Below are positions 1 through 64,000 of a stretch of 64,000 nucleotides of DNA, piece after piece (the stretch's first letter is position 1; each line of letters opens with the position of its first letter). The notes below the pieces were generated by a model, which was not told the origin of the DNA, made no database searches, and worked only from the letters and a program-made list of their open reading frames with translations. The position numbers were made by a program, and so were the translations under genes. This DNA comes from Bryobacteraceae bacterium (GTDB lineage: Bacteria > Acidobacteriota > Terriglobia > Bryobacterales > Bryobacteraceae): positions 9,660-73,659 of the forward strand of contig DATJNW010000105.1 in assembly GCA_035507655.1 (NCBI GenBank), read 5' to 3'.

Positions 1-79
1 CTTCGTCGCCCAGGAGCACCAGCAATATCGCCGTCTTTTGCAGACCGGTGAGCTTCGGCGCGGTCGCGATGGCAGCCAT
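1..79 (-). CDS. fliG: flagellar motor switch protein FliG, N-terminal fragment (gene continues beyond the left edge)
   Basis: ATG at 79-77 overlaps the fliF stop (ATGA). The reverse translation reads MAAIATAPKLTGLQKTAILLVLLGDE, a typical FliG N-terminus. Absent from the ORF track because it is truncated by the window edge. Confidence 0.7.
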   Translation of the reverse strand, partial: MAAIATAPKLTGLQKTAILLVLLGDE

Positions 80-1722
80 CAGGCGCTTTCTCCCCGCAAC
101 CAGCCGCGCAGAATACCGGCGCAGACCTCACCGTTTTTCTGCGCAGTCACGCGGAGCTGCGTCGTCAGCACCTCGACCCGGCCCGGTCCGAGACCCGGTA
201 TTTCCGTCGGCGGCGCGAATCGTTCCGGGCTCGCCGCGCGGCCATTTTCAAGCGCCGCCGTGGCCCCCGCGGCGGATCCGGGCAAAGCCCCTTCCACTTG
301 GACGCCGAGAACCTTTCTTTTCGCCTTACGCATCTTGAGCAGCGCCAGCGTGGCTCCGCCGAGCACCAGCACGAACATCCCGATCACGCCGACCAGCAGC
401 TTCGGATTATTGCGGAGCTGCTCCTGCGGCGTCAGCTTCCGGTTCGTTTCCGCCAGCGGCGCATAGGAATTCGGCGGTTCCAGGTTGAGCGTCTGCTCGA
501 ACGGCAGGCTGTCGACGATCAACAAATCTCCGCGGGTGGGATTCAGGCCCACCGCCGCGCTCACCAGGTCGCGAATGGTCTTGAGCCGTTCGTCACTGGG
601 CGCAGTCAGCACGCGTTTTTTGCCGTTGTCTTCCCAATGCACTTCTTGATCGAGCAACACCGAAACGGAAAGCCGTCGAATCGCGCCCTGCGGCAGGACC
701 GTCCGCTTGACCGTTCGCGACGTCTCATAATTGATGCTCTCTGTCTTGCGCGACGTCAATCCGCCGTTCGCCGGGCGCGCGGGAGGCTCCGGAAGGTTCG
801 ATGCCGTTCCTGGAACTCCCGCCGGGCGCGAAGTGCTCGAGGTGTCTTCGGTTTTCTGGGAGCTGACCATCACCGAGCGCGTGGGGTCGAACGTTTCCTC
901 GCTCTGTTCCCCGCTGGTGATGTCGCAATCGGCCGAAACCGCCGTTCGGAAACGCCCGGCGCCGACCAGCGGCTCGAGCGTTGAATTGATTTTCGCGGCG
1001 AGATCCTGCTCCACTTTGTGACGGTACTCGAGCGCTGAGCTGGAGGTCTCGTCATCGGTGGCTCCGGCGCGCTTCGGACGGTTCAACAGATTGCCGCGCA
1101 TGTCCAGCACGGCGACATTGTCCGGCGTCAACCCCTCCACCGCGCTCGCCACCAGGTTGGTGATCGCCGGAATCGCCGTATCGGGCAGAGTTGCGCCGCG
1201 GCGGATCTTGATCAGCACGCTCGCCTTGGCCGGTTCGCGCGAATCCAGAAAAACCGATTCCTGCGGCAGCGAGATATGCACGCGCGCCTGTTCGATCTCC
1301 GCCACCGACATAACCGATCTTTCGAGCTCGCCTTCGAGCGCGCGGCGGTAATTGACGTGTTCGGCGAATTCGGTGATGCCGAACGTGGTTTTGTCGAACA
1401 GCTCGAAACCGATGCGCCCGTTTTTCGGCAATCCCGCGCCGGCCATTTCCAGGCGAAGTTCCGCGACCCGCTCCTCGGGAACCGAGATCGTCGCGCCGTT
1501 GTTGCTCAGGCGATAGGCGACCCCCGTTTCTTTCAATTTCTGTAGCATCGCCGCGGCGTCCTCGGGCGCCAATCCGGTAAACAACGGGCGAAAACCGCTC
1601 TCCCGCTCCCAGACCGACAAGGCATAGATTCCGCCGGCCAGCAACACCGCGACGATACCGATGGTCCACCGCTGGCGGATCGAAAGCGTTCGCAGCAATC
1701 GTAGGATTTGATCTGTGGGCAT
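79..1722 (-). CDS. fliF: flagellar M-ring protein FliF
   Basis: 547 aa. N-terminal TM segment followed by FRPLFTGL..AAAMLQKLKETGVAYRL..GATISVPE, and a C-terminal TM segment. Lies between fliE and fliG. Confidence 0.95.
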   Translation of the reverse strand: MPTDQILRLLRTLSIRQRWTIGIVAVLLAGGIYALSVWERESGFRPLFTGLAPEDAAAMLQKLKETGVAYRLSNNGATISVPEERVAELRLEMAGAGLPKNGRIGFELFDKTTFGITEFAEHVNYRRALEGELERSVMSVAEIEQARVHISLPQESVFLDSREPAKASVLIKIRRGATLPDTAIPAITNLVASAVEGLTPDNVAVLDMRGNLLNRPKRAGATDDETSSSALEYRHKVEQDLAAKINSTLEPLVGAGRFRTAVSADCDITSGEQSEETFDPTRSVMVSSQKTEDTSSTSRPAGVPGTASNLPEPPARPANGGLTSRKTESINYETSRTVKRTVLPQGAIRRLSVSVLLDQEVHWEDNGKKRVLTAPSDERLKTIRDLVSAAVGLNPTRGDLLIVDSLPFEQTLNLEPPNSYAPLAETNRKLTPQEQLRNNPKLLVGVIGMFVLVLGGATLALLKMRKAKRKVLGVQVEGALPGSAAGATAALENGRAASPERFAPPTEIPGLGPGRVEVLTTQLRVTAQKNGEVCAGILRGWLRGESA

Positions 1723-1730
1723 GTAAGAAT

Positions 1731-2039
1731 CTAAACTTGCATTTTCATGATTTCCTGGTACGCCGAAACCACTTTATTGCGTACCTGAAGGAACATCTGG
1801 AATTCGAGATCGGCGCGCTCGCTCGAGAGAATCGTGGCGTGCAGATCGCCGCCTTCGCCGGAAAGAAACTGCTGAATACTTTGGTCGGACGATGCGCGCG
1901 TGCCTTCCACTTCCTGGATCGCGCTGCTCAGGACGTCCCCGAACGGTGTCGTCGAGCCCTGTGCCGCCTCCGGCGCGACCGGCTGCGGCGCGATCGGCGC
2001 GATGGTCGCCAGCGAGGGCATTTTGAGCGTCAGCGACAT
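1731..2039 (-). CDS. fliE: flagellar hook-basal body complex protein FliE
   Basis: 102 aa. The C-terminus LEFQMFLQVRNKVVSAYQEIMKMQV is the conserved FliE tail. Position flgC-fliE-fliF. Confidence 0.9.
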   Translation of the reverse strand: MSLTLKMPSLATIAPIAPQPVAPEAAQGSTTPFGDVLSSAIQEVEGTRASSDQSIQQFLSGEGGDLHATILSSERADLEFQMFLQVRNKVVSAYQEIMKMQV

Positions 2040-2043
2040 GGTT

Positions 2044-2481
2044 CTACCGGAACAGCTCCAGCGATTTTTGAATCATGTCCTTCACCGCCGAGATCGCGGA
2101 TACGTTGGCCTGATAGCTGCGCGACGCGCTGAGCAAGTCCACCATGTCTTCGGCCGGATTCACTCGCGGGTAGGAGACGTAGCCGTCTTTATCGGCGTCC
2201 GGATGGCCCGGCATATATCTTTTTTCCGGTTCGCGCGTGTCGGTAACCACCTGCGCGACGCGCACTCCCTCGGCGCTGCCACCCATCTGGCTGGCATACA
2301 GCGAGGAGAATTCGCCGGTGGAAGGGTCGGCCTCGAATATCACGTCTTTGCGCCGGTAAGGACCGCCTTCCGGAGTGCGCGTGGTATCCGAATTGGCGAG
2401 ATTTTCCACCAGCAGCTCGGTGCGTTCTCTTTGCGCCGACATCCCCGACGCGCTGACCGACAACGCGGAAAGAAGGTTCAT
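2044..2481 (-). CDS. flgC: flagellar basal-body rod protein FlgC
   Basis: 145 aa. Contains SASGMSAQRERTELLVENLANSDTTRT and a C-terminal SYQANVSAISAVKDM rod-protein motif. Confidence 0.95.
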   Translation of the reverse strand: MNLLSALSVSASGMSAQRERTELLVENLANSDTTRTPEGGPYRRKDVIFEADPSTGEFSSLYASQMGGSAEGVRVAQVVTDTREPEKRYMPGHPDADKDGYVSYPRVNPAEDMVDLLSASRSYQANVSAISAVKDMIQKSLELFR

Positions 2482-2813
2482 GAGGTCTTCCCATCCTGGA
2501 TCGCCAGCTTAATATTCGCCAGATCGCTGCGCGCGAAATCGGTGGCAATCTGGAATCGCAGTGTGTTTTCCGCCAGCAGCCGCGCTTCGCGGTCCAGATC
2601 GACGTTGTTGCCGTCCGGCTTGACGGCAAGGTTTGGCGGCTCGATGACCGCTGGCTGGCCGCCCATCGCATTTTCAAATTCGGCCTGGAAATCGATGTCC
2701 TGGGTGCGATAGCCGGGCGTATCCACATTGGCGATGTTGGAGGCGACCAATTTCTGCCGCTCGCTCAACAGGCTCATGTAGCGTTCGTAATTGGCTTCGA
2801 TGCCTTCGAACAT
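2478..2813 (-). CDS. flgB: flagellar basal-body rod protein FlgB
   Basis: Contains LVASNIANVDTPGYRTQDIDF. I chose the ATG at 2813 (MFEGIEANY...) rather than the TTG at 2837 given in the ORF track. 4-nt overlap with flgC. Confidence 0.9.
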   Translation of the reverse strand: MFEGIEANYERYMSLLSERQKLVASNIANVDTPGYRTQDIDFQAEFENAMGGQPAVIEPPNLAVKPDGNNVDLDREARLLAENTLRFQIATDFARSDLANIKLAIQDGKTS

Positions 2814-2828
2814 GACGCTGCCGCGTGG

Positions 2829-2844
2829 TGCACGCAATCCGCCA
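2829..2844 (-). promoter_or_regulatory. candidate sigma-54 (-24/-12) promoter of the flgB-flgC-fliE-fliF-fliG operon
   Basis: The minus strand reads TGGCGGATTGCGTGCA (GG-N10-GC), matching 8 of 12 defined positions of TGGCACG-N4-TTGCW. It sits in the 107-bp gap upstream of flgB. A sigma-54 activator is encoded at 16226-17587. Confidence 0.4.
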
Positions 2845-2920
2845 GCCTAAGTCGTTGGTTTTGCGAAAGCTGTTCGCCGTCGGGCGTCATAAATCCAACG
2901 CCGCCGTTGAGTTTTCGACG

Positions 2921-3208
2921 CTATCCTTCGAAGTCCACCCGCGTTGCGCCCGCGGCCGGCCAGGCGTAGGCGCCCTGACGCACAACCTGCGTAAGCCGGC
3001 GTTGCGTGTGCGCTCTCCGCGCGAGCAGAACCTGGCGCGCCCAGGCTAACAGATCGAGTATCTGCGCCGCGATCCCGGGGCGCTCCGCGGCCGTTGCCGC
3101 GGACCAGCGCAGTTCCACTTCCTGCCGCAGGTCGCTGAGCAGGCGATCGGCCGCGCCCAGATTTCCTGCGCACACCGCCGCGCGAAATTCAGCCGTTTTG
3201 GATTGCAT
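2921..3208 (-). CDS. hypothetical small helical protein overlapping the 3' end of fliD (candidate flagellar chaperone/regulator)
   Basis: 95 aa. The ATG at 3208 overlaps the fliD stop region by 20 nt. It occupies the fliD-downstream slot where fliS/fliT normally sit. It resembles the ORF at 5683-6003 (see findings). Confidence 0.5.
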   Translation of the reverse strand: MQSKTAEFRAAVCAGNLGAADRLLSDLRQEVELRWSAATAAERPGIAAQILDLLAWARQVLLARRAHTQRRLTQVVRQGAYAWPAAGATRVDFEG

Positions 3209-4571
3209 CCTGCGTGTCCGTGAAGAGGCTGGTAAAGTAAGTCACCTGCGACTCGAGCGAAGCGATCGTCGCGTCGGCCTGCGACATCTGGGCCGTCAAA
3301 TTATTCTGCATCGTGGTGATGCGGCTTTGCGTCTCGGTGATCTCCTGATTGTCCGCGGTAATCTGCTGCTGATAGGAATCCTGGGTCTGCGCGAACAATC
3401 CCGTGCCGACGTCTTCCAGGCCATTCAGCACATTCGTTGCCGTCCCCAGAAAGCCTCCGCCGGCGGACGACCCCAGAAAATTGGCGACATCGTTGGGGTC
3501 CGACGCCGCGGCGCTCTCGAAGGTGGCCTGGTCGAAGCTCAACTGGCCCTGGGAGTTGAAGGTCAAGCCCAGATCGCTCAGGTTCTGCACACCGCCGCTC
3601 CCGCCGGAATACTGGACCAGGCTTTGCAACTGCTGGCCGAGCTGAAGAACAATGCTCTGGCCGGTCAGAGCGCCGCCGCTGGTTCCGTGATTCGCATCGA
3701 GGTCGCTCAGTGCCTGGTTATACGCCGTGGCGAACGCCGAAAGCGCACTCGCGGCGGCCGAAGAATCCGGCGCCACTGTCACCGTCGTTTCTCCCGCCTC
3801 CAGCAGATTCGCCGTCACGCCCGGGGCGATGGTCACCGTGCTGCTGTCCGAGGAAATCGGCGTCGACGGCTGCCCGTCCACCTGATATTGGGCCGGTGTG
3901 CCCGCCGCCAAAACGCTCAACAGATTCTGGGTTCCGTCGTTGAGCTGAATGGAGCTGTCGCCGAGCGAGGTGCTTTGCAGGCTGAGCCGGTAGTCGGGAG
4001 CAGTCGGCGAGCCGATATTAATTATCGTCGCGGTGACCCCATAATCGCCGGCATTGATCGCTTCGGTCAACCCGTTCAAGGTATCCGCCGCCGGCGTAAC
4101 GGTGTAGTTGGAGCCGTTGACCGTCAGCGTATAAGTGGATGAGCTGCTGATGGAGCTGCTGCTCGGATCCGTCACCGTGGGTAAACCCGCGCTGCTGAGC
4201 GTCGTGGTTGCCGATCCCGCGCTGACCACGTTCAGAGTATAGGTGCCGGCGCTGGTCGCCGCGGAAGAGTCCACCGTGACCGAGGCGACGGAGTTGTCCG
4301 ATGCCGTCGCGGACAGCGAGTTGGTTCCGCTCGCCGAGGAAAGGTTTCCGATGGCGGTCTGAAGACTTGAGAAATCGTTGGTGAGGGTGGTTAGCTCGCT
4401 CGACTGGACTTGCAGCGAGGATACGTTGTCCTGGAGCTCGGTCAGAGGAATGGAAGCGATGGTGACCGCCTGGTTGATGGCCTGTTGCAGGTCGCCCGCG
4501 TACTGGCTGGTTCCGTTAAAACTCGACACCCCTGAGGTCAGTGAGCTCAGTGAGGTCGCACTCGTTCCCAT
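3189..4571 (-). CDS. fliD: flagellar filament capping protein FliD
   Basis: 460 aa. N-terminal SSFNGTSQYAGDLQQAINQAVTIASIPLTELQ and C-terminal coiled-coil TTMQNNLTAQMSQADATIASLESQVTYFTSLF. RBS CAGGAGGA 5 nt upstream. Confidence 0.9.
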   Translation of the reverse strand: MGTSATSLSSLTSGVSSFNGTSQYAGDLQQAINQAVTIASIPLTELQDNVSSLQVQSSELTTLTNDFSSLQTAIGNLSSASGTNSLSATASDNSVASVTVDSSAATSAGTYTLNVVSAGSATTTLSSAGLPTVTDPSSSSISSSSTYTLTVNGSNYTVTPAADTLNGLTEAINAGDYGVTATIINIGSPTAPDYRLSLQSTSLGDSSIQLNDGTQNLLSVLAAGTPAQYQVDGQPSTPISSDSSTVTIAPGVTANLLEAGETTVTVAPDSSAAASALSAFATAYNQALSDLDANHGTSGGALTGQSIVLQLGQQLQSLVQYSGGSGGVQNLSDLGLTFNSQGQLSFDQATFESAAASDPNDVANFLGSSAGGGFLGTATNVLNGLEDVGTGLFAQTQDSYQQQITADNQEITETQSRITTMQNNLTAQMSQADATIASLESQVTYFTSLFTDTQDAIQNG

Positions 4572-4583
4572 TTTGTCCTCCTG

Positions 4584-4638
4584 AAAAAAACCGGATCCCG
4601 GGCCGTTCTCCTTTAGGAAGATCGGCCCGAGAATCCGG
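4584..4638 (-). terminator. rho-independent terminator/attenuator between fliC and fliD
   Basis: The minus-strand arms CCGGATTCTCGGGCCG and CGGCCCGGGATCCGG (one bulge, 17-nt loop) are followed by T7. The fliD RBS follows immediately after the T-tract. Confidence 0.6.
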
Positions 4639-4670
4639 CAACATTAGTTCGACGGAGAACCGTCGTCAGT

Positions 4671-5516
4671 TTACGAGAAGAGTTTCAACAACGCCTCCGG
4701 TTCGGCATTGGCTTGCGCCAGCGCGGCGACCGAGGATTGCTGTAAGACTTGACCCTGCGTCAGGGCCGCGGCTTCCTGCGCGACGTTAGCGTCGCGAATA
4801 TCCGATTCCGCGGCCGATTCGTTGGTGATCTGCGAATTGGCCAGGCCGATGGCGTAGTTCAAATCGTTTTCGCCGTCACCCACCGAGCCCTGCACCAGTC
4901 CCAGCGCCTGCACCGCGCTGTTGATATCGGTGATGGCTGTCTGCGCGTGCGCCGCCGTGTCCACCGCGGCGGTGCTGATTCCCAGTCCGCCGGAATCGAC
5001 GATGTTCGCCGACCCGCTTAGATTGATGACCACCTGCGAGTTGGTCTGGCTGCTTCCGCCGCCGATGTACACGTCGATCACGTTGTTGTACTGCGACGCC
5101 GTGGTGCCGCCGCCGCCGCTCGCCAGTCCGATGTTCGCCGCCTGGCGGTTGATTTCTCCGAGCAGCGTCTGAAATTCCTCGTTCAGGGTCGAGCGGCTGC
5201 CGCTGAACGTGCCGCTGGCCGACTGCGTCGCCAGTTGCTGAAGCTGATCAAGAATGTTGGAAATGTTGTTCAGACCGCCGTCGATCGTTTGCAGGATGGC
5301 AGAGCCGTCATTGGCATTGCTGACGCCTTGCTGCAATTCCGTCACGTCCGCGCGGAGTCCGTTCGCCACCGCCAGACCGCCGGGATCATCGCCCGAATCG
5401 TTGATGCGATAACCCGAAGTCAACTGCGTGATGGCATTGTCCAGTGAGTTGGTGTTGATCTGCAGATTTTGCTGAGCCTGCAGTGACTCGATATTCGTTT
5501 GAAACGAAAGAGACAT
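4671..5516 (-). CDS. fliC: flagellin (short form, D0/D1 domains only)
   Basis: 281 aa. N-terminal LTSGYRINDSGDDPGGLAVANGLRADVTELQQGVSNANDG and C-terminal IRDANVAQEAAALTQGQVLQQSSVAALAQAN flagellin signatures. Confidence 0.95.
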   Translation of the reverse strand: MSLSFQTNIESLQAQQNLQINTNSLDNAITQLTSGYRINDSGDDPGGLAVANGLRADVTELQQGVSNANDGSAILQTIDGGLNNISNILDQLQQLATQSASGTFSGSRSTLNEEFQTLLGEINRQAANIGLASGGGGTTASQYNNVIDVYIGGGSSQTNSQVVINLSGSANIVDSGGLGISTAAVDTAAHAQTAITDINSAVQALGLVQGSVGDGENDLNYAIGLANSQITNESAAESDIRDANVAQEAAALTQGQVLQQSSVAALAQANAEPEALLKLFS

Positions 5517-5581
5517 ACGCTTGGTCCTTCTCTAGGTGAATTCACGGCGTCTCGCCGGACCGCCTGAATCCTACTTTTTTC

Positions 5582-5610
5582 TCAGCGGCGATATGCTTGT
5601 CGAAAATTTC
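5582..5610 (-). promoter_or_regulatory. candidate sigma-28 promoter of fliC
   Basis: The minus strand reads GAAATTTT-N13-GCCGCTGA against the consensus TAAAGTTT-N11-GCCGATAA (6/8 and 6/8). About 65 nt upstream of the fliC ATG. An A/T tract at 5625-5646 sits where an UP element would. Confidence 0.3.
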
Positions 5611-5682
5611 AAGCGCCATTTCAGTTTTTTTTATTTGAAAAAAAAACGGCCCGGTCCTCGAATTTTTCCGCTTCGGTACGAT

Positions 5683-6003
5683 ATGTCCTGCGTGCAATCC
5701 TTCCTCTCCGTGTCTGAATGCGCGAGAATCCTGCTCGCTGCCTGCAACAGCGGTGACTCCCGGACGATTCAGGACGCCATTTCCCTGGCGCACACGGTCC
5801 GGAGCGCTGCGCTCACCGGCGCCGACGCAGAACGATTGGAACTGGTTCGCGAAGCCAGTCTTGTGATTGGCGGATGGATGCACGGCCACAAGAGCACCGC
5901 GGACCGCGACGCCAGCCTGATGGTGCTGCGCCATATGGTCCGTTCGGATCGTTTACAAACGGCCTGTGCGACCCTCACCGCTTACGGCAGTTCTTCCACC
6001 TGA
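5683..6003 (+). CDS. hypothetical small helical protein between fliC and fliM (start uncertain)
   Basis: The internal ATG of ORF 5536-6003 gives 106 aa (MSCVQSFLSV...). The sequence is protein-like and helical, and it resembles the ORF at 2921-3208. No clear RBS. The 3' end overlaps the fliM stop by 22 nt. Confidence 0.3.
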   Translation: MSCVQSFLSVSECARILLAACNSGDSRTIQDAISLAHTVRSAALTGADAERLELVREASLVIGGWMHGHKSTADRDASLMVLRHMVRSDRLQTACATLTAYGSSST

Positions 6004-6821
6004 AACGCACGCTTGCCCCCCGCGCTGACGATGACGCACGGGATGGAAACAGAGCCGTTGACCACCGCCCGAACCGGTTTTTTCAGGGGATAGTCGAACC
6101 CGATCACTTTTCCGGGATGGACGTTGGCAAGTTCCTGGAACACCATCGTCGGCCCGTCGAGCAGTACTTCCACCTCGACCACCGCCTCGCCCAGCAGCTT
6201 TAAATTGTTCTCTGCGTCGCCCGCGGCGGGCTGGCCCTCGTTTGACCGCTCCTGTTCGAACAGGGTGCGCGGAACCGCGATTTGGAAGCTCCCCTCCAAC
6301 TCGTTGAAACGAAGCGCGAAGGCGAGTTGAACCATCGGCAGCACCGCGTCCGGGAACGGCAGCAGATCGGGGTCGCTTTCGAGCTTCAGGACGTGAAATT
6401 CGACCGAATGAAACGCTTTCCAGGACTCGCCCAGTGACCGTACCAGGATCCGAACCACTTCCTCAAGCAGGCCCCACTCGATTTCCGTAAGGACCCGGGC
6501 CTCCGCGCGCGTCGAACCGGAACCACCCAACAGCAACTCCAGCAATCCGAATACGCTGACCGGGTCGAAAGCGAGAATCATCTGTTCCGGACGCGGGTCC
6601 AGCCGGAAGGAAACGAAACAGCCCGGCGCTTCCACCGTGCGGCGGTAATCGCCGGCGGTAGTAAAGGAAACGGAATCGAGCGCAACACCGATTTCGGCCT
6701 GAAGAAAGGTCGAAAGCGCGCCCGCCAGGTTCCGCGCAAACGTCTCATGAACGCTGCGAATTACGCGATTTTGGGGCGAATCGGAATCGTTCCGCACCAG
6801 CAGCAAGGGAGTTCTCCTCAA
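5982..6821 (-). CDS. fliM: flagellar motor switch protein FliM (short N-terminus)
   Basis: Contains HETFARNLAGALSTFLQAEIGVALDSV and a C-terminal SpoA-like GKVIGFDYPLKKPVRAVVNGSVSI. A GAGGAG RBS at 6819-6814 suggests the true start is the TTG at 6806. Confidence 0.85.
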   Translation of the reverse strand: MRRTPLLLVRNDSDSPQNRVIRSVHETFARNLAGALSTFLQAEIGVALDSVSFTTAGDYRRTVEAPGCFVSFRLDPRPEQMILAFDPVSVFGLLELLLGGSGSTRAEARVLTEIEWGLLEEVVRILVRSLGESWKAFHSVEFHVLKLESDPDLLPFPDAVLPMVQLAFALRFNELEGSFQIAVPRTLFEQERSNEGQPAAGDAENNLKLLGEAVVEVEVLLDGPTMVFQELANVHPGKVIGFDYPLKKPVRAVVNGSVSIPCVIVSAGGKRAFQVEELP

Positions 6822-6898
6822 GCATTCATCGTCTGCCGCCGCAGCTTCCTATAGGCCTGCTCAGGGTTTTACCCGAGTTCGATTTAGCCGGGTAGAGG

Positions 6899-6925
6899 TA
6901 AACAATCGCCGATTCTCATCGATAT
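6899..6925 (+). promoter_or_regulatory. candidate sigma-28 promoter of flbD-motA-motB
   Basis: TAAA (6899-6902), N15, then ATCGATAT (6918-6925), against the consensus TAAA-N15-GCCGATAA. 24 nt upstream of the flbD ATG. Confidence 0.45.
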
Positions 6926-6948
6926 GCTGTCGTGACCCAGAGACTCCT

Positions 6949-7191
6949 ATGATAAAACTCACCCGATTGAACCAGGTTCCGCTTTATTTGAACTCAGACC
7001 TGATCGAGCACATCGACTCCACTCCCGATACCGTGGTCTCCCTCATCTCGGGACAGAAGTTTCTGGTCTCCGAGACGCCGGAAGAAGTGGTGGAAAAAAT
7101 CATCGCCTTCCGCAAGGCCGTGCTGGTGGACAGCTCCGCGCACCTGGCCGGCGCCCGCCATTTGATCGAAACCTGCGCGCATGCCAGATAA
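6949..7191 (+). CDS. flbD: flagellar protein FlbD
   Basis: 80 aa. MIKLTRLNQVPLYLNSDLIEHIDSTPDTVVSLISGQKFLVSETPEEVVEKI is the FlbD family pattern. Directly upstream of motA. Confidence 0.85.
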   Translation: MIKLTRLNQVPLYLNSDLIEHIDSTPDTVVSLISGQKFLVSETPEEVVEKIIAFRKAVLVDSSAHLAGARHLIETCAHAR

Positions 7192-8035
7192 AGAACCGGG
7201 CAAGGCTAAACTCCGCTCCACGCGTCCCGACGTTGCCAGTCTCTTGGGTATTGCCGTTGCTGTGGGCGCGCTGATCGGCGGGTTGATCCTTGACGGCGGC
7301 AAGATCTCCGATGTCACCCAGATCACCGCGGCGATCATCGTCCTGGGCGGCACGCTCGGCGCGGTCATGGTCACTTCGCCGCTGTCCTCGCTGATTTCCG
7401 CGGCCGCCGGCTTGAAAAAAGTTTTCCTCGAAGAAGCGATCGACAATGACGCCGCGATCGAGGAGATTGTGGCGTACGCCACCAAGGCCCGCAAGAGCAG
7501 CCTCATCTCGCTCGAAGAGGACCTGGAAAAAATCTCCGAACCATTTCTCAAAAAGGCCCTCACTCTCGCCGTGGATGGCACCGACCTTCACGAATTGCGC
7601 AAGATCGTCGAGCTCGACCTGGAGCAGGGCGAGAAAAAAGCCGAGGCGCAAGCCAAAGTTTTCGAAGCCGCCGGCGGTTATTCTCCGACCATCGGCATTA
7701 TTGGCGCCGTCATGGGCCTCATCCAGGTGATGAAACACCTGGAAAATATCGACGAGGTCGGCAAGGGAATCGCCATTGCGTTCGTCGCCACGGTGTATGG
7801 CGTCGCCGTCGCAAATCTTTTCTTCCTGCCTGCCGCGAACAAGCTTAAATCCCGTGCTCAGAAAGAGATGCAGCTCCAGGAACTGATGATGGAAGGGGTT
7901 AGCAGCATTCTGGAGGGGATGAATCCGAAGCTGATTCGCGTGAAATTGGAAGCGTTTTCGCAAAATCACGGGAAAAAAGTCAAAGCCGCGGCGGAGAAAA
8001 GCGGCGCCGGGGCGCCCGCGGCCGCTGAAGGGTAG
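7181..8035 (+). CDS. motA: flagellar stator protein MotA
   Basis: 284 aa with 4 TM segments. Contains GGYSPTIGIIGAVMGLI..AIAFVATVYGVAVANLFFLP, the MotA/TolQ/ExbB channel motif. Confidence 0.9.
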   Translation: MPDKEPGKAKLRSTRPDVASLLGIAVAVGALIGGLILDGGKISDVTQITAAIIVLGGTLGAVMVTSPLSSLISAAAGLKKVFLEEAIDNDAAIEEIVAYATKARKSSLISLEEDLEKISEPFLKKALTLAVDGTDLHELRKIVELDLEQGEKKAEAQAKVFEAAGGYSPTIGIIGAVMGLIQVMKHLENIDEVGKGIAIAFVATVYGVAVANLFFLPAANKLKSRAQKEMQLQELMMEGVSSILEGMNPKLIRVKLEAFSQNHGKKVKAAAEKSGAGAPAAAEG

Positions 8036-8041
8036 CCGCCT

Positions 8042-8833
8042 ATGGCGAAACGCAAAGGGGGCCAGGCCCATGAAAATCATGAACGATGGCTGGTTTCCTA
8101 CGCCGACTTCATCACCCTTCTGTTCGCATTTTTCGTGGTGATGTTTGCGTCCTCGCAAACCGATAAGTCCCGCGCCAAACAGATTTCGGAAGCCGTGGAA
8201 AAAGCCCTGGAACAAGGTAAGACGGTGGGCGTGCCGCCGCAGGTCGCGAAGATTCTGGGCGGCACCGTCGACGATAAAGGCCAGGGCAACGCCCAGATGC
8301 GCGGGCCCGGCGGCGCTCAGCGCGCCGCAAAAGAAGCTCCGCCGGATGATGTAGTCGAGCTGATCCCGTCGCTCAAGGTGTTGAACGCCACGCTGCAACA
8401 GGAAATTAAAGCGGGCAAGGTCGAAGTGAGTCTCCAGCCGCGCGGCCTGGTGGTGAGTTTGAAACAGACCGCATTTTTCCCCTCGGGAACGGACGCAATC
8501 GATCCCGCCACGTATTCGATCCTCGAAAAAGTCGCCGAAGCGTTGAATTCGGTAAAAAATCCGTTGCGAATCGAAGGCCACACCGATTCGGTGCCGATCC
8601 ACACCGCTCGCTTCCGCAGCAACTGGGAGCTGTCCGCCGCGCGCGCCATTTCGATGATGGAGTTGCTGGCGACACATTTTCACCTGGATCCCACGCGGGT
8701 GGCCATCGTCGGTTTCGCCGATAACGAACCCGAGGCCCCCAACGACACGCCGGAAGGACGAGCGAAAAATCGCCGCGTGGATATCGTGATTATGAACCAG
8801 CTTGCGCTGAGAAAAATCGACACGAAAAAATAA
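8042..8833 (+). CDS. motB: flagellar stator protein MotB (OmpA-like C-terminal domain)
   Basis: N-terminal WLVSYADFITLLFAFFVVMF (contains the conserved Asp). C-terminal IEGHTDSVPI..SNWELSAARA..NRRVDIV. Confidence 0.9.
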   Translation: MAKRKGGQAHENHERWLVSYADFITLLFAFFVVMFASSQTDKSRAKQISEAVEKALEQGKTVGVPPQVAKILGGTVDDKGQGNAQMRGPGGAQRAAKEAPPDDVVELIPSLKVLNATLQQEIKAGKVEVSLQPRGLVVSLKQTAFFPSGTDAIDPATYSILEKVAEALNSVKNPLRIEGHTDSVPIHTARFRSNWELSAARAISMMELLATHFHLDPTRVAIVGFADNEPEAPNDTPEGRAKNRRVDIVIMNQLALRKIDTKK

Positions 8834-8836
8834 TCG

Positions 8837-9763
8837 TCAGCCTGCGGACAGCAGATCGAACAGCGTCGTCTTGGGCAAGGACGCTTCGGCCTGCAACGCA
8901 GCCTGCATGGAGGTCTGCTCCTGCGTCAGCGTGACGGCGGCCTGTGCCATGTTGGTGCCGGTCTCCTGCGAAATAGCGGTCTGATCCTGAAGCTGAAATT
9001 TCTGCGCGACATCGGTCGCATTGGAAAGCTGGTCCTGCACGCCACCGTAAAATTGCAGCGCCGCGGAAAGATGATTCTGCCCCGATTGCAGCGAAGTCAA
9101 TGCATTGTCGATCCCGGTTTGATCGTTATTGGCGAGCGCCAGGCGGAGATTGTTTACGGCCGCGAAAATGTTATCCGACGCGTAACTGCCGTCCGTATTG
9201 CGATCGTCAAAAATCTGCTGCGCCGTCTGGGAAACGGCAAACGTCACGCCCGTCGCATCCTGGATCAGCCGCGTCGAAGGCGAGGTAATCAGCTGATCGA
9301 CGCCGTTGCCGCTGCTCAGATCCAGTTGATAGGACGCCTGCGCGGTTTCGTCGCCGCTGAAGACATATTGCCCGTCGTACTGCGTCTGGGTAATCGACAC
9401 CAGCTCGGAAAGCGACTGCTCGACCTGTTGCGAAAGACCGCTGCGCACGGTCGCGCTGGTGTTGCTGTCGGCGCCCTGTTCTCCGAGCGAGGTGATCTGA
9501 TTGAGCAGCGACGTCGCGCTTTCAAGCGCGGATTCGGCCGTATTTACCTCGCTGGTCACGTTGCTCAGGTTGGTCGAAACCTGGTTGACCTGGCCCAGGC
9601 TGGATTCCAGTTGCAGCACATCGCTCAGCTCCGCCGGATTGTCGGAAGGCTGATTGAGGGTCCGGCCCGAGGAAATCTGCTCCTGCGTCTGCTCGGTTTC
9701 CTGATTGAGCGTCTGGAGGTTCGCGAGGAACTGCTCGGTAATCATGCTGAGGCCTTGAATCAT
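8837..9763 (-). CDS. flgL: flagellar hook-associated protein 3 FlgL
   Basis: 308 aa with flagellin-like N- and C-termini (ISSGRTLNQPSDNPAELSDVLQLES). Downstream of flgK. Confidence 0.85.
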   Translation of the reverse strand: MIQGLSMITEQFLANLQTLNQETEQTQEQISSGRTLNQPSDNPAELSDVLQLESSLGQVNQVSTNLSNVTSEVNTAESALESATSLLNQITSLGEQGADSNTSATVRSGLSQQVEQSLSELVSITQTQYDGQYVFSGDETAQASYQLDLSSGNGVDQLITSPSTRLIQDATGVTFAVSQTAQQIFDDRNTDGSYASDNIFAAVNNLRLALANNDQTGIDNALTSLQSGQNHLSAALQFYGGVQDQLSNATDVAQKFQLQDQTAISQETGTNMAQAAVTLTQEQTSMQAALQAEASLPKTTLFDLLSAG

Positions 9764-9772
9764 GACGATCCT

Positions 9773-11203
9773 TTATGCAGTGGACGGAACCATGTTGATC
9801 AGCGTGGTGGCGAGGGAGCTGATTACCGTGACCATTTTGCCGGCAGCGTCGTAGCCCTCTTGCAGTTGAAGCACCAGCGCCGCCTCGGCATCGAGCGAAA
9901 CGCCGGAAATCTGCGTCTGCACCGATTGCGCCTGCGCCAGCAGCTGGGTGTGAAGCGTCTGGCCGGTTTGAGCGTCGGAAGCCTGCTGGCCGACCTGCGT
10001 CGCGATCGACGCCGAATACTCCAGAATCGTCTGGCCATCCGTGGCCGAAGTCGAAGCCGTCGAATTTCCCAGATTCGACAGCGCCAGCGCGGCGCCGTTG
10101 CCGACCTCCGGCGGACCCGGATCGACCGGCGCCAGTTCATCTCCGGTGATCGAAGGATTCACGGCGAGCGTTGCCGCGACATCGACCGGGCTCGCGGCGT
10201 CGTAGGTAAACAATGCGGTCCCGGCTTGCCCGCCGGTGGTTTGCGCGCTGGTCAGGATTTGATTCACCTGGTCGGCCACCTGCTGCGCCAGAACGTTCAG
10301 CGAGCCCTGCTGCTGTCCGTTGCCTTGCAGCGACGGCAGAACCGTATTCCGTACATAGAGCAACCCGCCGAGGCTGCCTTGCGAAATATCGGCCGTAATA
10401 TCGTCGCCGTTGCTATCGAGAATCTGCGCGTTCGGAACAGCGTTCGCGTTGCCGCCCGTGGCATTCGCGAAGTTCGCCTGAATCGAATATTGCTGGCTTC
10501 CCACCACCAGCTCGGATTGCCCGCCGAGCAGCACCGTAGCCGTTCCGTTGGAAGCGTATTGCACGGTCACGTCCGCGACTTGCGAAAGATTCTCGATCGC
10601 CGCCTGTAGATTTGCCTGAACGTTCGGGTCCGGCGGCTGGCTTTGCGCGATGGCCGCGTTATCGGTCGCAATCTGCGAAGCCAGCGAATTGATCTGTCCG
10701 ACGGCGCCGCTGATCTGCTGATTCAACTGCGTGGTGGTCTGCGACAGGCTCGAGGCGGCGGACTGGAACTGTTCAGCGAACGCCTGCGCCTGCGAGATCA
10801 CATCCTGCTGATTCGATGACGAATCCGGATCGGTGCTCCACGCCGAGAAGCTCTGAAACAGATTGTTCAGCGCCCCCAGAACTCCGGTTTGCCCGGTCAC
10901 GTCGAACAGCGATTGAATGGATGATAATGCCGTCGATTGCGCCGTGTAATTTCCCTGTTGGGCAAGCTGCGTCCACACCGCCTGATCGGCGTAGACATCG
11001 TCGGTGCTCTGCGTCGGGCCTGAATTGACGCCGCCATCCAGGCCGCCCGAAACATTGAAAGGTTGCGCCTCAAAGGTCGGAATCTGGTTGGAGTAGCCGG
11101 GCGTGGAAGAATTGCTGACATTGTTCTGCGCGACGTCGAGCGCGTTCTGCAACGCGTCGAGCGCGCTCACGCTGCTGTTCAATGCACCGAAAAGGCCGCC
11201 CAT
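9773..11203 (-). CDS. flgK: flagellar hook-associated protein 1 FlgK
   Basis: 476 aa. N-terminal LNSSVSALDALQNALDVAQNNVSNSSTPGYSNQ and C-terminal SGVSLDAEAALVLQLQEGYDAAGKMV. Confidence 0.9.
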   Translation of the reverse strand: MGGLFGALNSSVSALDALQNALDVAQNNVSNSSTPGYSNQIPTFEAQPFNVSGGLDGGVNSGPTQSTDDVYADQAVWTQLAQQGNYTAQSTALSSIQSLFDVTGQTGVLGALNNLFQSFSAWSTDPDSSSNQQDVISQAQAFAEQFQSAASSLSQTTTQLNQQISGAVGQINSLASQIATDNAAIAQSQPPDPNVQANLQAAIENLSQVADVTVQYASNGTATVLLGGQSELVVGSQQYSIQANFANATGGNANAVPNAQILDSNGDDITADISQGSLGGLLYVRNTVLPSLQGNGQQQGSLNVLAQQVADQVNQILTSAQTTGGQAGTALFTYDAASPVDVAATLAVNPSITGDELAPVDPGPPEVGNGAALALSNLGNSTASTSATDGQTILEYSASIATQVGQQASDAQTGQTLHTQLLAQAQSVQTQISGVSLDAEAALVLQLQEGYDAAGKMVTVISSLATTLINMVPSTA

Positions 11204-11208
11204 ATTGT

Positions 11209-11553
11209 TCAGATCTCGAAGGATCGTCTGCTTCCCCGCTCGGCGAACTCCGGCAATCCCCCGCGCGTATATCCGGCGCCCGACTGCCGTTGCCGCCAGC
11301 CGCGAACCAGGTTGGTTCCATAGGCGATCTGTACCCGCAAACCGCGCACGGTTTTATGAATCCGCCCAACCGCCAGAAAAACAGCCGGATTCCAGTCGCG
11401 CGAGGTTCCGGCCACCAGCCGTTCCAGAATTTCCGCGACCTCGCATAAAACCTCGATTCCCCGGTCGAGCCCTTCCGGACTCGGATTCCTCAACAGGTCC
11501 TGCGCGATGGCCAGATGATCCTCGGCCGATTGACACTGATCCCGCGCTGTCAT
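11209..11553 (-). CDS. hypothetical protein in the flgN position (between flgM and flgK)
   Basis: 114 aa. 9-nt and 5-nt gaps to flgM and flgK respectively. No FlgN motif that I can recognise; any function is assigned by position only. Confidence 0.4.
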   Translation of the reverse strand: MTARDQCQSAEDHLAIAQDLLRNPSPEGLDRGIEVLCEVAEILERLVAGTSRDWNPAVFLAVGRIHKTVRGLRVQIAYGTNLVRGWRQRQSGAGYTRGGLPEFAERGSRRSFEI

Positions 11554-11562
11554 GAAGATTCC

Positions 11563-11859
11563 TCAGTAGCCGTTCATCGTCGCCGAAACGATCGACTGGC
11601 TTAAGGCCCCCGCGTCGACTTCGTACTGACCGGACTGCACCAGAGCCCGCAATTGCTCGATACGGGACGCGCTATCGCCAGTCCCGGCGTTCTGGGCTTG
11701 CGACAACAGGCCGTTCTGACCCCCCAGCTCGATGGCGTCGGTGGAAGGACTCGCGCTTTGCGCCGTCCGGCTGCCGGCCGCCGTTTTCGATAACTCGAAC
11801 GCGCTATCGTTTTGTGACTTCGAAATTGTGTTCACGGTGTCCTGCCCTGTTATCCTCAA
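11563..11859 (-). CDS. flgM: anti-sigma-28 factor FlgM
   Basis: 98 aa with a disordered Ser/Thr/Ala-rich N-terminus and the C-terminal motif RIEQLRALVQSGQYEVDAGALSQSIV. TTG start with a GGAGG RBS. Confidence 0.8.
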   Translation of the reverse strand: MRITGQDTVNTISKSQNDSAFELSKTAAGSRTAQSASPSTDAIELGGQNGLLSQAQNAGTGDSASRIEQLRALVQSGQYEVDAGALSQSIVSATMNGY

Positions 11860-11917
11860 GCGGTCAGCCTCCTATATCGCGAAAAATCGCCGGTTGTTGA
11901 GCCAAATTTTGGGGGTA

Positions 11918-12223
11918 CTAAGTGAATTTTCCTATTTCCGCCTCTTCACCGGGGCCATCCGGACGCGATCCGAGGGCGCGCGGCACGCCGGCGCCGGCCT
12001 CTTTGGCCATCCGCAGGACGCGAACGGCATAATTCCCGTCCACGCCGACCACTTCGCCGTAGGCGATCAGGCAATTATTCACCCGAATCTCCACTTCATC
12101 CCCCACGCGCTGGTCCAGTTCCACGATCGAGCCGTGCGTCAACGCCACCAGGTCCTTCATACGCACCTTGGTTCTTCCCAGCGAAACACTCAGCGGAACT
12201 TCCACCTGCATTAGGATTTCCAT
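11918..12223 (-). CDS. FliN-like SpoA-domain switch protein (second copy)
   Basis: MEILMQVEVPLSVSLGRTKVRMKDLVALTHGSIVELDQRVGDEVEIRVNNCLIAYGEVV is the FliN/SctQ C-terminal fold motif. I chose the internal ATG because the upstream part of the ORF overlaps fliA. Confidence 0.8.
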   Translation of the reverse strand: MEILMQVEVPLSVSLGRTKVRMKDLVALTHGSIVELDQRVGDEVEIRVNNCLIAYGEVVGVDGNYAVRVLRMAKEAGAGVPRALGSRPDGPGEEAEIGKFT

Positions 12224-12257
12224 CGAATTTCGACTCGTATCTTCAGACACTTCCAAT

Positions 12258-13022
12258 TTAAACTCCCCTCGACACCGGCCAGTACCGCTCGATGTATTCC
12301 CGAAGCCGCAGAATCGCCTGGGCTTTGAGTTGCGAAATGCGGGTAATGTGCAAATCAAGTATCGGCGCGATTTCCCGGATATTTTGTCCTTGCCGGTAAT
12401 ACAGATCCAGCACGATTCGTTCGGCCCGCGGCATCCGCTCGATCCCTTGCTCGATCAGCTTCTCCAGTTCGGAGCGTTCCAGCAGGCGAGCCGGGGTCTG
12501 GTCCTCGCGATCGGCCAGATAGCTGAGCAGGGTACGCGCATCGTCGCCCCGCGTCGGCGCGTCCAGGCTGCCGATGGTAACTCCGCGCAGCTCGAGCAGC
12601 GATTCGCGGTACTCTTCGAGCGTCATGCGCAGCTCGGCGGCGATTTCTTCTTCGGTTGGCGCGCGCTGAAGCGCCTGCTCCAGTTTGCCCACGGCAACCT
12701 GGATCTGTTTCACCCTTTTGCGCTTGTGCGGCGCGACGCCGTCCAGGCCGCGAATGCTGTCGAGGATCGCGCCCCGAATGCGATGCTCCGCGTAGGTCTT
12801 CAATTGCACATTGAAGGACGGGTCGAAGCTGTCAATGGCATTGATCAGCCCGATAATCCCGATGGAAATCAGGTCTTCGAGCGAGGTATTGTTGGGCAGA
12901 CGTTCATGAATTCGCGTGGCGATCCAGCGAACCTGGGGCAGATGATCCAGAATCAGCTGTTCCCGCTCGCTGTCGCCGTGATTGCCAGCCTGAGTGTAGG
13001 CCAGTGCGGTCGACGGATTCAT
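12258..13022 (-). CDS. fliA: flagellar sigma factor FliA (sigma-28)
   Basis: Contains LEDLISIGIIGLINAIDSFDPSFNVQLKTYAEHRIRGAILDSIR (region 2) and a region 4 HTH, QNIREIAPILDLHITRISQLKAQAI. ATG at 13022 with a GAGGG RBS. Confidence 0.9.
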   Translation of the reverse strand: MNPSTALAYTQAGNHGDSEREQLILDHLPQVRWIATRIHERLPNNTSLEDLISIGIIGLINAIDSFDPSFNVQLKTYAEHRIRGAILDSIRGLDGVAPHKRKRVKQIQVAVGKLEQALQRAPTEEEIAAELRMTLEEYRESLLELRGVTIGSLDAPTRGDDARTLLSYLADREDQTPARLLERSELEKLIEQGIERMPRAERIVLDLYYRQGQNIREIAPILDLHITRISQLKAQAILRLREYIERYWPVSRGV

Positions 13023-13029
13023 GGTGCCC

Positions 13030-14145
13030 TCACGCACAGGCCGCCCGCCCGAGGTCGCGGCCGAGCGCCAGCGCAACCAGGTCCTCGATCGAAAAGGCGT
13101 GCAAACTCTTAGGAATGGACACGCCGTCGGTCACCAGCGACAGGCTCAATCCCGCCTGCGCCGCCTCGCAGACCGCCGGACCAATCGAGGTGGTCTCGTC
13201 GAGCCTGGTGATGATCAGCTTCGCCGGATGGAAGATTCTATAGCGCGCGATGCATTGCCGCAGTGCGCCGGCCGCCATGTAACCGGGAGCGACCAGGTGC
13301 ACGTCCATGCCGCGGCACCGATCGAAGATTGCGGCGATTTTCTCGCGCTCCGCCGGCGCGGCATAGGCCGGCGTGTCAATCAGGACGATTTCCCTGTGGC
13401 GCGCCGTCTCCAGAATCTCCGGCAAATTCTCGGGCGCCTCCACGGCCGTAAATGTAATGCCCAGTTTTCGCGAGAACAACTGCAACTGCATGCGGCTGGC
13501 CAGCTCCGTATCGAGCGTCAGGATGCGCACCGGCCGGTCCGGACTCGCCTGAAACGCGGCGATTTTCATTATCGTGCTGGTCTTCCCGGCTCCGCCCGGA
13601 CCAGCGAGCAGCACGGTAGTTTCTTCCGCGGACGTTCCCAGCCGGGAATCGACCGGAATCCGCGCGCTTAATTCGGCGCGGAGAATCTGTTCGAACTTCT
13701 CCCAGCTGAATCGCCTGGTCTGCCATGCAAACGGGAACGTTTTTTTGGATTTGACCTGAGCTTCCGGCATGGCCGCCTGCACCCGGTCGACGATTTCGCC
13801 GGCAAGCTCGGCATCCAAACCGGCCACCGCCAGATTTTCATAGACGTGGGCGAGTTCCGGGAGCCGCTGCCTGCTATGTTCGGCGATCAGCAATCGCCGG
13901 ATCTCGTCGAGTTGCGCGCGGACGCACGCGAGATCGGCGCTCGCCGTGCTTTTCTGTTGCGCCTGCGCCGGAGTCCCGGCCGGTTCTGGCGAACCCTCCG
14001 CGGAACCAAAGGCCACTTCATACTCTTCGCTGGCACCTTCACCGCTCTTGCGCGTGCTCAGCAGAAGCGCCTCATCGCCCAGCTCGGCGCGAGCCTTGGC
14101 CATGGCCTCATCCACCGACTTCACGAAATAAGATTTGATTCGCAT
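13030..14145 (-). CDS. flhF: flagellar biosynthesis SRP-type GTPase FlhF (degenerate G3 motif)
   Basis: N-terminal MRIKSYFVKSVDEAMAKARAELGDEALLL, G1 motif GPGGAGKTS, G4 motif ITRLDETTSIG. G3 reads DTPAY instead of DTAGR. Confidence 0.85.
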   Translation of the reverse strand: MRIKSYFVKSVDEAMAKARAELGDEALLLSTRKSGEGASEEYEVAFGSAEGSPEPAGTPAQAQQKSTASADLACVRAQLDEIRRLLIAEHSRQRLPELAHVYENLAVAGLDAELAGEIVDRVQAAMPEAQVKSKKTFPFAWQTRRFSWEKFEQILRAELSARIPVDSRLGTSAEETTVLLAGPGGAGKTSTIMKIAAFQASPDRPVRILTLDTELASRMQLQLFSRKLGITFTAVEAPENLPEILETARHREIVLIDTPAYAAPAEREKIAAIFDRCRGMDVHLVAPGYMAAGALRQCIARYRIFHPAKLIITRLDETTSIGPAVCEAAQAGLSLSLVTDGVSIPKSLHAFSIEDLVALALGRDLGRAACA

Positions 14146-16202
14146 CAGTCAATCACCCCCCGCGATCGCATCTTGACCTCGGACGGAATCTCGTTGTGGG
14201 AGAGCACGGTCAGGTTCGGCAGTGCCGCTTCCACAATCTGCCGCACGAAATAGCGGGATGCGGCGCTGGTCACCACCACCGCCGATTCGCTTTTTTCGAT
14301 TTTTTTGGAAAAGCGCGCCACAATGTCGCGAATGGTATCCGGGGGCATGCCCAGCAGGCTGTTCAACTCGCTATGTTCGACGGCGGATTCCACGGATCGC
14401 TCGATGGCCGGATCGATCACATACGCGCTCAATTCGCCCTGGCTGTTCGCGAGCGGCTGGACAATTCCTCGGCGAATCGTTTGCCGGACGTACTCCGTCA
14501 GCAGCACCGGATTCTTGCTGCTCTGCGCGGCTTCGCCCAACGCTTCGAGAATGGCGACCGCGTCGCGGATCGGAACGCGTTCGCGCAACAAATTTTGAAT
14601 CACCCGCTGCACCGCCGCCAGTGGAAGCAGTTTGGGGACCAGATCTTCAATCACTTTGGGGTTATCGCGGGCCACGCGATCGTACAGCGTTTTCGTGTCC
14701 TGGCGGCTGAACAGCTCATGCGCGTAGCGCTTGGCTAATTCCGACAGATGCGTTCCGATGACGCTGACCGCGTCGACCACAGTGTAGCCACTCGCGCGGG
14801 CCCGGTCGGCCTGCTCCTGCCGCACCCACACGGCGGGGAGCCCGAAAGCCGGATCGTGCGTGGCTTTGGCCTGAAGCGATTTATCCGGCGCCCCGTTGGG
14901 GATTGCTAACTCGTGGCCTTGCAGCAGTTCGAAACGTCCGATTTCGTTGCCGCGCATCAGGATCACGTATTCTCGCGAACGCAGCCCGATGTTGTCTTTC
15001 ACTTTCACCGGCGGCATCAAATACCCGATCTGCTTGGCCAGCTGCTTGCGCACGCCCAACACCCGCTGCAACAGCGCCGAATCGTTGCCGCGCTCGACCA
15101 GGTAAACCAGACCTAAGCCGATTTCGAGCGAAAGCGCTTCCACTTTCAGCAGGTCTTCGAAGCTGTCCTTCGGTTTGGCCGTGGCGGCCGCCGGAGCCAG
15201 CCGGGCGTCGGATTTTCGACGCATTCGCCAACCTGCCGTCCCCAATCCCCCTCCGAGCACCAGAAACGGGAGCGTCGGCAATCCCGGAAACATGGCCAGG
15301 ACCATCAGCAAACCGCCGGCGAGCAGCAGCGGCTGCGCCGATTTGAGCACCTGCTTTTGCACCTCGGCGCCCAAACTTTCTTCGGTGCCGGTCCGGGTGA
15401 TGATCAAACCTCCCGAAACCGAGATCATCAGCGCCGGAATCACCGTCACCAGGCCGTCGCCGATGGTCAACACGGTGTAGGTTTCGATCGCGTGCTGCAA
15501 TTCCATGCCATGCTGGAAAACTCCGATCAGGAAACCGGCGATGATATTGATTCCCGTGATCAGAATGCTGGCGACCGCGTCACGCTGGGTGAACCGCGAC
15601 GCCCCGTCCATGGCGCCGTAAAATTCCGCTTCCGACGCCAGGTGTTTGCGCCGGGCGCGCGCTTCGTTTTCATCGATCAGGCCGGAATTGAGGTCGGCGT
15701 CGATGGACATCTGCTTGCCGGGAAGCGCGTCCAGGGTAAAGCGCGCCGTGACTTCGGAAATTCGCACCGCGCCGTGGTTGATGACGACGTATTGAATCGC
15801 GATCAGCACCAGAAAAATCACCGTTCCGATGATGTAATTTCCGCCGACCACAAAATTTCCGAAGGCTTCGATCACCTGGCCGGCCGCCGACGTGCCGGTA
15901 TTTCCATTCAGCAGAATCAGACGGGCGGAAGAAATATTCAGCGACAGGCGAAAGAGGGTCAATAACAGCAGAACGGTCGGGAAAACACTAAAATCGACCG
16001 GGCGGCGAATGTACACCGCAACCATCATCACGATCACCGAGAGCATGATGTCGGTGACGATCAGAAAATCGAGCAGGATCGACGGCATCGGCGTGATCAG
16101 CGCGATGATAATCGCGATGATCGCGACCGGAACGCCGAATTCGGTCCAATTCGAAAGCTTTTGGAGCGAATCGTCCGCCGCGACTGTGGTGGCCTGTGAC
16201 AA
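14145..16202 (-). CDS. flhA: flagellar export gate protein FlhA
   Basis: 685 aa with an N-terminal TM domain, the FHIPEP region (RFTLDALPGKQMSIDADLN) and a large cytoplasmic domain. Confidence 0.95.
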   Translation of the reverse strand: MSQATTVAADDSLQKLSNWTEFGVPVAIIAIIIALITPMPSILLDFLIVTDIMLSVIVMMVAVYIRRPVDFSVFPTVLLLLTLFRLSLNISSARLILLNGNTGTSAAGQVIEAFGNFVVGGNYIIGTVIFLVLIAIQYVVINHGAVRISEVTARFTLDALPGKQMSIDADLNSGLIDENEARARRKHLASEAEFYGAMDGASRFTQRDAVASILITGINIIAGFLIGVFQHGMELQHAIETYTVLTIGDGLVTVIPALMISVSGGLIITRTGTEESLGAEVQKQVLKSAQPLLLAGGLLMVLAMFPGLPTLPFLVLGGGLGTAGWRMRRKSDARLAPAAATAKPKDSFEDLLKVEALSLEIGLGLVYLVERGNDSALLQRVLGVRKQLAKQIGYLMPPVKVKDNIGLRSREYVILMRGNEIGRFELLQGHELAIPNGAPDKSLQAKATHDPAFGLPAVWVRQEQADRARASGYTVVDAVSVIGTHLSELAKRYAHELFSRQDTKTLYDRVARDNPKVIEDLVPKLLPLAAVQRVIQNLLRERVPIRDAVAILEALGEAAQSSKNPVLLTEYVRQTIRRGIVQPLANSQGELSAYVIDPAIERSVESAVEHSELNSLLGMPPDTIRDIVARFSKKIEKSESAVVVTSAASRYFVRQIVEAALPNLTVLSHNEIPSEVKMRSRGVID

Positions 16203-16225
16203 GCAAGTCCCCGGGTGTCAAAACC

Positions 16226-17587
16226 TCACGCGCAAACGCCGATGCTGCGCAGCTTGTAAACCAGCGTGGTGCGCGGAATGCCCAGCGAGCTGGCCGCTTT
16301 GGCCTTGTTGCCGCCGCACTGGCGCAGAGCCTCCTGGATCAGCATCTGCTCCACGCGATCCATCATTTTTTCGAGACTGATCCCGGCGGGATTTTCAGGC
16401 GCGCTGACCTCCGGCGCCGCGGGCAGCGGATTGCGCGTGGGCGCCGGCAGATGAAAATCGCCGGAATAAAGGCGCTCCCGGGTTCCGGAAAGCGTCAGCG
16501 CCATCTCGATGGCGTGTTCCAGCTGACGAACATTCCCCGGCCATTCATACTCCGCGAGGCGGCGCAGCGCGTCGGCGGAGAGCGCCTTAGGCCGCATTCC
16601 TTCGCGGCGGCAGACTTTTTCGATGAAATGGTCGACCAGCAGCGGGATGTCGTCGGCGCGTTCGCGCAGCGGCGGGACCACGATCGGAACCACGTTCAGT
16701 CGGTACAGCAGATCTTCGCGAAAGTGCCGGTCGGCCACGGCCTGCGGCAAATCCTGGTTGGACGCCGCGATGACCCGAACGTCGATTTGAATATCGCCGT
16801 TGCCGCCCAGACGCTGAAGTTCCCGTTCCTGCAAGACGCGAAGCAGCTTGGGCTGGGTATCCAGCGGGACCTCGCTCACTTCGTCCAGAAAAATGGTGCC
16901 GCGGTGCGCCTGTTCGAACCGGCCAATCCGGTCGCAAACGGCTCCGGTGAAAGCGCCTTTGCTGTGTCCGAACAGTTCGCTTTCGAAAAGATTTTCGGGA
17001 ATTGCCGCGCAGTTCACGGAAACCATCCGCGCGCCGGCGCGGCCGCTGGCCTGATGCAGCGCCCGGGCGACGATTTCCTTGCCGGTGCCGGTTTCGCCGG
17101 TGATGAGCACGGTGGATTTGCGCGGTCCCACCAGCCGGATCATCGAACAGAGCAGCTTCATCGGCTTGCTTTCACCGACCAGCAGCTCCCGCCACGGCTC
17201 CTTCACGGCCGCCGCATCCCGCAAGAGTTCCGCGGCGCGCCCAATCTCGGAGGTCAGCACGGCAGCGAGCTCGGACGGGCCTAATCGCTCCCGGATGTGG
17301 CTGACCGAAGCGAGTTCAGGTCCCACCAGGCGTTCATTCAGCACCGAGTCCGGATCGTAGAAAATCACCGGGATGGGCATCTGTTCGCGCTTCAGGCCGG
17401 CCAGGCAGCTCTCGATGGCGTGTGCGGCGATCGGCAATTCGATTAAAACCAACTGCACCATCGAGAACGCATCGGGCCATGTCGGCGATACACAATCCGC
17501 CACTTTCAGCGTAAGTCCCGTCTGCTGTTCAACCGAGTCGGTTTCATCATTACGGCCGTCTGACCGTAACCATAAGATTCGAGGCAT
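16226..17587 (-). CDS. sigma-54-dependent transcriptional activator (FleQ/FlrA-like, degenerate receiver domain)
   Basis: AAA+ core GETGTGKE..ESELFGHSKGAFTGA (GAFTGA loop) and a C-terminal Fis-type HTH. In the N-terminal receiver-like domain, Glu (LVLIELP) sits where the phospho-Asp is expected. Confidence 0.85.
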   Translation of the reverse strand: MPRILWLRSDGRNDETDSVEQQTGLTLKVADCVSPTWPDAFSMVQLVLIELPIAAHAIESCLAGLKREQMPIPVIFYDPDSVLNERLVGPELASVSHIRERLGPSELAAVLTSEIGRAAELLRDAAAVKEPWRELLVGESKPMKLLCSMIRLVGPRKSTVLITGETGTGKEIVARALHQASGRAGARMVSVNCAAIPENLFESELFGHSKGAFTGAVCDRIGRFEQAHRGTIFLDEVSEVPLDTQPKLLRVLQERELQRLGGNGDIQIDVRVIAASNQDLPQAVADRHFREDLLYRLNVVPIVVPPLRERADDIPLLVDHFIEKVCRREGMRPKALSADALRRLAEYEWPGNVRQLEHAIEMALTLSGTRERLYSGDFHLPAPTRNPLPAAPEVSAPENPAGISLEKMMDRVEQMLIQEALRQCGGNKAKAASSLGIPRTTLVYKLRSIGVCA

Positions 17588-17760
17588 TTATCTCCCTCTA
17601 AAACTGAGGCCCTGTGGCCTTCCTTTGTCTGTGTAACCTGTAGATCGGTAGGAATAGGAGAATTTCTTATACCGTAGGCCATTAGCGGATCGTAATGTTT
17701 TGTTTTTGCGAAAAATTTTCCTCGAATAAGTCGGTTTCTTTTCGAAGAGAACAGTTGTCA

Positions 17761-18270
17761 ATGACCCACGACAATTTCCAGCGCCTGCATCGCGAGTATT
17801 TCGAGAACCGGATCCTTTCCGCGCACCCGGTGGAGGTTGTGGCGATGTTGTTCCAGGCCGCGCTTGAAAACCTTGCGGACGCCATCAGGCATTTGAAATC
17901 GGGAGACCGTCTGGCCCGTGCGCGCTCGGTGACGCGCGCCGAACAGGCCATTCAAGAGCTCCTGATCGCGCTGGATCATTCGGTGGACCCGGCATTCTCG
18001 CGCAGGTCCGCGGATCTGTACCGCTTCGCGATCGGCCGGATCGCCGCCGGGCACGCGGAACAATCGGAGCGGGCATTCACCGAGGCGATTACCGTGCTGC
18101 GCCCGCTGGCGGAGGCCTGGACGGAACTCAAGACGCGAACCTGTGACGAGCCGGCCCGGCCGGATTCCACCGCGGAAGCTTCGAAAACGCCGGAGCCTTC
18201 CGTCAGCGATGCGTATGCGGGGTACCGGAGCGGTGCGGCGATGGCGGGGTCGCGGGACTGGAGTCTTTAG
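17761..18270 (+). CDS. fliS: flagellin-specific chaperone FliS with a C-terminal extension
   Basis: Contains ILSAHPVEVVAMLFQAALENLADAI..RAEQAIQELLIALD..ADLYRFAIGRI..VLRPLAEAWTEL. I chose the ATG at 17761. Confidence 0.8.
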   Translation: MTHDNFQRLHREYFENRILSAHPVEVVAMLFQAALENLADAIRHLKSGDRLARARSVTRAEQAIQELLIALDHSVDPAFSRRSADLYRFAIGRIAAGHAEQSERAFTEAITVLRPLAEAWTELKTRTCDEPARPDSTAEASKTPEPSVSDAYAGYRSGAAMAGSRDWSL

Positions 18271-18559
18271 CTTCCAGTTGCCGGTCGATCATTCGCGCCA
18301 GTCCCAGGCCGCCGTTTTTGGAAATGGATTGCGCCAGGTATTCGTCCGCCAGTTGCATGGCGGAAGATGCGGTTGGGTCTTCGCCGGTCCCCAGCCAGCC
18401 TCCGTCGCCGTCCTGGTGCATCGATTTCAACATTTCGCCCACCAGCAGACCCTCGAATTGCGAAGCGGCATCACGGATTTTTTGCGGGCTGTCTTTGGAC
18501 CCGGAAGAGATGCTGGCGCCCAATCCGGAGGAAAGAACGGGGTTCAGTACGCCGCCCAT
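18203..18559 (-). CDS. flgJ: FlgJ-like rod-binding protein (N-terminal domain only, no hydrolase domain)
   Basis: 118 aa. IRDAASQFEGLLVGEMLKSM is the Rod_binding motif. Immediately downstream of flgI. Confidence 0.75.
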   Translation of the reverse strand: MGGVLNPVLSSGLGASISSGSKDSPQKIRDAASQFEGLLVGEMLKSMHQDGDGGWLGTGEDPTASSAMQLADEYLAQSISKNGGLGLARMIDRQLEAKDSSPATPPSPHRSGTPHTHR

Positions 18560-18560
18560 A

Positions 18561-19664
18561 TCAAATCACCTCAATCTCGGCTTCGAGTGCGCCGGCGGCG
18601 TGCAGGCTTTCGAGAATCGCAATGACATCGCGCGCGGTGGAGCCGATCGTGCCGAGCGCCCGCACCAGTTCCTCCACCGTGGCGCCCTGCTCGAGCACCA
18701 GATTGCGCGAAGTGTCTTCATGCGCGTTGACGGTGGTTAGCGGCGCCACGGTCGTCTTGCCTTGAGAGAGCCCATTGGGCTGGGAGATGATGGGGACGGT
18801 GCGGATTTCGACCGTCAGTTTCCCGTGCATGATGGCCACGGGCGCGACGCGAACCTCCTTGCCCATCACAATGGTTCCGGTCCGCTCATTGATCACCACG
18901 CGCGCCACGCGGTCCGCGCGCACCTGTAGGTCCTCCAGGCCGGCCATAAATTCCACCACCCGCGTGGTGTAATCCGGTGGAATTCGCACGGCCACGGTGG
19001 ACGATGTTTCCGGATCGGCCAGCGGCTTGGCCGCATCGGGGAATTTTTCGTTGATTACGCGGCTGATTCGCAGAGCCGTGGCGAAATCGGGGTCGCGCAG
19101 GAGCAGGCGTACTTCCCCCTTTGGCGGAATCGAGGGCGCGCCGCGCTCCACCATGGCGCCCGCGGGAACGCGTCCGACGGTCGGATGATTGACCACTTCG
19201 GAGTTTCCGCCGCGGCCGGCCCCGAAACCGCCGGTCACGACGGGACCCTGCGCCAAAGCATAGACTTGTCCGTCCACACCTTTCAGGCTGGTGAGCAGGA
19301 GCATGCCCCCTTGCAGATTCTGCGCGTCTCCGATCGCGCCCGCGGTCACGTCGATGTGCATGCCGGGCTGGGCGAAGGGCGGCAAGGTCGCGGTGACCAT
19401 CACGGCCGCGGTATCTTTCACCAGAAGCTGAGTGGGGTTGATGGAAACGCCCATCTGTTGCAGCATATTGGCAAGACTCTGCGCGGAAAAATAGGTGGTC
19501 TGGTGATCGCCGGTGCTGTTCAGCCCGACGACCAGGCCGTAGCCGATCAGTTGATTTTCTCGCACGCCCTCGATCGAGACGAGGTCTTTGAGCCGCACCT
19601 CCGCGGAATCCTGAGCGGCGGCGAGCGCCGCGGCGAAAATCCAGAGAAAAAGGCGGATCTTCAT
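18561..19664 (-). CDS. flgI: flagellar P-ring protein FlgI
   Basis: 367 aa. Signal peptide followed by RLKDLVSIEGVRENQLIGYGLVVGLNSTGD. Confidence 0.95.
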   Translation of the reverse strand: MKIRLFLWIFAAALAAAQDSAEVRLKDLVSIEGVRENQLIGYGLVVGLNSTGDHQTTYFSAQSLANMLQQMGVSINPTQLLVKDTAAVMVTATLPPFAQPGMHIDVTAGAIGDAQNLQGGMLLLTSLKGVDGQVYALAQGPVVTGGFGAGRGGNSEVVNHPTVGRVPAGAMVERGAPSIPPKGEVRLLLRDPDFATALRISRVINEKFPDAAKPLADPETSSTVAVRIPPDYTTRVVEFMAGLEDLQVRADRVARVVINERTGTIVMGKEVRVAPVAIMHGKLTVEIRTVPIISQPNGLSQGKTTVAPLTTVNAHEDTSRNLVLEQGATVEELVRALGTIGSTARDVIAILESLHAAGALEAEIEVI

Positions 19665-19675
19665 TCTAAACTTTC

Positions 19676-20377
19676 CTAAAAGGGCAACAAACCGAGCAGC
19701 AGCCGGTACAGGAAATTCGGGCGATGGATGGCGTCGTTGACGATGCCCTTGCCGTCAACTTTAATTTCCATATCGGCGATCCGCGCGGATAATACTGTGT
19801 TGGTCGTATCCAGATCGATGGGACGGATCACGCCGCGGACCGTGATCACCTGGTTTTCGGAATTGACGTCCAGATTTCTGGTCCCCTCAATCACCAGGTT
19901 CCCGTTGAGCAGCACATGGGTCACGCGGGCCGAGATGGTGGTGGTCAAAGTGGTCTGGCGGCTGGTGGTGCCCTCGCCATCGAGGGAAGTGGTGGTGTTG
20001 GAGTTCAACAGATTTGCCAGCGCGCCGGTCGCGCTTTTGGGACCGAGCAAAGAAGTGATGGCGCTCTGGGCGCTCGAAGCGCGGGAGGTTTTCGACTGGC
20101 CGGTGCTGACCGCCGACGCGCTTTCATTCACGATGATGGTCACCACATCATCGACATTGCGCGCGCGCAGATCGGCTGCCAGGTTGGCATAGCGGGCCGC
20201 GGGAAACCAGATGGATCCGTTTTCCGGCACCTGGCCGTTGGAAGCCTGCGGCACCGAGGCTTCCTGGATATATTTATCGAGCGCCGACGGCGGCTTGACC
20301 TTGGCCTTCTTTTTGTCCTTGGTTTGCGCCATTGCCAGCGTTGAGAGAATCAGCAGCGCGGTCATCCATCGTCTCAT
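19676..20377 (-). CDS. flgH: flagellar L-ring protein FlgH (no lipobox cysteine)
   Basis: 233 aa. Contains NVDDVVTIIVNESASA..ITVRGVIRPIDLDTTNTVLSARIADMEI. The signal peptide ends in LAMAQT, with no Cys. Confidence 0.9.
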   Translation of the reverse strand: MRRWMTALLILSTLAMAQTKDKKKAKVKPPSALDKYIQEASVPQASNGQVPENGSIWFPAARYANLAADLRARNVDDVVTIIVNESASAVSTGQSKTSRASSAQSAITSLLGPKSATGALANLLNSNTTTSLDGEGTTSRQTTLTTTISARVTHVLLNGNLVIEGTRNLDVNSENQVITVRGVIRPIDLDTTNTVLSARIADMEIKVDGKGIVNDAIHRPNFLYRLLLGLLPF

Positions 20378-21255
20378 TCCTGATCTCCTCCAGCCACCAC
20401 TTTGTCTTTGCCTGTAATTTGCGCGCGAAAGGAGCGGCCGCTCGACATGTTTCGCACGGTAATGAAGGATCCTTTCATTCCGGCGGTTTCCGCGCGCGCT
20501 TCGAGCGTCAAATGCGCGGCGCCCGCGAATACGTCCACCCGCACCAGATCGCCGAAAGCGACATCCTTGGGACGTTCCACCTGCGAATTGCGAACCGGCG
20601 AGCCTTTGGCGATATTGGCGCGCGCGATAAAGCCCATAGCGTCGTCGATGGCGCGCACCGTGTCCTGGTCAAAGGGGGAATCCTCGGAGGTTTCAAGGCG
20701 AAGCTGCCCGGGCAGGATCGCCTTACCGGGGCGCAGGTCCGTGGCGGCGACCACGCGATTCATGGTGGCCGTGACCCGCGCTCGAATCGTGAGCGGAATT
20801 TTTGTCGTTTCCGCCGTTTGCACGTAGCCGTACCAGGTGACCTCCGGCCCGGCGCCCTGCACCCCGCTGCGGGGAAAAACAAGTTCGCCGCTGGGGATCG
20901 CGTGGTCCATCGGAGTGAGAATTTCGATCTTCACGGCGGGGTTTTCGAAGGCTTTTTTCATCGCCTGCGCGATTTCGGCGGGCTGGGGCACAAAGGTGTG
21001 GCGAGCGAAACAAAGGTCCGGCAAGCCATGCAGATCGAGGCCGCGATTGCGGGCGATTCGCTCCAGATCCGCGCCTGGAAAAACTCTCGGCGCGCCGGAT
21101 TCGAGAACATAGCCGAGGAGAAAATCCGCCGGTAATTTCGCGAACTCTGGAATGAATGGCGCAACGTCGCGCGCGAGCACCGATCCGGATTCGACGGGAT
21201 GACAGGTCTCGGGAGGGAGCGCGGCGGCGAGAAATAAAGGCAGCAGCAGGATCAT
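20374..21255 (-). CDS. flgA: flagellar P-ring assembly chaperone FlgA
   Basis: 293 aa with a C-terminal SAF-like region (GDLVRVDVFAGAAHLTLEARAETAGMKGSFITVRN). Overlaps both flgG and flgH by 4 nt. Confidence 0.8.
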   Translation of the reverse strand: MILLLPLFLAAALPPETCHPVESGSVLARDVAPFIPEFAKLPADFLLGYVLESGAPRVFPGADLERIARNRGLDLHGLPDLCFARHTFVPQPAEIAQAMKKAFENPAVKIEILTPMDHAIPSGELVFPRSGVQGAGPEVTWYGYVQTAETTKIPLTIRARVTATMNRVVAATDLRPGKAILPGQLRLETSEDSPFDQDTVRAIDDAMGFIARANIAKGSPVRNSQVERPKDVAFGDLVRVDVFAGAAHLTLEARAETAGMKGSFITVRNMSSGRSFRAQITGKDKVVAGGDQE

Positions 21256-22043
21256 CGCGTGAGGTTGTTCATTTCCTGATACATTTCGTCGGCGGCCTTG
21301 ACCACTTTGGAGTTGGCCTCATAGGCGCGCTGGCTCAGAATGAGGTTGACAAATTCGGTGACCACACTGACGTTCGACTGCTCGGTGTAGCCCTGAAGCA
21401 GCGTGCCGGTACCCTCCTGGCCGCCCGGCGTGCCCAGGATCGGCTGGCCGGAAGCGGTGGTCGGCTCATAATAGTTCTGGCCGAGGCTGTTCAGTCCGGA
21501 GGGATTGACGAACATCGCCAACTGGATCTGTCCCGCGGTCTGCGCGGCGGTCTGATTCGGAAGCGTGTAACTGACGGTGCCATCCGTGGCGATGGTGATA
21601 GTCTGCGCATTCTGCGGAAGCGAGATGGCCGGCTGCAGCAGGTTGCCGTTGGCGTCGACCAGGTTTCCCGTCGCGTTCAACTGGAACTGGCCCGCGCGAG
21701 TATAGGCGATGGTTCCGCTGGGCTGAAGAATCTGGAAGAAGCCGCTGCCCTGGATCACCACATCCAGCGGGTTGTCGGTTTCGGAAAAATCGCCCTGGGT
21801 GAAGACGATCTCGTTGGAGGCGGCGCGCGTGCCGAGGCCGAGCTGCAAGCCGGTCGGCACCACCGTCTGCTGTCCCGCGGCAGCGCCCGGCTGGATCATA
21901 TTTTGATAAAGCAGATCCTGAAACTGGGCGCGCCGCGCTTTGTATCCGGCGGTATTGGAGTTGGCCAGGTTGTTGGCGATGTTATCGACGTTCAATTGCT
22001 GGGCCGTCATGCCGCTGGCCGCACTGTACAGAGCTCGGATCAT
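21252..22043 (-). CDS. flgG: flagellar distal rod protein FlgG
   Basis: 263 aa. N-terminal MIRALYSAASGMTAQQLNVDNIANNLANSNTAGYK and C-terminal QRAYEANSKVVKAADEM. Confidence 0.95.
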   Translation of the reverse strand: MIRALYSAASGMTAQQLNVDNIANNLANSNTAGYKARRAQFQDLLYQNMIQPGAAAGQQTVVPTGLQLGLGTRAASNEIVFTQGDFSETDNPLDVVIQGSGFFQILQPSGTIAYTRAGQFQLNATGNLVDANGNLLQPAISLPQNAQTITIATDGTVSYTLPNQTAAQTAGQIQLAMFVNPSGLNSLGQNYYEPTTASGQPILGTPGGQEGTGTLLQGYTEQSNVSVVTEFVNLILSQRAYEANSKVVKAADEMYQEMNNLTR

Positions 22044-22061
22044 GAATTGTCTTCTCCCTTT

Positions 22062-22808
22062 TTATTGACCGCCGGTTACTCTCGCGACTTCCTGAATTGC
22101 CTGCTTGGTCATATCGTCGGTCAGGGTGATCGCTTTTTGCAGCATTTCGAACTGCCGCATCACTCCGACCAGGCGCACCGCCGATTCGGCCGGCGCGACA
22201 TTCGATCCCTCCAGCCGGCCCTGCGCGACGGTGGCCTGCGAAGCAATGGGCAAGACTTTCGGCTGCGTATTGGTGAAAAAGCTGCCGGCCGTTTTTTCGA
22301 GAGCGCCGCGGTTTTTAAAGTCGACGATCTCAAGCTGGCTGATGGTGTTTCCGTTCTGTAGCACCGTTCCATCGGGGCCGATTTCGACGGGCGCCTGCGA
22401 TTGCAGTTGAATGGGACCCTCCACGCCTTGCAGGACACCTTGGACCGGATAGCCTTCGGAAGTGGTCAACTGGCCCGCCGCGGAAATTTGAAAAGCGCCG
22501 TTGCGCGTATACAAAGGGCCGGACGGTCCCTGGACCACGAAAAAGCCCTGACCATCCAAGGCGAGATCCATTGGGTTGCCGGTGGGCGTCAGCGTTCCCT
22601 GCGAGAAGTCGGTCCATTGGCTCTTGACGTAGGGCAACTGGGTTTCGTCGGTTTCGACGCTCTCGCCGGCGGCGCTGAAGAGGCTGTAAAATTCGCGATC
22701 GAGCTTGTAGCCGCTGGTGCTCGAATTCGCCAGGTTGTTCGAAAGCAGGTCGAGAGCCTGCATGCGCGACCGCAAACCGCTCGCCGCAATTACTGACGCT
22801 TGATCCAT
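22062..22808 (-). CDS. flgF: flagellar proximal rod protein FlgF
   Basis: 248 aa. Contains ALDLLSNNLANSSTSGYK and a C-terminal FEMLQKAITLTDDM. Confidence 0.9.
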   Translation of the reverse strand: MDQASVIAASGLRSRMQALDLLSNNLANSSTSGYKLDREFYSLFSAAGESVETDETQLPYVKSQWTDFSQGTLTPTGNPMDLALDGQGFFVVQGPSGPLYTRNGAFQISAAGQLTTSEGYPVQGVLQGVEGPIQLQSQAPVEIGPDGTVLQNGNTISQLEIVDFKNRGALEKTAGSFFTNTQPKVLPIASQATVAQGRLEGSNVAPAESAVRLVGVMRQFEMLQKAITLTDDMTKQAIQEVARVTGGQ

Positions 22809-22828
22809 AAAGCCGTGCCCTGTGCGAG

Positions 22829-22844
22829 AGCAAACACGCAGCCA
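22829..22844 (-). promoter_or_regulatory. candidate sigma-54 promoter of the flgF-flgG-flgA-flgH-flgI-flgJ operon
   Basis: The minus strand reads TGGCTGCGTGTTTGCT (GG-N10-GC), matching 9 of 12 defined positions of TGGCACG-N4-TTGCW. The GC lies 22 nt upstream of the flgF ATG. Confidence 0.5.
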
Positions 22845-22994
22845 AAATAGGCGAACGATTTTTTCTAAACATTTCTTTGATTTTTGCGATAAGACAACAC
22901 GGCCAGGAATTGTTCGACGTCAAGTTTCCGCCGTCATCGTTGAACCGTTGACGGTGATGAAATCCTAAACCGTTGAAAAACGAAACGCGCAAGG

Positions 22995-23010
22995 TGGTCC
23001 GTCGCCTGCA
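22995..23010 (+). promoter_or_regulatory. candidate sigma-54 promoter of the fliK-flgD-flgE-fliN-fliOPQR-flhB operon
   Basis: TGGTCCGTCGCCTGCA (GG-N10-GC, 9 of 12 defined positions). The GC lies 20 nt upstream of the ATG at 23029. Confidence 0.4.
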
Positions 23011-23028
23011 TTTCCGGGGGCGACCAGC

Positions 23029-24591
23029 ATGGCCCTCACGGCGCGCATCACCGCAGGCGGTTCCTCCGCGATTTCCGGCGAAGCTTTCGAGAGACCGCGC
23101 GGTTCCTTGAATTCGACGCCCGCGGACGGCGAGGATTTCCACACCTTCTGGAAAGGATCACCCGAAGCGGACGACACCCCCACAAAATCCCCGCGCCCGC
23201 GTGAGGAGCGCAACGGCGGGTCCGACTCGAACTATTTCAATTTCGACGGCAAGAGTTCAGCCGAGCCGAATGCGCCGCCGGCGCGAAACGCCAACACCAC
23301 TCGAACCCATTCCGGGGACGCCGAAGGATCGCGGCAGCAAGGCGATTCCACCAAAGGAAACACAACATCGGCTTCCGATTCGCAATCCCTTACTTCCGAA
23401 AGTTACGGCTCGCAAAGCTTGACGCCGCCCGGGCCGTTACAGAACGCAGGCACGAACGAAACGCAGCCTGGCGACGATGGAGAATCCGCGCAGGATTCGA
23501 CGCCGCAATCGCGATCCGGCGTCTTTGCCGCTTCCAGCTCGAAGGCCAGCCTGCTGTCGTCTCTACCGGCGTTGAATATGTTCGGCGAAGCTGATCCCCG
23601 TCAAGGCGACTCAGCGGCGTCTTTAAAAAATGATGGCCAGGCGGAGCAGAACAATTCCGGATCCGGCGCGAACCCGGCCGCGGCGCAGACGAACACGGCA
23701 ACGAAAGCAAAGCCGCAGAGCGCTTTGAACGCGCAGATGCCGTCTCCCGCGGTTCTGCCGGTTACGGCGCCGCAAGAGTCAGACCTTCCCGCTCCCGAGC
23801 TGTTCTCTTCGAAACCGGATTCCAACCGTTTCGCGGGGCAGCCGAACGATTCGCCCAGTTGGGGCGGACAAACGGACCAATCGAGCAACGATGGAAATGA
23901 ACCACGCGTTGACGCCCAGGACGCAGATCCGTCGGACACCACGGGCAGTGTCGCTTTTGAAGCGAAGCTTTCCCCGATCACGGAGGGAGACAGCGGCGCG
24001 GCGGCCCCATCTGCCAAACCGTTATCGGGATGGTCTTCCGTTCCGGCGGATGCAGCCGCGGCGCAACCCGAACCCGTGGCCTCAGCCGTGAAGGTCGAGA
24101 CCGCATCGCCTGCGAATAGCGTGGCGGAATCCACGTCCGTTGCCCCGCAAGCGCGGCCGAAGACCGCGGCGACGGAAGAACCGGCTGCGTCGCGGATGCA
24201 CGAATTGATCGAAACGCCGGCGCGTCCCGCTTCGGCGAATAACGCCCTCAACTTGAACGTGACGGGCGCCAATGTCCGCTTCGTCGAGCGCGGCGGAGAA
24301 ATTCATGTTTCGGTCCGCACGCCGGACGCCGATTTCGCGCACGATCTGCGCTCCGGCTTGAACGACCTGGCCGGAAGCTTGCAACACGCGGGAATCCGCA
24401 CCGAGGTTTCGAGCGCGCCGGCGGGCGAAAGCAGCACGCGGCGCGACGCACAGCAGACATCGCCGGACTCGCGAGGTTCCGGCCAGCAACAACCCGACGC
24501 GGAGCGCGGACAGGAACGCGATCCTCGTCAGAACCGGTGGCAAGAAGCCTTCGCGGACTCTTTCGCCGCCAACCAGGAGCAATCTTTATGA
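23029..24591 (+). CDS. fliK: flagellar hook-length control protein FliK (start uncertain)
   Basis: 520 aa. Long Ser/Pro/Ala/Gln-rich disordered region and a C-terminal Flg_hook-like block, VRFVERGGEIHVSVRTPDADFAHDLRSGLNDLAGSLQHAGIRTEV. Lies upstream of flgD. Confidence 0.7.
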   Translation: MALTARITAGGSSAISGEAFERPRGSLNSTPADGEDFHTFWKGSPEADDTPTKSPRPREERNGGSDSNYFNFDGKSSAEPNAPPARNANTTRTHSGDAEGSRQQGDSTKGNTTSASDSQSLTSESYGSQSLTPPGPLQNAGTNETQPGDDGESAQDSTPQSRSGVFAASSSKASLLSSLPALNMFGEADPRQGDSAASLKNDGQAEQNNSGSGANPAAAQTNTATKAKPQSALNAQMPSPAVLPVTAPQESDLPAPELFSSKPDSNRFAGQPNDSPSWGGQTDQSSNDGNEPRVDAQDADPSDTTGSVAFEAKLSPITEGDSGAAAPSAKPLSGWSSVPADAAAAQPEPVASAVKVETASPANSVAESTSVAPQARPKTAATEEPAASRMHELIETPARPASANNALNLNVTGANVRFVERGGEIHVSVRTPDADFAHDLRSGLNDLAGSLQHAGIRTEVSSAPAGESSTRRDAQQTSPDSRGSGQQQPDAERGQERDPRQNRWQEAFADSFAANQEQSL

Positions 24592-24908
24592 GTTCAGCAG
24601 TCAATCCCGTCAGCTCGCCAACGAACACCAATGCCAGTTCGTCGAACACCGCAACCACCGCGGCCATCAACGCGACGGATTCGTTGGGCAACGAAGACAC
24701 TTTTCTGCAACTGCTGGTGGCGCAGATCCAGAATCAGGATCCGACGAACCCAGTGGACAGCAACACCTTTCTGACGCAGTTGGCTGAGTTCAGCCAGCTC
24801 GAGCAACTGATCGGAATCCGGCAGGGCGTTTCCGAACTGGACCCGACCACCGGTTCGACAACCGCCGGCACTACGCCAACGGATGGAACCACCCCCACAC
24901 AAAACTAG
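24588..24908 (+). CDS. flgD: hook capping protein FlgD, minimal form (N-terminal region only)
   Basis: 106 aa starting at the ATG at 24588 (ATGA overlap with fliK). Contains DTFLQLLVAQIQNQDPTNPVDSNTFLTQLAEFSQLEQL. flgE starts 18 nt after the stop. Confidence 0.8.
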   Translation: MSSAVNPVSSPTNTNASSSNTATTAAINATDSLGNEDTFLQLLVAQIQNQDPTNPVDSNTFLTQLAEFSQLEQLIGIRQGVSELDPTTGSTTAGTTPTDGTTPTQN

Positions 24909-24926
24909 CGAAAGAGGAACACGCAC

Positions 24927-26162
24927 ATGTCGTCTTTTTATACTGCACTCTCCGGCCTCCAAGCTTCCACCACCGCCCTCGATGTGGTTGGAAACAACCT
25001 GGCCAATATGAATACGCAAGGCTTCAAATCCGATGACATCCTTTTTGAGGACGCCATGAACGAGGCCACCAGTTCGCTGCAAGTCGGCGCGGGCGTGGGC
25101 CAGACGATCACCAACACCGACTTTACCCAAGGCAATATCACCAACACCGCACAGCCTCTCAACCTGGCGATTCAAGGCAACGGATTCTTCGTCGTCCAGA
25201 ACAGCACCGGCCAGATGCTCTACACCCGCGACGGAAATTTCAGCCTGAATTCGCAGGGCCAACTGGTCGACGCCAACGGCGATCAGGTGCAAGGCTGGAT
25301 GGCGACCGACGGCACGGTGAATCCTTCGGGCGCGACGGCGGGCATCACCGTTCCGCTGCTGACCTCGCTTCCGCCGGTGGCCACGCAAAATATGAGCCTG
25401 ACCGCGAATCTGGACAGCAGTGCGGCGGTCGGCACCACCTTCTCCACTCCGATTCAGGTTTACGATTCGCTGGGGAACGCGCAGACGCTGACGGTGACGT
25501 TTACCAATACCGCTGCCGGCGCATGGAGCTACGCGGTTCAAATTCCGGGCCAGGACCTGCAAGGCGGCACGGCGGGAACCATGACGTCGCTGGCGACCGG
25601 AAATCTCGCTTTCAATTCCAGTGGCCAACTGACATCGCCCGCGGCCGGAGCCCCGGTCACGGTCACCAACGGCACGGCGCTGGCCGACGGCGCCGCGACG
25701 CTGAACATCAATTGGAACCTGTACGACGCGAACAACAATCCGACAATCACCGACTACGCGGAAACCTCCGCTTCCTCGGGCACCACGCAGGACGGCTCGG
25801 CCGCGGCCACGGTGACCGGAGTTTCGCTTACCAACGGCGGGTTGATGGTCGCGAATTATTCGAACGGCACGCAGCAGGACCTGGCGCAGGTTGCGCTCGC
25901 CGCGGTGTCGAACCCGAACACGATGATCGCGACGGCCAATAACGATTTCACCCTGGGCCCCGGGACCATCACGCCAAGCGTGGGAGCGGCGGGCACCGGC
26001 GCGCGCGGGGACCTGGTGGGCGAATCGCTCGAAGCGTCAAACGTCGACATGGCCACGCAGTTCACCGATCTGATTGTTTACCAGGAGAGCTATGAGGCGA
26101 ATTCCAAGGTGCTCACGACGGTGGACCAGATGGATCAGGCGCTGCTCGCGATCAATCCGTAA
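24927..26162 (+). CDS. flgE: flagellar hook protein FlgE
   Basis: 411 aa. N-terminal MSSFYTALSGLQASTTALDVVGNNLANMNTQGFK and C-terminal LIVYQESYEANSKVLTTVDQM. Confidence 0.95.
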   Translation: MSSFYTALSGLQASTTALDVVGNNLANMNTQGFKSDDILFEDAMNEATSSLQVGAGVGQTITNTDFTQGNITNTAQPLNLAIQGNGFFVVQNSTGQMLYTRDGNFSLNSQGQLVDANGDQVQGWMATDGTVNPSGATAGITVPLLTSLPPVATQNMSLTANLDSSAAVGTTFSTPIQVYDSLGNAQTLTVTFTNTAAGAWSYAVQIPGQDLQGGTAGTMTSLATGNLAFNSSGQLTSPAAGAPVTVTNGTALADGAATLNINWNLYDANNNPTITDYAETSASSGTTQDGSAAATVTGVSLTNGGLMVANYSNGTQQDLAQVALAAVSNPNTMIATANNDFTLGPGTITPSVGAAGTGARGDLVGESLEASNVDMATQFTDLIVYQESYEANSKVLTTVDQMDQALLAINP

Positions 26163-26174
26163 AGGATAAGCTAA

Positions 26175-26429
26175 ATGATTTCTCACGAACAGATTCGCCG
26201 TTACGCAGACCTTCCCGTGGTGCTCGAGTCCGAAATCGGGCGATCCATGTTGTCGGTGCGAGAGGTGCTTTCCCTCTCGCCCGGCAGCGTGATCCAACTG
26301 CCGGCCGCCGGGGGTACGCAGGTGCAATTGCTCGCCGGCGGAGCGCCGTTCGCCATGGGCGAGCTGATCCGATCGGGCGGGACGGAGGCGATCCGGGTAT
26401 TGAGCTTTGGCATCGGAAAGAGCCGCTGA
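26175..26429 (+). CDS. fliN: FliN-like SpoA-domain switch protein
   Basis: 84 aa. Contains LPVVLESEIGRSMLSVREVLSLSPGSVIQL..FAMGELI. Sits in the canonical fliN slot before fliO and fliP. Confidence 0.75.
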   Translation: MISHEQIRRYADLPVVLESEIGRSMLSVREVLSLSPGSVIQLPAAGGTQVQLLAGGAPFAMGELIRSGGTEAIRVLSFGIGKSR

Positions 26430-26430
26430 G

Positions 26431-26724
26431 ATGGAGATTGCTCAACAACTGCTGGCGATCACCCTGGTCTTAGGCGCCCTTTGCGCAGCCGTGTGGGCGC
26501 TGAAGCGAAAAGGCTGGGCGAGCGTCCGCGTGGGAGCCTCGCGCAATGGTCAGAAGCGCCTCGAAGCGATCGACCGGTTGGTTCTCACGCCGCACCACTC
26601 GGTGCATCTGATCCGCGTCGCGGACCGGACGCTGCTGGTGGGCCTTTCGCCGAACGGCTGCAATCTGCTCGAAACCTCCCCTGCGTCCAGCCTCGCGCCG
26701 CGGGAATTGGATCACCCATGCTGA
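26431..26724 (+). CDS. fliO: flagellar export protein FliO
   Basis: 97 aa from the ATG at 26431. A single TM segment (LLAITLVLGALCAAVWAL) followed by RLEAIDRLVLTPHHSVHLIRVADRTLLVG. Precedes fliP. Confidence 0.65.
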   Translation: MEIAQQLLAITLVLGALCAAVWALKRKGWASVRVGASRNGQKRLEAIDRLVLTPHHSVHLIRVADRTLLVGLSPNGCNLLETSPASSLAPRELDHPC

Positions 26725-27446
26725 GAATTTTCTGGATCGCGGCGCTAAGCGCTTCAAGCGCCTGGGCCGCGCGCAGTGCGGATTCGCTGGCGAAAGCGGG
26801 CATAAACGGAACCACGTCCTCGCTCAGCCTGCCCATGCAGATCGCGCTGTCGATGACCTTGATGGTGCTGCTGCCGGCGGCGGTCATGTCGATCACGCCG
26901 TTTTTGCGGATCACGATCGTGCTTCATTTTTTGCGCCAGGCGCTCGGCACCCAGACGACGCCGTCCAATCAGGTGCTGGTCGGACTGGCGCTGTTTTTGT
27001 CGATGGTGATCATGCAACCGGTGATCACCGATATTTATCACAACGCGTGGCAACCGATGGACGAAGGGAAAATCAGCGCCAGCCAGGCGTTCGATAACGG
27101 AGCGAAGCCGATGAAGGCTTTCCTCTCGCGATTCACGCGTGAAAAGGACGTCAAGCTGTTTCTCGAAGTGACCAAGGATCCGGCTCCAAGGAACGTCTCC
27201 GATCTGGGGCTGGACGTTTTGATTCCCGCCTACATTCTCTCCGAGCTCAAAACCGGTTTTCAGATCGGCGCGATGCTGTTTTTGCCGTTTCTGGTGATCG
27301 ACCTGGTGGTCGCCTCCGTGACGTTGTCGATCGGCATGGTGCAATTGCCGCCGCAGATGCTATCGGCGCCCTTCAAGATCCTGCTGTTTGTGCTGGTGGA
27401 CGGATGGAACCTGGTGGTCGGATCGCTGCTCAAATCGTTCTCCTGA
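26718..27446 (+). CDS. fliP: flagellar export apparatus protein FliP
   Basis: The internal ATG at 26718 overlaps the fliO stop. Contains ITPFLRITIVLHFLRQALGTQTTPSNQVLVGLALFLSMVIM..GFQIGAMLFLPFLVIDLVVASV. Confidence 0.95.
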   Translation: MLRIFWIAALSASSAWAARSADSLAKAGINGTTSSLSLPMQIALSMTLMVLLPAAVMSITPFLRITIVLHFLRQALGTQTTPSNQVLVGLALFLSMVIMQPVITDIYHNAWQPMDEGKISASQAFDNGAKPMKAFLSRFTREKDVKLFLEVTKDPAPRNVSDLGLDVLIPAYILSELKTGFQIGAMLFLPFLVIDLVVASVTLSIGMVQLPPQMLSAPFKILLFVLVDGWNLVVGSLLKSFS

Positions 27447-27471
27447 AAATTTTTAAGAAAAGGAATTTTTT

Positions 27472-27741
27472 ATGACCCCGGAAAGCGTAATTCACCTGAT
27501 TCGCGAAGCGTTGCTGGCCGCGTTCTGGATCAGCGCACCGCTGCTGGCCATTGGATTGAGCGTCGGCATCGTGATGAACATGGTCCAGGTGGCGACGTCG
27601 CTCCAGGACAACGCTTTCAGCACGTTTCCCCGCCTGGCCGCATTTCTCGCCGGCTTGACCATGCTGATGCCGTGGATGCTGAAGCAGTGGACCGGCTACA
27701 TGATCCGGCTGTGCGGCGAAATCGCCCATTATGGCCACTGA
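27472..27741 (+). CDS. fliQ: flagellar export apparatus protein FliQ
   Basis: 89 aa. Contains LLAIGLSVGIVMNMVQVATSLQDNAFSTFPRL. Confidence 0.9.
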   Translation: MTPESVIHLIREALLAAFWISAPLLAIGLSVGIVMNMVQVATSLQDNAFSTFPRLAAFLAGLTMLMPWMLKQWTGYMIRLCGEIAHYGH

Positions 27742-28504
27742 GCTGACGCTCGAAACGGGCACGCTGTACGCGTTCCTGCTGGTGCTGACGCGTATTTCCG
27801 GCGCTTTTATTTTTATCCCGCTGCCGGGGATCAAGGCCGGACCGGAAATGACGCGAGCGGTTTTGGCTCTCAGTTTAACCTTCGTCCTGTTTCCGGCGTG
27901 GCCCAAAATCGACGGCTCCGGCGTCGGGCTGGGATTGCTGATCTGGTGGCTGCTCGCCGAAGCCGGAATCGGAATCGGCGTGGGACTCACGGTCGCGTTT
28001 CTGATGGAGGGATTTCAGGTGGGCGCGCAGATCATCAACCTTCAGGCGGGGTACAGTTTCGCCACTACCATCGATCCCAATTCCGGAGCGGATTCGCCGG
28101 TGCTGCTGGCGATCGCGGAGCTCAGCGCGGGACTGCTGTTTTTCGCCACCGGTCTCGACCGGAAGATTCTGCTGGCTCTGGCGCACAGCCTGGCCACGCA
28201 GCCGCCGGGACATTTCGCCATTTCGCCGTCCGTGCTCAACGCGCTGATCAAGCTCGGCTCGATGATTTTCATCACCGGTCTACGGCTGATTCTGCCGGTG
28301 CTGGGATTGTTGCTGATGGTCGAAATTTCGGTGGCGCTGCTGGCGCGTCTCAATTCGCAGCTGCACCTGATGATGCTGACCTTTCCGTTAAAGATGCTGC
28401 TCGCGCTGGTCCTGCTTTCCTGGCTGATCGCGATTTTTCCGACGGTTTTTTCGCAGGTGGCCGGTCCGGTGTTTGATGTGATTCGCCGGCTTCTGTCTTC
28501 CTGA
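27731..28504 (+). CDS. fliR: flagellar export apparatus protein FliR
   Basis: 257 aa polytopic membrane protein located between fliQ and flhB. Confidence 0.9.
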   Translation: MATELTLETGTLYAFLLVLTRISGAFIFIPLPGIKAGPEMTRAVLALSLTFVLFPAWPKIDGSGVGLGLLIWWLLAEAGIGIGVGLTVAFLMEGFQVGAQIINLQAGYSFATTIDPNSGADSPVLLAIAELSAGLLFFATGLDRKILLALAHSLATQPPGHFAISPSVLNALIKLGSMIFITGLRLILPVLGLLLMVEISVALLARLNSQLHLMMLTFPLKMLLALVLLSWLIAIFPTVFSQVAGPVFDVIRRLLSS

Positions 28505-28508
28505 AATC

Positions 28509-29585
28509 ATGGCGGATTCCAACAAAACTGAAAAACCGACCGGGCGGCGCCTGCAACGGGCCCGCTCAGAGGGTCAGTTTGTTGCCTCTCGCGACATGCT
28601 CACGGCCGGACATTTTCTGGTGTTCGTGATCATGTTGGGAGCGTTCTTTCCGGTCTGGTTCGACGGGATGAAAGCCATGCTGCGGGATTTTCTGGCGGCG
28701 GCGTTTCACGGCGAATTGGACATTGCGCGCGCTCCGGGAATCGCCCGCGCCCTGATCGATCGCGCCTTTTTGCCGCTTGCGGGCGTGGCGTTTGCGGCCG
28801 TGGTGACGTCGCTCGCCGTGCAGCTTTCGATCACCCGGATGGGATTCACTTTTAAAAAATTTCTACCGGATTTCGGCCGCTTCAACCCGGCCAACAAGAT
28901 CCGCCAGATCGCCACCCAGGCGCCGGTTGCCCTGCTCCAGACAACGGCCATGCTGGTGGTGTTCAGCACGACGATTTATTACGTCGCCAAGGAAAACGCG
29001 GGAATTTTTTTGTCGCTTCCGTTCGCCAGTCTCGAAGTCGGAATTTCGACCATCGCCGCGTCGCTCAAAGAACTGCTGTGGAAGGCCACGGCGGTGTTTA
29101 TTGTCTTTGGCGTGATTGACTTCGTCCGGCAGCGACGGCGCTACATGGAAGGGTTGAAAATGACCAAGCAGGAGGTCAAAGACGAGGTGAAGGATATGGA
29201 AGGCAACCCCCATGTGCGCGGCAAAATCCGCCGCCTGCGCCGCGACCTGGCGCGGCGCCGGATGATGAAAGCGGTGCCGGCCGCAACGGCCGTGATCGTG
29301 AACCCGACGCACTACGCCGTCGCCTTGAAATACGAGCACACCACCATGGCGACGCCGGTGGTGGTCGCCAAAGGCAGAGATTTCCTGGCGCTGCGGATTC
29401 GCCAGCTGGCGATTGAAAATCAGGTGCCACTGGTGGAAAATCCGCCGCTCGCGCAAGCGCTGTACAAATCGGTGGAGGTGGGGCGCGAAATTCCCGCGAA
29501 TCTGTATCGGGCCGTGGCGGAAGTTCTCGCCTACATTCATCGGCTCCGGAATTTGCGGCCAGGCAAAGGGCGCCGCGCGCGCTGA
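28509..29585 (+). CDS. flhB: flagellar export switch protein FlhB
   Basis: 358 aa. Contains NKTEKPTGRRLQRARSEGQ, the autocleavage motif VIVNPTHYAVAL and MTKQEVKDEVKDMEGNPHVRGKIR. Confidence 0.95.
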   Translation: MADSNKTEKPTGRRLQRARSEGQFVASRDMLTAGHFLVFVIMLGAFFPVWFDGMKAMLRDFLAAAFHGELDIARAPGIARALIDRAFLPLAGVAFAAVVTSLAVQLSITRMGFTFKKFLPDFGRFNPANKIRQIATQAPVALLQTTAMLVVFSTTIYYVAKENAGIFLSLPFASLEVGISTIAASLKELLWKATAVFIVFGVIDFVRQRRRYMEGLKMTKQEVKDEVKDMEGNPHVRGKIRRLRRDLARRRMMKAVPAATAVIVNPTHYAVALKYEHTTMATPVVVAKGRDFLALRIRQLAIENQVPLVENPPLAQALYKSVEVGREIPANLYRAVAEVLAYIHRLRNLRPGKGRRAR

Positions 29586-29644
29586 GTTGCCGAATCTCGG
29601 AATGGCTGTCGAGATGCTTACTTTTTAAAGGAGGGACATCGGGT

Positions 29645-30358
29645 ATGGTGATCGGGGCTACCGCGACATCGTCGACCACAAATCAGGAAAATTCAGTTTT
29701 GCAGAACGCCGGCTCCCAGACAACGTCGGATTTCCTACAGCAACTTGAGTCTGCGATCGAGAACGCGCTCACAACCGCGGGAATGTCGAATGAGTTCAAC
29801 GTTCAGGTGCAAGACACCGCGTCCCAGACGGCGGCGAATCCGCAATACACCATCGCTCTGACCGCAAATCCGGAGTCGTCCGCGACCGCGGCATCGCCGG
29901 CCAACACTGGGAGCAGCGAAAACCCGACGGTTTCCGGCGGCGATTCGACGATGACGCCCACGGACGCTTATTGGGCGGCTCAACCCGCCGCGGTCCAGGC
30001 GCTTCGCTACGCGCCCGACGACGAAAAAGCGGCGATGGCGGAACAACTGGCCACGGAAGGTTACGCGATTGACGTTCCGATCATGGTTTGGGGCTCGGAT
30101 CCGCTGGCGACGATGATCCAACGCCAGGAAGAAGGCTACACGTGGGTGCCTTCCGCACTTCAGTCGAGCGTTCAGGACGCGCCTGGAGTATCGATGCCTG
30201 GCGTCACTCCCTACAACCCGGACGATCCGCCGGCCGGCTCGATCGCCGTGAGCACCGCTTTCGCCAATGGCACGGATATCGCCGCCGACCCGATCGCCGA
30301 GGAGTGGCTCCAGGGGCAAGCGTCTTCGGCAAGTAGCACCAGCTCGCTGACGAGCTAG
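29645..30358 (+). CDS. hypothetical protein, last gene of the flhB operon
   Basis: 237 aa. Strong RBS (AAGGAGGG) 59 nt after the flhB stop. Polar, low-complexity N- and C-termini. No motif I recognise. Confidence 0.6.
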   Translation: MVIGATATSSTTNQENSVLQNAGSQTTSDFLQQLESAIENALTTAGMSNEFNVQVQDTASQTAANPQYTIALTANPESSATAASPANTGSSENPTVSGGDSTMTPTDAYWAAQPAAVQALRYAPDDEKAAMAEQLATEGYAIDVPIMVWGSDPLATMIQRQEEGYTWVPSALQSSVQDAPGVSMPGVTPYNPDDPPAGSIAVSTAFANGTDIAADPIAEEWLQGQASSASSTSSLTS

Positions 30359-30444
30359 CCAAGGTCCTCAGTCGTTCGTGCAGGCGCCTCGCCGCACGTT
30401 CGCGCTGCCTTCAGTCCGCCTGTTCGTTTGCAAAACGAAAAGGT

Positions 30445-30466
30445 GCGCCGATTAAAAAATCGGCGC
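30445..30466. terminator. 9-bp GC-rich hairpin (GCGCCGATT-AAAA-AATCGGCGC); the U-tract is present only for minus-strand transcription
   Basis: Perfect stem seen in the sequence. The flank CCTTTTCGTTTTGC follows the hairpin on the minus strand. On the plus strand there is no T-tract after it. Confidence 0.35.
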
Positions 30467-30637
30467 GCGGGTTAAGAACCTGCGCCACCAAGCCATGGCG
30501 ACCGATGTATTTCACGAAATTCAATAAGTAGATTTTTGTGAGCAACCAAGGGTCTAACTGGCCGCTGAAGGCCGCCACGGTGAGTCCACAGTTCAGCCGA
30601 TACGACCGATAAAGTTCAGAGGAGGCTACTGCTAACC

Positions 30638-31786
30638 ATGCCACATAGATTTGCCGCAACAGCGATTCTCCTGATGAGCCTGATCGCGCTGCACGGGCAA
30701 ACATCCGCCGACCTTCAAACCTCGATGAGTCCCGTCACAGGTCAACCTGGACGCGCCGGCCTGAACAGCTACCAGAGCTGGCAGGATCCGAAGGAGGGAG
30801 CGTTCGTCGTTTCTTTGCCGCGTGGCTGGCGGATCTCGCTCGGCACCCAGCGCACCACGCGCCTCGAGCCCCACTACGTGATTCGCGCCCAGTCGCCCGA
30901 TGGCGGTGCGCAACTGTTTATGGACGATCCCCGCATCGCGCTGCGGCAGGTTCCCAACCTGATGACCGCGCGAATGGGCTGGCGCGAGGGCTCGGTGATT
31001 CCCGCGGCGGCCGGTGTCAAACTGCTGCTCGAGCGCTATCAACCCGCGCCCCAGTCGGCCGCCAGCTATATCCGCAAAGCTGTTTGTCCGTCGGCGAGCG
31101 GTTTCGAAGGCGGCATCATCACCGGCCAGACCCGGGATTTGAATCAGCGCTTCGGCATGATCGCCCAAGCCGAGGGCAAACAGATTCACGTTGATGCCGG
31201 CGAACTCGCGTTCCGGTGCGGCTCTCAAAACGGGTACGTCTACGCCATCACCCTGCAAGCCTGGCAGCCCGGCGGGCAGGTCTCGATTTGGGAGATTTAT
31301 CGCATTGCCGGGTTCCTGACCACACCGGGCGAAAGCGGCGCGGCCGCCGACGCCATGCACGTATTGCTCGAAAGTTTTCAAATGAACCAGCAATGGTTGC
31401 AGAGCTTCGCTCGCGAATGCAATGACATCGCCGGCAACGTGATCCGCGAATCCAATGCGATCACTCAATCGACCGTCGAGCGATGCAAACAGATGGATGA
31501 GCAGTCCCGCCAGCAGATGGCAAATTGGAAGAAAAACTCCGACGCCAGCTTCAAAGCCTTCGAAGGTCACGAACGCGAGGCGAACAGCACGGGGGACTCG
31601 AGCGGCCACGATTACAATGCACAACTGAATCAAAAGACCGTCTGCAACGGCGTCGGCGATTGCCAGCCCGTGGACGCCAGTGTGACCAACTGGTGGTTTG
31701 ACTGTAGCGGCAAGGCTCATCCTGGCGCGGAAAGCGGCGATCCTCCGCCCAGCAGTCAAAGCGCCTGTTGGACCAAGGGAAAATAG
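30638..31786 (+). CDS. exported hypothetical protein with a Cys-containing C-terminus
   Basis: 382 aa. RBS AGAGGAGG. Signal peptide MPHRFAATAILLMSLIALHGQTSA. No recognisable family. Confidence 0.65.
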   Translation: MPHRFAATAILLMSLIALHGQTSADLQTSMSPVTGQPGRAGLNSYQSWQDPKEGAFVVSLPRGWRISLGTQRTTRLEPHYVIRAQSPDGGAQLFMDDPRIALRQVPNLMTARMGWREGSVIPAAAGVKLLLERYQPAPQSAASYIRKAVCPSASGFEGGIITGQTRDLNQRFGMIAQAEGKQIHVDAGELAFRCGSQNGYVYAITLQAWQPGGQVSIWEIYRIAGFLTTPGESGAAADAMHVLLESFQMNQQWLQSFARECNDIAGNVIRESNAITQSTVERCKQMDEQSRQQMANWKKNSDASFKAFEGHEREANSTGDSSGHDYNAQLNQKTVCNGVGDCQPVDASVTNWWFDCSGKAHPGAESGDPPPSSQSACWTKGK

Positions 31787-31828
31787 GGTGCTTGAGGGCT
31801 TGTGACCGGATCTGCGCAGGCCGCCGGC

Positions 31829-32167
31829 TCATCCGATTCGCAAGGCGGCCATCGGATCGATTCGGGCCGCGCGGCGCGCGGGAATATAGGCCGCCAGCAG
31901 CGCGACTCCCAGCGTCCGGAAATAGCCCGGAGTCACCGCTTCGAGCACTCCGAAATTTTCGGTATTGGTGTAATCGGCGAGGGGCCGGCCTTCCACGGTG
32001 AGATTGGTGCGCATGAACATGGTCAATGGCAGCGACATCGCGACCGTCGCCGCGCGCACTCCCGCGAGCGTTTCCGCGCGCGACGTCAGCTCATTGAAGG
32101 ACGCCAATTTTTTCGCGTCGATCGAGTAGTGCGCCGGCGGCGGAAAAGTTTCTTGATTTTCGGCCAT
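31829..32167 (-). pseudogene. remnant of a MacB/FtsX-type (ADOP-like) permease downstream of PadR
   Basis: A 112-aa ORF joins a periplasmic-domain fragment (LAGVRAATVAMSLPL..LTVEGRPL..VTPGYFRTLGV) directly to the extreme C-terminal motif LLAAYIPARRAARIDPMAALR. All TM bundles are missing. Confidence 0.5.
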
Positions 32168-32173
32168 AGCATC

Positions 32174-32533
32174 TCATCCCTCCGGCGCCAGCACGCGAGC
32201 CATCGCTTCCGCAAATCGTTGCCACTTCGACGTCGCCGCGTGGAACTGCCGGCGTCCCGCTGGCGTCAGGCGATAATACTTGGCGCGCCGCGCGTGGGGC
32301 GACGTCTTCCATTCCGCCTCAATCGAGCGGCGTTCGAGCAGGCGCTGCAACGCCGGATACAGCGACCCGTTGTCCACCAGGAACTGCCGGCCGGATTGCG
32401 CCTCCAGAAATTGCGCGATTCCGTACGCGTGATTGGGCGCGGCACGAAGGCTCCGCAGAATGAGCACTTCGAGCGTGCCTTGCAGGAATTCCAGGCGCTC
32501 AGATGGATCTTCTACCGTAGACATACTACCCAT
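32174..32533 (-). CDS. PadR-family transcriptional regulator
   Basis: Contains GTLEVLILRSLRAAPNHAYGIAQFLEAQSGRQFLVDNGSLYPALQRLLERRSIEAEW..RAKYYRLTPAGRRQ. Start is at the ATG at 32533 or 32524. Confidence 0.85.
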   Translation of the reverse strand: MGSMSTVEDPSERLEFLQGTLEVLILRSLRAAPNHAYGIAQFLEAQSGRQFLVDNGSLYPALQRLLERRSIEAEWKTSPHARRAKYYRLTPAGRRQFHAATSKWQRFAEAMARVLAPEG

Positions 32534-32912
32534 ACTGACCCAAGCCGCGGCGCTGGTCAAGCCAGCCCTTCGCACGCCGGCCGGGCGACCGCATTCCAGC
32601 AGTGCCGTAGGGCGAATCCTGAGAAACCTTAAGGTTGCTTCCGAATGGCTGCTCGAAGCAAAGCTAAGTACGATTGCCGAGTGACTGTTTTGTAACCGCT
32701 TCGCAAGTGCTCGCCGGAACTGTCGGGTTGGTTGGAACCCTGTCGTTCACCGATCGGACCGGCACGGCGCGCGCCGGACTAGCATTTTTCGGTCTCGCTG
32801 CGCTCGCATAGATCCGCAGTTGACGCCTCTTTTTGTCCGCAGTCTCCCTGCGCGCAGGATACGTGTGTCTCCGGCCGGCCTGTGAACGGAATTTTATCTG
32901 GAGGTTTGGTAA

Positions 32913-35303
32913 GTGGAAGTAATATCATTCCGCATTATTCGTTTATTGTCATCATTCGCGCTTACTTGCTGTCTTGCCGTCGCGCAGCCACAGGTATGGA
33001 TTGCCCCCGGCCTTCACCGGGTGGGTATGACGGACACTTCAAGCGGAGTCACTGAAGCGACTCTATATGGCGCCAGGGGCGCGACTGACGATTTTCAGAT
33101 TGTCCTTCCCGGAGGCAGCAGCGGATTCACCAACGCCAATGTCACCATCTCAAATCTGACTGGTCCGGGCACGATTCCGAGCAGCAGCTTTAATCTCTAT
33201 CGCGAACTCTATGTCGATGTCTCGCCCGGGAGTCCCAACTGGGGCGGATCCAATCAGCCACTCGGCCCAGGTTGGTATGACGACCCGTTGATTCCCTTCA
33301 CCAATCCCGCAACCGGAGCTTCGCTGTCCGGTTCCGGCGCAACTTATGTCGCGGCGCCATTCACGGCCACGGCCAATCAAAATACCAATATCTGGGTCGA
33401 CCTTTTGATCCCAACCAATGCCGCGGCGGGGCAATATACGGGGACTTACACGGTCACCACCAATCAGGGAAACTTCACCGGTGCGATCTCATTGACTGTG
33501 TGGAATTTCAGCATGCCCGCGAGTCCCTATCTGAAATCATCATTTCTGTTCTGGACCACAGGAACTACGGCATCGATCGAGGAGCTGGAGCGTCATCGCC
33601 TGATGCCGTCCTCTGAGTCGGCCAGCGATCAGTCGACCATGATCGCCGACTACGGGTTGAATCTGGTTGACGATGGCTTTTATAGTGGAGCGTCGGCCGG
33701 GAATTGCGTCATGTCTGCCGCGCCTTCCGTGAGTCAGTTCCAGGCTGCCGCCGCCGCCCAAGCTTCAGGACTCATGAATTATGATTACAGCGCCGATGAG
33801 ATCACCGGTTGCACGAACCTGTTTCCGACGTTAATCCAATGGGCTGCCAATATGCACGCGGCGGGAGTGGAAAACCTGGTCACGATGGCTCCGGATACGG
33901 CGCTTTTTAGCGACGGCACCGGTACCGGACGCTCTGCTGTCGATATCTGGGTGATGCTTCCCGAGGAATACAACGGCAGTACCTCGACCGTTGCCGCGGC
34001 TTTGGCCAAGGGCGACTCCGCCTGGTCCTATAACACGCTGGTTCAGGACGCCTACTCACCCAAGTGGGAAATCGACTTCGCTCCCGTGAATTTTCGTCTT
34101 CAACCCGGCTTTATCAGCCAGAGTCTCGGTCTGACCGGGTTACTGTACTGGCGTGTCGATGACTTTACTTCGAGTCCTTGGACGAATCCCAACACCACCG
34201 GTACTTTCAGCTCGAATAACTACCCCGGCGAAGGGATGCTACTCTATCCGGGAACGCAGGTGGGCTTGAGCCAGGACGTGCCGTCGATGCGGTTGAAGTG
34301 GCTTCGCGACGGCGTCGAAGATTACGATTACGTCCAGCTTCTTAAAAACGCCGGCAATTCCAGCCTGGCGATGCAAATCTCCCAGTCGGTCGGTCCGGAC
34401 TGGACCAATTGGACCCGTAACGAGAGCTCGGTGATTTCAGCTCGCGTTCAGGTCGGGCAGGCGATCAACTCAATCATGGGCGGCGCCAGTTCCGGCTCTG
34501 GCGCCACCACCACGGATCCGCCGCCGGCCGTGACGGCTCCGGCCGCTCCTTCGAATGCTTCGCCCTCCACCGGCGCGACCAGCGTTGCCGTGAATCCCAC
34601 GCTGAGCTGGGGCGCGGCGAGCGGCGCTACCTCTTATAATGTCTACTTCGGTACGTCCTCTTCGCCGTCCGAAGTCACTACGACCACCGGAACCAGCTAT
34701 ACCCCGTCGGCTTTGAGCAATGGCACGACTTACTACTGGCAGATCGCCGCGACCAACTCCGGCGGATCTACTTCGTCACCCGTCTGGTCCTTTACCACCG
34801 TAGCTGCGGCAACTTCTTCGCCGGCTCCGGCGCCGGCTCCCCCGCCAACCACGGCCAAAGTAACCGCAGGCACGGTGAGTCCCGCTTCCTGGACTGGCTG
34901 GGGGCATAACTTCACGTTCACTTATTCTGATTCCACCGGTTATCAGAACCTGGTGGGCGGCAGTGCTATGATCGCTTCCACCTTCAATGGCGTAGGTGCG
35001 TGCTGGGTTTATTACAACCAGTCGGCGCAAACGATCATGCTGGCGAGCAACAACACTGCCAGCTGGTCCTCCATGCCGATCAGTCCCGCGGGAGTCATCT
35101 CATCGCAGACTCTCTCCAACAGCCAGTGCACGGTGTGGAGCGCCTGGGCGTCCGGCTCGGGAGATGTCCTCACGGTAACGGTTACCTTGGGCTTCAATAG
35201 TTCCTTCGCTGGGGATAAAACGGTGTGGCTATATACGGCCGATAAGTCCGGCTTGTCGAGCGGCTATCAAGCCAAAGGAAGTTGGGATATCGTTCCGCAG
35301 TAG
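32913..35303 (+). CDS. exported multidomain protein: DUF4091-like glycoside-hydrolase-related domain, FN3-like module and an unknown C-terminal beta domain
   Basis: 796 aa. GTG start with a GGAGG RBS and a signal peptide. The motif LYWRVDDF..EGMLLYPG..PSMRLKWLRDGVEDYDYVQLL resembles DUF4091. LSWGAASGATSYNVYFGTSSSP..GTTYYWQIAATNSGGSTSSPVWSFTT is FN3-like. Confidence 0.7.
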   Translation: MEVISFRIIRLLSSFALTCCLAVAQPQVWIAPGLHRVGMTDTSSGVTEATLYGARGATDDFQIVLPGGSSGFTNANVTISNLTGPGTIPSSSFNLYRELYVDVSPGSPNWGGSNQPLGPGWYDDPLIPFTNPATGASLSGSGATYVAAPFTATANQNTNIWVDLLIPTNAAAGQYTGTYTVTTNQGNFTGAISLTVWNFSMPASPYLKSSFLFWTTGTTASIEELERHRLMPSSESASDQSTMIADYGLNLVDDGFYSGASAGNCVMSAAPSVSQFQAAAAAQASGLMNYDYSADEITGCTNLFPTLIQWAANMHAAGVENLVTMAPDTALFSDGTGTGRSAVDIWVMLPEEYNGSTSTVAAALAKGDSAWSYNTLVQDAYSPKWEIDFAPVNFRLQPGFISQSLGLTGLLYWRVDDFTSSPWTNPNTTGTFSSNNYPGEGMLLYPGTQVGLSQDVPSMRLKWLRDGVEDYDYVQLLKNAGNSSLAMQISQSVGPDWTNWTRNESSVISARVQVGQAINSIMGGASSGSGATTTDPPPAVTAPAAPSNASPSTGATSVAVNPTLSWGAASGATSYNVYFGTSSSPSEVTTTTGTSYTPSALSNGTTYYWQIAATNSGGSTSSPVWSFTTVAAATSSPAPAPAPPPTTAKVTAGTVSPASWTGWGHNFTFTYSDSTGYQNLVGGSAMIASTFNGVGACWVYYNQSAQTIMLASNNTASWSSMPISPAGVISSQTLSNSQCTVWSAWASGSGDVLTVTVTLGFNSSFAGDKTVWLYTADKSGLSSGYQAKGSWDIVPQ

Positions 35304-35322
35304 TTGAATCTTTTCTCGCGCT

Positions 35323-35371
35323 TTACGCCCCGCCGCCAGTTGCAATCTGGCTGCGGGGCGTAAGCATTTTT
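35323..35371 (+). terminator. rho-independent terminator
   Basis: 17-bp stem (TTACGCCCCGCCGCCAG / CTGGCTGCGGGGCGTAA, one mismatch), 7-nt loop, followed by GCATTTTT. Starts 20 nt after the stop at 35303. Confidence 0.7.
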
Positions 35372-35558
35372 CTCCTCCTGAAGAACGCCGCTGCCAGCAT
35401 GCGCGGACGCTTATCCACAATGTCGCGGGCGTGGCCTCGGACACTCATGCGCGACGATCTCTAGCCGAGCCATCCTTTCGTCTCATTTTCTCTGTAGGAC
35501 AAATATGGACAAAAGGGGAAAGCATATGTTACCGTTTTACAGTTAGGCGATCTGTAAA

Positions 35559-35993
35559 ATGTCGACTCGTTCCTTCCGTCTTTTGCTTGTCGAAGATAAC
35601 ACCGCTGACGTAATTCTGATCGAAAAAGCGCTTCGCAGTTACCAGCTTCCAGTTGAGGTGACCGTTTGTGGAGATGGCGAAAGTGCGATCCGCCTGATCG
35701 ATTCGCCAGAGGCGAGCGTCCCGGACGCGATGATCCTGGACCTTTCGGTTCCCCGCGTACCCGGGCTCGATGTGTTGCGCAACGTGCTGAGCCGGCCGAG
35801 ATTTGCCGGTACTCCCGTGATGGTTTTTACCTCGTCCCCGTCGCCCGCCGATAAACATCGTGTTCAATTGCTCGGCAGTGTGCGTTATGTGCAGAAGCCG
35901 AGTGGCCTGGATAATTTTCTGCGAACCGTGGCAGAAAATGTGAAATCGATGCTCGAAGCGCCGCGCCCAAACGCTTTCTCGGCGGGGCATTAA
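35559..35993 (+). CDS. single-domain response regulator (CheY-like receiver)
   Basis: 144 aa. Contains LLLVEDNTADVILIEKAL..DAMILDLSVPRVPGLDVL..VMVFTSS..YVQKP. Confidence 0.85.
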   Translation: MSTRSFRLLLVEDNTADVILIEKALRSYQLPVEVTVCGDGESAIRLIDSPEASVPDAMILDLSVPRVPGLDVLRNVLSRPRFAGTPVMVFTSSPSPADKHRVQLLGSVRYVQKPSGLDNFLRTVAENVKSMLEAPRPNAFSAGH

Positions 35994-36041
35994 AATTCAC
36001 CCTCTTTGGCTTGCGGCGGACCGCTGTTCGAGGTTTCAAGA

Positions 36042-38933
36042 ATGCAGACCAAGTCACACTTCCCCCAGTTCAAGCAGAATACGGCGATGCTGGGGATTGC
36101 CGCCTCGGTTCTCATGGCGATCATCGCCGTCTGCTACGCGCAGTGGAGGCGTTACGACCGCGCCAATCGAGAAGCGGCCCTGACCAGCGACGCCGTGGAT
36201 TCAGTGAGCCGGCTTTTTTCCGACCTGCTGGATGCGGAAAGCGCCCAGCGCGGCTTCGTGCTCACCGGCGAGAACCGCTTTCTCCAACCGTACGATCAAG
36301 CCGTTCAGGAAATCCCCCGGGAGCTCCGGACCGTCAGGGGCCTGGTCGCGGTGCGGCAAGGCGAATCCGGAATCATCGCGCAACTGAATCAGTTGGTCGA
36401 ACAGAGGCTGGCCGAGTTTCGCCGCCGGATTGATGTGCGGCGTACTCAGGGCGCCGCGGTGGCGGCGGCCGTGGTGCTGACGAACGAAGCGCAGCAGACG
36501 ATGCAGCAGATTCGCAGCGTGTGCGACGAAATCCAGCGCCGGGAGCGTTCCGCGCAGCGGCAGGCTTCGCTCGATGGCGAGGCGGCCGCGCAAATCGCGC
36601 TGCTGATCACCGTGGCGGGATCGCTGATCCTACTGTTCTTTTTCGCCATCGGGTTCGAGCCGTTCCTGACCCGCGGCTCCGGGCCTCGGGACCGGCGCTG
36701 GTTTCTGCGCTACGGAGCGGCGGTTGTCACGGTTACAGCGGCGACCCTGCTGCGCATGGCCCTGGTTCCGCTGGTGGGAAGCGGCACCAATTCGATCCCC
36801 TTCGTCATTTTTTTCCCCGCGATTCTGTTCGCGGCTTGGTATGGCGGGTTTCGCGCCGGCACGTTGGCGCTTCTCCTTTCTACTTTCGCCTCGGATTATT
36901 TCTTTCTGGCGCCGGAGGGAAAGTTCGACATCCGCGGACCGGACGAGCTGATTTCCCTGCTGATCTTCGTCACCGTCGGTTTCGGAATTGCGTTTATGAG
37001 CGATTCGCAGAGGCGCGCCGTGGCGCGAGCCGAGATCGCCGAGGACGCGGAAAGACACGAACGCCAAAGATTCGAGACGACACTCGCAAGCATTGGCGAC
37101 GCCGTGATCGCCACCGACGCCGAAGGACGCGTTACCTTCGCGAATAAAGTGGCGTTGCACCTGGCCGCCTGGTCCGAGACGGAAATCGCCGGCCAGCATC
37201 TCGATGAAGTCTTTCGGATCGTCAACGAATACAGCCGCCAGAAAGTGGAAAGCCCCGTCGCCAGGGTTCTGCGCGAGGGCGCCATTGTCGGGCTGGCGAA
37301 TCATACGGTGCTGCTGGCGCGAGACGGAACGGAAGTCCCCATCGACGACAGCGCCGCTCCCATTCGCAATCGCAGCGGCGCGATTCAGGGCACGGTACTG
37401 GTGTTTCGCGACATCACCGAACGGCGGCGCGCGGAAGCCGCGCGCAACCTTCTTTCCTCGATGGTCGAGTCGTCGGGCGACGCGATCTTCAGCAACGATT
37501 TGAACGGAATCGTAACCAGCTGGAACCAGGCAGCCGAGCGAATCTTCGGGTACTCGGCCGGGGAGATGATCGGAAAGCCGATCTCGTTGCTGAACCCACC
37601 GGGGGAGCCGGACGACACCGCGCAAATCCTGGAGCAAATCCGGCGCGGCGAGCGGATCGAGCAGCATCAGACCCTCCGCCGCACCAGGGACCACAACGTG
37701 ATTCACGCGTCGGTGACGATCTCGCCGATTTACGACGCCTCCGGGGCGGTCACCGGAGCATCCAGGATCACGCGCGATATCACCGCGGAGGTGCAGGCCA
37801 AGGAAGACCTCGCCGAAGAACGCGAGCGGCTGCGTGTAACGCTGAACAGCATCGGTGACGCGGTCATCACCACGGACCATCATGGAAGGGTCACCTACCT
37901 GAATCCGGTCGCCGAGAACCTGACCGGCTGGCCCGGTAGGGATGCCGCCGGAAAACCGCTCGACGAGATTTTCCGCATCGTCGGGGAGGAGACACGCGAG
38001 GTGGTGGAGAACCCGGCGTTGCGGGTGTTGAAGGAGCGACGGATGGTCGGGCTGGCGAACCATACCGTGCTGATCGCGAGTAATGGGTGCGAGTCCGCTA
38101 TCGACGATAGCGCTGCGCCGATTCGCAATTCGCGCGGAGAAATCATCGGCGTCGTGCTCATCTTCCGGGATATTACGGAGCGGCGCGCCTCGGAAAAGCA
38201 GTTGCTGGCGCAAACTTCGGAATTGCGCCGCGCCAATGAAGAATTGAGCCAGTTCGCCTACGTCGTGTCGCACGATTTGCGCGAGCCGCTACGAACCGTG
38301 GTCAATTTTTCCGAACTGCTCGTCCGCGAACAGGCAATCGCGCCCGGCTCTGACGCGGCGACCTACGCGAAATTCATTCTGGACAGCGTTCATCGGATGG
38401 AAGTGCTGCTGAACGATCTGCTGGCTTATAGCCAGCTTGGCGGACCGCACGAGCAGCCCCATTGCCGGATCGACATGAACCGGATTGTGGAAGAGGTGCG
38501 GAGAAACCTGGAAGCGATGATCGCCGAAACGGGCGCGGAAGTGGTTGCCGACGAGCTGCCCGAGGTATTCGGATACGAAACCCAGCTCTTGGAAGTGCTC
38601 CAGAATCTGATCAGCAATGCGATCAAGTACCGCTCCGATCGCCCGCCGCGAATTCAGATTTCTGCCTGGCGAGAAGAGAGCGACTGGGTGTTCAGCGTCC
38701 GCGACAACGGAATCGGAATTGCGCCGGAGTATCGGCAGATGATCTTCGGGGTCTTCAAGCGTTTGCATGGACGCGAAGTCCCCGGCACCGGGATCGGCTT
38801 GGCGATTTGCAGCAAGGTGGTCGAGCGCCACGGAGGCAAGATCTGGGTCGAATCCGAGCCTGGAGAAGGCGCCGAGTTTTTCTTCACCATGCCGGTCAAT
38901 CTCGCGGGCCGCGCGGCAAGCTCTCAATCGTGA
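36042..38933 (+). CDS. hybrid-architecture sensor histidine kinase (CHASE3, DUF4118-like membrane domain, four PAS domains, HisKA, HATPase_c)
   Basis: CHASE3-like LLDAESAQRGFVLTGENRFLQPY. Repeated PAS blocks (SIGDAVIATDAEGRVTFAN / SIGDAVITTDHHGRVTYLN). H-box FAYVVSHDLREPLR. G-boxes DNGIGI and GTGIGLAI. Confidence 0.9.
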   Translation: MQTKSHFPQFKQNTAMLGIAASVLMAIIAVCYAQWRRYDRANREAALTSDAVDSVSRLFSDLLDAESAQRGFVLTGENRFLQPYDQAVQEIPRELRTVRGLVAVRQGESGIIAQLNQLVEQRLAEFRRRIDVRRTQGAAVAAAVVLTNEAQQTMQQIRSVCDEIQRRERSAQRQASLDGEAAAQIALLITVAGSLILLFFFAIGFEPFLTRGSGPRDRRWFLRYGAAVVTVTAATLLRMALVPLVGSGTNSIPFVIFFPAILFAAWYGGFRAGTLALLLSTFASDYFFLAPEGKFDIRGPDELISLLIFVTVGFGIAFMSDSQRRAVARAEIAEDAERHERQRFETTLASIGDAVIATDAEGRVTFANKVALHLAAWSETEIAGQHLDEVFRIVNEYSRQKVESPVARVLREGAIVGLANHTVLLARDGTEVPIDDSAAPIRNRSGAIQGTVLVFRDITERRRAEAARNLLSSMVESSGDAIFSNDLNGIVTSWNQAAERIFGYSAGEMIGKPISLLNPPGEPDDTAQILEQIRRGERIEQHQTLRRTRDHNVIHASVTISPIYDASGAVTGASRITRDITAEVQAKEDLAEERERLRVTLNSIGDAVITTDHHGRVTYLNPVAENLTGWPGRDAAGKPLDEIFRIVGEETREVVENPALRVLKERRMVGLANHTVLIASNGCESAIDDSAAPIRNSRGEIIGVVLIFRDITERRASEKQLLAQTSELRRANEELSQFAYVVSHDLREPLRTVVNFSELLVREQAIAPGSDAATYAKFILDSVHRMEVLLNDLLAYSQLGGPHEQPHCRIDMNRIVEEVRRNLEAMIAETGAEVVADELPEVFGYETQLLEVLQNLISNAIKYRSDRPPRIQISAWREESDWVFSVRDNGIGIAPEYRQMIFGVFKRLHGREVPGTGIGLAICSKVVERHGGKIWVESEPGEGAEFFFTMPVNLAGRAASSQS

Positions 38934-39040
38934 TGCGCTCCGTACCCGATGCAGCGATTGCAGATCGAGTTGATCCGTGGTCTTGATCGGCACGGAATCG
39001 CAAGCCTGGCGTTTTACTTGCTTCGCGCATCCGAAAAGGC

Positions 39041-39126
39041 TCTAGCAGGACGCTGCGGACGGCCATGGTCGCACGCGGCAGGAATAACTTACAAGCGGGG
39101 ACGGAGTAGTCTCAGCACCCTGTTAG
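39041..39126. repeat. MITE-like palindromic repeat, copy 1 (degenerate)
   Basis: Ends TCTAGCAGGACGCTG ... CAGCACCCTGTTAG form imperfect inverted repeats. The interior (ACGGCCATGGTCGCACGCGGCAGGAATAACTTACAAGCGGGGACGGAGTAGTCT) matches the reverse complement of 52003-52051 and parts of 51931-51957. Confidence 0.5.
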
Positions 39127-39195
39127 GGACGCACGTACTCTACGGCGCAGAATTATTCACTTTGACGAAACGAACGAGCATGGTACACTCCTGCG

Positions 39196-41484
39196 ATGGT
39201 GGCTATCATGAGCCGCAACAAGTGGGTGCAGTTAGCGGCAGGCGTAACAATCGCGGCCGGCGCCGGCTTCCTCACGTGGCGGGAATGGACCGGCACCCGT
39301 GTGTCGAAACTACCAGAATCGGGTTACGTAAACCCGGCCGCGTGCGCCGGTTGTCACTCTGAAGTTTTCAAATCCTACCGTCTTACCGGAATGGGTCAGT
39401 CTCTTTACCGTCCCACACCAGAAAATATGGTTGAGGACTTCAAGATTCATAACACCCTCTATAACCGGACGTCGGATCGCTACTACACCATGATCGAACG
39501 CGATGGCAGGTTTTACGAGCGCCGCCATCAAATCGGCTACGACGGTAATAAGGTTAACGTTATCGAGAAACGGATTGACTATGTCATGGGTTCGGGCAAC
39601 CACGTACGGAGTTATCTGAGTCGCACCGCGCAGGGTACTCTGGTGGAGCTTCCAGTGAGCTGGTATGCAGAGAACGGCGGTTACTGGGCGATGAGTCCAG
39701 GCTATGATCGCGCCGACCAGGACGACTTCCGCCGAACCATCGTCAGCGAGTGCATGTTTTGCCACACGGCCTATCCAGTTCCTGATCAGGGCGCCAATTT
39801 AACCACCGATGAGCCTCTTTTCGGTGACCACATTCCGGAAGGGATTGATTGCCAGCGCTGCCATGGTCCCGGCCGCGCTCACGTCGAAGCAGCCTCCTCC
39901 GGTCACGCCACCATCGAATCCATTCGTGCCGCCATCGTCAATCCGGCCAGGCTTAGCCGGGACCGCCAACTGGAGGTGTGCATGCAGTGCCATCTTGAAA
40001 CCACCCATTTCCCGCTGCCAGGCCAACTCCTTCGCTACTCTCGGCAACCTTTCTCCTACCGCCCGGGCGAACCGTTGGAAGACTACGAATTGTTCTTCGA
40101 CCACGCGTCCGGCACGGGGCATGACGATAAGTTCGAGATTGTGAGTGCCGCGTACCGGTTACGCAGGTCGGCGTGCTTTCAATCCAGCCAGATGACATGC
40201 ACCACGTGTCACAATCCACACTCAGTTCTACGTCCGGAACAGGCCGCGGCGCATTACTCCGCGGTGTGCCGCAACTGCCATCCGTCGGTCCACCAATCCA
40301 CGATGCCCGAATCCGCGAGCTCCTGCGTCGATTGTCACATGGCCAAGCGGCGGCCCGAAGATGTCGTGCATACCGTCATTACCGATCATTATATTCAGCG
40401 GCACAAACCCGCTCGCGACCCTTTGAAACCCATACAGGAAGCGGATTTTGCGTCTGCGGCCAACTACCAGGGCGAAGTGGTTCCCTATTATCCCCCCGGT
40501 CTCCCGCGAACTCATGAAGACGAGCTGTACATTGACGTGGCCCAGGTTTACTATGGCAGTAACTTGAAATTCGGGATTCTCCGCCTCAAACAGGACCTTA
40601 TTAAGTACAAGCCGGATCACCCGGAGTTCTATGTCGCTCTCGGAGACGCGGAACTTAAGGTGAAGAATTACGGCGACGCCATTGACTGGTTCGACGAGGC
40701 TCTTCGTCGACGCCCCGATTTTGTTCCGGCATTGGAGGAATTAGGCGGCGCCTTTATCGCCGCAGGAAAGCGGGACGAGGCGATCGAGGTGCTCGAAAAG
40801 GCTGCCTTATCCCCGTCGGCGCGTACCGCGGTCTTCACCAATCTCGGCGGTGTCTACCTCGCTACTGGAAATCTGGAGAAAGCCACGCAGGTTTTGCGGA
40901 AGGTCTTGCACATGAATCCCGATCTGCCTGAGGCCCACAATTTTCTCGGACTCGTCATGCTTGAGCAGCACGACCTGTCCGCCGCCGAGAAAGAATTTCG
41001 CGAAGCCATTTCGATACAACCCGACCTTGCCGAGGCGCAGTACAATCTCGGCAACGTCCTCGCTGCCGCGTCCGACAGCTCCGAAGCCGCGTACCATTTC
41101 GAAAAGGCGATAGCCGCGAGAGCTGACTACGCCGTCGCCCACCATCATCTCGGAGTTTTGCTGGCCCAAATGGGATCTAATCGAAAAGCTCTGACCGAGT
41201 TGGAGGATGCCGTACGATTAGATCCCAATTCTGCCGAAGCTTACAGCGATCTGGCAAGCGTTCTAGTGGCTGACGGCCGTCCGCAAGGTGCGGCCGATGC
41301 GTATCGGAAGGCCATTGGGCTAAACGATCAATTTTATGAAGCTCACCTCGGCCTTGCGCAGATTCTGGCGCAACAAGGGAGTTTTTCGGAAGCGCGAACC
41401 CAATTTGAAGAAGCGAGCCAAAGTCCGGACCCGCTGATCAGGAGCGCTGCACAAAAAGGCTTAATGCTGACTCGGGCGCGGTAA
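39196..41484 (+). CDS. heptaheme c-type cytochrome fused to TPR repeats (membrane-anchored or exported)
   Basis: 762 aa. Seven CXXCH motifs (CAGCH, CMFCH, CQRCH, CMQCH, CTTCH, CRNCH, CVDCH), an N-terminal hydrophobic segment, and a C-terminal half made of TPR repeats. Paralog of 45884-48157. Confidence 0.85.
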   Translation: MVAIMSRNKWVQLAAGVTIAAGAGFLTWREWTGTRVSKLPESGYVNPAACAGCHSEVFKSYRLTGMGQSLYRPTPENMVEDFKIHNTLYNRTSDRYYTMIERDGRFYERRHQIGYDGNKVNVIEKRIDYVMGSGNHVRSYLSRTAQGTLVELPVSWYAENGGYWAMSPGYDRADQDDFRRTIVSECMFCHTAYPVPDQGANLTTDEPLFGDHIPEGIDCQRCHGPGRAHVEAASSGHATIESIRAAIVNPARLSRDRQLEVCMQCHLETTHFPLPGQLLRYSRQPFSYRPGEPLEDYELFFDHASGTGHDDKFEIVSAAYRLRRSACFQSSQMTCTTCHNPHSVLRPEQAAAHYSAVCRNCHPSVHQSTMPESASSCVDCHMAKRRPEDVVHTVITDHYIQRHKPARDPLKPIQEADFASAANYQGEVVPYYPPGLPRTHEDELYIDVAQVYYGSNLKFGILRLKQDLIKYKPDHPEFYVALGDAELKVKNYGDAIDWFDEALRRRPDFVPALEELGGAFIAAGKRDEAIEVLEKAALSPSARTAVFTNLGGVYLATGNLEKATQVLRKVLHMNPDLPEAHNFLGLVMLEQHDLSAAEKEFREAISIQPDLAEAQYNLGNVLAAASDSSEAAYHFEKAIAARADYAVAHHHLGVLLAQMGSNRKALTELEDAVRLDPNSAEAYSDLASVLVADGRPQGAADAYRKAIGLNDQFYEAHLGLAQILAQQGSFSEARTQFEEASQSPDPLIRSAAQKGLMLTRAR

Positions 41485-41534
41485 GGTGCCAGCAACCCAG
41501 GTGCCTCTATGCAACCGCAAGCTCCGAGGGGATT

Positions 41535-42581
41535 TTACTTTTTCGGAGCATAAGGACCGACTTCGGGTTTTCCCTGCGTGTCCTTCAACGGGCCGAGCTC
41601 AACCGAAACGCCGCGGCCAACCGCCACAGGTTCGCTTCCGCTCTGGAAGCAGGTGAAATCGGGCCGGTCCCGCCAGGCGAACGGACCACAAAGCCGCTTA
41701 CCCGCGCCGATCGCTGCATCATGCACAATGTTGATCAACCGCTCATAGTCCGGAGTGCCGCGCGCGTAGCCGGAGAAGTTTCCGAGATCCGTGCTGGCCG
41801 CGAAAACGGCTGTGACTCCGGGGATCGCGGCGATTTCGCGGGCGTCCTTCGCGCCGTCCAGCGTTTCGATCATCTCGATCAGGACCACGTTCTTATTCCA
41901 GGTCTCGCGATATCCGCCGGGAACGCTGCCCCAGAATTCGGCGCTAAAAGCGGGCCCACCCCCGCGGCTGCGCCCGCCGAGCGGCGGAAACATGGTCCAG
42001 TTACGCGCCTCTGTTCCCTCCGCCAGCGAACGAACCGTGGGAACCACCACCACCAGCGCGCCCAGGTCCGCCGCGTGCTGGATTTCGCGCTCATTGGTGT
42101 AGGCCACCCGAACGCCGGGTACGGCTTGGGCGTGCGGGCAAGCCGCCCACATGCGCCCCACCGCTTCCCAGTCGCGCGAGTCGTGTTGCATTTCGGTCCA
42201 GATGAAATCGTAACCGGCATTGGCCATCGCGCAATACGTCTCCGGACTATCGGAGCTGAATACCGTCCCGCCGGTGACTTTTTCCCCTTTCATCATTTTG
42301 ATCATCACCGGGTTCCAGATCTTGGCGCCGTTCGGCGCATCCCAGGCGTGTCCGTATTTCCATCGCGAAGGATCGAGCGTACCTCGATTCACGGCCTTAG
42401 CCGGCGCCTTCGAGATTGCACCGGAGTCCTTGCCGGCCGGCGCCGCCAGCGGAAATTTAAGAGTTCCCGCATCGGGATTATAAGCGTAGGGGTCCGCAAC
42501 CGCAGGCCTTTGACCTTGCGCCTCACAACACAAAGACCCGAGCACCACGTACAGTACGACCACCACAGATCGACAATTCAT
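41535..42581 (-). CDS. exported HpcH/HpaI-family (class II pyruvate) aldolase homologue
   Basis: 348 aa. Signal peptide MNCRSVVVVLYVVLGSLCCEAQG. Contains YDFIWTEMQH, VPGVRVAY, VVLIEMIET and AASTDLGNFSG, which correspond to the family's TIM-barrel metal and substrate motifs. Confidence 0.75.
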   Translation of the reverse strand: MNCRSVVVVLYVVLGSLCCEAQGQRPAVADPYAYNPDAGTLKFPLAAPAGKDSGAISKAPAKAVNRGTLDPSRWKYGHAWDAPNGAKIWNPVMIKMMKGEKVTGGTVFSSDSPETYCAMANAGYDFIWTEMQHDSRDWEAVGRMWAACPHAQAVPGVRVAYTNEREIQHAADLGALVVVVPTVRSLAEGTEARNWTMFPPLGGRSRGGGPAFSAEFWGSVPGGYRETWNKNVVLIEMIETLDGAKDAREIAAIPGVTAVFAASTDLGNFSGYARGTPDYERLINIVHDAAIGAGKRLCGPFAWRDRPDFTCFQSGSEPVAVGRGVSVELGPLKDTQGKPEVGPYAPKK

Positions 42582-42607
42582 TTCGACTCCTCGCTGGCCA
42601 GGTCTCG

Positions 42608-43690
42608 CTAAACCTGATGGAGCTTGACTACGGTGCGGTTGATATCTTTGAGCGTGGGCTTACCGGTCTGCGCCAAGTCCCGCGCCAGTTCCGTTTGCAG
42701 CATTTCTAAAACCTGTTGCGCGCCGTCCGGGCCGTAGGCTCCCAGTCCCCACGCGACCGGCCTTCCGATCATGACCGCCGTCGCGCCATACGCCAGCGCT
42801 TTGAAGATGTCGGAACCGCGCCGGAAATTTCCATCGATCAGAAGCGGCGCCTGGCCGGCCACGGCATCGGCAATCGAAGGCAGCATTTCGATCGACGAGG
42901 CCGTTCCAGGCGTCAGCAGTCCGCCGTAATTGGAAACCACGATGCCTTGCACGCCGCGTTTCACCGCCGCCCGGGCTTCTTCAGGCGTCATAATTCCTTT
43001 GATCAGGACCGGAACCTTGATCCCTTCTCGCAACCGGTCAATCACCTCCCAGTTGATCGCCGGACGCGCGATTTCGGCGAGCTTCGCCGGACCGGATTTC
43101 GCCTCGGCGCCGCGGAACGGCACGCCGGTGGTGAGGCAGATCGCTTTAACCCCGGCGTTCGCCGCTTGATCGATCTTCGCGCGCACCGCTGACAAATCGC
43201 CGTCAAGAAAAACCTGGTACCAGAGATTTTTCGACTCCGCCGCGATTTTCTCCAGCGGCATGCTCGATTCGCTGCTGACGACCATCCACGCCTTGGCCGC
43301 CGATGCGCCGCGTGCGACGCCAACTTCGCCCTCGGAATGATATCTCTGGAGCCGCGCCAGCGGCGCCACCATGATCGGCGCGAACATCGTTTCCCCGAAC
43401 AACGAAAGACTCAGATCCAGGTGTGTCGTGGGCACCATCATGTGCGGCCGGAACGTGATCCGGTTGAAAAACGAACGATCGCTGCCGGCAATCGTGGCAA
43501 AGACCGGCGGCGCGAGCGTCCGCCGGGCCATTTCCTCAAATTCGAGAACGTTGACCAAATCCGTGCGCGGCGCGATGCGGCCCGGCGCTTCCATCGACGA
43601 CGGCGGCTGATCCGCCATCAGCGGGGACGCGGCGGCCAGCGACCCGAAACCGGCCAGCGCTTTGCGTCGCGTGAAAGAAATCCTTCTCAT
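42608..43690 (-). CDS. Tat-signal FMN-dependent alpha-hydroxy-acid dehydrogenase homologue lacking the catalytic His/Arg
   Basis: The internal ATG at 43690 makes an ATGA overlap with the upstream gene. MRRISFTRRKALAGFGSLAAASPLMA is a twin-arginine signal. FMN-phosphate motif LLIDGNFRRGSD..IGRPVAWGL is present. The active-site motif reads SNYGGLL instead of SNHGGRQ. Confidence 0.8.
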   Translation of the reverse strand: MRRISFTRRKALAGFGSLAAASPLMADQPPSSMEAPGRIAPRTDLVNVLEFEEMARRTLAPPVFATIAGSDRSFFNRITFRPHMMVPTTHLDLSLSLFGETMFAPIMVAPLARLQRYHSEGEVGVARGASAAKAWMVVSSESSMPLEKIAAESKNLWYQVFLDGDLSAVRAKIDQAANAGVKAICLTTGVPFRGAEAKSGPAKLAEIARPAINWEVIDRLREGIKVPVLIKGIMTPEEARAAVKRGVQGIVVSNYGGLLTPGTASSIEMLPSIADAVAGQAPLLIDGNFRRGSDIFKALAYGATAVMIGRPVAWGLGAYGPDGAQQVLEMLQTELARDLAQTGKPTLKDINRTVVKLHQV

Positions 43691-44889
43691 ACAAAATTCG
43701 TCCTCACTAAACTTCGGTCGATGGAAGCGAGACTTGGCCTTCCCATCTGCGCCATGGCCATTACTAACTCCGCCTGAAGAATCTCGATCACCCGCTGCAC
43801 TCCCGCGGGTCCGTACGCGGCCAGCCCCCAGCGAACCGTCCGGCCCAGGCACACCGCCTTGGCGCCGAGCGCCAGAGCTTTCAAAATATCCGATCCGCTG
43901 CGGATCCCGCTGTCAAAAATAACCGGCACGCGCGCGGGAACCGCGTCGACGATCTCACTAAAAACCTCCAGCGTCGATGGATCATAGTCCAGCGAACGGC
44001 CGCCATGATTGGAAACATAGATCGAATCGCAGCCGTGATCCACAAACGCTTTGGCGTCTTCTCCGGTCAGTACGCCCTTGACCGAGATCGGAACTTTCAG
44101 CATCTTGCGCACCTCATCGACGTACTGCCAGTTGTACCAGAGGCGCGACGTCGAGATGCGATAAGGATTGCTCGAAGCGGCTGCGCCGCCGCGTCCGCCC
44201 CGTCCACCGCGCCCTCCGCGTCCAGCTCCGCCGAGCGGCCTCGCGTTGAGATGACGGTCACGCATCGACCGTTCGTAATAGCTCGACTGCTGATCGACGG
44301 TCATGACGATCGCCTTCGCCCCGGCCGCCAGAGCCCGATCGAGCAGCGCCTTGGTCTGATCCATGTCCTGCTGCGGATAAAGCTGCCACCAGATGGGGCT
44401 GGTCGCCGCCGCGGCAATCTGATCCACCGGAAAGGAAGCGTTGGCGCTGATGATCATCGGAGTATCGGAAGCCGCCGTCGCTCCGCGGTGGGTGGCCAGC
44501 TCGCCATCGGGATGCAATGCGCCGTGGCCCGCGCTGGGCGATACCATCATCGGGAATTTCATCGCCGTGCCCAGGACATCGGTCGAGGTCTGAATCGAAC
44601 TCACGTCCGCGATTTCGCGGGGAACCAGTTCGACCCAATCGAAAGCCTCGCGATTGCGCCGCAAAGTGAACTCACCTTCCGATCCGTAGGCTGTGTAAGT
44701 GTAGGTCTCACGCGGTAGCTTGGCGTAGGCGACCGCCTCGAAGTCGATCACCTTTTTAAGTTCGTCCATCCCCGGCACGCGCGAATTGTCACGATAGGGG
44801 TCCTGCTGAGATTTCAGAAGGGTCGCTCCCGCGAGGCCTGCTCCCAACCCTCCCAGCACCGCCCGCCGCGTCTCGCCTGTTTTTTTCAT
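43687..44889 (-). CDS. Tat-signal FMN-dependent alpha-hydroxy-acid dehydrogenase/oxidase (glycolate oxidase / L-lactate dehydrogenase / flavocytochrome b2 family)
   Basis: The ATG at 44889 gives MKKTGETRRAVLGGLGAGLAGATLL (twin-arginine signal). Contains AYGSEGEFTLRRNREAF, VKGV, VSNHGGRSLD, and DSGIRSGSDILKALALGAKAVCLGR. Confidence 0.85.
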   Translation of the reverse strand: MKKTGETRRAVLGGLGAGLAGATLLKSQQDPYRDNSRVPGMDELKKVIDFEAVAYAKLPRETYTYTAYGSEGEFTLRRNREAFDWVELVPREIADVSSIQTSTDVLGTAMKFPMMVSPSAGHGALHPDGELATHRGATAASDTPMIISANASFPVDQIAAAATSPIWWQLYPQQDMDQTKALLDRALAAGAKAIVMTVDQQSSYYERSMRDRHLNARPLGGAGRGGRGGRGGRGGAAASSNPYRISTSRLWYNWQYVDEVRKMLKVPISVKGVLTGEDAKAFVDHGCDSIYVSNHGGRSLDYDPSTLEVFSEIVDAVPARVPVIFDSGIRSGSDILKALALGAKAVCLGRTVRWGLAAYGPAGVQRVIEILQAELVMAMAQMGRPSLASIDRSLVRTNFV

Positions 44890-44900
44890 GTTTCTTTCCT

Positions 44901-45464
44901 CTATTGCGGATCGTGACAGTAGTCGCAACCCTGACTCGCATTATGTTGCCGATGACAGCTCACGCATCCCGCCATGGACAGATCCGTTTCCCGGAACAGG
45001 CGATCGCGCTCGGCGACATGCCCGTGACAATCCTCGCATTTGGCGCCGGCCTCGAGATGAGACTTATGGCTAAAAAATACAAAATCCGGCTCTTTGTAGA
45101 CCCGAACCCATGGGATTTCCTGTTTATTGCGGTCGAACTCCGCCAGCTTCTGAATCGCCGGACTGTCTTTCTTGATGGTTCGATGACAGGCCATGCACTT
45201 GGAGGTCGCCGGGAAGCTCATGGCATCGCCCGGATCGGGATTCGTGTGGCAATCCTTACAAACAAGACCGAGCGCCAGATGTTGCTTGTGACTATAAGGA
45301 ATCGGCTGCTCGGGTCCCTTGGGTTGGTCCGCAAAGCTCGAAATCGAGAAGACCACGAATGCCGCTGCAATCAGGCCTCGCTTCAATCTCTGCACGAAAA
45401 TCAAACCGGCGCATCGGCGGCCCGCAATGTTCAACTCTGAATATTTTGGCGCGATACTACACAT
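44901..45464 (-). CDS. pentaheme c-type cytochrome (cytochrome c3/c7-like), N-terminal anchor or signal
   Basis: Five CXXCH motifs (CKDCH, CMACH, CEDCH, CVSCH, CDYCH), two of them preceded by SHKxH. Hydrophobic segment LIAAAFVVFSISSFA. The start is ambiguous: ATG at 45464 or in-frame GTG at 45395. Confidence 0.8.
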   Translation of the reverse strand: MCSIAPKYSELNIAGRRCAGLIFVQRLKRGLIAAAFVVFSISSFADQPKGPEQPIPYSHKQHLALGLVCKDCHTNPDPGDAMSFPATSKCMACHRTIKKDSPAIQKLAEFDRNKQEIPWVRVYKEPDFVFFSHKSHLEAGAKCEDCHGHVAERDRLFRETDLSMAGCVSCHRQHNASQGCDYCHDPQ

Positions 45465-45883
45465 CTGCAACCCCGCATTGAGCGGCGGGCTCCGCCGCTC
45501 TGACGGCGTGCCTCCCACAAAAGAAAATCAACATCGCTGCCAAGGCTATTCACCCCGAATATAACCGAAGGTGAACTACGGCCTCCAGCATATCATGCCG
45601 TGGTCCGGTAGATTGTTGCATTTTGTGCGCCCCAAAAAAAGTATCCATTCCGCTCAAAACGGCGGAAATGTCAAGCAGTTCTGGGTTCGCTGTCTTCGGT
45701 TTTGTGGCCGTTCGGGAGACTACTGCTTTTTAAGTCGCAGATGATTACTCCAGCGGAAACACCTCGTAAATGGTTGCGATTTCCGAGGCGCCTGGTGTAG
45801 GCTCAAACGGTGACGAGCAGTCACGCTTAAAATGTCCGGCTGACGCCTGTGCCGGGGCGTCGGCGCGCCGCCTCTCATTTGCG

Positions 45884-48157
45884 ATGTGGAAGTCCTGGTT
45901 ACTGATCGTATCGGATCAAGAGTTGAACCGCAACGCCGCTCTGCTGGTGAGCGCAATGCTGCTGAGCGCGATTGTCTTATCCGCGCCCGCGCCGCCGCAG
46001 GTCGATTCCGGCTACGTCGATTCCACGGCCTGCGCGGCCTGCCATGCCGAAATTTTTAACTCCTACCGCCTCACGGGAATGGGAAGGTCTCTGTACCGGC
46101 CTTCTCCTCAGAACATGGGAGAGGACTTCGCGACGCACAACACGCTTTACAATCACGCCTCGGATCGCTACTACACCCTGATCGAACGCGGCGGAAAATG
46201 GTACCAGCGCCGCCATCAGATCGGATTTGACGGCCGGGAAACGAACGTCGTAGAAAAACGAATCGATTATGTCATTGGTTCCGGTAACCATGTCCGCACT
46301 TACCTGACTCGGACGGCGCAAGGCACGCTCGTCGAGTTGCCGGTGAGTTGGTACGCCGAGAACGGAGGATTTTGGGCAATGAGCCCGGGATATGATCGCC
46401 CCGGCCAAGAGGATTTCCGGCGCACCATCATCGCCCGCTGTCTCGCCTGCCACACTGGTTATCCAGCGCCAGGACAAACCTCAAACCTGGCGACCAATGA
46501 GCCGCGCTTCGGCGACAACATCCCCGAAGGGATCGATTGCCAGCGCTGCCATGGACCGGGCCGCGCGCACATCGCAGCAGCGGCATCCGGCCACGCCACG
46601 CCCGCCGCGATTCGCGCCGCAATCGTCAACCCCTCCCGGCTAAGCCGCGAACGCCAACTCGATGTCTGTATGCAATGTCATCTCGAAACCACGCATTTTT
46701 CCCTGCCAGGCGAGATTCTTCGTGATCCGCAGCAGCCTTTTTCTTACCGGCCTGGGGAACCACTCGGCGACTCCATTCTGTTTTTCGATCACGCGCCGGG
46801 CGCCGGTCACGACGACAAATTCGAGATCGCGCACGCCGCCTACCGTCTGCGCAAGTCGGCGTGCTTTCGCGCCAGCCAGATGACCTGCACGACTTGTCAC
46901 AATCCGCATACGGTTGTGTCTCCCGAACAGGCCGCAACGCATTACACCGCGGTGTGCCGTAGCTGTCACTCATCGGCCCACGAATCAAAAATGCCTGCCG
47001 GAGCGGCCTCCTGCATCGCCTGTCACATGCCGCGGCGCCGGGCGGAGGATGTGGTGCACGCGGTCATGACGGACCACTATATTCAACGACGCCCGCCCGC
47101 GCGGGACCTGTTGAAACCGCTTGAGGAATCGGCAATCGAAAAGCAAAGCAATTATCAGGGCGAAGTGGTTCCGTATTATCCGGCGCCCTTTCCCCAGACG
47201 CCCGCCGCCCGGCTTTATACTGATGTCGCGCAGGTCCTCGACGGCGCGAATCTGGGCTCAGGCGTGGCGCGGCTGGAACGGGACCTGGAGCAGTTCAAAC
47301 CCACCCGGCCAGAGTTTTACGTCGCGCTTGGCGACGCTTACGTGAAAACGAATCATTACGCGCAGGCGATTCACTGGTTCAATCAGGCGCTCGGCTTCGA
47401 ACCTGGCTTTCGGCCGGCGCTTGAGGAACTGGGTGGCGCGCTGATCGCCGCCGGACGGCTGGAACAAGCCGCCGAAGTACTCGAAAAAGCGACCGCCCCG
47501 CCTTTGCCGAATACGTCGGCTCTGACCGATCTCGGGGGAGTGTATTTTCTGCAAGGCAATCTGGAGCGAGCAACCGCAGTGCTGCAACAAGCATTGGCGA
47601 TCAATCCGGATTTGCCGAAAGCTCGCCGTTCGCTGGCATTGGTATTCATCCGCAAGGGCGATTGGACCGGTGCGGAACAGCAACTGCGCGCTGCAATCTC
47701 GGCGCAGCCGGATTTCGCCGAGGCTCACGATTCGCTCGGGAATGTGCTCGCGCGGAGTTCGCAATATGCGGAAGCGCGATACCATTTCCAGAAGGCGATC
47801 GCAATCAAATCCGATTACGCGGCCGCGCACCACGATTATGGACTGCTTCTCTTGCGAATGGGTTCGCCGAGCGAAGCTGTGAACGAGCTACAGACGGCCG
47901 TCCGCCTGGATCTAAAATCCGCCCGCAGTTTTATGGATTTAGGAATCGCCCTGGCCGCCAGCGGACGCCTCGCCGATGCGGTTGACGCGTACGGAAACGC
48001 CATTCGCCTTGATGCTGATTTCTACCAGGCTCATTTTGCCCTCGGGCAGGTCCTGTTGCGTCAGGGCGATTTAGTGGGCGCGCGGGCGCACTTTGAAAAG
48101 GCAGCCCAAAGCCCCGATCCGAGGATGCGCGAGGCTGCCCGGAACTTGCTTCGCTAA
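45884..48157 (+). CDS. heptaheme c-type cytochrome fused to TPR repeats, paralog 2
   Basis: Seven CXXCH motifs (CAACH, CLACH, CQRCH, CMQCH, CTTCH, CRSCH, CIACH). Long identical runs with 39196-41484, e.g. VELPVSWYAENGG, IPEGIDCQRCHGPGRAH and DDKFEI. I chose the ATG at 45884. Confidence 0.85.
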   Translation: MWKSWLLIVSDQELNRNAALLVSAMLLSAIVLSAPAPPQVDSGYVDSTACAACHAEIFNSYRLTGMGRSLYRPSPQNMGEDFATHNTLYNHASDRYYTLIERGGKWYQRRHQIGFDGRETNVVEKRIDYVIGSGNHVRTYLTRTAQGTLVELPVSWYAENGGFWAMSPGYDRPGQEDFRRTIIARCLACHTGYPAPGQTSNLATNEPRFGDNIPEGIDCQRCHGPGRAHIAAAASGHATPAAIRAAIVNPSRLSRERQLDVCMQCHLETTHFSLPGEILRDPQQPFSYRPGEPLGDSILFFDHAPGAGHDDKFEIAHAAYRLRKSACFRASQMTCTTCHNPHTVVSPEQAATHYTAVCRSCHSSAHESKMPAGAASCIACHMPRRRAEDVVHAVMTDHYIQRRPPARDLLKPLEESAIEKQSNYQGEVVPYYPAPFPQTPAARLYTDVAQVLDGANLGSGVARLERDLEQFKPTRPEFYVALGDAYVKTNHYAQAIHWFNQALGFEPGFRPALEELGGALIAAGRLEQAAEVLEKATAPPLPNTSALTDLGGVYFLQGNLERATAVLQQALAINPDLPKARRSLALVFIRKGDWTGAEQQLRAAISAQPDFAEAHDSLGNVLARSSQYAEARYHFQKAIAIKSDYAAAHHDYGLLLLRMGSPSEAVNELQTAVRLDLKSARSFMDLGIALAASGRLADAVDAYGNAIRLDADFYQAHFALGQVLLRQGDLVGARAHFEKAAQSPDPRMREAARNLLR

Positions 48158-48240
48158 CGCCGCGCACAAATTGCTACAACTTTTGAGCGGCGGCCATATT
48201 ATACTGTGCGAGCGAGCGTGGAACGACGCGCGTGTAAGGA

Positions 48241-49278
48241 ATGGAGCTGATGATGAAACCCAGGTTGATCGTTTCCTTTGCGGCCGTTCTAATGGCAACC
48301 TTCTGGATTTATTCTTCTCGAACGGCTTCGGCGCAACAGTCCGAGGCGGTATCGAATCACAACGCGACCCGGCAAGACTTCGATCATTTGATGAAAGAGC
48401 TCTCCAATTGGGGCCGATGGGGCAAACAGGATCAAATGGGCGCGGTGAATCTCATCACGCCGGCGAAACGGAAACAAGCCCTCGCCGAGGTGAAGGAAGG
48501 TTTTTCCGTCTCGATGGCGCGCACCGCGGAGATGGAGCCGGCCATCGACAATCCCCGGCCGATTGTCCACGAAATGCAAAAAGGACGGGGGGGCGCCAAG
48601 AAAGCGCCGAGCGACATCGGCGCCGCTTCCGACACGTTTTTCATTGCCTATCACGGATTCGTGCACACGCACATGGATGCGTTCTGCCACCGAACGTACA
48701 AGGGCCAGATGTACAACGGATTCCCGAGCAGCGAGATCACCGACAAGGGCTGCGATGCTGGTTCGATCTTTGCTTTCAAGAATGGAATCATTACGCGCGG
48801 CGTTCTCATGGACATTCCGCGTTTAAAGGGAGTGGATTATCTCGAGCCCGGCACGCGCATTTATCCCGAGGATCTGGATGCCTGGGCGAAAGAAGCTCAC
48901 CTCAAGATCTTGCCGGGTGATGCAGTGCTCATTCGCACGGGGCGGTGGGCGCGTCGCGATGCCAAGGGACCCTGGAACGCGTCGCAACTCGCGGGGCTGT
49001 ACATGACCTGCGCCAAGTGGCTGCACCAGCATGACGCGGCGATTCTCGGCAGTGACGCGGCGGAGGACGTTCACCCGTCGGGTATCGAAGGGATCGCCGA
49101 ACCGATTCACGCGTTGGTGCTCATTGCCATGGGCATGCCGATTTTCGACAATTTGGATCTGGAAGCGGTCAGCAAGGAAGCGGCCCAGCGGAAACGTTGG
49201 GATTTCCTGGTTACCGCCTCTCCGGCGGCGGTTCCCGGCGCCACCGGATCCGTTTTGAATCCCATCGCTACCTTCTGA
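48241..49278 (+). CDS. exported cyclase-family (kynurenine-formamidase-like) metallohydrolase
   Basis: 345 aa with a signal peptide. YHGFVHTHMDAFCH resembles the HxGTHxDxPxH cyclase motif. Also contains GVLMDIPRLKG and PGDAVLIRTG. The start may be 48250 or 48253. Confidence 0.7.
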   Translation: MELMMKPRLIVSFAAVLMATFWIYSSRTASAQQSEAVSNHNATRQDFDHLMKELSNWGRWGKQDQMGAVNLITPAKRKQALAEVKEGFSVSMARTAEMEPAIDNPRPIVHEMQKGRGGAKKAPSDIGAASDTFFIAYHGFVHTHMDAFCHRTYKGQMYNGFPSSEITDKGCDAGSIFAFKNGIITRGVLMDIPRLKGVDYLEPGTRIYPEDLDAWAKEAHLKILPGDAVLIRTGRWARRDAKGPWNASQLAGLYMTCAKWLHQHDAAILGSDAAEDVHPSGIEGIAEPIHALVLIAMGMPIFDNLDLEAVSKEAAQRKRWDFLVTASPAAVPGATGSVLNPIATF

Positions 49279-49621
49279 CCTGCGCCATTACCTGATTTGG
49301 CCGATTTCTCTTGAGACGGGATTCGACGTTGTTGCGAGAAAGTTTGAGAATGGCGCGTACCCCTCCTGAAGGAACACTGCCCCGTGGAAGCGTTTCCCCG
49401 CATTCAGAGCCCGAATGGCGCGCGAAATGCTTCGCCAAGACTGCTCTATTTCTCGAATGGCGCCGCGGACTCTGAAAAAAATTCACCGTCGCGCTTTCGA
49501 TCCGCCAAATTTTCCCAGTGTAAGTGTCAGAGGTTTGCCGACGCATCATTCACGAATCCTGTGAATTGTTGAATTGGACGGCCACTTGCTCCGTTCCCAG
49601 ATGCAGGAGGGCAGACAATCC

Positions 49622-51235
49622 GTGAAACATTTCGCCATAATGCCGGGGTTCCTCGTCTTCGCGAGTCTAGCTGTGGCCCAGATTCCGAATCCTACGCAGA
49701 CGCAGCCCCCGCCTCCACCGGAGAACGCGAGCCAGCCTGCGCCAATCTTCCAGGTGACGGTGGTCTCTCGAACCACGAAGGCGATCAACTATCATCACCG
49801 CACCGGCACCACCCACATCGGGTTTCGCGGCACGGCGCTGATGCCGCCGGCGCGCGGAGAAGCGAGCGTCGAAAGCCAGCTCGGATCGACGAAAATCCAG
49901 ACGCATCTGGATCACATGACCCCCGCAAATCAGTTCGGGCCGGAGTACATGACTTACGTCCTTTGGGCCATTACACCGGAGGGTCGCGCCAACAATCTCG
50001 GCGAAGTGGTGCTCCAGGGCGATCACGCCAATCTGCTCTCGACCACGGACCTGCAAAGCTTCGGACTGATCGTGACGGCCGAGCCGTATTTCGCGGTGAC
50101 ACAGCCGAGCGATGTAGTGGTCGCGGAAAATTTTGTTCGTAGCGACACCACCGGCACCATCGAACAGGTGGACGCGAAATATGAACTCCTTGAGCGCGGC
50201 ACGTACGTGATGAATCATGGCGAATATCGCCCGGTGGAGGTGAATCCGAAGGGTCCGCTGCAATTGGCGGAGGCCGAGAATGCCGTACAGATTGCGCGCC
50301 TGGCGGGAGCGGATCGCTACGCCGCCGACACTTTCCAGAAAGCGATGATCGATCTAGAGAATGCCGAAGGCTTCCTGAATCATCATCACGATCGCAAGCA
50401 ATCAGAGACCAATGCGCGTGAGGCGGCGCAGATGGCCGAGGACGCTCGCGTGATCACGATTCGCAAGATTCGCGACCAGCAATTAGCGAATGAACGCGCG
50501 GCCGACGCTGCCAGGGCGCAGGCTGCAGCCGAGCAGGCTCAGCTCGATCAGCGGCGCCGGGCACAAGCCGAAGCCGATCGTCTTGCCGCGGAAGAGGCCG
50601 AGCGCCAGGCGGACCAGGCGGCTGCGCGAGCCGTTCGCGAACGAGCGGCAGCGGACGCGGCTCGCCTCGCGGCGATCGAACAGCAGAAGATCCTCGAGAC
50701 GCAGGCCGAACAGGCTCGCTTGAGCGCGCAGGAAGCGGAGCGCGCGCGGCAGGCGGCTGAACAGCAGCGCCAACAGGCGGAGTCGGAAAAAATCCAGCTT
50801 CGCGAACGTCTGCGGCAGCAGTTGAGCGCGATTCTGCAAACTCAGGAAACCGCGCGCGGCCTCATCGTGAACATCTCGGATGTGCTGTTCGATTTCAATC
50901 AGTACACCTTGAAACCGGGCGCTCGGGAGAAACTGGCGAAGGTTTCGGGAATCCTGCTTGCTTATCCGGGCCTGCAAATTCGCCTTGAAGGCTATACCGA
51001 CAACATTGGCAGCGACGAATACAATCTGAAGCTTTCCGAGGAGCGCGCCAGCGCGGTTCGCGATTATCTGGTCGCCCAGGGAGTTCCCAGTTCGACCGTG
51101 AGCGCCGTCGGACTGGGCAAAGCGGATCCCGTGGCGTCGAACGATAACCAGGCCGGCCGGCAACAGAATCGGCGAGTGGACATGGTGGTCACCGGCGCGC
51201 CGATCGGCATCGGCGATTTGAGCGGGGACCGTTAA
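49622..51235 (+). CDS. OmpA-family protein with a DUF4398-like segment and a long Ala/Glu/Gln/Arg coiled coil
   Basis: GTG at 49622 after an AGGAGGG RBS gives the signal peptide MKHFAIMPGFLVFASLAVAQ. C-terminal region LEGYTDNIGSDEYNLKLSEERASAVRDYL..NRRVDMVV. Confidence 0.85.
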   Translation: MKHFAIMPGFLVFASLAVAQIPNPTQTQPPPPPENASQPAPIFQVTVVSRTTKAINYHHRTGTTHIGFRGTALMPPARGEASVESQLGSTKIQTHLDHMTPANQFGPEYMTYVLWAITPEGRANNLGEVVLQGDHANLLSTTDLQSFGLIVTAEPYFAVTQPSDVVVAENFVRSDTTGTIEQVDAKYELLERGTYVMNHGEYRPVEVNPKGPLQLAEAENAVQIARLAGADRYAADTFQKAMIDLENAEGFLNHHHDRKQSETNAREAAQMAEDARVITIRKIRDQQLANERAADAARAQAAAEQAQLDQRRRAQAEADRLAAEEAERQADQAAARAVRERAAADAARLAAIEQQKILETQAEQARLSAQEAERARQAAEQQRQQAESEKIQLRERLRQQLSAILQTQETARGLIVNISDVLFDFNQYTLKPGAREKLAKVSGILLAYPGLQIRLEGYTDNIGSDEYNLKLSEERASAVRDYLVAQGVPSSTVSAVGLGKADPVASNDNQAGRQQNRRVDMVVTGAPIGIGDLSGDR

Positions 51236-51257
51236 TCGATTTTTTAAAGAGGGAAAC

Positions 51258-51902
51258 ATGAGTCGACATAACATTTCCGTTTTTGGCATTTATCATAATC
51301 ACGCCGCCGTGGAGCGGGCGATCGAAGTTCTGCGCGAAGCGAGCTTTCGCGCAACCGATATCGCTGTGCTCTATCCGGAAAACGAAGGCACCAAAGATTT
51401 CGGCGTTGAGAAGAACACAAAAGCGCCGGAGGGTTGTGCCGCGGGCGCCGGCGCCGGAGCAGTGTTGGGAGGCACGTTCGCCTGCCTTGTCGGCCTCGGC
51501 TTGCTGGCGATTCCCGCATTGGCGCCCCTGGTAGTCGCGGGGCCGATGGTGAGTGCGCTCGCCGGTGTTGGCGCGGGCGGCGTCCTCGGGGGACTTATCG
51601 GGGCGCTCGCCGGATCCGGCGTGCCGGAGTACGAAGCGAAGCGTTATGAGGGTTTAATCCGGCGCGGGAGTATTCTGGTGTCGGTCCACTGCGACAATGC
51701 AGACTGGGCGCAGCGCGCGAGAAAGATTTTTCGGGATGCGGGCGCGGAAGATATCGCATCGGCCGTCGAGGCGCGTGGCGATTTCGCTCGAAGCGACCGG
51801 CCGAGGCCTCGTCACGCCTCCGGACGTTTTCCCAGCCCACCGCGCGCGGAAACGGCGGAGGAGATGGAGGCGCGCTCTCGCGAGGAGCAGCGGGTTCTGT
51901 AG
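51258..51902 (+). CDS. YflT/general-stress-protein-like membrane protein with a glycine-zipper segment
   Basis: 214 aa. N-terminal ISVFGIYHNHAAVERAIEVLREASFRATDIAVLY. Gly/Ala-rich TM core. PEYEAKRYEGLIRRGSILVSVHCDN. Confidence 0.6.
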   Translation: MSRHNISVFGIYHNHAAVERAIEVLREASFRATDIAVLYPENEGTKDFGVEKNTKAPEGCAAGAGAGAVLGGTFACLVGLGLLAIPALAPLVVAGPMVSALAGVGAGGVLGGLIGALAGSGVPEYEAKRYEGLIRRGSILVSVHCDNADWAQRARKIFRDAGAEDIASAVEARGDFARSDRPRPRHASGRFPSPPRAETAEEMEARSREEQRVL

Positions 51903-51930
51903 TGTCCGTTTGAAAAAGCCACGCGGCAAG

Positions 51931-52096
51931 AACAACTTACAAGCGGGGATGGAGGAGAGTTTTTTCGGCAGAGTTAGCAGGGTGCTGAAAAAGGGGACAG
52001 ACTACTCTGTCCCCGCCTTTAAGTTATTCATGCCCCGTGCGACCATGGCCGTGGACAGAGCGGTCTGTCCCCTTTTTCAGCACCCTGTTAGAGGTC
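51931..52096. repeat. MITE-like palindromic repeat, copy 2 (119-bp core at 51973-52091 plus a partial flanking copy)
   Basis: Left end GTTAGCAGGGTGCTGAAAAAGGGGACAGAC and right end GTCTGTCCCCTTTTTCAGCACCCTGTTAG are near-perfect inverted repeats (24 consecutive matching nt). Internal hairpin GGGGACAG-ACTACT-CTGTCCCC. Related to 39041-39126. Confidence 0.55.
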
Positions 52097-52315
52097 AGTT
52101 ATGCGGATGCGGTGGGACGTTAAGTGACTCCTGAGCGCCTGCCAGGCCGATCGGTATTCCTGTTTCCCCTGAATCAATAACAGGATAAACAGGTTTCGCT
52201 CCTGCTCCGCCCGCGCGGATTTCAAGGCTTCTCCGAGACTTTCAAGCCGCCAGGCGGACTCAAAGTAGAATTGCAGCAAGTCTTTACAGACTTGACATTG
52301 CCGTTTTTCGATCAC
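52088..52315 (-). CDS. hypothetical small protein (possibly truncated; stop codon lies inside the repeat element)
   Basis: 75 aa from a GTG start. Contains CQVCKDLL and QEYRSAWQALRSHL, which resembles EEYSAAIQSLRGLE in ORF 52645-52854. Visibly lower-GC region. Confidence 0.3.
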   Translation of the reverse strand: MIEKRQCQVCKDLLQFYFESAWRLESLGEALKSARAEQERNLFILLLIQGKQEYRSAWQALRSHLTSHRIRITDL

Positions 52316-52384
52316 CTGATCGTCTGCTGTGTAGCGGATTCGCCAACTTGCGCCAACCCCGCTTCCGTTTATCTTTCTGCTTCA

Positions 52385-52549
52385 TCACTTTGTCGATGTC
52401 CCGTCCTTTTTTACCGGCGGGTCCGCGCCTCTCTGCTCACGCTGCACCTGCTTTTTCTTAAGTTCCCCCAGCTCCTTTGCGCATTCCGGGCAGATCGGGG
52501 GAATGTCATCCAGGCGCATCTCTTTTCCACAGCGGAAGCATCGTTCCAT
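52385..52549 (-). CDS. small zinc-ribbon protein (54 aa, below the ORF-track cutoff)
   Basis: My manual translation gives MERCFRCGKEMRLDDIPPICPECAKELGELKKKQVQREQRGADPPVKKDGTSTK, with CxxC-N11-CxxC. RBS GAAGGA 6 nt upstream. Tandem TGA TGA stops. Confidence 0.45.
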   Translation of the reverse strand: MERCFRCGKEMRLDDIPPICPECAKELGELKKKQVQREQRGADPPVKKDGTSTK

Positions 52550-52644
52550 CACATCCTTCTTATCCTTCGACGCTTAAGGGACGCAATATGCTACTGGTAC
52601 TAGAAGATGTAGTCCGTGCAGTGCGCCAGACCAAAATTCAGAAG

Positions 52645-52854
52645 TTATCTGGAAATGGTCAGCCGGAAGCGATTCGAATCGGGAGAGATTTCGCGGGTCG
52701 GGAAACCGGACGCGATCAGCAGCTTCCGGTGGGCGTTGTGCGCCTGCAGGAGTACATCTTTCAAGCGCTTCCCCTCCAGTCCCCGAAGTGACTGAATGGC
52801 GGCGCTGTATTCTTCAGCAGCGGACACGGCCTGTTGAGAATGCAGGTTTTTCAT
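52645..52854 (-). CDS. hypothetical small protein
   Basis: 69 aa. AGGA-type RBS. First ORF downstream of tRNA-Val on the same strand. No recognisable family. Confidence 0.35.
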   Translation of the reverse strand: MKNLHSQQAVSAAEEYSAAIQSLRGLEGKRLKDVLLQAHNAHRKLLIASGFPTREISPDSNRFRLTISR

Positions 52855-52931
52855 TCTCGTCCTGTGAATAGATCATCGGCCGGCCCTGAACGTTTCAGTA
52901 GAGGAGGTTGCAGTCCGGATGCTGAAATGAA

Positions 52932-53008
52932 TGGTGGGCGCGACAGGACTCGAACCTGTGACCTCCTGCGTGTGAAGCAGGCGCTCTAACCAACTGAGCT
53001 ACGCGCCC
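52932..53008 (-). tRNA. tRNA-Val (anticodon CAC), CCA encoded
   Basis: The minus strand reads GGGCGCGTAGCTCAGTTGGTTAGAGCGCCTGCTTCACACGCAGGAGGTCACAGGTTCGAGTCCTGTCGCGCCCACCA. It folds as a cloverleaf with a 7-bp acceptor stem, anticodon loop TTCACAC and a GGTTCGAGTCC T-arm. Confidence 0.9.
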
Positions 53009-53027
53009 GGCTTGTGGGCTTCTTTTG

Positions 53028-53055
53028 ATTTTAAAACACTTCCGGAATTTTTGAA
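53028..53055 (-). promoter_or_regulatory. possible sigma-70-type promoter of tRNA-Val
   Basis: The minus strand reads TTCAAA-N16-TAAAAT, ending about 20 nt upstream of the tRNA 5' end. A/T-rich context. Confidence 0.25.
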
Positions 53056-53345
53056 ACTCTCGCGCAAGCGCAAACGAGCACTGCCCGGTGCTCGGATCGA
53101 GTAGCGGTGCATCGGCGCGACTCTGTGGCAATCTGGACCCGCTGCGCGGCTAGGGCGTCAAAGCTCGATATGCTGGCCGGCATCGTCGGCGAACGGGTCG
53201 CGGTTCAAGCGCGCTTGAGCAGTTACGCGCAAAAAGAGCTCACCAAGCCAGGCGTCGGCTGGCTTGGTTCTCGTTTGGTTGAAATCTGGAACTCGTTCGC
53301 TGATTCATGCCATACCGATTTTCCACTTTGGGGTAGACTGGCTGA

Positions 53346-54743
53346 ATGCGAAAACTTGCTGCGATGCTCCTGGCTGCCGCCGTGCTTCCGGCGACCGCGC
53401 AATCGATCGATTGGGATAAGGTTAACGCCGAGGCGTTGCGCCATCTTCAGGATTTGGTCCAGATCGATTCGAGCACGGGACACGAGATCCGCGTGGTTCA
53501 GTACGTCAAGAAAGTGCTGGACGCCGAAGGAATTCCGTCCACGGTGGTGTGGAAGGACCCGGAGCGCGCCGATTTGATCGCGCGCATCAAAGGGAACGGC
53601 TCCAAGCGGCCGCTGCTCATCATGGGCCACAGCGACACGGTAAAAGTCGACGCGGCCAAGTGGAAGATCGCGGGACCGTTCAGCGGCGCGCTGGTGGACG
53701 GGTACATTTACGGCCGCGGCGTGATCGACGATAAAAGCGATCTGTTTGCGGCGCTGATGACCACCATTCTTTTGAAGCGCACCGGCATGAAGCTCGACCG
53801 CGACGTGATCTTCGTGACCGAGTCGGGCGAGGAGGGGGCGTCGGGGTTCGGCATCGGTTACCTGGTGAGCGATCACTGGCCGGAGATCGAAGCGGAGGCG
53901 TGCCTGGCGGAAGCCGGACAGGTGGTGCGGCGCAACGGCACACCGGTGTTCGCCGCGATCGAGACCACCGAAAAAGTGCCGCGCGGGGCCAGGCTGGTGG
54001 CGACGGGCATTTCCGGGCATGGGTCGCGGCCCATGCGCACCAACGCGATCCTGCATCTTTCCGAAGCGGTGACGAAAGTTTCTCTGTGGGACCCGCCGAT
54101 GCGCTTCAACGACACCACCCGCACGTATTTCGAAAAACTCGCGCAGATCAGCCCGCCCGAGGACGCACAGAGATTCCGCGACCTGTTCGATCCGGAGAAG
54201 TCGGCCGCGGTGCGCGAATATTTCGCGGTGCACCAGCCGACGTTTTATTCGATGCTGCACACCTCCATTTCGCCGAATATCATTCAAGGCGGGTTTCAGT
54301 CCAACGTGATTCCGTCCGAGGCCACGGCGACGCTGGACATCCGCGCCCTTCCGGACGAAAACATGCCGGCGTTTTTCGACATGATGCGCAAGGTGATCGA
54401 CGATCCGGCGGTCCAGGTGGTGCCCACCTCGCGCACTGGCGCCGAGCGCCCCATTCCTCCACCGTCGAGCATCACTTCGGAGACTTATCGTCAGCTCGAA
54501 GCGGCATTCGAGAAGGTTTATCACGTGCCGGTTTTGCCGCTGATGCAGACCGGGGCGACGGACATGGCGCAACTGCGCGCCAGGGGCGTGCAATGCTACG
54601 GTGTGGGTCCGATGACCGATGAAGAAGATGGTCCCAAGGGGTTTGGCGTGCACAGCGACCAGGAGCGGCTGCTGGAGGATTCGGCCTACAAGCACCTCCA
54701 GCTTTGGTGGACGGCAGTCACCTCCATCGCCGGGGCGAAGTAG
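53346..54743 (+). CDS. exported M20-family metallopeptidase (dipeptidase/deacylase type)
   Basis: 465 aa with a signal peptide. Contains LLIMGHSDTVKVD and GYIYGRGVIDDKSDLFA (the M20 HxD and catalytic DD/E motifs) and SGEEGAS. Confidence 0.85.
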   Translation: MRKLAAMLLAAAVLPATAQSIDWDKVNAEALRHLQDLVQIDSSTGHEIRVVQYVKKVLDAEGIPSTVVWKDPERADLIARIKGNGSKRPLLIMGHSDTVKVDAAKWKIAGPFSGALVDGYIYGRGVIDDKSDLFAALMTTILLKRTGMKLDRDVIFVTESGEEGASGFGIGYLVSDHWPEIEAEACLAEAGQVVRRNGTPVFAAIETTEKVPRGARLVATGISGHGSRPMRTNAILHLSEAVTKVSLWDPPMRFNDTTRTYFEKLAQISPPEDAQRFRDLFDPEKSAAVREYFAVHQPTFYSMLHTSISPNIIQGGFQSNVIPSEATATLDIRALPDENMPAFFDMMRKVIDDPAVQVVPTSRTGAERPIPPPSSITSETYRQLEAAFEKVYHVPVLPLMQTGATDMAQLRARGVQCYGVGPMTDEEDGPKGFGVHSDQERLLEDSAYKHLQLWWTAVTSIAGAK

Positions 54744-54811
54744 CCGTGTGAAGGGCGTTCGGCGGCGCCGGATTTTCGACGCTGAAGTCAACTCACGGAT
54801 TGACACGAATT

Positions 54812-55241
54812 TTATGCGCTCTCTCTTGGAGCGCCTGCCGCGTCGACGTCCCTGACCGACTCCAGCAGCGGAGCTTCCGGCGAGCGAAGAGTACGAACAT
54901 CACGTATCCGAGGCCGGCCGAAGAAGCGGCTGTACTCGCGATTGAACTGGCTGGCGCTTTCATACCCGACCTCAAAAGCCGCGCTCGCCGCGTCCAGACC
55001 AGCCGTCAGCATCCGCTGCCGCGCCGCGTGCAAGCGAAGCTGTTTTTTGATATTGCAGTGGACTCATCGACGTGAGCACCCGGGAATGATGGTGCAGCGT
55101 AGACACGTCCATACCCGCCAATTGCGCGGAACCTCGACGCGAAGCGTCTTCGGGTAGTTCGCCCTGAGAGCCGCACAGATCCAATTGACGGCGGAGGATC
55201 TGCGGGAGATCGCCACCACCGCATCGAAGATCACGATTCAA
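54812..55241 (-). pseudogene. AraC-family regulator fragment (DNA-binding domain only) with a homopolymer frameshift
   Basis: Frame A reads AQLAGMDVSTLHHHSRVLTSMSPLQYQK. Frame B reads (L)HAARQRMLTAGLDAASAAFEVGYESASQFNREYSRFFG. Removing one T from the T6 run at 55043-55048 restores YQKQLRLHAARQRML. No sensor domain lies upstream. Confidence 0.6.
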
Positions 55242-55318
55242 GGCGCCCGCTATCCCGAGGAACTGGAGCGGATGACGTACCGCTAAAAAGAGGCCAATTT
55301 GAGATCGCTATTCGCAAC

Positions 55319-55951
55319 TCACGGCTTCGGTTGCAAATAATTCTTGATCACCTTGTCGACGTAGTTCTGTGTCTCCGGATACGGCGGCAATCCTTTGTAT
55401 TTCTCCACCGCGCCTTCGCCCGCGTTGTAAGCGGCCAGCGCCTTGATGGCGTCGCCGTTGTACTTGATCAGCAGCTCGCGCAGAAGCCGCGTGCCGGCTT
55501 CGATGTTCTGCGCCGGGTCCTTCGGATCGGCCGCCAGCGCTCGAGCCGTCGAGGGCATCAGTTGCATCACCCCGATCGCGCCTTTGGGAGAAACCGCCTT
55601 CGGGTTCATCGCCGATTCGACTTTCGCCACACTTTCGACAAACCGGGCCGGCAGAGCGTAACGCGCAGCGGCGTCCTTCACCATGGTTTTGGGATCGGGC
55701 GGCGGAGGCGGAGGCGCAGGTTTAGCCGGCTGCGGCGCGGGCGGAGGAGGAACGTAATCGTCGGCTTCAAAACCGGTTACGGCGCTGGCCGGAACCTCGG
55801 TCACGCCGCTGTTGGCAAACAGGCGAACCGTCTGACCGTCGGTTTCGTGCCGCTCCACATGAATTCGCGCGCCGCTCGACAAAATCACGTATTCTCCGGC
55901 AAATACAGGACTTGCCAGCAGCGCGAGGCAACACAAATGGATCCGGTTCAT
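55319..55951 (-). CDS. exported lytic transglycosylase (SLT domain)
   Basis: Contains VESAMNPKAVSPKGAIGVMQLMPSTA..AYNAGEGAV. Signal peptide MNRIHLCCLALLASPVFA from the ATG at 55951. Pro-rich linker. Confidence 0.85.
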   Translation of the reverse strand: MNRIHLCCLALLASPVFAGEYVILSSGARIHVERHETDGQTVRLFANSGVTEVPASAVTGFEADDYVPPPPAPQPAKPAPPPPPPDPKTMVKDAAARYALPARFVESVAKVESAMNPKAVSPKGAIGVMQLMPSTARALAADPKDPAQNIEAGTRLLRELLIKYNGDAIKALAAYNAGEGAVEKYKGLPPYPETQNYVDKVIKNYLQPKP

Positions 55952-55974
55952 CCTCAAGCAGATTAGACGCCGCA

Positions 55975-57120
55975 TCAGTGCGAAGCGTGCAGCGGAGCCA
56001 TCGAAACCATACTTAATCCGGCGATAAACAAAACCAGCATGAACCCGATCATGGCTTTGACGCGTGGTTGGGCGCCCTTGAATTCGCGCCAGACGATCAA
56101 TCCCCACAACGCGCTGACCATGGTGGCGCCTTGGCCCAGCGCATAGCTGACCGCCGGGCCAACCTGCACCGTCACCGGACTGGCCGCGGCCGCGAAGTTG
56201 CAGATTCCGCCGACCATCCAGATCAATCCGCCGGCGATGCCCAGCAGGTGCTGGCGCACTGTGCCCTTCAGATAATCCTTGGTTTGAATGGGCTCGCCCT
56301 CCACCGGGAAATTGAGGAAAAACGGGAGATAGAAGAGGCTCGATATGAGAACGCCTACCCCGAAAAGCAGGGCCAGCGAATACGGCGCCAGGCCGATCTC
56401 GCCCTGCCGCGACAATTCGAGCATCGGATAAAACGCGCCCATCAACAGACCGCTGACAATGCTTAATAGGATGCCGCGGGCGGCGCCGGTCGGCTTTGGC
56501 GGCCGCTTTTTCGCCCGGGGATCGATTTGCAGAGCCGCTTTCTTGGCCGCGTCTTCCTGATCATCCAGGTAACCGCTATAGGCGAACGCGTCCACGATGA
56601 TGGCCCCCACCACCAGAAACACGCCGCCAAACAACAGGATCGGATTGCCTTGCGGATTGAGCGCGTAATTCCAGACGACGCCCTCGACCAGCGCCAGCCC
56701 GATGCCGATCGGAAACGCCACGGCCATGCCGGAAACAGCGATGGCCGCTACCAGCAGCATGTTGGCCAGATTGAAGACGGCGCCGGCCGCACCGGCCCAC
56801 AGCATTTCGCGCTTGCCGGCGATCAGCAGATTGTCGCTGAAGGTCAATTCCTGAGGCAGCCACTGTCCCGCGGTATAAGCGGCGATCACGGCGCACAGCA
56901 GAAGGCCCAGCGAATAGTCGTAGTAATATAGCTCAAAGCGCCATTTCCCGGATAGTTTTTGGGTGTTGGCCCAGGACCCCCAACAAAACATGGAAATAAT
57001 CAGCAGCGCCAGGGCGGCCCCATAGGTATTAGGAAGAATCATATCCGCAACGCCGTCTTGCCATACGGGAAACGCACTAAAGCTTTTCCCGCCTTCATCC
57101 GAATCAAAAGGATAGTTCAT
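55975..57120 (-). CDS. polytopic membrane transporter, probably a DMT-superfamily sugar transporter (GRP/RhaT-like)
   Basis: 381 aa with about 10 TM segments in two halves. N-terminal LIISMFCWGSWANTQK resembles GRP-family sugar transporters. The assignment is tentative. Confidence 0.55.
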   Translation of the reverse strand: MNYPFDSDEGGKSFSAFPVWQDGVADMILPNTYGAALALLIISMFCWGSWANTQKLSGKWRFELYYYDYSLGLLLCAVIAAYTAGQWLPQELTFSDNLLIAGKREMLWAGAAGAVFNLANMLLVAAIAVSGMAVAFPIGIGLALVEGVVWNYALNPQGNPILLFGGVFLVVGAIIVDAFAYSGYLDDQEDAAKKAALQIDPRAKKRPPKPTGAARGILLSIVSGLLMGAFYPMLELSRQGEIGLAPYSLALLFGVGVLISSLFYLPFFLNFPVEGEPIQTKDYLKGTVRQHLLGIAGGLIWMVGGICNFAAAASPVTVQVGPAVSYALGQGATMVSALWGLIVWREFKGAQPRVKAMIGFMLVLFIAGLSMVSMAPLHASH

Positions 57121-57146
57121 CTTACACCAGATCCGGGAGGTTAAAA

Positions 57147-58262
57147 ATGGTGAGAAGGCTTTGGCCGCTGCTATCGCTCACCATGGCTCTCTTGTCCGGG
57201 CAAAGAGCCAAACCGGTTTACGATCCGGAGACCAGGGACGGTCTGCTGATCCAGCACATCGAGCAGGAAACCGATCCGGCGCAGAAACTCGGCTATATGG
57301 AGCAATTCGCGTCGGCATATCCAAAACATCCCGCCATCGCCTGGGTTTACGATCAGCTTCAGCCGGCCTATTTCGACGCGAAATCGTGGGACCAGGTGAT
57401 GCGCATCGGCGAGTTGCGCTTGGCCCTGGAGCCGGAAAATCTGCAAGCGGGTGAGCTGGCGCTGCGCGCGGCTGAAGCCAGCCACGACGCCTCGCGAATT
57501 CTGGATTGGGCGGATCGCGTGTGGCCGCTGGCCAACACGCTCGCCGGCCGCGGCGGCGCGAACTCGGCCGAAGCCCGGCAAACCGCCGGATATGCCGAGT
57601 TTCTGGCGTACTCGACGGCCATCGGCGCCGCGGACCCGCGGCGGCGTCTGGAACTGCTCCAGAATTTCGAGCAGCATATGCCCGGCAGCAAGTACGCCGC
57701 GACCCTGACGCCCGAATATTTCGAGATTTACCAGTCGCTCAACGACGAGCAGAAATCGATCGAAATGGCCGAAAAAGGCCTGGAAAAAGATCCGCAAAAC
57801 GCGGAAATGCTGATGTATTTAGCGGAAATTAACGCTCGCAAGGATGATCCGCATGAGCGCCAGACGGTGATCGCCTACACCACGCGGGCGGTTGGGGCCC
57901 TGGAGCGGATGCCGCGTCCGGCGTCGCTGAGCGAAGACGTATGGACTCGCCGAAAAGCCGCGCTGCTGACGCTGGCGAATTACCTGGGCGGCGTTTCGAA
58001 CAGTCTGAACCACAACTACTCCCGTGCGGACGTCATGCTGCGCGCGGCGGTCGCCGGCATGGGAGAAAACGATCCGCGGCTTCCCGCGGCTTTATACCAC
58101 CTGGGTATGGCCAATTACCGTCTGGCGGAAGCGGGCAACAACCGCAGCCGTCCGGTGGACGCGCTGAAGTTCCTGCGGCGCTGCGCGGAGATTAGCAGTC
58201 CGTTTCAACAGCAGGCTTTGAAGGACGTCGCGGGGATCAAAGCGGAATATAGTCTGCCGTGA
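57147..58262 (+). CDS. exported helical-repeat (TPR-like) protein
   Basis: 371 aa. RBS GGAGG and a signal peptide. Repeated helical hairpins. No catalytic motif. Confidence 0.55.
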   Translation: MVRRLWPLLSLTMALLSGQRAKPVYDPETRDGLLIQHIEQETDPAQKLGYMEQFASAYPKHPAIAWVYDQLQPAYFDAKSWDQVMRIGELRLALEPENLQAGELALRAAEASHDASRILDWADRVWPLANTLAGRGGANSAEARQTAGYAEFLAYSTAIGAADPRRRLELLQNFEQHMPGSKYAATLTPEYFEIYQSLNDEQKSIEMAEKGLEKDPQNAEMLMYLAEINARKDDPHERQTVIAYTTRAVGALERMPRPASLSEDVWTRRKAALLTLANYLGGVSNSLNHNYSRADVMLRAAVAGMGENDPRLPAALYHLGMANYRLAEAGNNRSRPVDALKFLRRCAEISSPFQQQALKDVAGIKAEYSLP

Positions 58263-58301
58263 AATGAGGAGTGGGAGTGGATGGCGGCTCCCCACTGCCC
58301 G

Positions 58302-58862
58302 CTACCCGGCTAACCGCGTGGGCGACGGCAGTAGCAGCGCATCGCGTCGATCCGAACAGAGCGATTCGGCCAGATCGACGCCTTTGAGCGTGATAAAATA
58401 CCGGCCATTGTCGGTGCGCTGCACGCATTGGCTTTCTTTGAGGTACCACAACGTGAATTCCAGGTGTTCCCTGGGAACGCCCAGCAGATCCTCGAAATCC
58501 TTCAGCGTCATGCTGGGCTGATCCGGCTGGACGATTCGTTTGCGGTAGAGCAGACTCAGGACGCCGTGGCGCTTGCGGCGCTCCGCCTCGACGCCCTGGG
58601 TGGAGCTGGACTGGTCGAAAATTCTCCAGGCCAGCCGCCGGTGTTCGCGATGCTGCACGTCGTAGGCGGCGCGGCGTTCCGGTTCGCTCAGCACCTGGTA
58701 GGCTTCGCTGACCACGCGAAAAATTTCGACATTGCCGGTTTCCGAATTATCCGGATGATAACGCTGCGCCAGGATGCGGTACACGCGATGCACCGTCTCC
58801 AATTCCGCCGTGGGGCTGAGCTGAAGAATCTCGTAATAGTCTGGCAATCCGCTTGTCTGCAC
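58302..58862 (-). CDS. J-domain (DnaJ-like) protein with a C-terminal winged-helix-like region
   Basis: Contains DYYEILQLSPTAELETVHRVYRILAQRYHPDN (HPD motif). Start is taken at the GTG at 58862 (or the TTG at 58847). The upstream part of ORF 58302-59444 is antisense to the beta-lactamase-like gene. Confidence 0.75.
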   Translation of the reverse strand: MQTSGLPDYYEILQLSPTAELETVHRVYRILAQRYHPDNSETGNVEIFRVVSEAYQVLSEPERRAAYDVQHREHRRLAWRIFDQSSSTQGVEAERRKRHGVLSLLYRKRIVQPDQPSMTLKDFEDLLGVPREHLEFTLWYLKESQCVQRTDNGRYFITLKGVDLAESLCSDRRDALLLPSPTRLAG

Positions 58863-58958
58863 CCACTTTTTTATACGAAGTTCGGGCCTCGCTTGCCATA
58901 GGTATTTGGTCCCCCTTCCGGTTACCGCAGGCGAGTACTTTCGTATTAAGGTATACAG

Positions 58959-59844
58959 ATGAAAACCATTGCGGCTCTTTTCTGCGCGTCGCTGATGGCC
59001 GCGGCGCAACCTGCATCCCTCGCCCGGCTCCAATCGAATATCGAACGGCTTACGCGATCGGTGAACGCGAAATGGGGCATTTACATGAAATGCCTGGAGA
59101 CCGGCGAGGTAATCGCCATCCACGCGGACGAGCCGATGGAGACGATGAGCGTCATCAAAATCCCGCTGATGGTGGAGGCCTTTCCGGCAGATCGGCGAAG
59201 GCAAATTTAACCTGACCGATCGGGTGACCATTACGGACGCGGATAAACGCCCCGGGACGGGCGTCATCCGGTCGCTCGACGCGGGCGCGAACCTGACCAT
59301 CAAGGATTTGCTCACGTTGATGATTATTGTCAGCGACAACACGGCGACGGATCTGATGTACGGAAAAATCGGCGGGCCGGCGGCGGTGAATGGCGAGATG
59401 GACCGCCTGGGATTCAAGACCATTCGCGCGCAGCGGACGGGCAAGGAATGGTTCGCGGCGCTCGCGGCGGCGCCGTCGGCGGAGGAGTTTTACCGGCAGG
59501 GAAAGACTCCGTTCGGATTATCGTCGCCGCGGGAAATGGGGATGCTGCTCGAAAAAATCAAGCGCGGCGAAGCGGTGAGTCCGGCCGCGAGCGAGCAGAT
59601 GCTGCGAATGCTGCGCGGGCAGGTGTATACCACGCGGCTGCCGAAATATGTCACCGGATTTCGCGTGGCGCATAAAACCGGGGATTTTCTGCCATATGTC
59701 GGAAATGATGTGGGAATTCTGGAAAGTCCCAAGAGAAATATTGTTTTGTGCGTATTTACGGGGCAGCATTATGGCGTGGGGACCTATCTCGAAGACGCGA
59801 TCGGACGGATTGCGGAACTGGTCGCGAACTATTACGGCTCGTAA
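58959..59844 (+). pseudogene. class A beta-lactamase-like serine hydrolase, interrupted by a +1 frameshift
   Basis: Signal peptide, then SxxK (MSVIK), SDN (VSDNTATD) and KTG (HKTGD) motifs, split over ORFs 58959-59210 and 59224-59844. Deleting one C at 59184/59185 gives the continuous sequence EAFRQIGEGKFNLTDRVTITD. Confidence 0.7.
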
Positions 59845-59888
59845 TTTCGAAAAAATCGGAGTTTTTGAAACCTCTTCCCGCCACGGTT

Positions 59889-61085
59889 TTATCTTGCCGC
59901 GGCAGGAAGCGAGACTTCCAAGCGCGCGCCGCCTTCGGGGCGATTGCTGGCCGAGATGGTTCCGCCATGCTGCGTCACGATTCCGTGCGCGACCGTTAAT
60001 CCCAGGCCGGTGCCGCGGGCGTCCAGACGCGTAGTGACGAAGGCGTCGAAAATGTCGGGCAGAACTTCGGCAGAGATGCCGCGGCCATTATCTTCAATGG
60101 TGACCAGCATGCGGCGGTTTTGCAGGCGCGCGCGAACTTCGATGCGGCCGGAGGCGCGCTCGATCGCATTGAGAGCGTTGCGCAGCAGATTGACAAAAAC
60201 CTGAATCAGACGATCGGAGTTGCCGATGACGCGATCGTCCGGGCCGGCGTTGTTGATGAAATCAACGCCGGAAGATTTTTCATCGATGGCCACCAGTCCC
60301 CAGGCTTCATCGATTAATGGGCCGATGGCGATGGGCTCCATTTTGCTCGAGCGGACTTTCGAAAAATCCAGCAGGCTTTCGCTGATGCGCTGAAGACGCT
60401 CGGCGACACGCTTCATTCGCTCCAGGCGTTCGAGCGCGTGCCGGTCGGTGGTGGTTTCGATTAATTTTTCGATCGATCCGTTCAACACGGCGAGCGGCGT
60501 GTTCAATTCGTGCGCGACGCTGGCGGACAACAGGCCCAGGCTGACCAGGCGGTCCTGTTCTTCCAGGCGGCGCAGCGCGGTGGCCAGCTCGTCTTCCTGA
60601 CGGCGCAGCGCGGCGACGGTTTCGTTGCGGGAACGCATGATCTGGCCGATTTCGTCGGCGAGAATTTCCTGCGTAGGAATCATTTCGCGGTCGCGATCGC
60701 CGGCCTGGGTCGCGGTGTCGGCTTCGAGCATGCGGCGCAGCGGGCGGTACACGTACAGCGGCATGATGGCCGATTCGAGAAACAGCACCGAAAGAATGTA
60801 AATGCTTCCGAGGATGAGGAAGAGCGTCAATTTGGCGCGGTTGATCGAGTCGCGGTAAGAATCCTGCGCCAGCGCGATTTCCGAGGGGGTGTGGGGGAGC
60901 TGTTGAATCATCGCGACTTCTCTGGTGTGTGCGTCGGCGACGAGTTTCTCGAACAAAGGGATCAGCGAAAAATAGGCGGCACAGGTCAGAATCAGAAAAA
61001 ACAAATTGTGCAGGACCATTAATTTCGGGCGGACCTTCAGGTTTCCGAAGAGCCTGGTGAGGTGATCTTTTGCCCGGTCAAACAA
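59889..61085 (-). CDS. sensor histidine kinase (2 TM, HisKA, HATPase_c)
   Basis: 398 aa. H-box LSASVAHELNTPLAVL, N-box VNLLRNALNA, G-boxes DNGRGI and GTGLGLTV. Confidence 0.85.
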   Translation of the reverse strand: MFDRAKDHLTRLFGNLKVRPKLMVLHNLFFLILTCAAYFSLIPLFEKLVADAHTREVAMIQQLPHTPSEIALAQDSYRDSINRAKLTLFLILGSIYILSVLFLESAIMPLYVYRPLRRMLEADTATQAGDRDREMIPTQEILADEIGQIMRSRNETVAALRRQEDELATALRRLEEQDRLVSLGLLSASVAHELNTPLAVLNGSIEKLIETTTDRHALERLERMKRVAERLQRISESLLDFSKVRSSKMEPIAIGPLIDEAWGLVAIDEKSSGVDFINNAGPDDRVIGNSDRLIQVFVNLLRNALNAIERASGRIEVRARLQNRRMLVTIEDNGRGISAEVLPDIFDAFVTTRLDARGTGLGLTVAHGIVTQHGGTISASNRPEGGARLEVSLPAAAR

Positions 61086-61258
61086 GAAAACGATGCTCCC
61101 GATTTTTTAGGCCTGCGCACGATACCGGTTCCGATATAGCGGCAAAGGGCACTCCGGACAACTTCCGGACTGCTTCTATTGTCACTCGACCGGTTACCGG
61201 GCTGCGCGGCGATTCCGCCACGGTGAAGACGGACCGCGCCCGGCCGGCGCTGCTGCCG

Positions 61259-61891
61259 TCAGTCGACCAGGCCCTCCTGGATGGCGTACCGCGTCAGTTC
61301 GGCGTTGCTGCGCATGTGCATCTTTTCGAGCACGCGCGAGCGATAGGTGCTGATGGTCTTGACGCTCAAGGAAATTTCCGCAGCAATCTGCGACACCGTT
61401 CTTCCGCAGGCGATCTTGCACATCACTTGAAATTCGCGATCGGAAAGCGTTTCATGCAGAGGCCGCTGGCCATCGCCATCGAGGGCGCCCGCCAGTGCTT
61501 CGGCCAGCGTCGCACTCACGTATTTTCGTCCGGTCAGGACCTTGCGAATCGCAGTGACCACTTCGGCAGCGCCGTTGGCCTTGCTCACGTAGCCGTTGGC
61601 GCCAGCCTTAATGGCCCGCACCGCGAACCGTTCCTCGGCGTGCATGCTCAGCACCAGCACGGGAAGGTTCGGACGTACACGGCGGATCTCCTGGAGCACT
61701 TCCAGGCCGGCGCGTCCGGGCATGGTCAGGTCCAACACCAGGACGTCCCAGCAATCGCGCTGAACCTTTTCGAGAACCTGTTCGGAATCTTCCGCCTCGC
61801 CCGCGAGTTCCAGGTCCGGCTCGGCGTCGAGCAACTGTTTTAACCCTTTACGTAACAACGGATGATCATCAGCGACAAGGACACGTGCCAT
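61259..61891 (-). CDS. NarL/LuxR-family response regulator
   Basis: 210 aa. Contains RVLVADDHPLLRKGL..VLVLDLTMPG..VLVLS and a C-terminal HTH, LSDREFQVMCKIACGRTVSQIAAEISLSVKTISTYRSRVLEKM. Confidence 0.9.
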   Translation of the reverse strand: MARVLVADDHPLLRKGLKQLLDAEPDLELAGEAEDSEQVLEKVQRDCWDVLVLDLTMPGRAGLEVLQEIRRVRPNLPVLVLSMHAEERFAVRAIKAGANGYVSKANGAAEVVTAIRKVLTGRKYVSATLAEALAGALDGDGQRPLHETLSDREFQVMCKIACGRTVSQIAAEISLSVKTISTYRSRVLEKMHMRSNAELTRYAIQEGLVD

Positions 61892-61999
61892 TAAAAAAAC
61901 CGTCTTTCATTATGTCAAAAGGCGTCCGGCAAAGCCACCCGAACTTTCTAAGGATTCATCCGGTCTGAAAGTCTTTCTTGCAGTAGCGGTTACCAAAAA

Positions 62000-62602
62000 A
62001 TGCGCGAAACGCCGCAGGTTGGCCGAAGAGTTGCTCATTTGTCCGGCGTGCAGTTCGGTAATAGTTCGGAATCAACAAGATGCGGCGAAAAGCTGAAAAA
62101 TCTTCCGATTCCGTTTCTGAAGATTCTACCGGCGGTCGCGATGCTTAGTTTAGCGAGCGGCTGCCACACCTCGACTATTTCGGTCGAGGCCAGTACGACC
62201 CGGGTTCCCGTGGTTGCTCCCGCGGGCACCGTTCTCCGGGTACGGCTCGGCGAAACACTAGATTCTGGGCGGAGCCGCCCCGGGGATCGGTTTACCGGCG
62301 CACTGGATTCGCCGGTGATGGCGGGAACAATGGAAGTTCTTGCGAAAGGTACGGTGGTAATAGGGCACGTGCTGAGTGCGTGTGCATTGGGCAAGGATGG
62401 CGAGGCGAGGCTGGTGGTCACACTGGATTCATACGAGCGCGACGGACACTGGTACGCGCTCGCGACAAATTCCGTGGCACGTATCGCCCATCGCGATGCC
62501 GTGAGGTGGTTCAACAAAGGTACGAATTGGAACGTAGCACGGATTTCGCTGCCGGCCGAATCGATTATCGGATTCACGTTGGCGAGCACGCTTGCCGCGT
62601 AA
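62000..62602 (+). CDS. probable lipoprotein of unknown function (start uncertain)
   Basis: Lipobox LSLASGC preceded by the hydrophobic run ILPAVAM. The mature part is beta-rich (GTVLRVRLGETLDSGRSRPGDRF). Confidence 0.55.
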   Translation: MRETPQVGRRVAHLSGVQFGNSSESTRCGEKLKNLPIPFLKILPAVAMLSLASGCHTSTISVEASTTRVPVVAPAGTVLRVRLGETLDSGRSRPGDRFTGALDSPVMAGTMEVLAKGTVVIGHVLSACALGKDGEARLVVTLDSYERDGHWYALATNSVARIAHRDAVRWFNKGTNWNVARISLPAESIIGFTLASTLAA

Positions 62603-62632
62603 CCAACAGCGAAGAGTGAAAGGGGAAAAACA

Positions 62633-63418
62633 ATGAAGAGCATAGTATTGACGACAGCCGCAGTGGTTTTGAGTCTGGCGGGCACGGGTTGCGCGACCCA
62701 CAAGTATGTGGCCAAGACCGTAGCTCCGGTGAAACAGGAGGCCGACGCCAACCAAGCCAAGAATGTGGAACAGGACAAAACGATCACGGCGCAGGGCACC
62801 GAAATTCAGGACCTGGATCGCGATCTGTCCCATACCAAGGAACAACTGAAGGATACCGATAACAAGGCGACGCAGGCCGGACAAGCCGCCCAGGCTGCCG
62901 ATCAGAAGGCCGCCAACGCGCAGCAGGCCGCCGACGGCGCGCAGCAGACCGCGACCGGCGCACGCACCTTCGCCGAGCAGGGGCTCGACCGGCTGGGTCA
63001 CACCGTCGACACCATGAACAAATATCAGATGGCGAAATCGGATACGGTGCTGTTTGCAGTCAATCGCGATACCTTGACGGATGAAGGCCGGCAGCAGCTC
63101 GACGATCTGGCCAAGCAGGCGCAGGGTATGGAGCGCTACGTGATCGAAATTCAGGGATTCACGGACAAGACCGGTCCCGCGTCGTACAACGACATTTTGA
63201 GCCAGCGGCGCGCCGAAGCGGTGGCGCGGTATCTGACCACGCAGTATAAGATTCCGGTGCGCAACATCACCATGCTGGGCGAAGGGTACGCGATGCCGGT
63301 GGCCAATGACCGGACGCGCGAGGGCCGCAAACAGAATCGCCGGGTAGAGGTGAAGCTGTGGGTGCCCGAAACGGAAGCGGCGCGGAGCGTCGCGGCCGGT
63401 CCGGGAGCGCAAAACTAA
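62633..63418 (+). CDS. OmpA-family lipoprotein with an N-terminal coiled coil
   Basis: Lipobox LSLAGTGC. Gln/Ala-rich coiled coil. C-terminal region IQGFTDKTGPASYNDILSQRRAEAVARYL..NRRVEVKLW. Confidence 0.85.
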   Translation: MKSIVLTTAAVVLSLAGTGCATHKYVAKTVAPVKQEADANQAKNVEQDKTITAQGTEIQDLDRDLSHTKEQLKDTDNKATQAGQAAQAADQKAANAQQAADGAQQTATGARTFAEQGLDRLGHTVDTMNKYQMAKSDTVLFAVNRDTLTDEGRQQLDDLAKQAQGMERYVIEIQGFTDKTGPASYNDILSQRRAEAVARYLTTQYKIPVRNITMLGEGYAMPVANDRTREGRKQNRRVEVKLWVPETEAARSVAAGPGAQN

Positions 63419-63462
63419 AGGTTCTTACGGGATAGTCGCCGGCCCCTCCGACCCGGCGGCTT

Positions 63463-63565
63463 CAGGGCAGGTAATTGGGAGAGATTCGCCGCGGGGAAAT
63501 CTGCACACCTCGCCTGGTTGACTTCGGTCACCCGATCTCTTCGATTCCTGCCCTGCTTTGTTTTT
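63463..63565 (+). other. three-way-junction RNA structure ending in a U-tract (complex terminator, sRNA or cis-regulatory leader)
   Basis: P1 pairs CAGGGCAGG with CCTGCCCTG (9 bp). Inner helices are AGAGAT/ATCTCT, GCGGGG/CCTCGC (one G-U pair) and GGTTGAC-TTCG-GTCACC (UUCG loop). The structure is followed by CTTTGTTTTT. Confidence 0.35.
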
Positions 63566-63721
63566 GGAGGCTGCGAAAACCCCGCCGTTCAACCCCGGCA
63601 GATCTGCCGGGGCTTTCTAAACCGTGTAAAAGAGCCTGTGTGACAAATCGGCGCCACCGCTTGCGGGCGGCGGCGCACGCACTGGTGCGTGCCGTATCGA
63701 CACTCTACACTGGTTTGAGAC

Positions 63722-64000
63722 GTGTCTCTTATCGATTTTCTGTTTGGCCGGCCGCTGCCCACCTCCGACGAACGCGGCGAACGGATCGGCCCCTCCAAAG
63801 GCATTCCGATTTTCGGACTGGACGCGCTCAGTTCCGCCGCGTATGGTCCGGAAGCGGCGCTGACGCTGCTGATCCCGCTGGGCGCGGCGGGCGTCGCCTA
63901 CATCGTCCCCATTTCCGCCAGCATCATCGCGCTGCTGGCCATCGTTTATTTTTCCTACCGCCAGACCATCGATTCCTATCCCGGCGGCGGAGGATCGTAC
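63722..64000 (+). CDS. APC-superfamily amino-acid/polyamine permease, N-terminal fragment (runs off the right edge)
   Basis: The GTG at 63722 opens a frame with no stop up to the window end: VSLIDFLFGRPLPTSDERGERIGPSKGIPIFGLDALSSAAYGPEAALTLLIPLG...YFSYRQTIDSYPGGGGSY, a typical APC-permease N-terminus. Confidence 0.75.
   Translation, partial: MSLIDFLFGRPLPTSDERGERIGPSKGIPIFGLDALSSAAYGPEAALTLLIPLGAAGVAYIVPISASIIALLAIVYFSYRQTIDSYPGGGGSY

Follow-up and report, generated by a model that had tools for sequence, protein, structure and literature searches.

The four-gene operon described here probably has at its core a Tat-exported, two-subunit FMN flavoenzyme, with the neighbouring pentaheme cytochrome c as its likely electron acceptor. 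The two flavoproteins, designated B and C, are an obligate pair, whereas the cytochrome and an aldolase-like protein, D, are accessories to the B–C core.

All four open reading frames lie on the minus strand of the window, a 64,000-nucleotide stretch of DNA whose host is described as a soil acidobacterium. The features discussed below are:

41535..42581, minus strand: D, HpcH/HpaI-type (class II pyruvate-aldolase-like) protein with a predicted Sec signal peptide
42608..43690, minus strand: C, degenerate FMN_dh paralogue with its own predicted Tat signal
42917..42934, minus strand: SNYGGL of C, aligned with and replacing catalytic SNHGGR (His to Tyr, Arg to Leu)
43687..43690, minus strand: ATGA stop/start overlap of B and C, read as translational coupling
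43687..44889, minus strand: B, predicted catalytic subunit of an FMN-dependent (S)-2-hydroxy-acid dehydrogenase, with a predicted Tat signal
43996..44013, minus strand: SNHGGR catalytic motif of B (His295, Arg298)
44185..44238, minus strand: Gly/Arg-rich low-complexity insert of B in the loop-4 "lid" region, GGAGRGGRGGRGGRGG
44800..44889, minus strand: twin-arginine signal region of B, MKKTGETRRAVLGGLGAGLAGATLLKSQQD
44901..45464, minus strand: ActA-like pentaheme cytochrome c with an N-terminal signal peptide or membrane anchor
45465..45769, no strand: divergent intergenic region between the operon and a 795-aa multiheme-TPR gene

Re-reading of the frames, stops, and starts confirmed the four genes and the tight junctions listed in an earlier note on this DNA. 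The cytochrome gene stops with TAG at 44903-44901 and is followed, after 11 nt containing AGGAAAG, by the ATG of B at 44889; B and C share the ATGA; and C stops with TAG at 42610-42608, 26 nt (containing GAGGAG) before the ATG of D at 42581. The promoter or promoters presumably sit in 45465..45769, a region that gave no sigma-70-like match and no Rfam match.

The B–C pair

B matches Pfam FMN_dh (PF01070) with 355 bits (N-terminus MKKTGETRRAVLGG) and aligns at 31-37% with flavocytochrome b2 and with the glycolate, lactate, and mandelate oxidases. The full SNHGGR motif reported earlier lies at 44013-43996 and is kept by all 120 homologues, and an HMMER alignment places counterparts of lactate oxidase Tyr40, Tyr146, Asp174, Lys241, His265, and Arg268. 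The counterpart of glycolate oxidase Arg164 is shifted by one residue (TVDQQSSYYER), making its assignment ambiguous, and the Gly/Arg-rich insert differs in composition and length between homologues. These residues mark B as a competent (S)-2-hydroxy-acid dehydrogenase of the glycolate-oxidase/flavocytochrome-b2 family. It falls under the cut-off of every NCBIfam equivalog, and no substrate is therefore assigned.

C is 34% identical to B and matches FMN_dh with 285 bits (N-terminus MRRISFTRRKALAG). The earlier note had counted both proteins as 2-hydroxy-acid dehydrogenases, a description that fails for C, which lacks the catalytic His and Arg along with other substrate-site residues and appears to act as the obligate partner of B. 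At the positions of lactate oxidase Tyr40, Tyr146, Asp174, His265, and Arg268 it carries Thr, Phe, Gly, Tyr, and Leu, and 94 of 120 close homologues have SNYGG[L/I]. More distant partner subunits show SNHGGR, SNHGGL, SNHGGG, SNFGGL, SDYGGI, or STxERx at this position; the retention of SNHGGR by some distant paralogues at the C position (L030, L039, L070, and P0120) indicates that the loss of catalysis is clade-specific. Gln159, Thr187, Lys231, Ser253, Asp286-Gly287, Arg290/291, and Arg310-Pro311, which we take to be the FMN-contact residues of glycolate oxidase, are invariant in the C family, a conservation suggesting that C binds FMN. The dN/dS of C is 0.11-0.18, compared with 0.05-0.16 for B, and C is therefore constrained and not a decaying copy. 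It is probably a non-catalytic, FMN-binding partner subunit of B.

Purifying selection and retained FMN contacts would also suit a neofunctionalised flavoenzyme in which Tyr replaces His, a different reaction takes place on a non-carboxylate substrate, and B and C perform consecutive steps. Within the Bryobacterales clade, Tyr at the His position shows strong conservation, SNYGG occurring in about 100 of the 120 homologues. We give this reading very little credence, as the wider family has H, Y, F, L, or W at that position and R, L, I, G, P, or S at the next, the carboxylate-binding residues have all been lost together, and B–C fusion proteins degrade the motif further, to STYERS or STYGSP. 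The variability of the position and its degradation in the fusions point to relaxed, not redirected, selection at the C active site.

The favoured role of C as partner of B follows from gene context. Of the 80 acidobacterial species-level loci retrieved, essentially all have a B-type gene adjoining the C-type gene, 30 of the 74 B-to-C junctions in other genomes show the same −4 overlap, and some Bryobacterales encode B–C fusions of ~690 aa (P0207, P0208, P0227, P0235, and P0236). In these fusions a B-like domain precedes a C-like one; the protein has a single RR signal, the C-like domain having none of its own. On account of this universal adjacency, the 4-nt overlaps, and the fusions, C is regarded as the obligate partner of B. 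Since FMN_dh enzymes form tetramers, the two most likely associate in a hetero-oligomer; an AlphaFold2 model of a fusion reached a pTM of 0.51, at which domain packing is not confidently predicted.

The twin-arginine N-termini ascribed to both flavoproteins proved to be family-wide. RR is present in 117 of 120 B homologues, where T-R-R-x-[VL]-L-x-G-L-G is conserved, and in 116 of 120 C homologues, with R8 and R9 invariant in a 26-sequence alignment. This conservation argues against the motifs being start-codon artefacts, a possibility that the earlier note had raised by considering true starts downstream of RR, and both proteins are predicted to be exported through Tat. Export is less novel for this FMN family than had been implied: a regular-expression test on the 150 nearest 50%-identity clusters found Tat-like N-termini in about 28, and PauLDH of Photorhabdus australis, a family member with a Tat signal, has been expressed, assayed, and named a dehydrogenase by its authors (PMC9670274).

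The pentaheme cytochrome and the fate of the electrons

The cytochrome contains five CXXCH motifs (CKDCH, CMACH, CEDCH, CVSCH, and CDYCH) in 187 aa, a density far above chance that bears out the earlier count, and its hydrophobic N-terminus is present with either candidate start. The start is probably GTG 45395 (MQRLKRGLIAAAFVVFSISSFA/DQP) and not ATG 45464, because the n-region before the hydrophobic segment is short in homologues. The protein exceeds the cut-offs of Pfam Cytochrome_C7, c3_2, and CIII, while its top NCBIfam match, QrcA, scores 82 bits, under the cut-off of 180. Matches to solved ActA subunits of Alternative Complex III (ACIII) range from 1e-29 to 1e-21 and include 8k9e_A (1.4e-29), 6f0k_A (2.1e-27), 6btm_A, and 6lod_A.

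Like ActA, the cytochrome has five c-hemes and clear homology over the heme domain, and the hydrophobic segment at its N-terminus can be aligned with the membrane helix of ActA (PDB 6f0k, 6btm, 6lod, 8k9e; PMC5928083). Homology and context mark it as a stand-alone relative of this pentaheme ACIII subunit: adjacent actB-F genes are absent both from the window and from all 80 homologue loci, and its homologues neighbour flavoprotein dehydrogenases instead. ActA is fed by the ActB iron–sulfur wire of a quinol-oxidising complex; for the cytochrome of this locus, a flavoenzyme is the presumed donor.

Linkage to the pair is close within one clade, to which it is limited. Among metagenome cytochrome homologues of at least 71% identity, B is next in 11 of 12, and in one locus (L022) the order is rearranged to C–B–cytochrome, so the linkage outlasts rearrangement. 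Homologues of 46-67% identity sit on the same strand directly downstream of other flavoproteins, namely (i) amine-oxidase-like proteins (TRRGFVKGAA; 21 loci), (ii) a ~630-aa FAD protein (ARRDFLNGAA; 12-15 loci), and (iii) GMC oxidoreductases (10-13 loci; just 2 of 10 called ORFs show an RR motif). Four further homologues lie upstream of a MoCoBD enzyme. Because the family stands systematically beside exported flavoproteins, transfer from a periplasmic flavoprotein to c-hemes, as the earlier note proposed, is the best reading, and these neighbourhoods support an electron-acceptor role for the cytochrome.

About 10 of the 80 species loci have the cytochrome gene within 10 kb of the pair, and about 70 have no c-type cytochrome gene near, so the acceptor there may be the general cytochrome pool or O2. 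B–C could accordingly be a periplasmic oxidase with O2 as electron acceptor, producing H2O2 and a 2-oxo acid outside the cytoplasm, as in oxidative attack on organic matter or in antagonism, with the cytochrome unrelated or serving other enzymes. The closest solved relatives of B are lactate, glycolate, and mandelate oxidases, homologues are annotated at source as "4-hydroxymandelate oxidase" or "alpha-hydroxy acid oxidase", and oxidases and dehydrogenases of the FMN_dh family cannot be separated by sequence alone. We nonetheless judge an oxidase unlikely in view of the 11-nt cytochrome/B junction with its ribosome-binding site in this lineage, the adjacency of B to nearly every close cytochrome homologue, the attachment of the cytochrome family at large to exported flavoproteins, and the naming of PauLDH, the sole assayed Tat-signal member, as a dehydrogenase (PMC9670274).

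The aldolase-like protein D

D matches Pfam HpcH_HpaI (PF03328) with 46 bits (cut-off 25) and scores far under the cut-offs of the HpaI, GarL, and RhmA equivalogs (HpaI, 66 versus 369). It shares with these class II 4-hydroxy-2-oxo-acid aldolases the fold, the catalytic Arg/His, and the Glu/Asp metal ligands: counterparts of HpaI His45, Arg70, Glu149, and Asp175 align, and none of the 120 homologues departs from the His, Arg, or Asp. Unlike the known enzymes, which are cytoplasmic, D has a predicted signal peptide as well as an N-terminal extension, conserved and about 70 aa long. The signal peptide first proposed from its hydrophobic N-terminus is upheld by a hydrophobic segment in 114 of 120 homologues.

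FMN_dh enzymes yield 2-oxo acids, and HpaI-type enzymes cleave 4-hydroxy-2-oxo acids. On this compatible chemistry the earlier note built a route in which two independent periplasmic dehydrogenases of different substrates and an aldolase would convert a 2,4-dihydroxy acid to a 4-hydroxy-2-oxo acid and then to pyruvate and an aldehyde. D begins 26 nt after C with a ribosome-binding site, keeps the HpaI catalytic residues and metal ligands, and recurs in the order cytochrome–B–C–D in L106 and on a 6.5-kb contig (with P0122, P0031, and P0243); in L009 and L044, other HpcH-like genes for exported proteins occur a few kb away from the pair. Synteny gives the route no support, however, and we consider it improbable. 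The catalytic His and Arg are missing from C, as are the carboxylate-binding residues, just 2-3 of the 80 species loci have D near the pair, and the very large D family (3660 matches) occurs mostly in contexts without the FMN pair. Three homologues of 75-82% identity, with no FMN pair near them, sit beside MFS transporters, short-chain dehydrogenases, a pectate-lyase-like protein, and a mandelate-racemase-type enzyme. The cytochrome–B–C order recurs in relatives, the four-gene set is not a conserved system, and D is a lineage-specific addition to the operon, outside the conserved system.

Relation to known flavoprotein–cytochrome systems

The arrangement is a variation on known periplasmic flavoprotein–cytochrome systems. 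These include FccAB sulfide dehydrogenase, PchCF p-cresol methylhydroxylase, and FAD-glucose/fructose/gluconate dehydrogenases with a triheme subunit, which are FAD enzymes of GMC, VAO, and glutathione-reductase-like folds with mono-, di-, or triheme class I cytochromes. They have in common with this locus an exported flavoprotein (often via Tat), periplasmic oxidation, and a co-encoded, dedicated c-type cytochrome subunit; this locus differs in pairing an FMN TIM-barrel and its pseudo-subunit with an ActA-type pentaheme protein. The literature search found no paper describing the B–C system and no characterised system of the same composition, in line with the earlier note.

Flavocytochrome b2 resembles the locus in the FMN_dh catalytic fold and residues of B (1fcb, 1kbi, about 1e-47) and in passing electrons from a 2-hydroxy-acid-oxidising FMN to a heme protein outside the cytoplasm or matrix. 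It is a homotetramer of the mitochondrial intermembrane space with a fused cytochrome-b5-type heme domain, whereas at the locus the heme partner is a c-type pentaheme protein on its own, the enzyme combines a catalytic with a degenerate subunit, and bacterial Tat signals direct targeting; a Pfam search found no b5 domain in its proteins. PauLDH is likened to B by enzyme family, Tat-type signal (SignalP 0.972), and the name dehydrogenase; the assays were run on one recombinant protein, and the paper describes no partner subunit, cytochrome, or periplasmic role (PMC9670274).

In the proposed system, B and C would leave the cytoplasm folded, with cofactor in place, through Tat. B would oxidise an (S)-2-hydroxy acid as the catalytic subunit, and C would pair with it in a structural role or as a flavin electron relay. 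In the lineage of the window, the pair would be co-transcribed behind the ActA-like cytochrome, which probably collects the electrons at the periplasmic face of the membrane for delivery to the respiratory chain. D, which a few close relatives carry as the operon's 3′-terminal gene, may act on a 2-oxo-acid product.

Operon layout and export signals

The four minus-strand open reading frames described in the earlier note, packed between 41535 and 45464, are all present, and Pfam searches confirm the proposed family of each of the four proteins. The observation itself is thereby confirmed, while its interpretation is partly supported. The genes are, in order of transcription:

44901-45464 (-): ActA-like pentaheme cytochrome; Pfam matches Cytochrome_C7, c3_2 and CIII; stop TAG, then 11 nt with AGGAAAG before B
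43687-44889 (-): B, FMN_dh protein (PF01070, the FMN-dependent alpha-hydroxy-acid oxidase/dehydrogenase family); ATG at 44889; FMN_dh domain at residues 55-396, 355 bits vs a gathering score of 24.9
42608-43690 (-): C, FMN_dh paralogue of B; ATGA overlap with B; stop TAG; FMN_dh, 285 bits, above the gathering score
41535-42581 (-): D, HpcH/HpaI-type protein; ATG 26 nt after C, the spacer containing GAGGAG; HpcH_HpaI, 46.3 bits vs a cut-off of 25

The G+C content of the window is ~60%. Exact copies of C, with the same gene order, occur on soil-metagenome contigs, and the source records label the homologues as Bryobacteraceae or Bryobacterales. Consensus scans of 41300-45900 returned no promoter-like sites, and terminator-like sites did not exceed the shuffled-sequence level. 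An Rfam scan of 41000-46000 found nothing at E values up to 0.1. The surroundings of the operon include:

36006-38933 (+): CHASE3-PAS histidine kinase; a response regulator adjoins its counterpart in the homologue locus L001
39196-41484 (+) and 45770-48157 (+): paralogous genes flanking the operon, 64% identical over 716 aa, each encoding seven CXXCH motifs ahead of a long TPR region; 45770-48157 is transcribed divergently from the intergenic region upstream of the operon
48241-49278 (+): PF04199 "putative cyclase" protein with a signal peptide
49574-51235 (+): OmpA-domain protein whose long coiled region is rich in Ala/Gln/Glu
~3189-30358: large flagellar gene cluster, judged by eye from N-terminal sequences and unrelated to the operon, with flagellin-like (4671-5516), FlhA-like (14145-16202), hook or rod protein (24927-26162) and FliR/FlhB-like (27731-29585) reading frames

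Export signals were judged by conservation among homologues, with a Tat signal defined as an S/T-R-R-x-F-L-K-like motif and a mildly hydrophobic h-region at the N-terminus, both kept in orthologues. This pattern is found in B (motif TRRAVLGGLGAGLAGATLL; N-terminus MKKTGETRRAVLGGLGAGLAGATLLKSQQD) and in C (motif TRRKALAGFGSLAAASPL; N-terminus MRRISFTRRKALAGFGSLAAASPL). The arginine pair is present in the N-terminus of 117/120 B homologues, the three exceptions being truncated gene calls, and in 116/120 C homologues; R8 and R9 of C are invariant in an alignment of 26 sequences of 61-78% identity. On this conservation, mis-called start codons were rejected, and with them the possibility that the true starts lie downstream of the twin arginines. 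On these N-termini, both proteins are very probably exported.

Of 120 D-family proteins, 114 have a hydrophobic segment at the N-terminus; behind it comes a conserved extension (ADPYANNPDAG..KFPLAAPAGKDSGAIT) with no counterpart in cytoplasmic HpaI. The cytochrome homologues open with a short n-region; a hydrophobic stretch and then SFA/(D,A,Q)Q follow. Because their n-region is short, GTG 45395 is a likelier start for the cytochrome than ATG 45464.

A predicted catalytic FMN subunit and its probable degenerate partner

Active-site residues were assigned from HMMER alignments to Aerococcus lactate oxidase, with the numbering checked on the printed alignment. B keeps the equivalents of Tyr40, Tyr146, Asp174, Lys241, His265, and Arg268, and SNHGGR is present in 120/120 B homologues. 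The sole ambiguous equivalent appears to be the second substrate arginine: in the B stretch TVDQQSSYYER, the Arg falls one residue after the position of glycolate oxidase Arg164 and lactate oxidase Arg181, where HMMER aligns a Tyr. With these residues in place, B is predicted to be a competent enzyme. It scores below the cut-offs of the named subfamilies (MftD, 222 vs 471; PRK11197, 208 vs 376; L_lactate_ox, 204 vs 646; and LldD, 184 vs 550 bits), and its substrate is therefore not assignable. The loop-4 lid region of B contains a Gly/Arg-rich low-complexity insert (GGAGRGGRGGRGGRGG; 44185-44238, minus strand), which differs greatly in length and composition from one homologue to another and in some reaches 16/16 G/R.

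C has lost the substrate-site residues of lactate oxidase in the same alignment.

Table. Lactate oxidase residues and their equivalents in C
Lactate oxidase; C
Tyr40; Thr (variable in the family)
Tyr146; Phe
Asp174; Gly (LTTG for LTVD)
His265; Tyr
Arg268; Leu

Where B has SNHGGR, C has SNYGGL (SNYGG[L/I] in 94/120 close homologues), and ~10 residues are deleted after IAGS. Residues Q159, T187, K231, S253, D286, G287, R290, R291, G292, R310, and P311 are invariant in the 26 sequences; we take these to correspond to the flavin-contact residues of the glycolate oxidase and flavocytochrome b2 structures, among them the DGG.R.G and GR motifs. C thus looks like a protein that has kept its flavin site and lost its substrate site. 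More distant partner subunits carry SNHGGR, SNHGGL, SNHGGG, SNFGGL, SDYGGI, SNYGGP, or STxERx at this motif, a series that looks like progressive loss of the catalytic motif, lineage by lineage.

The dN/dS of C against six relatives is 0.11-0.18, and that of B 0.05-0.16, values that are approximate because synonymous sites are saturated. That C is a pseudogene was rejected because of its intact reading frame, its dN/dS of ~0.1-0.2, and its universal retention. The proposal of two Tat-signal FMN dehydrogenases consequently holds for the two signals and fails for the two dehydrogenases, C being without the catalytic His and Arg and the substrate Tyr and Asp; it is highly unlikely to catalyze the canonical reaction.

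A scan with the C-family alignment, taking one genome per species, gave 80 loci, which are acidobacterial by title (Bryobacterales, Vicinamibacterales, and Terriglobia) apart from a few bins titled as other taxa. A B-type gene adjoins the C-type gene in essentially all of them, with the order C-B in a few lineages, and 30 of the 74 B-to-C junctions have the -4 overlap seen in the window. Clustering of the neighboring reading frames across the ~80 loci yielded no universally conserved third gene beside the pair; the neighbors are lineage-specific.

Natural B-C fusions of 684-696 aa occur in Bryobacterales (P0207, P0208, P0227, P0235, and P0236, with P0361 also listed). These proteins carry one RR signal at the N-terminus, ahead of a B-like domain that has SNHGGR, then a linker in place of the signal peptide of C and a C-like second domain in which the motif is further degraded (VSTYERS, LSTYGSP). 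Taken together, the universal adjacency, the translational coupling, and the gene fusions argue strongly, on comparative grounds, that B and C function as one enzyme. A B-C heteromer is accordingly the likely form, and it may be an alpha2-beta2 version of the usual tetramer of the family.

An AlphaFold2 model of the fusion P0207 folds both barrels (pLDDT 72.8, pTM 0.51; the alignment for domain 1 was shallow), and with this pTM it carries no information on domain packing. Foldseek searches with the model recovered single domains only, with TM scores of ~0.42 (query) and 0.8-0.89 (target). The shallowness for domain 1 arose because one MAFFT alignment did not accommodate B homologues over domain 1 together with C homologues over domain 2.

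Two variations of the locus are worth recording. B-C-B' triplets, in which two SNHGGR genes surround one SNFGGL or SNYGGL gene, occur often in Vicinamibacterales (L053, L055, L057, L058, L061, L062, L065-L069, L071, and L079, at ~8.5-12.5 kb), and an amino-acid-permease gene often lies downstream of them. A ~839-aa transketolase-like protein (PF00456, PF22613) is encoded directly upstream of the pair in L016 (6585-9104), L018 (6126-8645), and L036 (~5839-8360); in L016 and L018 its gene sits between the cytochrome and B.

The pentaheme cytochrome and the aldolase-like protein

The cytochrome contains five CXXCH motifs, and its nearest relatives of solved structure are ActA proteins, the pentaheme subunits of Alternative Complex III, ACIII (8k9e_A, 1.4e-29; 6f0k_A, 2.1e-27; 6btm_A, 1.4e-22; 6lod_A, 3.3e-21). 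Its hydrophobic segment, a candidate uncleaved membrane anchor, aligns with the ActA helix but ends in SFA/DQP, a possible signal-peptidase site. ActA is a membrane-anchored pentaheme wire with hemes at ~-45 to +230 mV (PMC5928083). The best NCBIfam match, the menaquinone reductase cytochrome subunit QrcA (NF041781), reaches 82 bits against a cut-off of 180. No act cluster (CISM-type iron-sulfur subunit ActB, membrane subunits ActC/ActF) lies beside the cytochrome in the window, where its neighbors are FMN_dh and multiheme-TPR genes, and no act genes lie beside it in 80 homologue loci, where the neighbors are flavoproteins, MoCoBD enzymes, and outer-membrane barrels. Because this ACIII context is missing, the cytochrome does not count as a functional ActA.

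Of the four-gene synteny, whose recurrence the earlier note proposed to check, the B-C part recurs; the cytochrome is near the pair in a minority of loci and D only in close relatives. In ~10 of the 80 species loci, a cytochrome homologue is encoded no more than 10 kb from the pair, so it is not a universal partner. L013, L019, and L022 have it immediately beside the pair and in the same orientation, with L022 reading C-B-cytochrome; in L081 it is convergent, and in L016 and L018 it is encoded on the other strand at a distance of ~3 kb. A search for CXXCH reading frames around the pairs without this cytochrome gave only scattered, unrelated mono- or diheme genes.

The reverse question was addressed by a metagenome scan with the cytochrome alignment, which gave 80 loci (L097-L176). 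B follows 11 of the 12 homologues of ≥71% identity, with C behind it where the contig permits. Homologues of 46-67% identity have another flavoprotein gene immediately upstream in the same orientation.

Table. Other partners of cytochrome homologues in the metagenome scan
Partner; loci; remarks
Amine-oxidase-like (PF01593); 21; TRRGFVKGAA-type signals
~630-aa FAD protein; 12-15; ARRDFLNGAA-type signals
GMC oxidoreductases; 10-13; RR motif in only 2/10 called ORFs
MoCoBD enzyme; 4; cytochrome upstream of it

Locus L009 reads GMC-cytochrome-B-C. Examples in which the cytochrome stands beside exported redox enzymes are L114 (4349-6417), L125 (3897-6435), L145 (752-3042), and L152 (6001-9139). The flavoprotein and MoCoBD neighborhoods mark the cytochrome family as a modular companion of periplasmic dehydrogenases, in what looks like a general "dehydrogenase plus pentaheme cytochrome" scheme in Acidobacteriota. 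This companion role is the best available evidence that, in the window's lineage, B-C donates its electrons to the cytochrome, whose function as the electron acceptor is reasonably probable. In the closest cytochrome-B-C loci (L097, 5086-5841; L098, 5250-5981; and L099, 56-664), the gene for a 243-aa Rieske [2Fe-2S] domain protein immediately precedes that of the cytochrome in the same orientation; the window has no such gene.

In D, the residues expected of an HpcH/HpaI class II aldolase are retained: the equivalents of the catalytic His45 and Arg70 of HpaI and of its metal ligands Glu149 and Asp175. The His, Arg, and Asp are invariant in 120/120 homologues. The scores of D fall far below the equivalog cut-offs for HpaI (66 vs 369 bits), GarL (60 vs 407), and RhmA (46 vs 441). 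The family is very abundant, with 3660 matches and some clusters of hundreds of members. Three homologues of 75-82% identity occupy neighborhoods unrelated to the pair:

Context 1: M28 peptidase and MFS transporter
Context 2: GDSL lipase, short-chain dehydrogenase, and Pel9A-like protein
Context 3: FAD oxidoreductase and mandelate-racemase-type enzyme

D stands beside the pair only in close relatives of the window: L106 and a 6.5-kb contig have it in the window's orientation, and in L016 and L018 it lies on the other strand. It is an optional add-on and at best a doubtful pathway partner. The suggested route, in which a 2,4-dihydroxy acid would be oxidized and then cleaved by the exported aldolase, is chemically reasonable and has little comparative support, homologues of D being mostly found elsewhere; that this organism uses it is improbable. 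A second exported HpcH/HpaI-like family, undetected by tblastn with D, is encoded a few kb from pairs in L009 (13009-14019) and L044 (5728-6768), the L044 copy with a TRRDLSFL Tat-type motif.

Proposed mechanism and relation to known flavocytochromes

Most probably, the system works as a Tat-exported alpha/beta FMN 2-hydroxy-acid dehydrogenase in which a single subunit is catalytic. In the clade of the window, its electrons would pass to the ActA-like pentaheme cytochrome at the periplasmic face of the membrane.

This arrangement resembles the flavocytochromes in that a flavoprotein dehydrogenase outside the cytoplasm would be coupled to a heme protein. Flavocytochrome b2 has a fused N-terminal b5-type heme domain, whereas B and C have Tat N-termini and give only FMN_dh-type and related TIM-barrel matches; because the b5 domain is missing, the system falls outside the flavocytochrome b2 family. 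It is a variation on the flavocytochrome c theme and not a new principle. Exported FMN_dh proteins have been noticed before: PauLDH, which has a SignalP Tat score of 0.972 and prefers S-2-hydroxyvalerate, is called a dehydrogenase by its authors (PMC9670274). This passing observation was all that literature searches for periplasmic or Tat-exported FMN_dh proteins with a cytochrome partner or in heteromeric form turned up. By a regular-expression test, ~28 of the best 150 matches from an exhaustive search of 50%-identity cluster representatives have Tat-like N-termini, and a separate RRxFLxFLAASPL clade occurs among the Tat-like FMN_dh matches. As the earlier note had supposed, no characterized system of this composition was found in the literature, nor was obligate pairing with a degenerate paralogue, fusions of the two, or coupling to a stand-alone ActA-type cytochrome.

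A more far-reaching possibility, which we regard as unlikely, makes a two-flavin B-C enzyme one case of a phylum-wide, so far undescribed modular system of ActA-type cytochromes in Acidobacteriota. The FMN of C would be a pure electron-transfer cofactor that does the job of the flavocytochrome b2 heme domain, breaking the two-electron hydride transfer at B down into single-electron steps for the five-heme wire. In such a system, stand-alone ActA-type pentaheme cytochromes would collect electrons from many kinds of Tat-exported dehydrogenase, namely FMN_dh pairs and the amine-oxidase-like, FAD, GMC, and Mo types. If true, this would open to these abundant soil bacteria a periplasmic, import-free way of respiring small organic compounds.

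Bryobacterales and Vicinamibacterales rank among the most abundant bacteria in soil, and little is known of their energy metabolism. An uncharacterized and widespread enzyme class is suggested by these data: a Tat-exported FMN 2-hydroxy-acid dehydrogenase invariably accompanied by a paralogue that is catalytically disabled yet still constrained. It would offer a clear-cut example of a pseudo-subunit within a textbook family of flavoenzymes. Oxygen-insensitive, cytochrome-coupled hydroxy-acid dehydrogenases, if confirmed, would be of interest for biosensors, the motivation of the PauLDH study (PMC9670274). A second suggestion of the data is that stand-alone ActA-type pentaheme cytochromes form a family that accompanies diverse exported dehydrogenases; confirmation would show how these organisms oxidize small organic acids and other compounds in the periplasm and feed the electrons into respiration.
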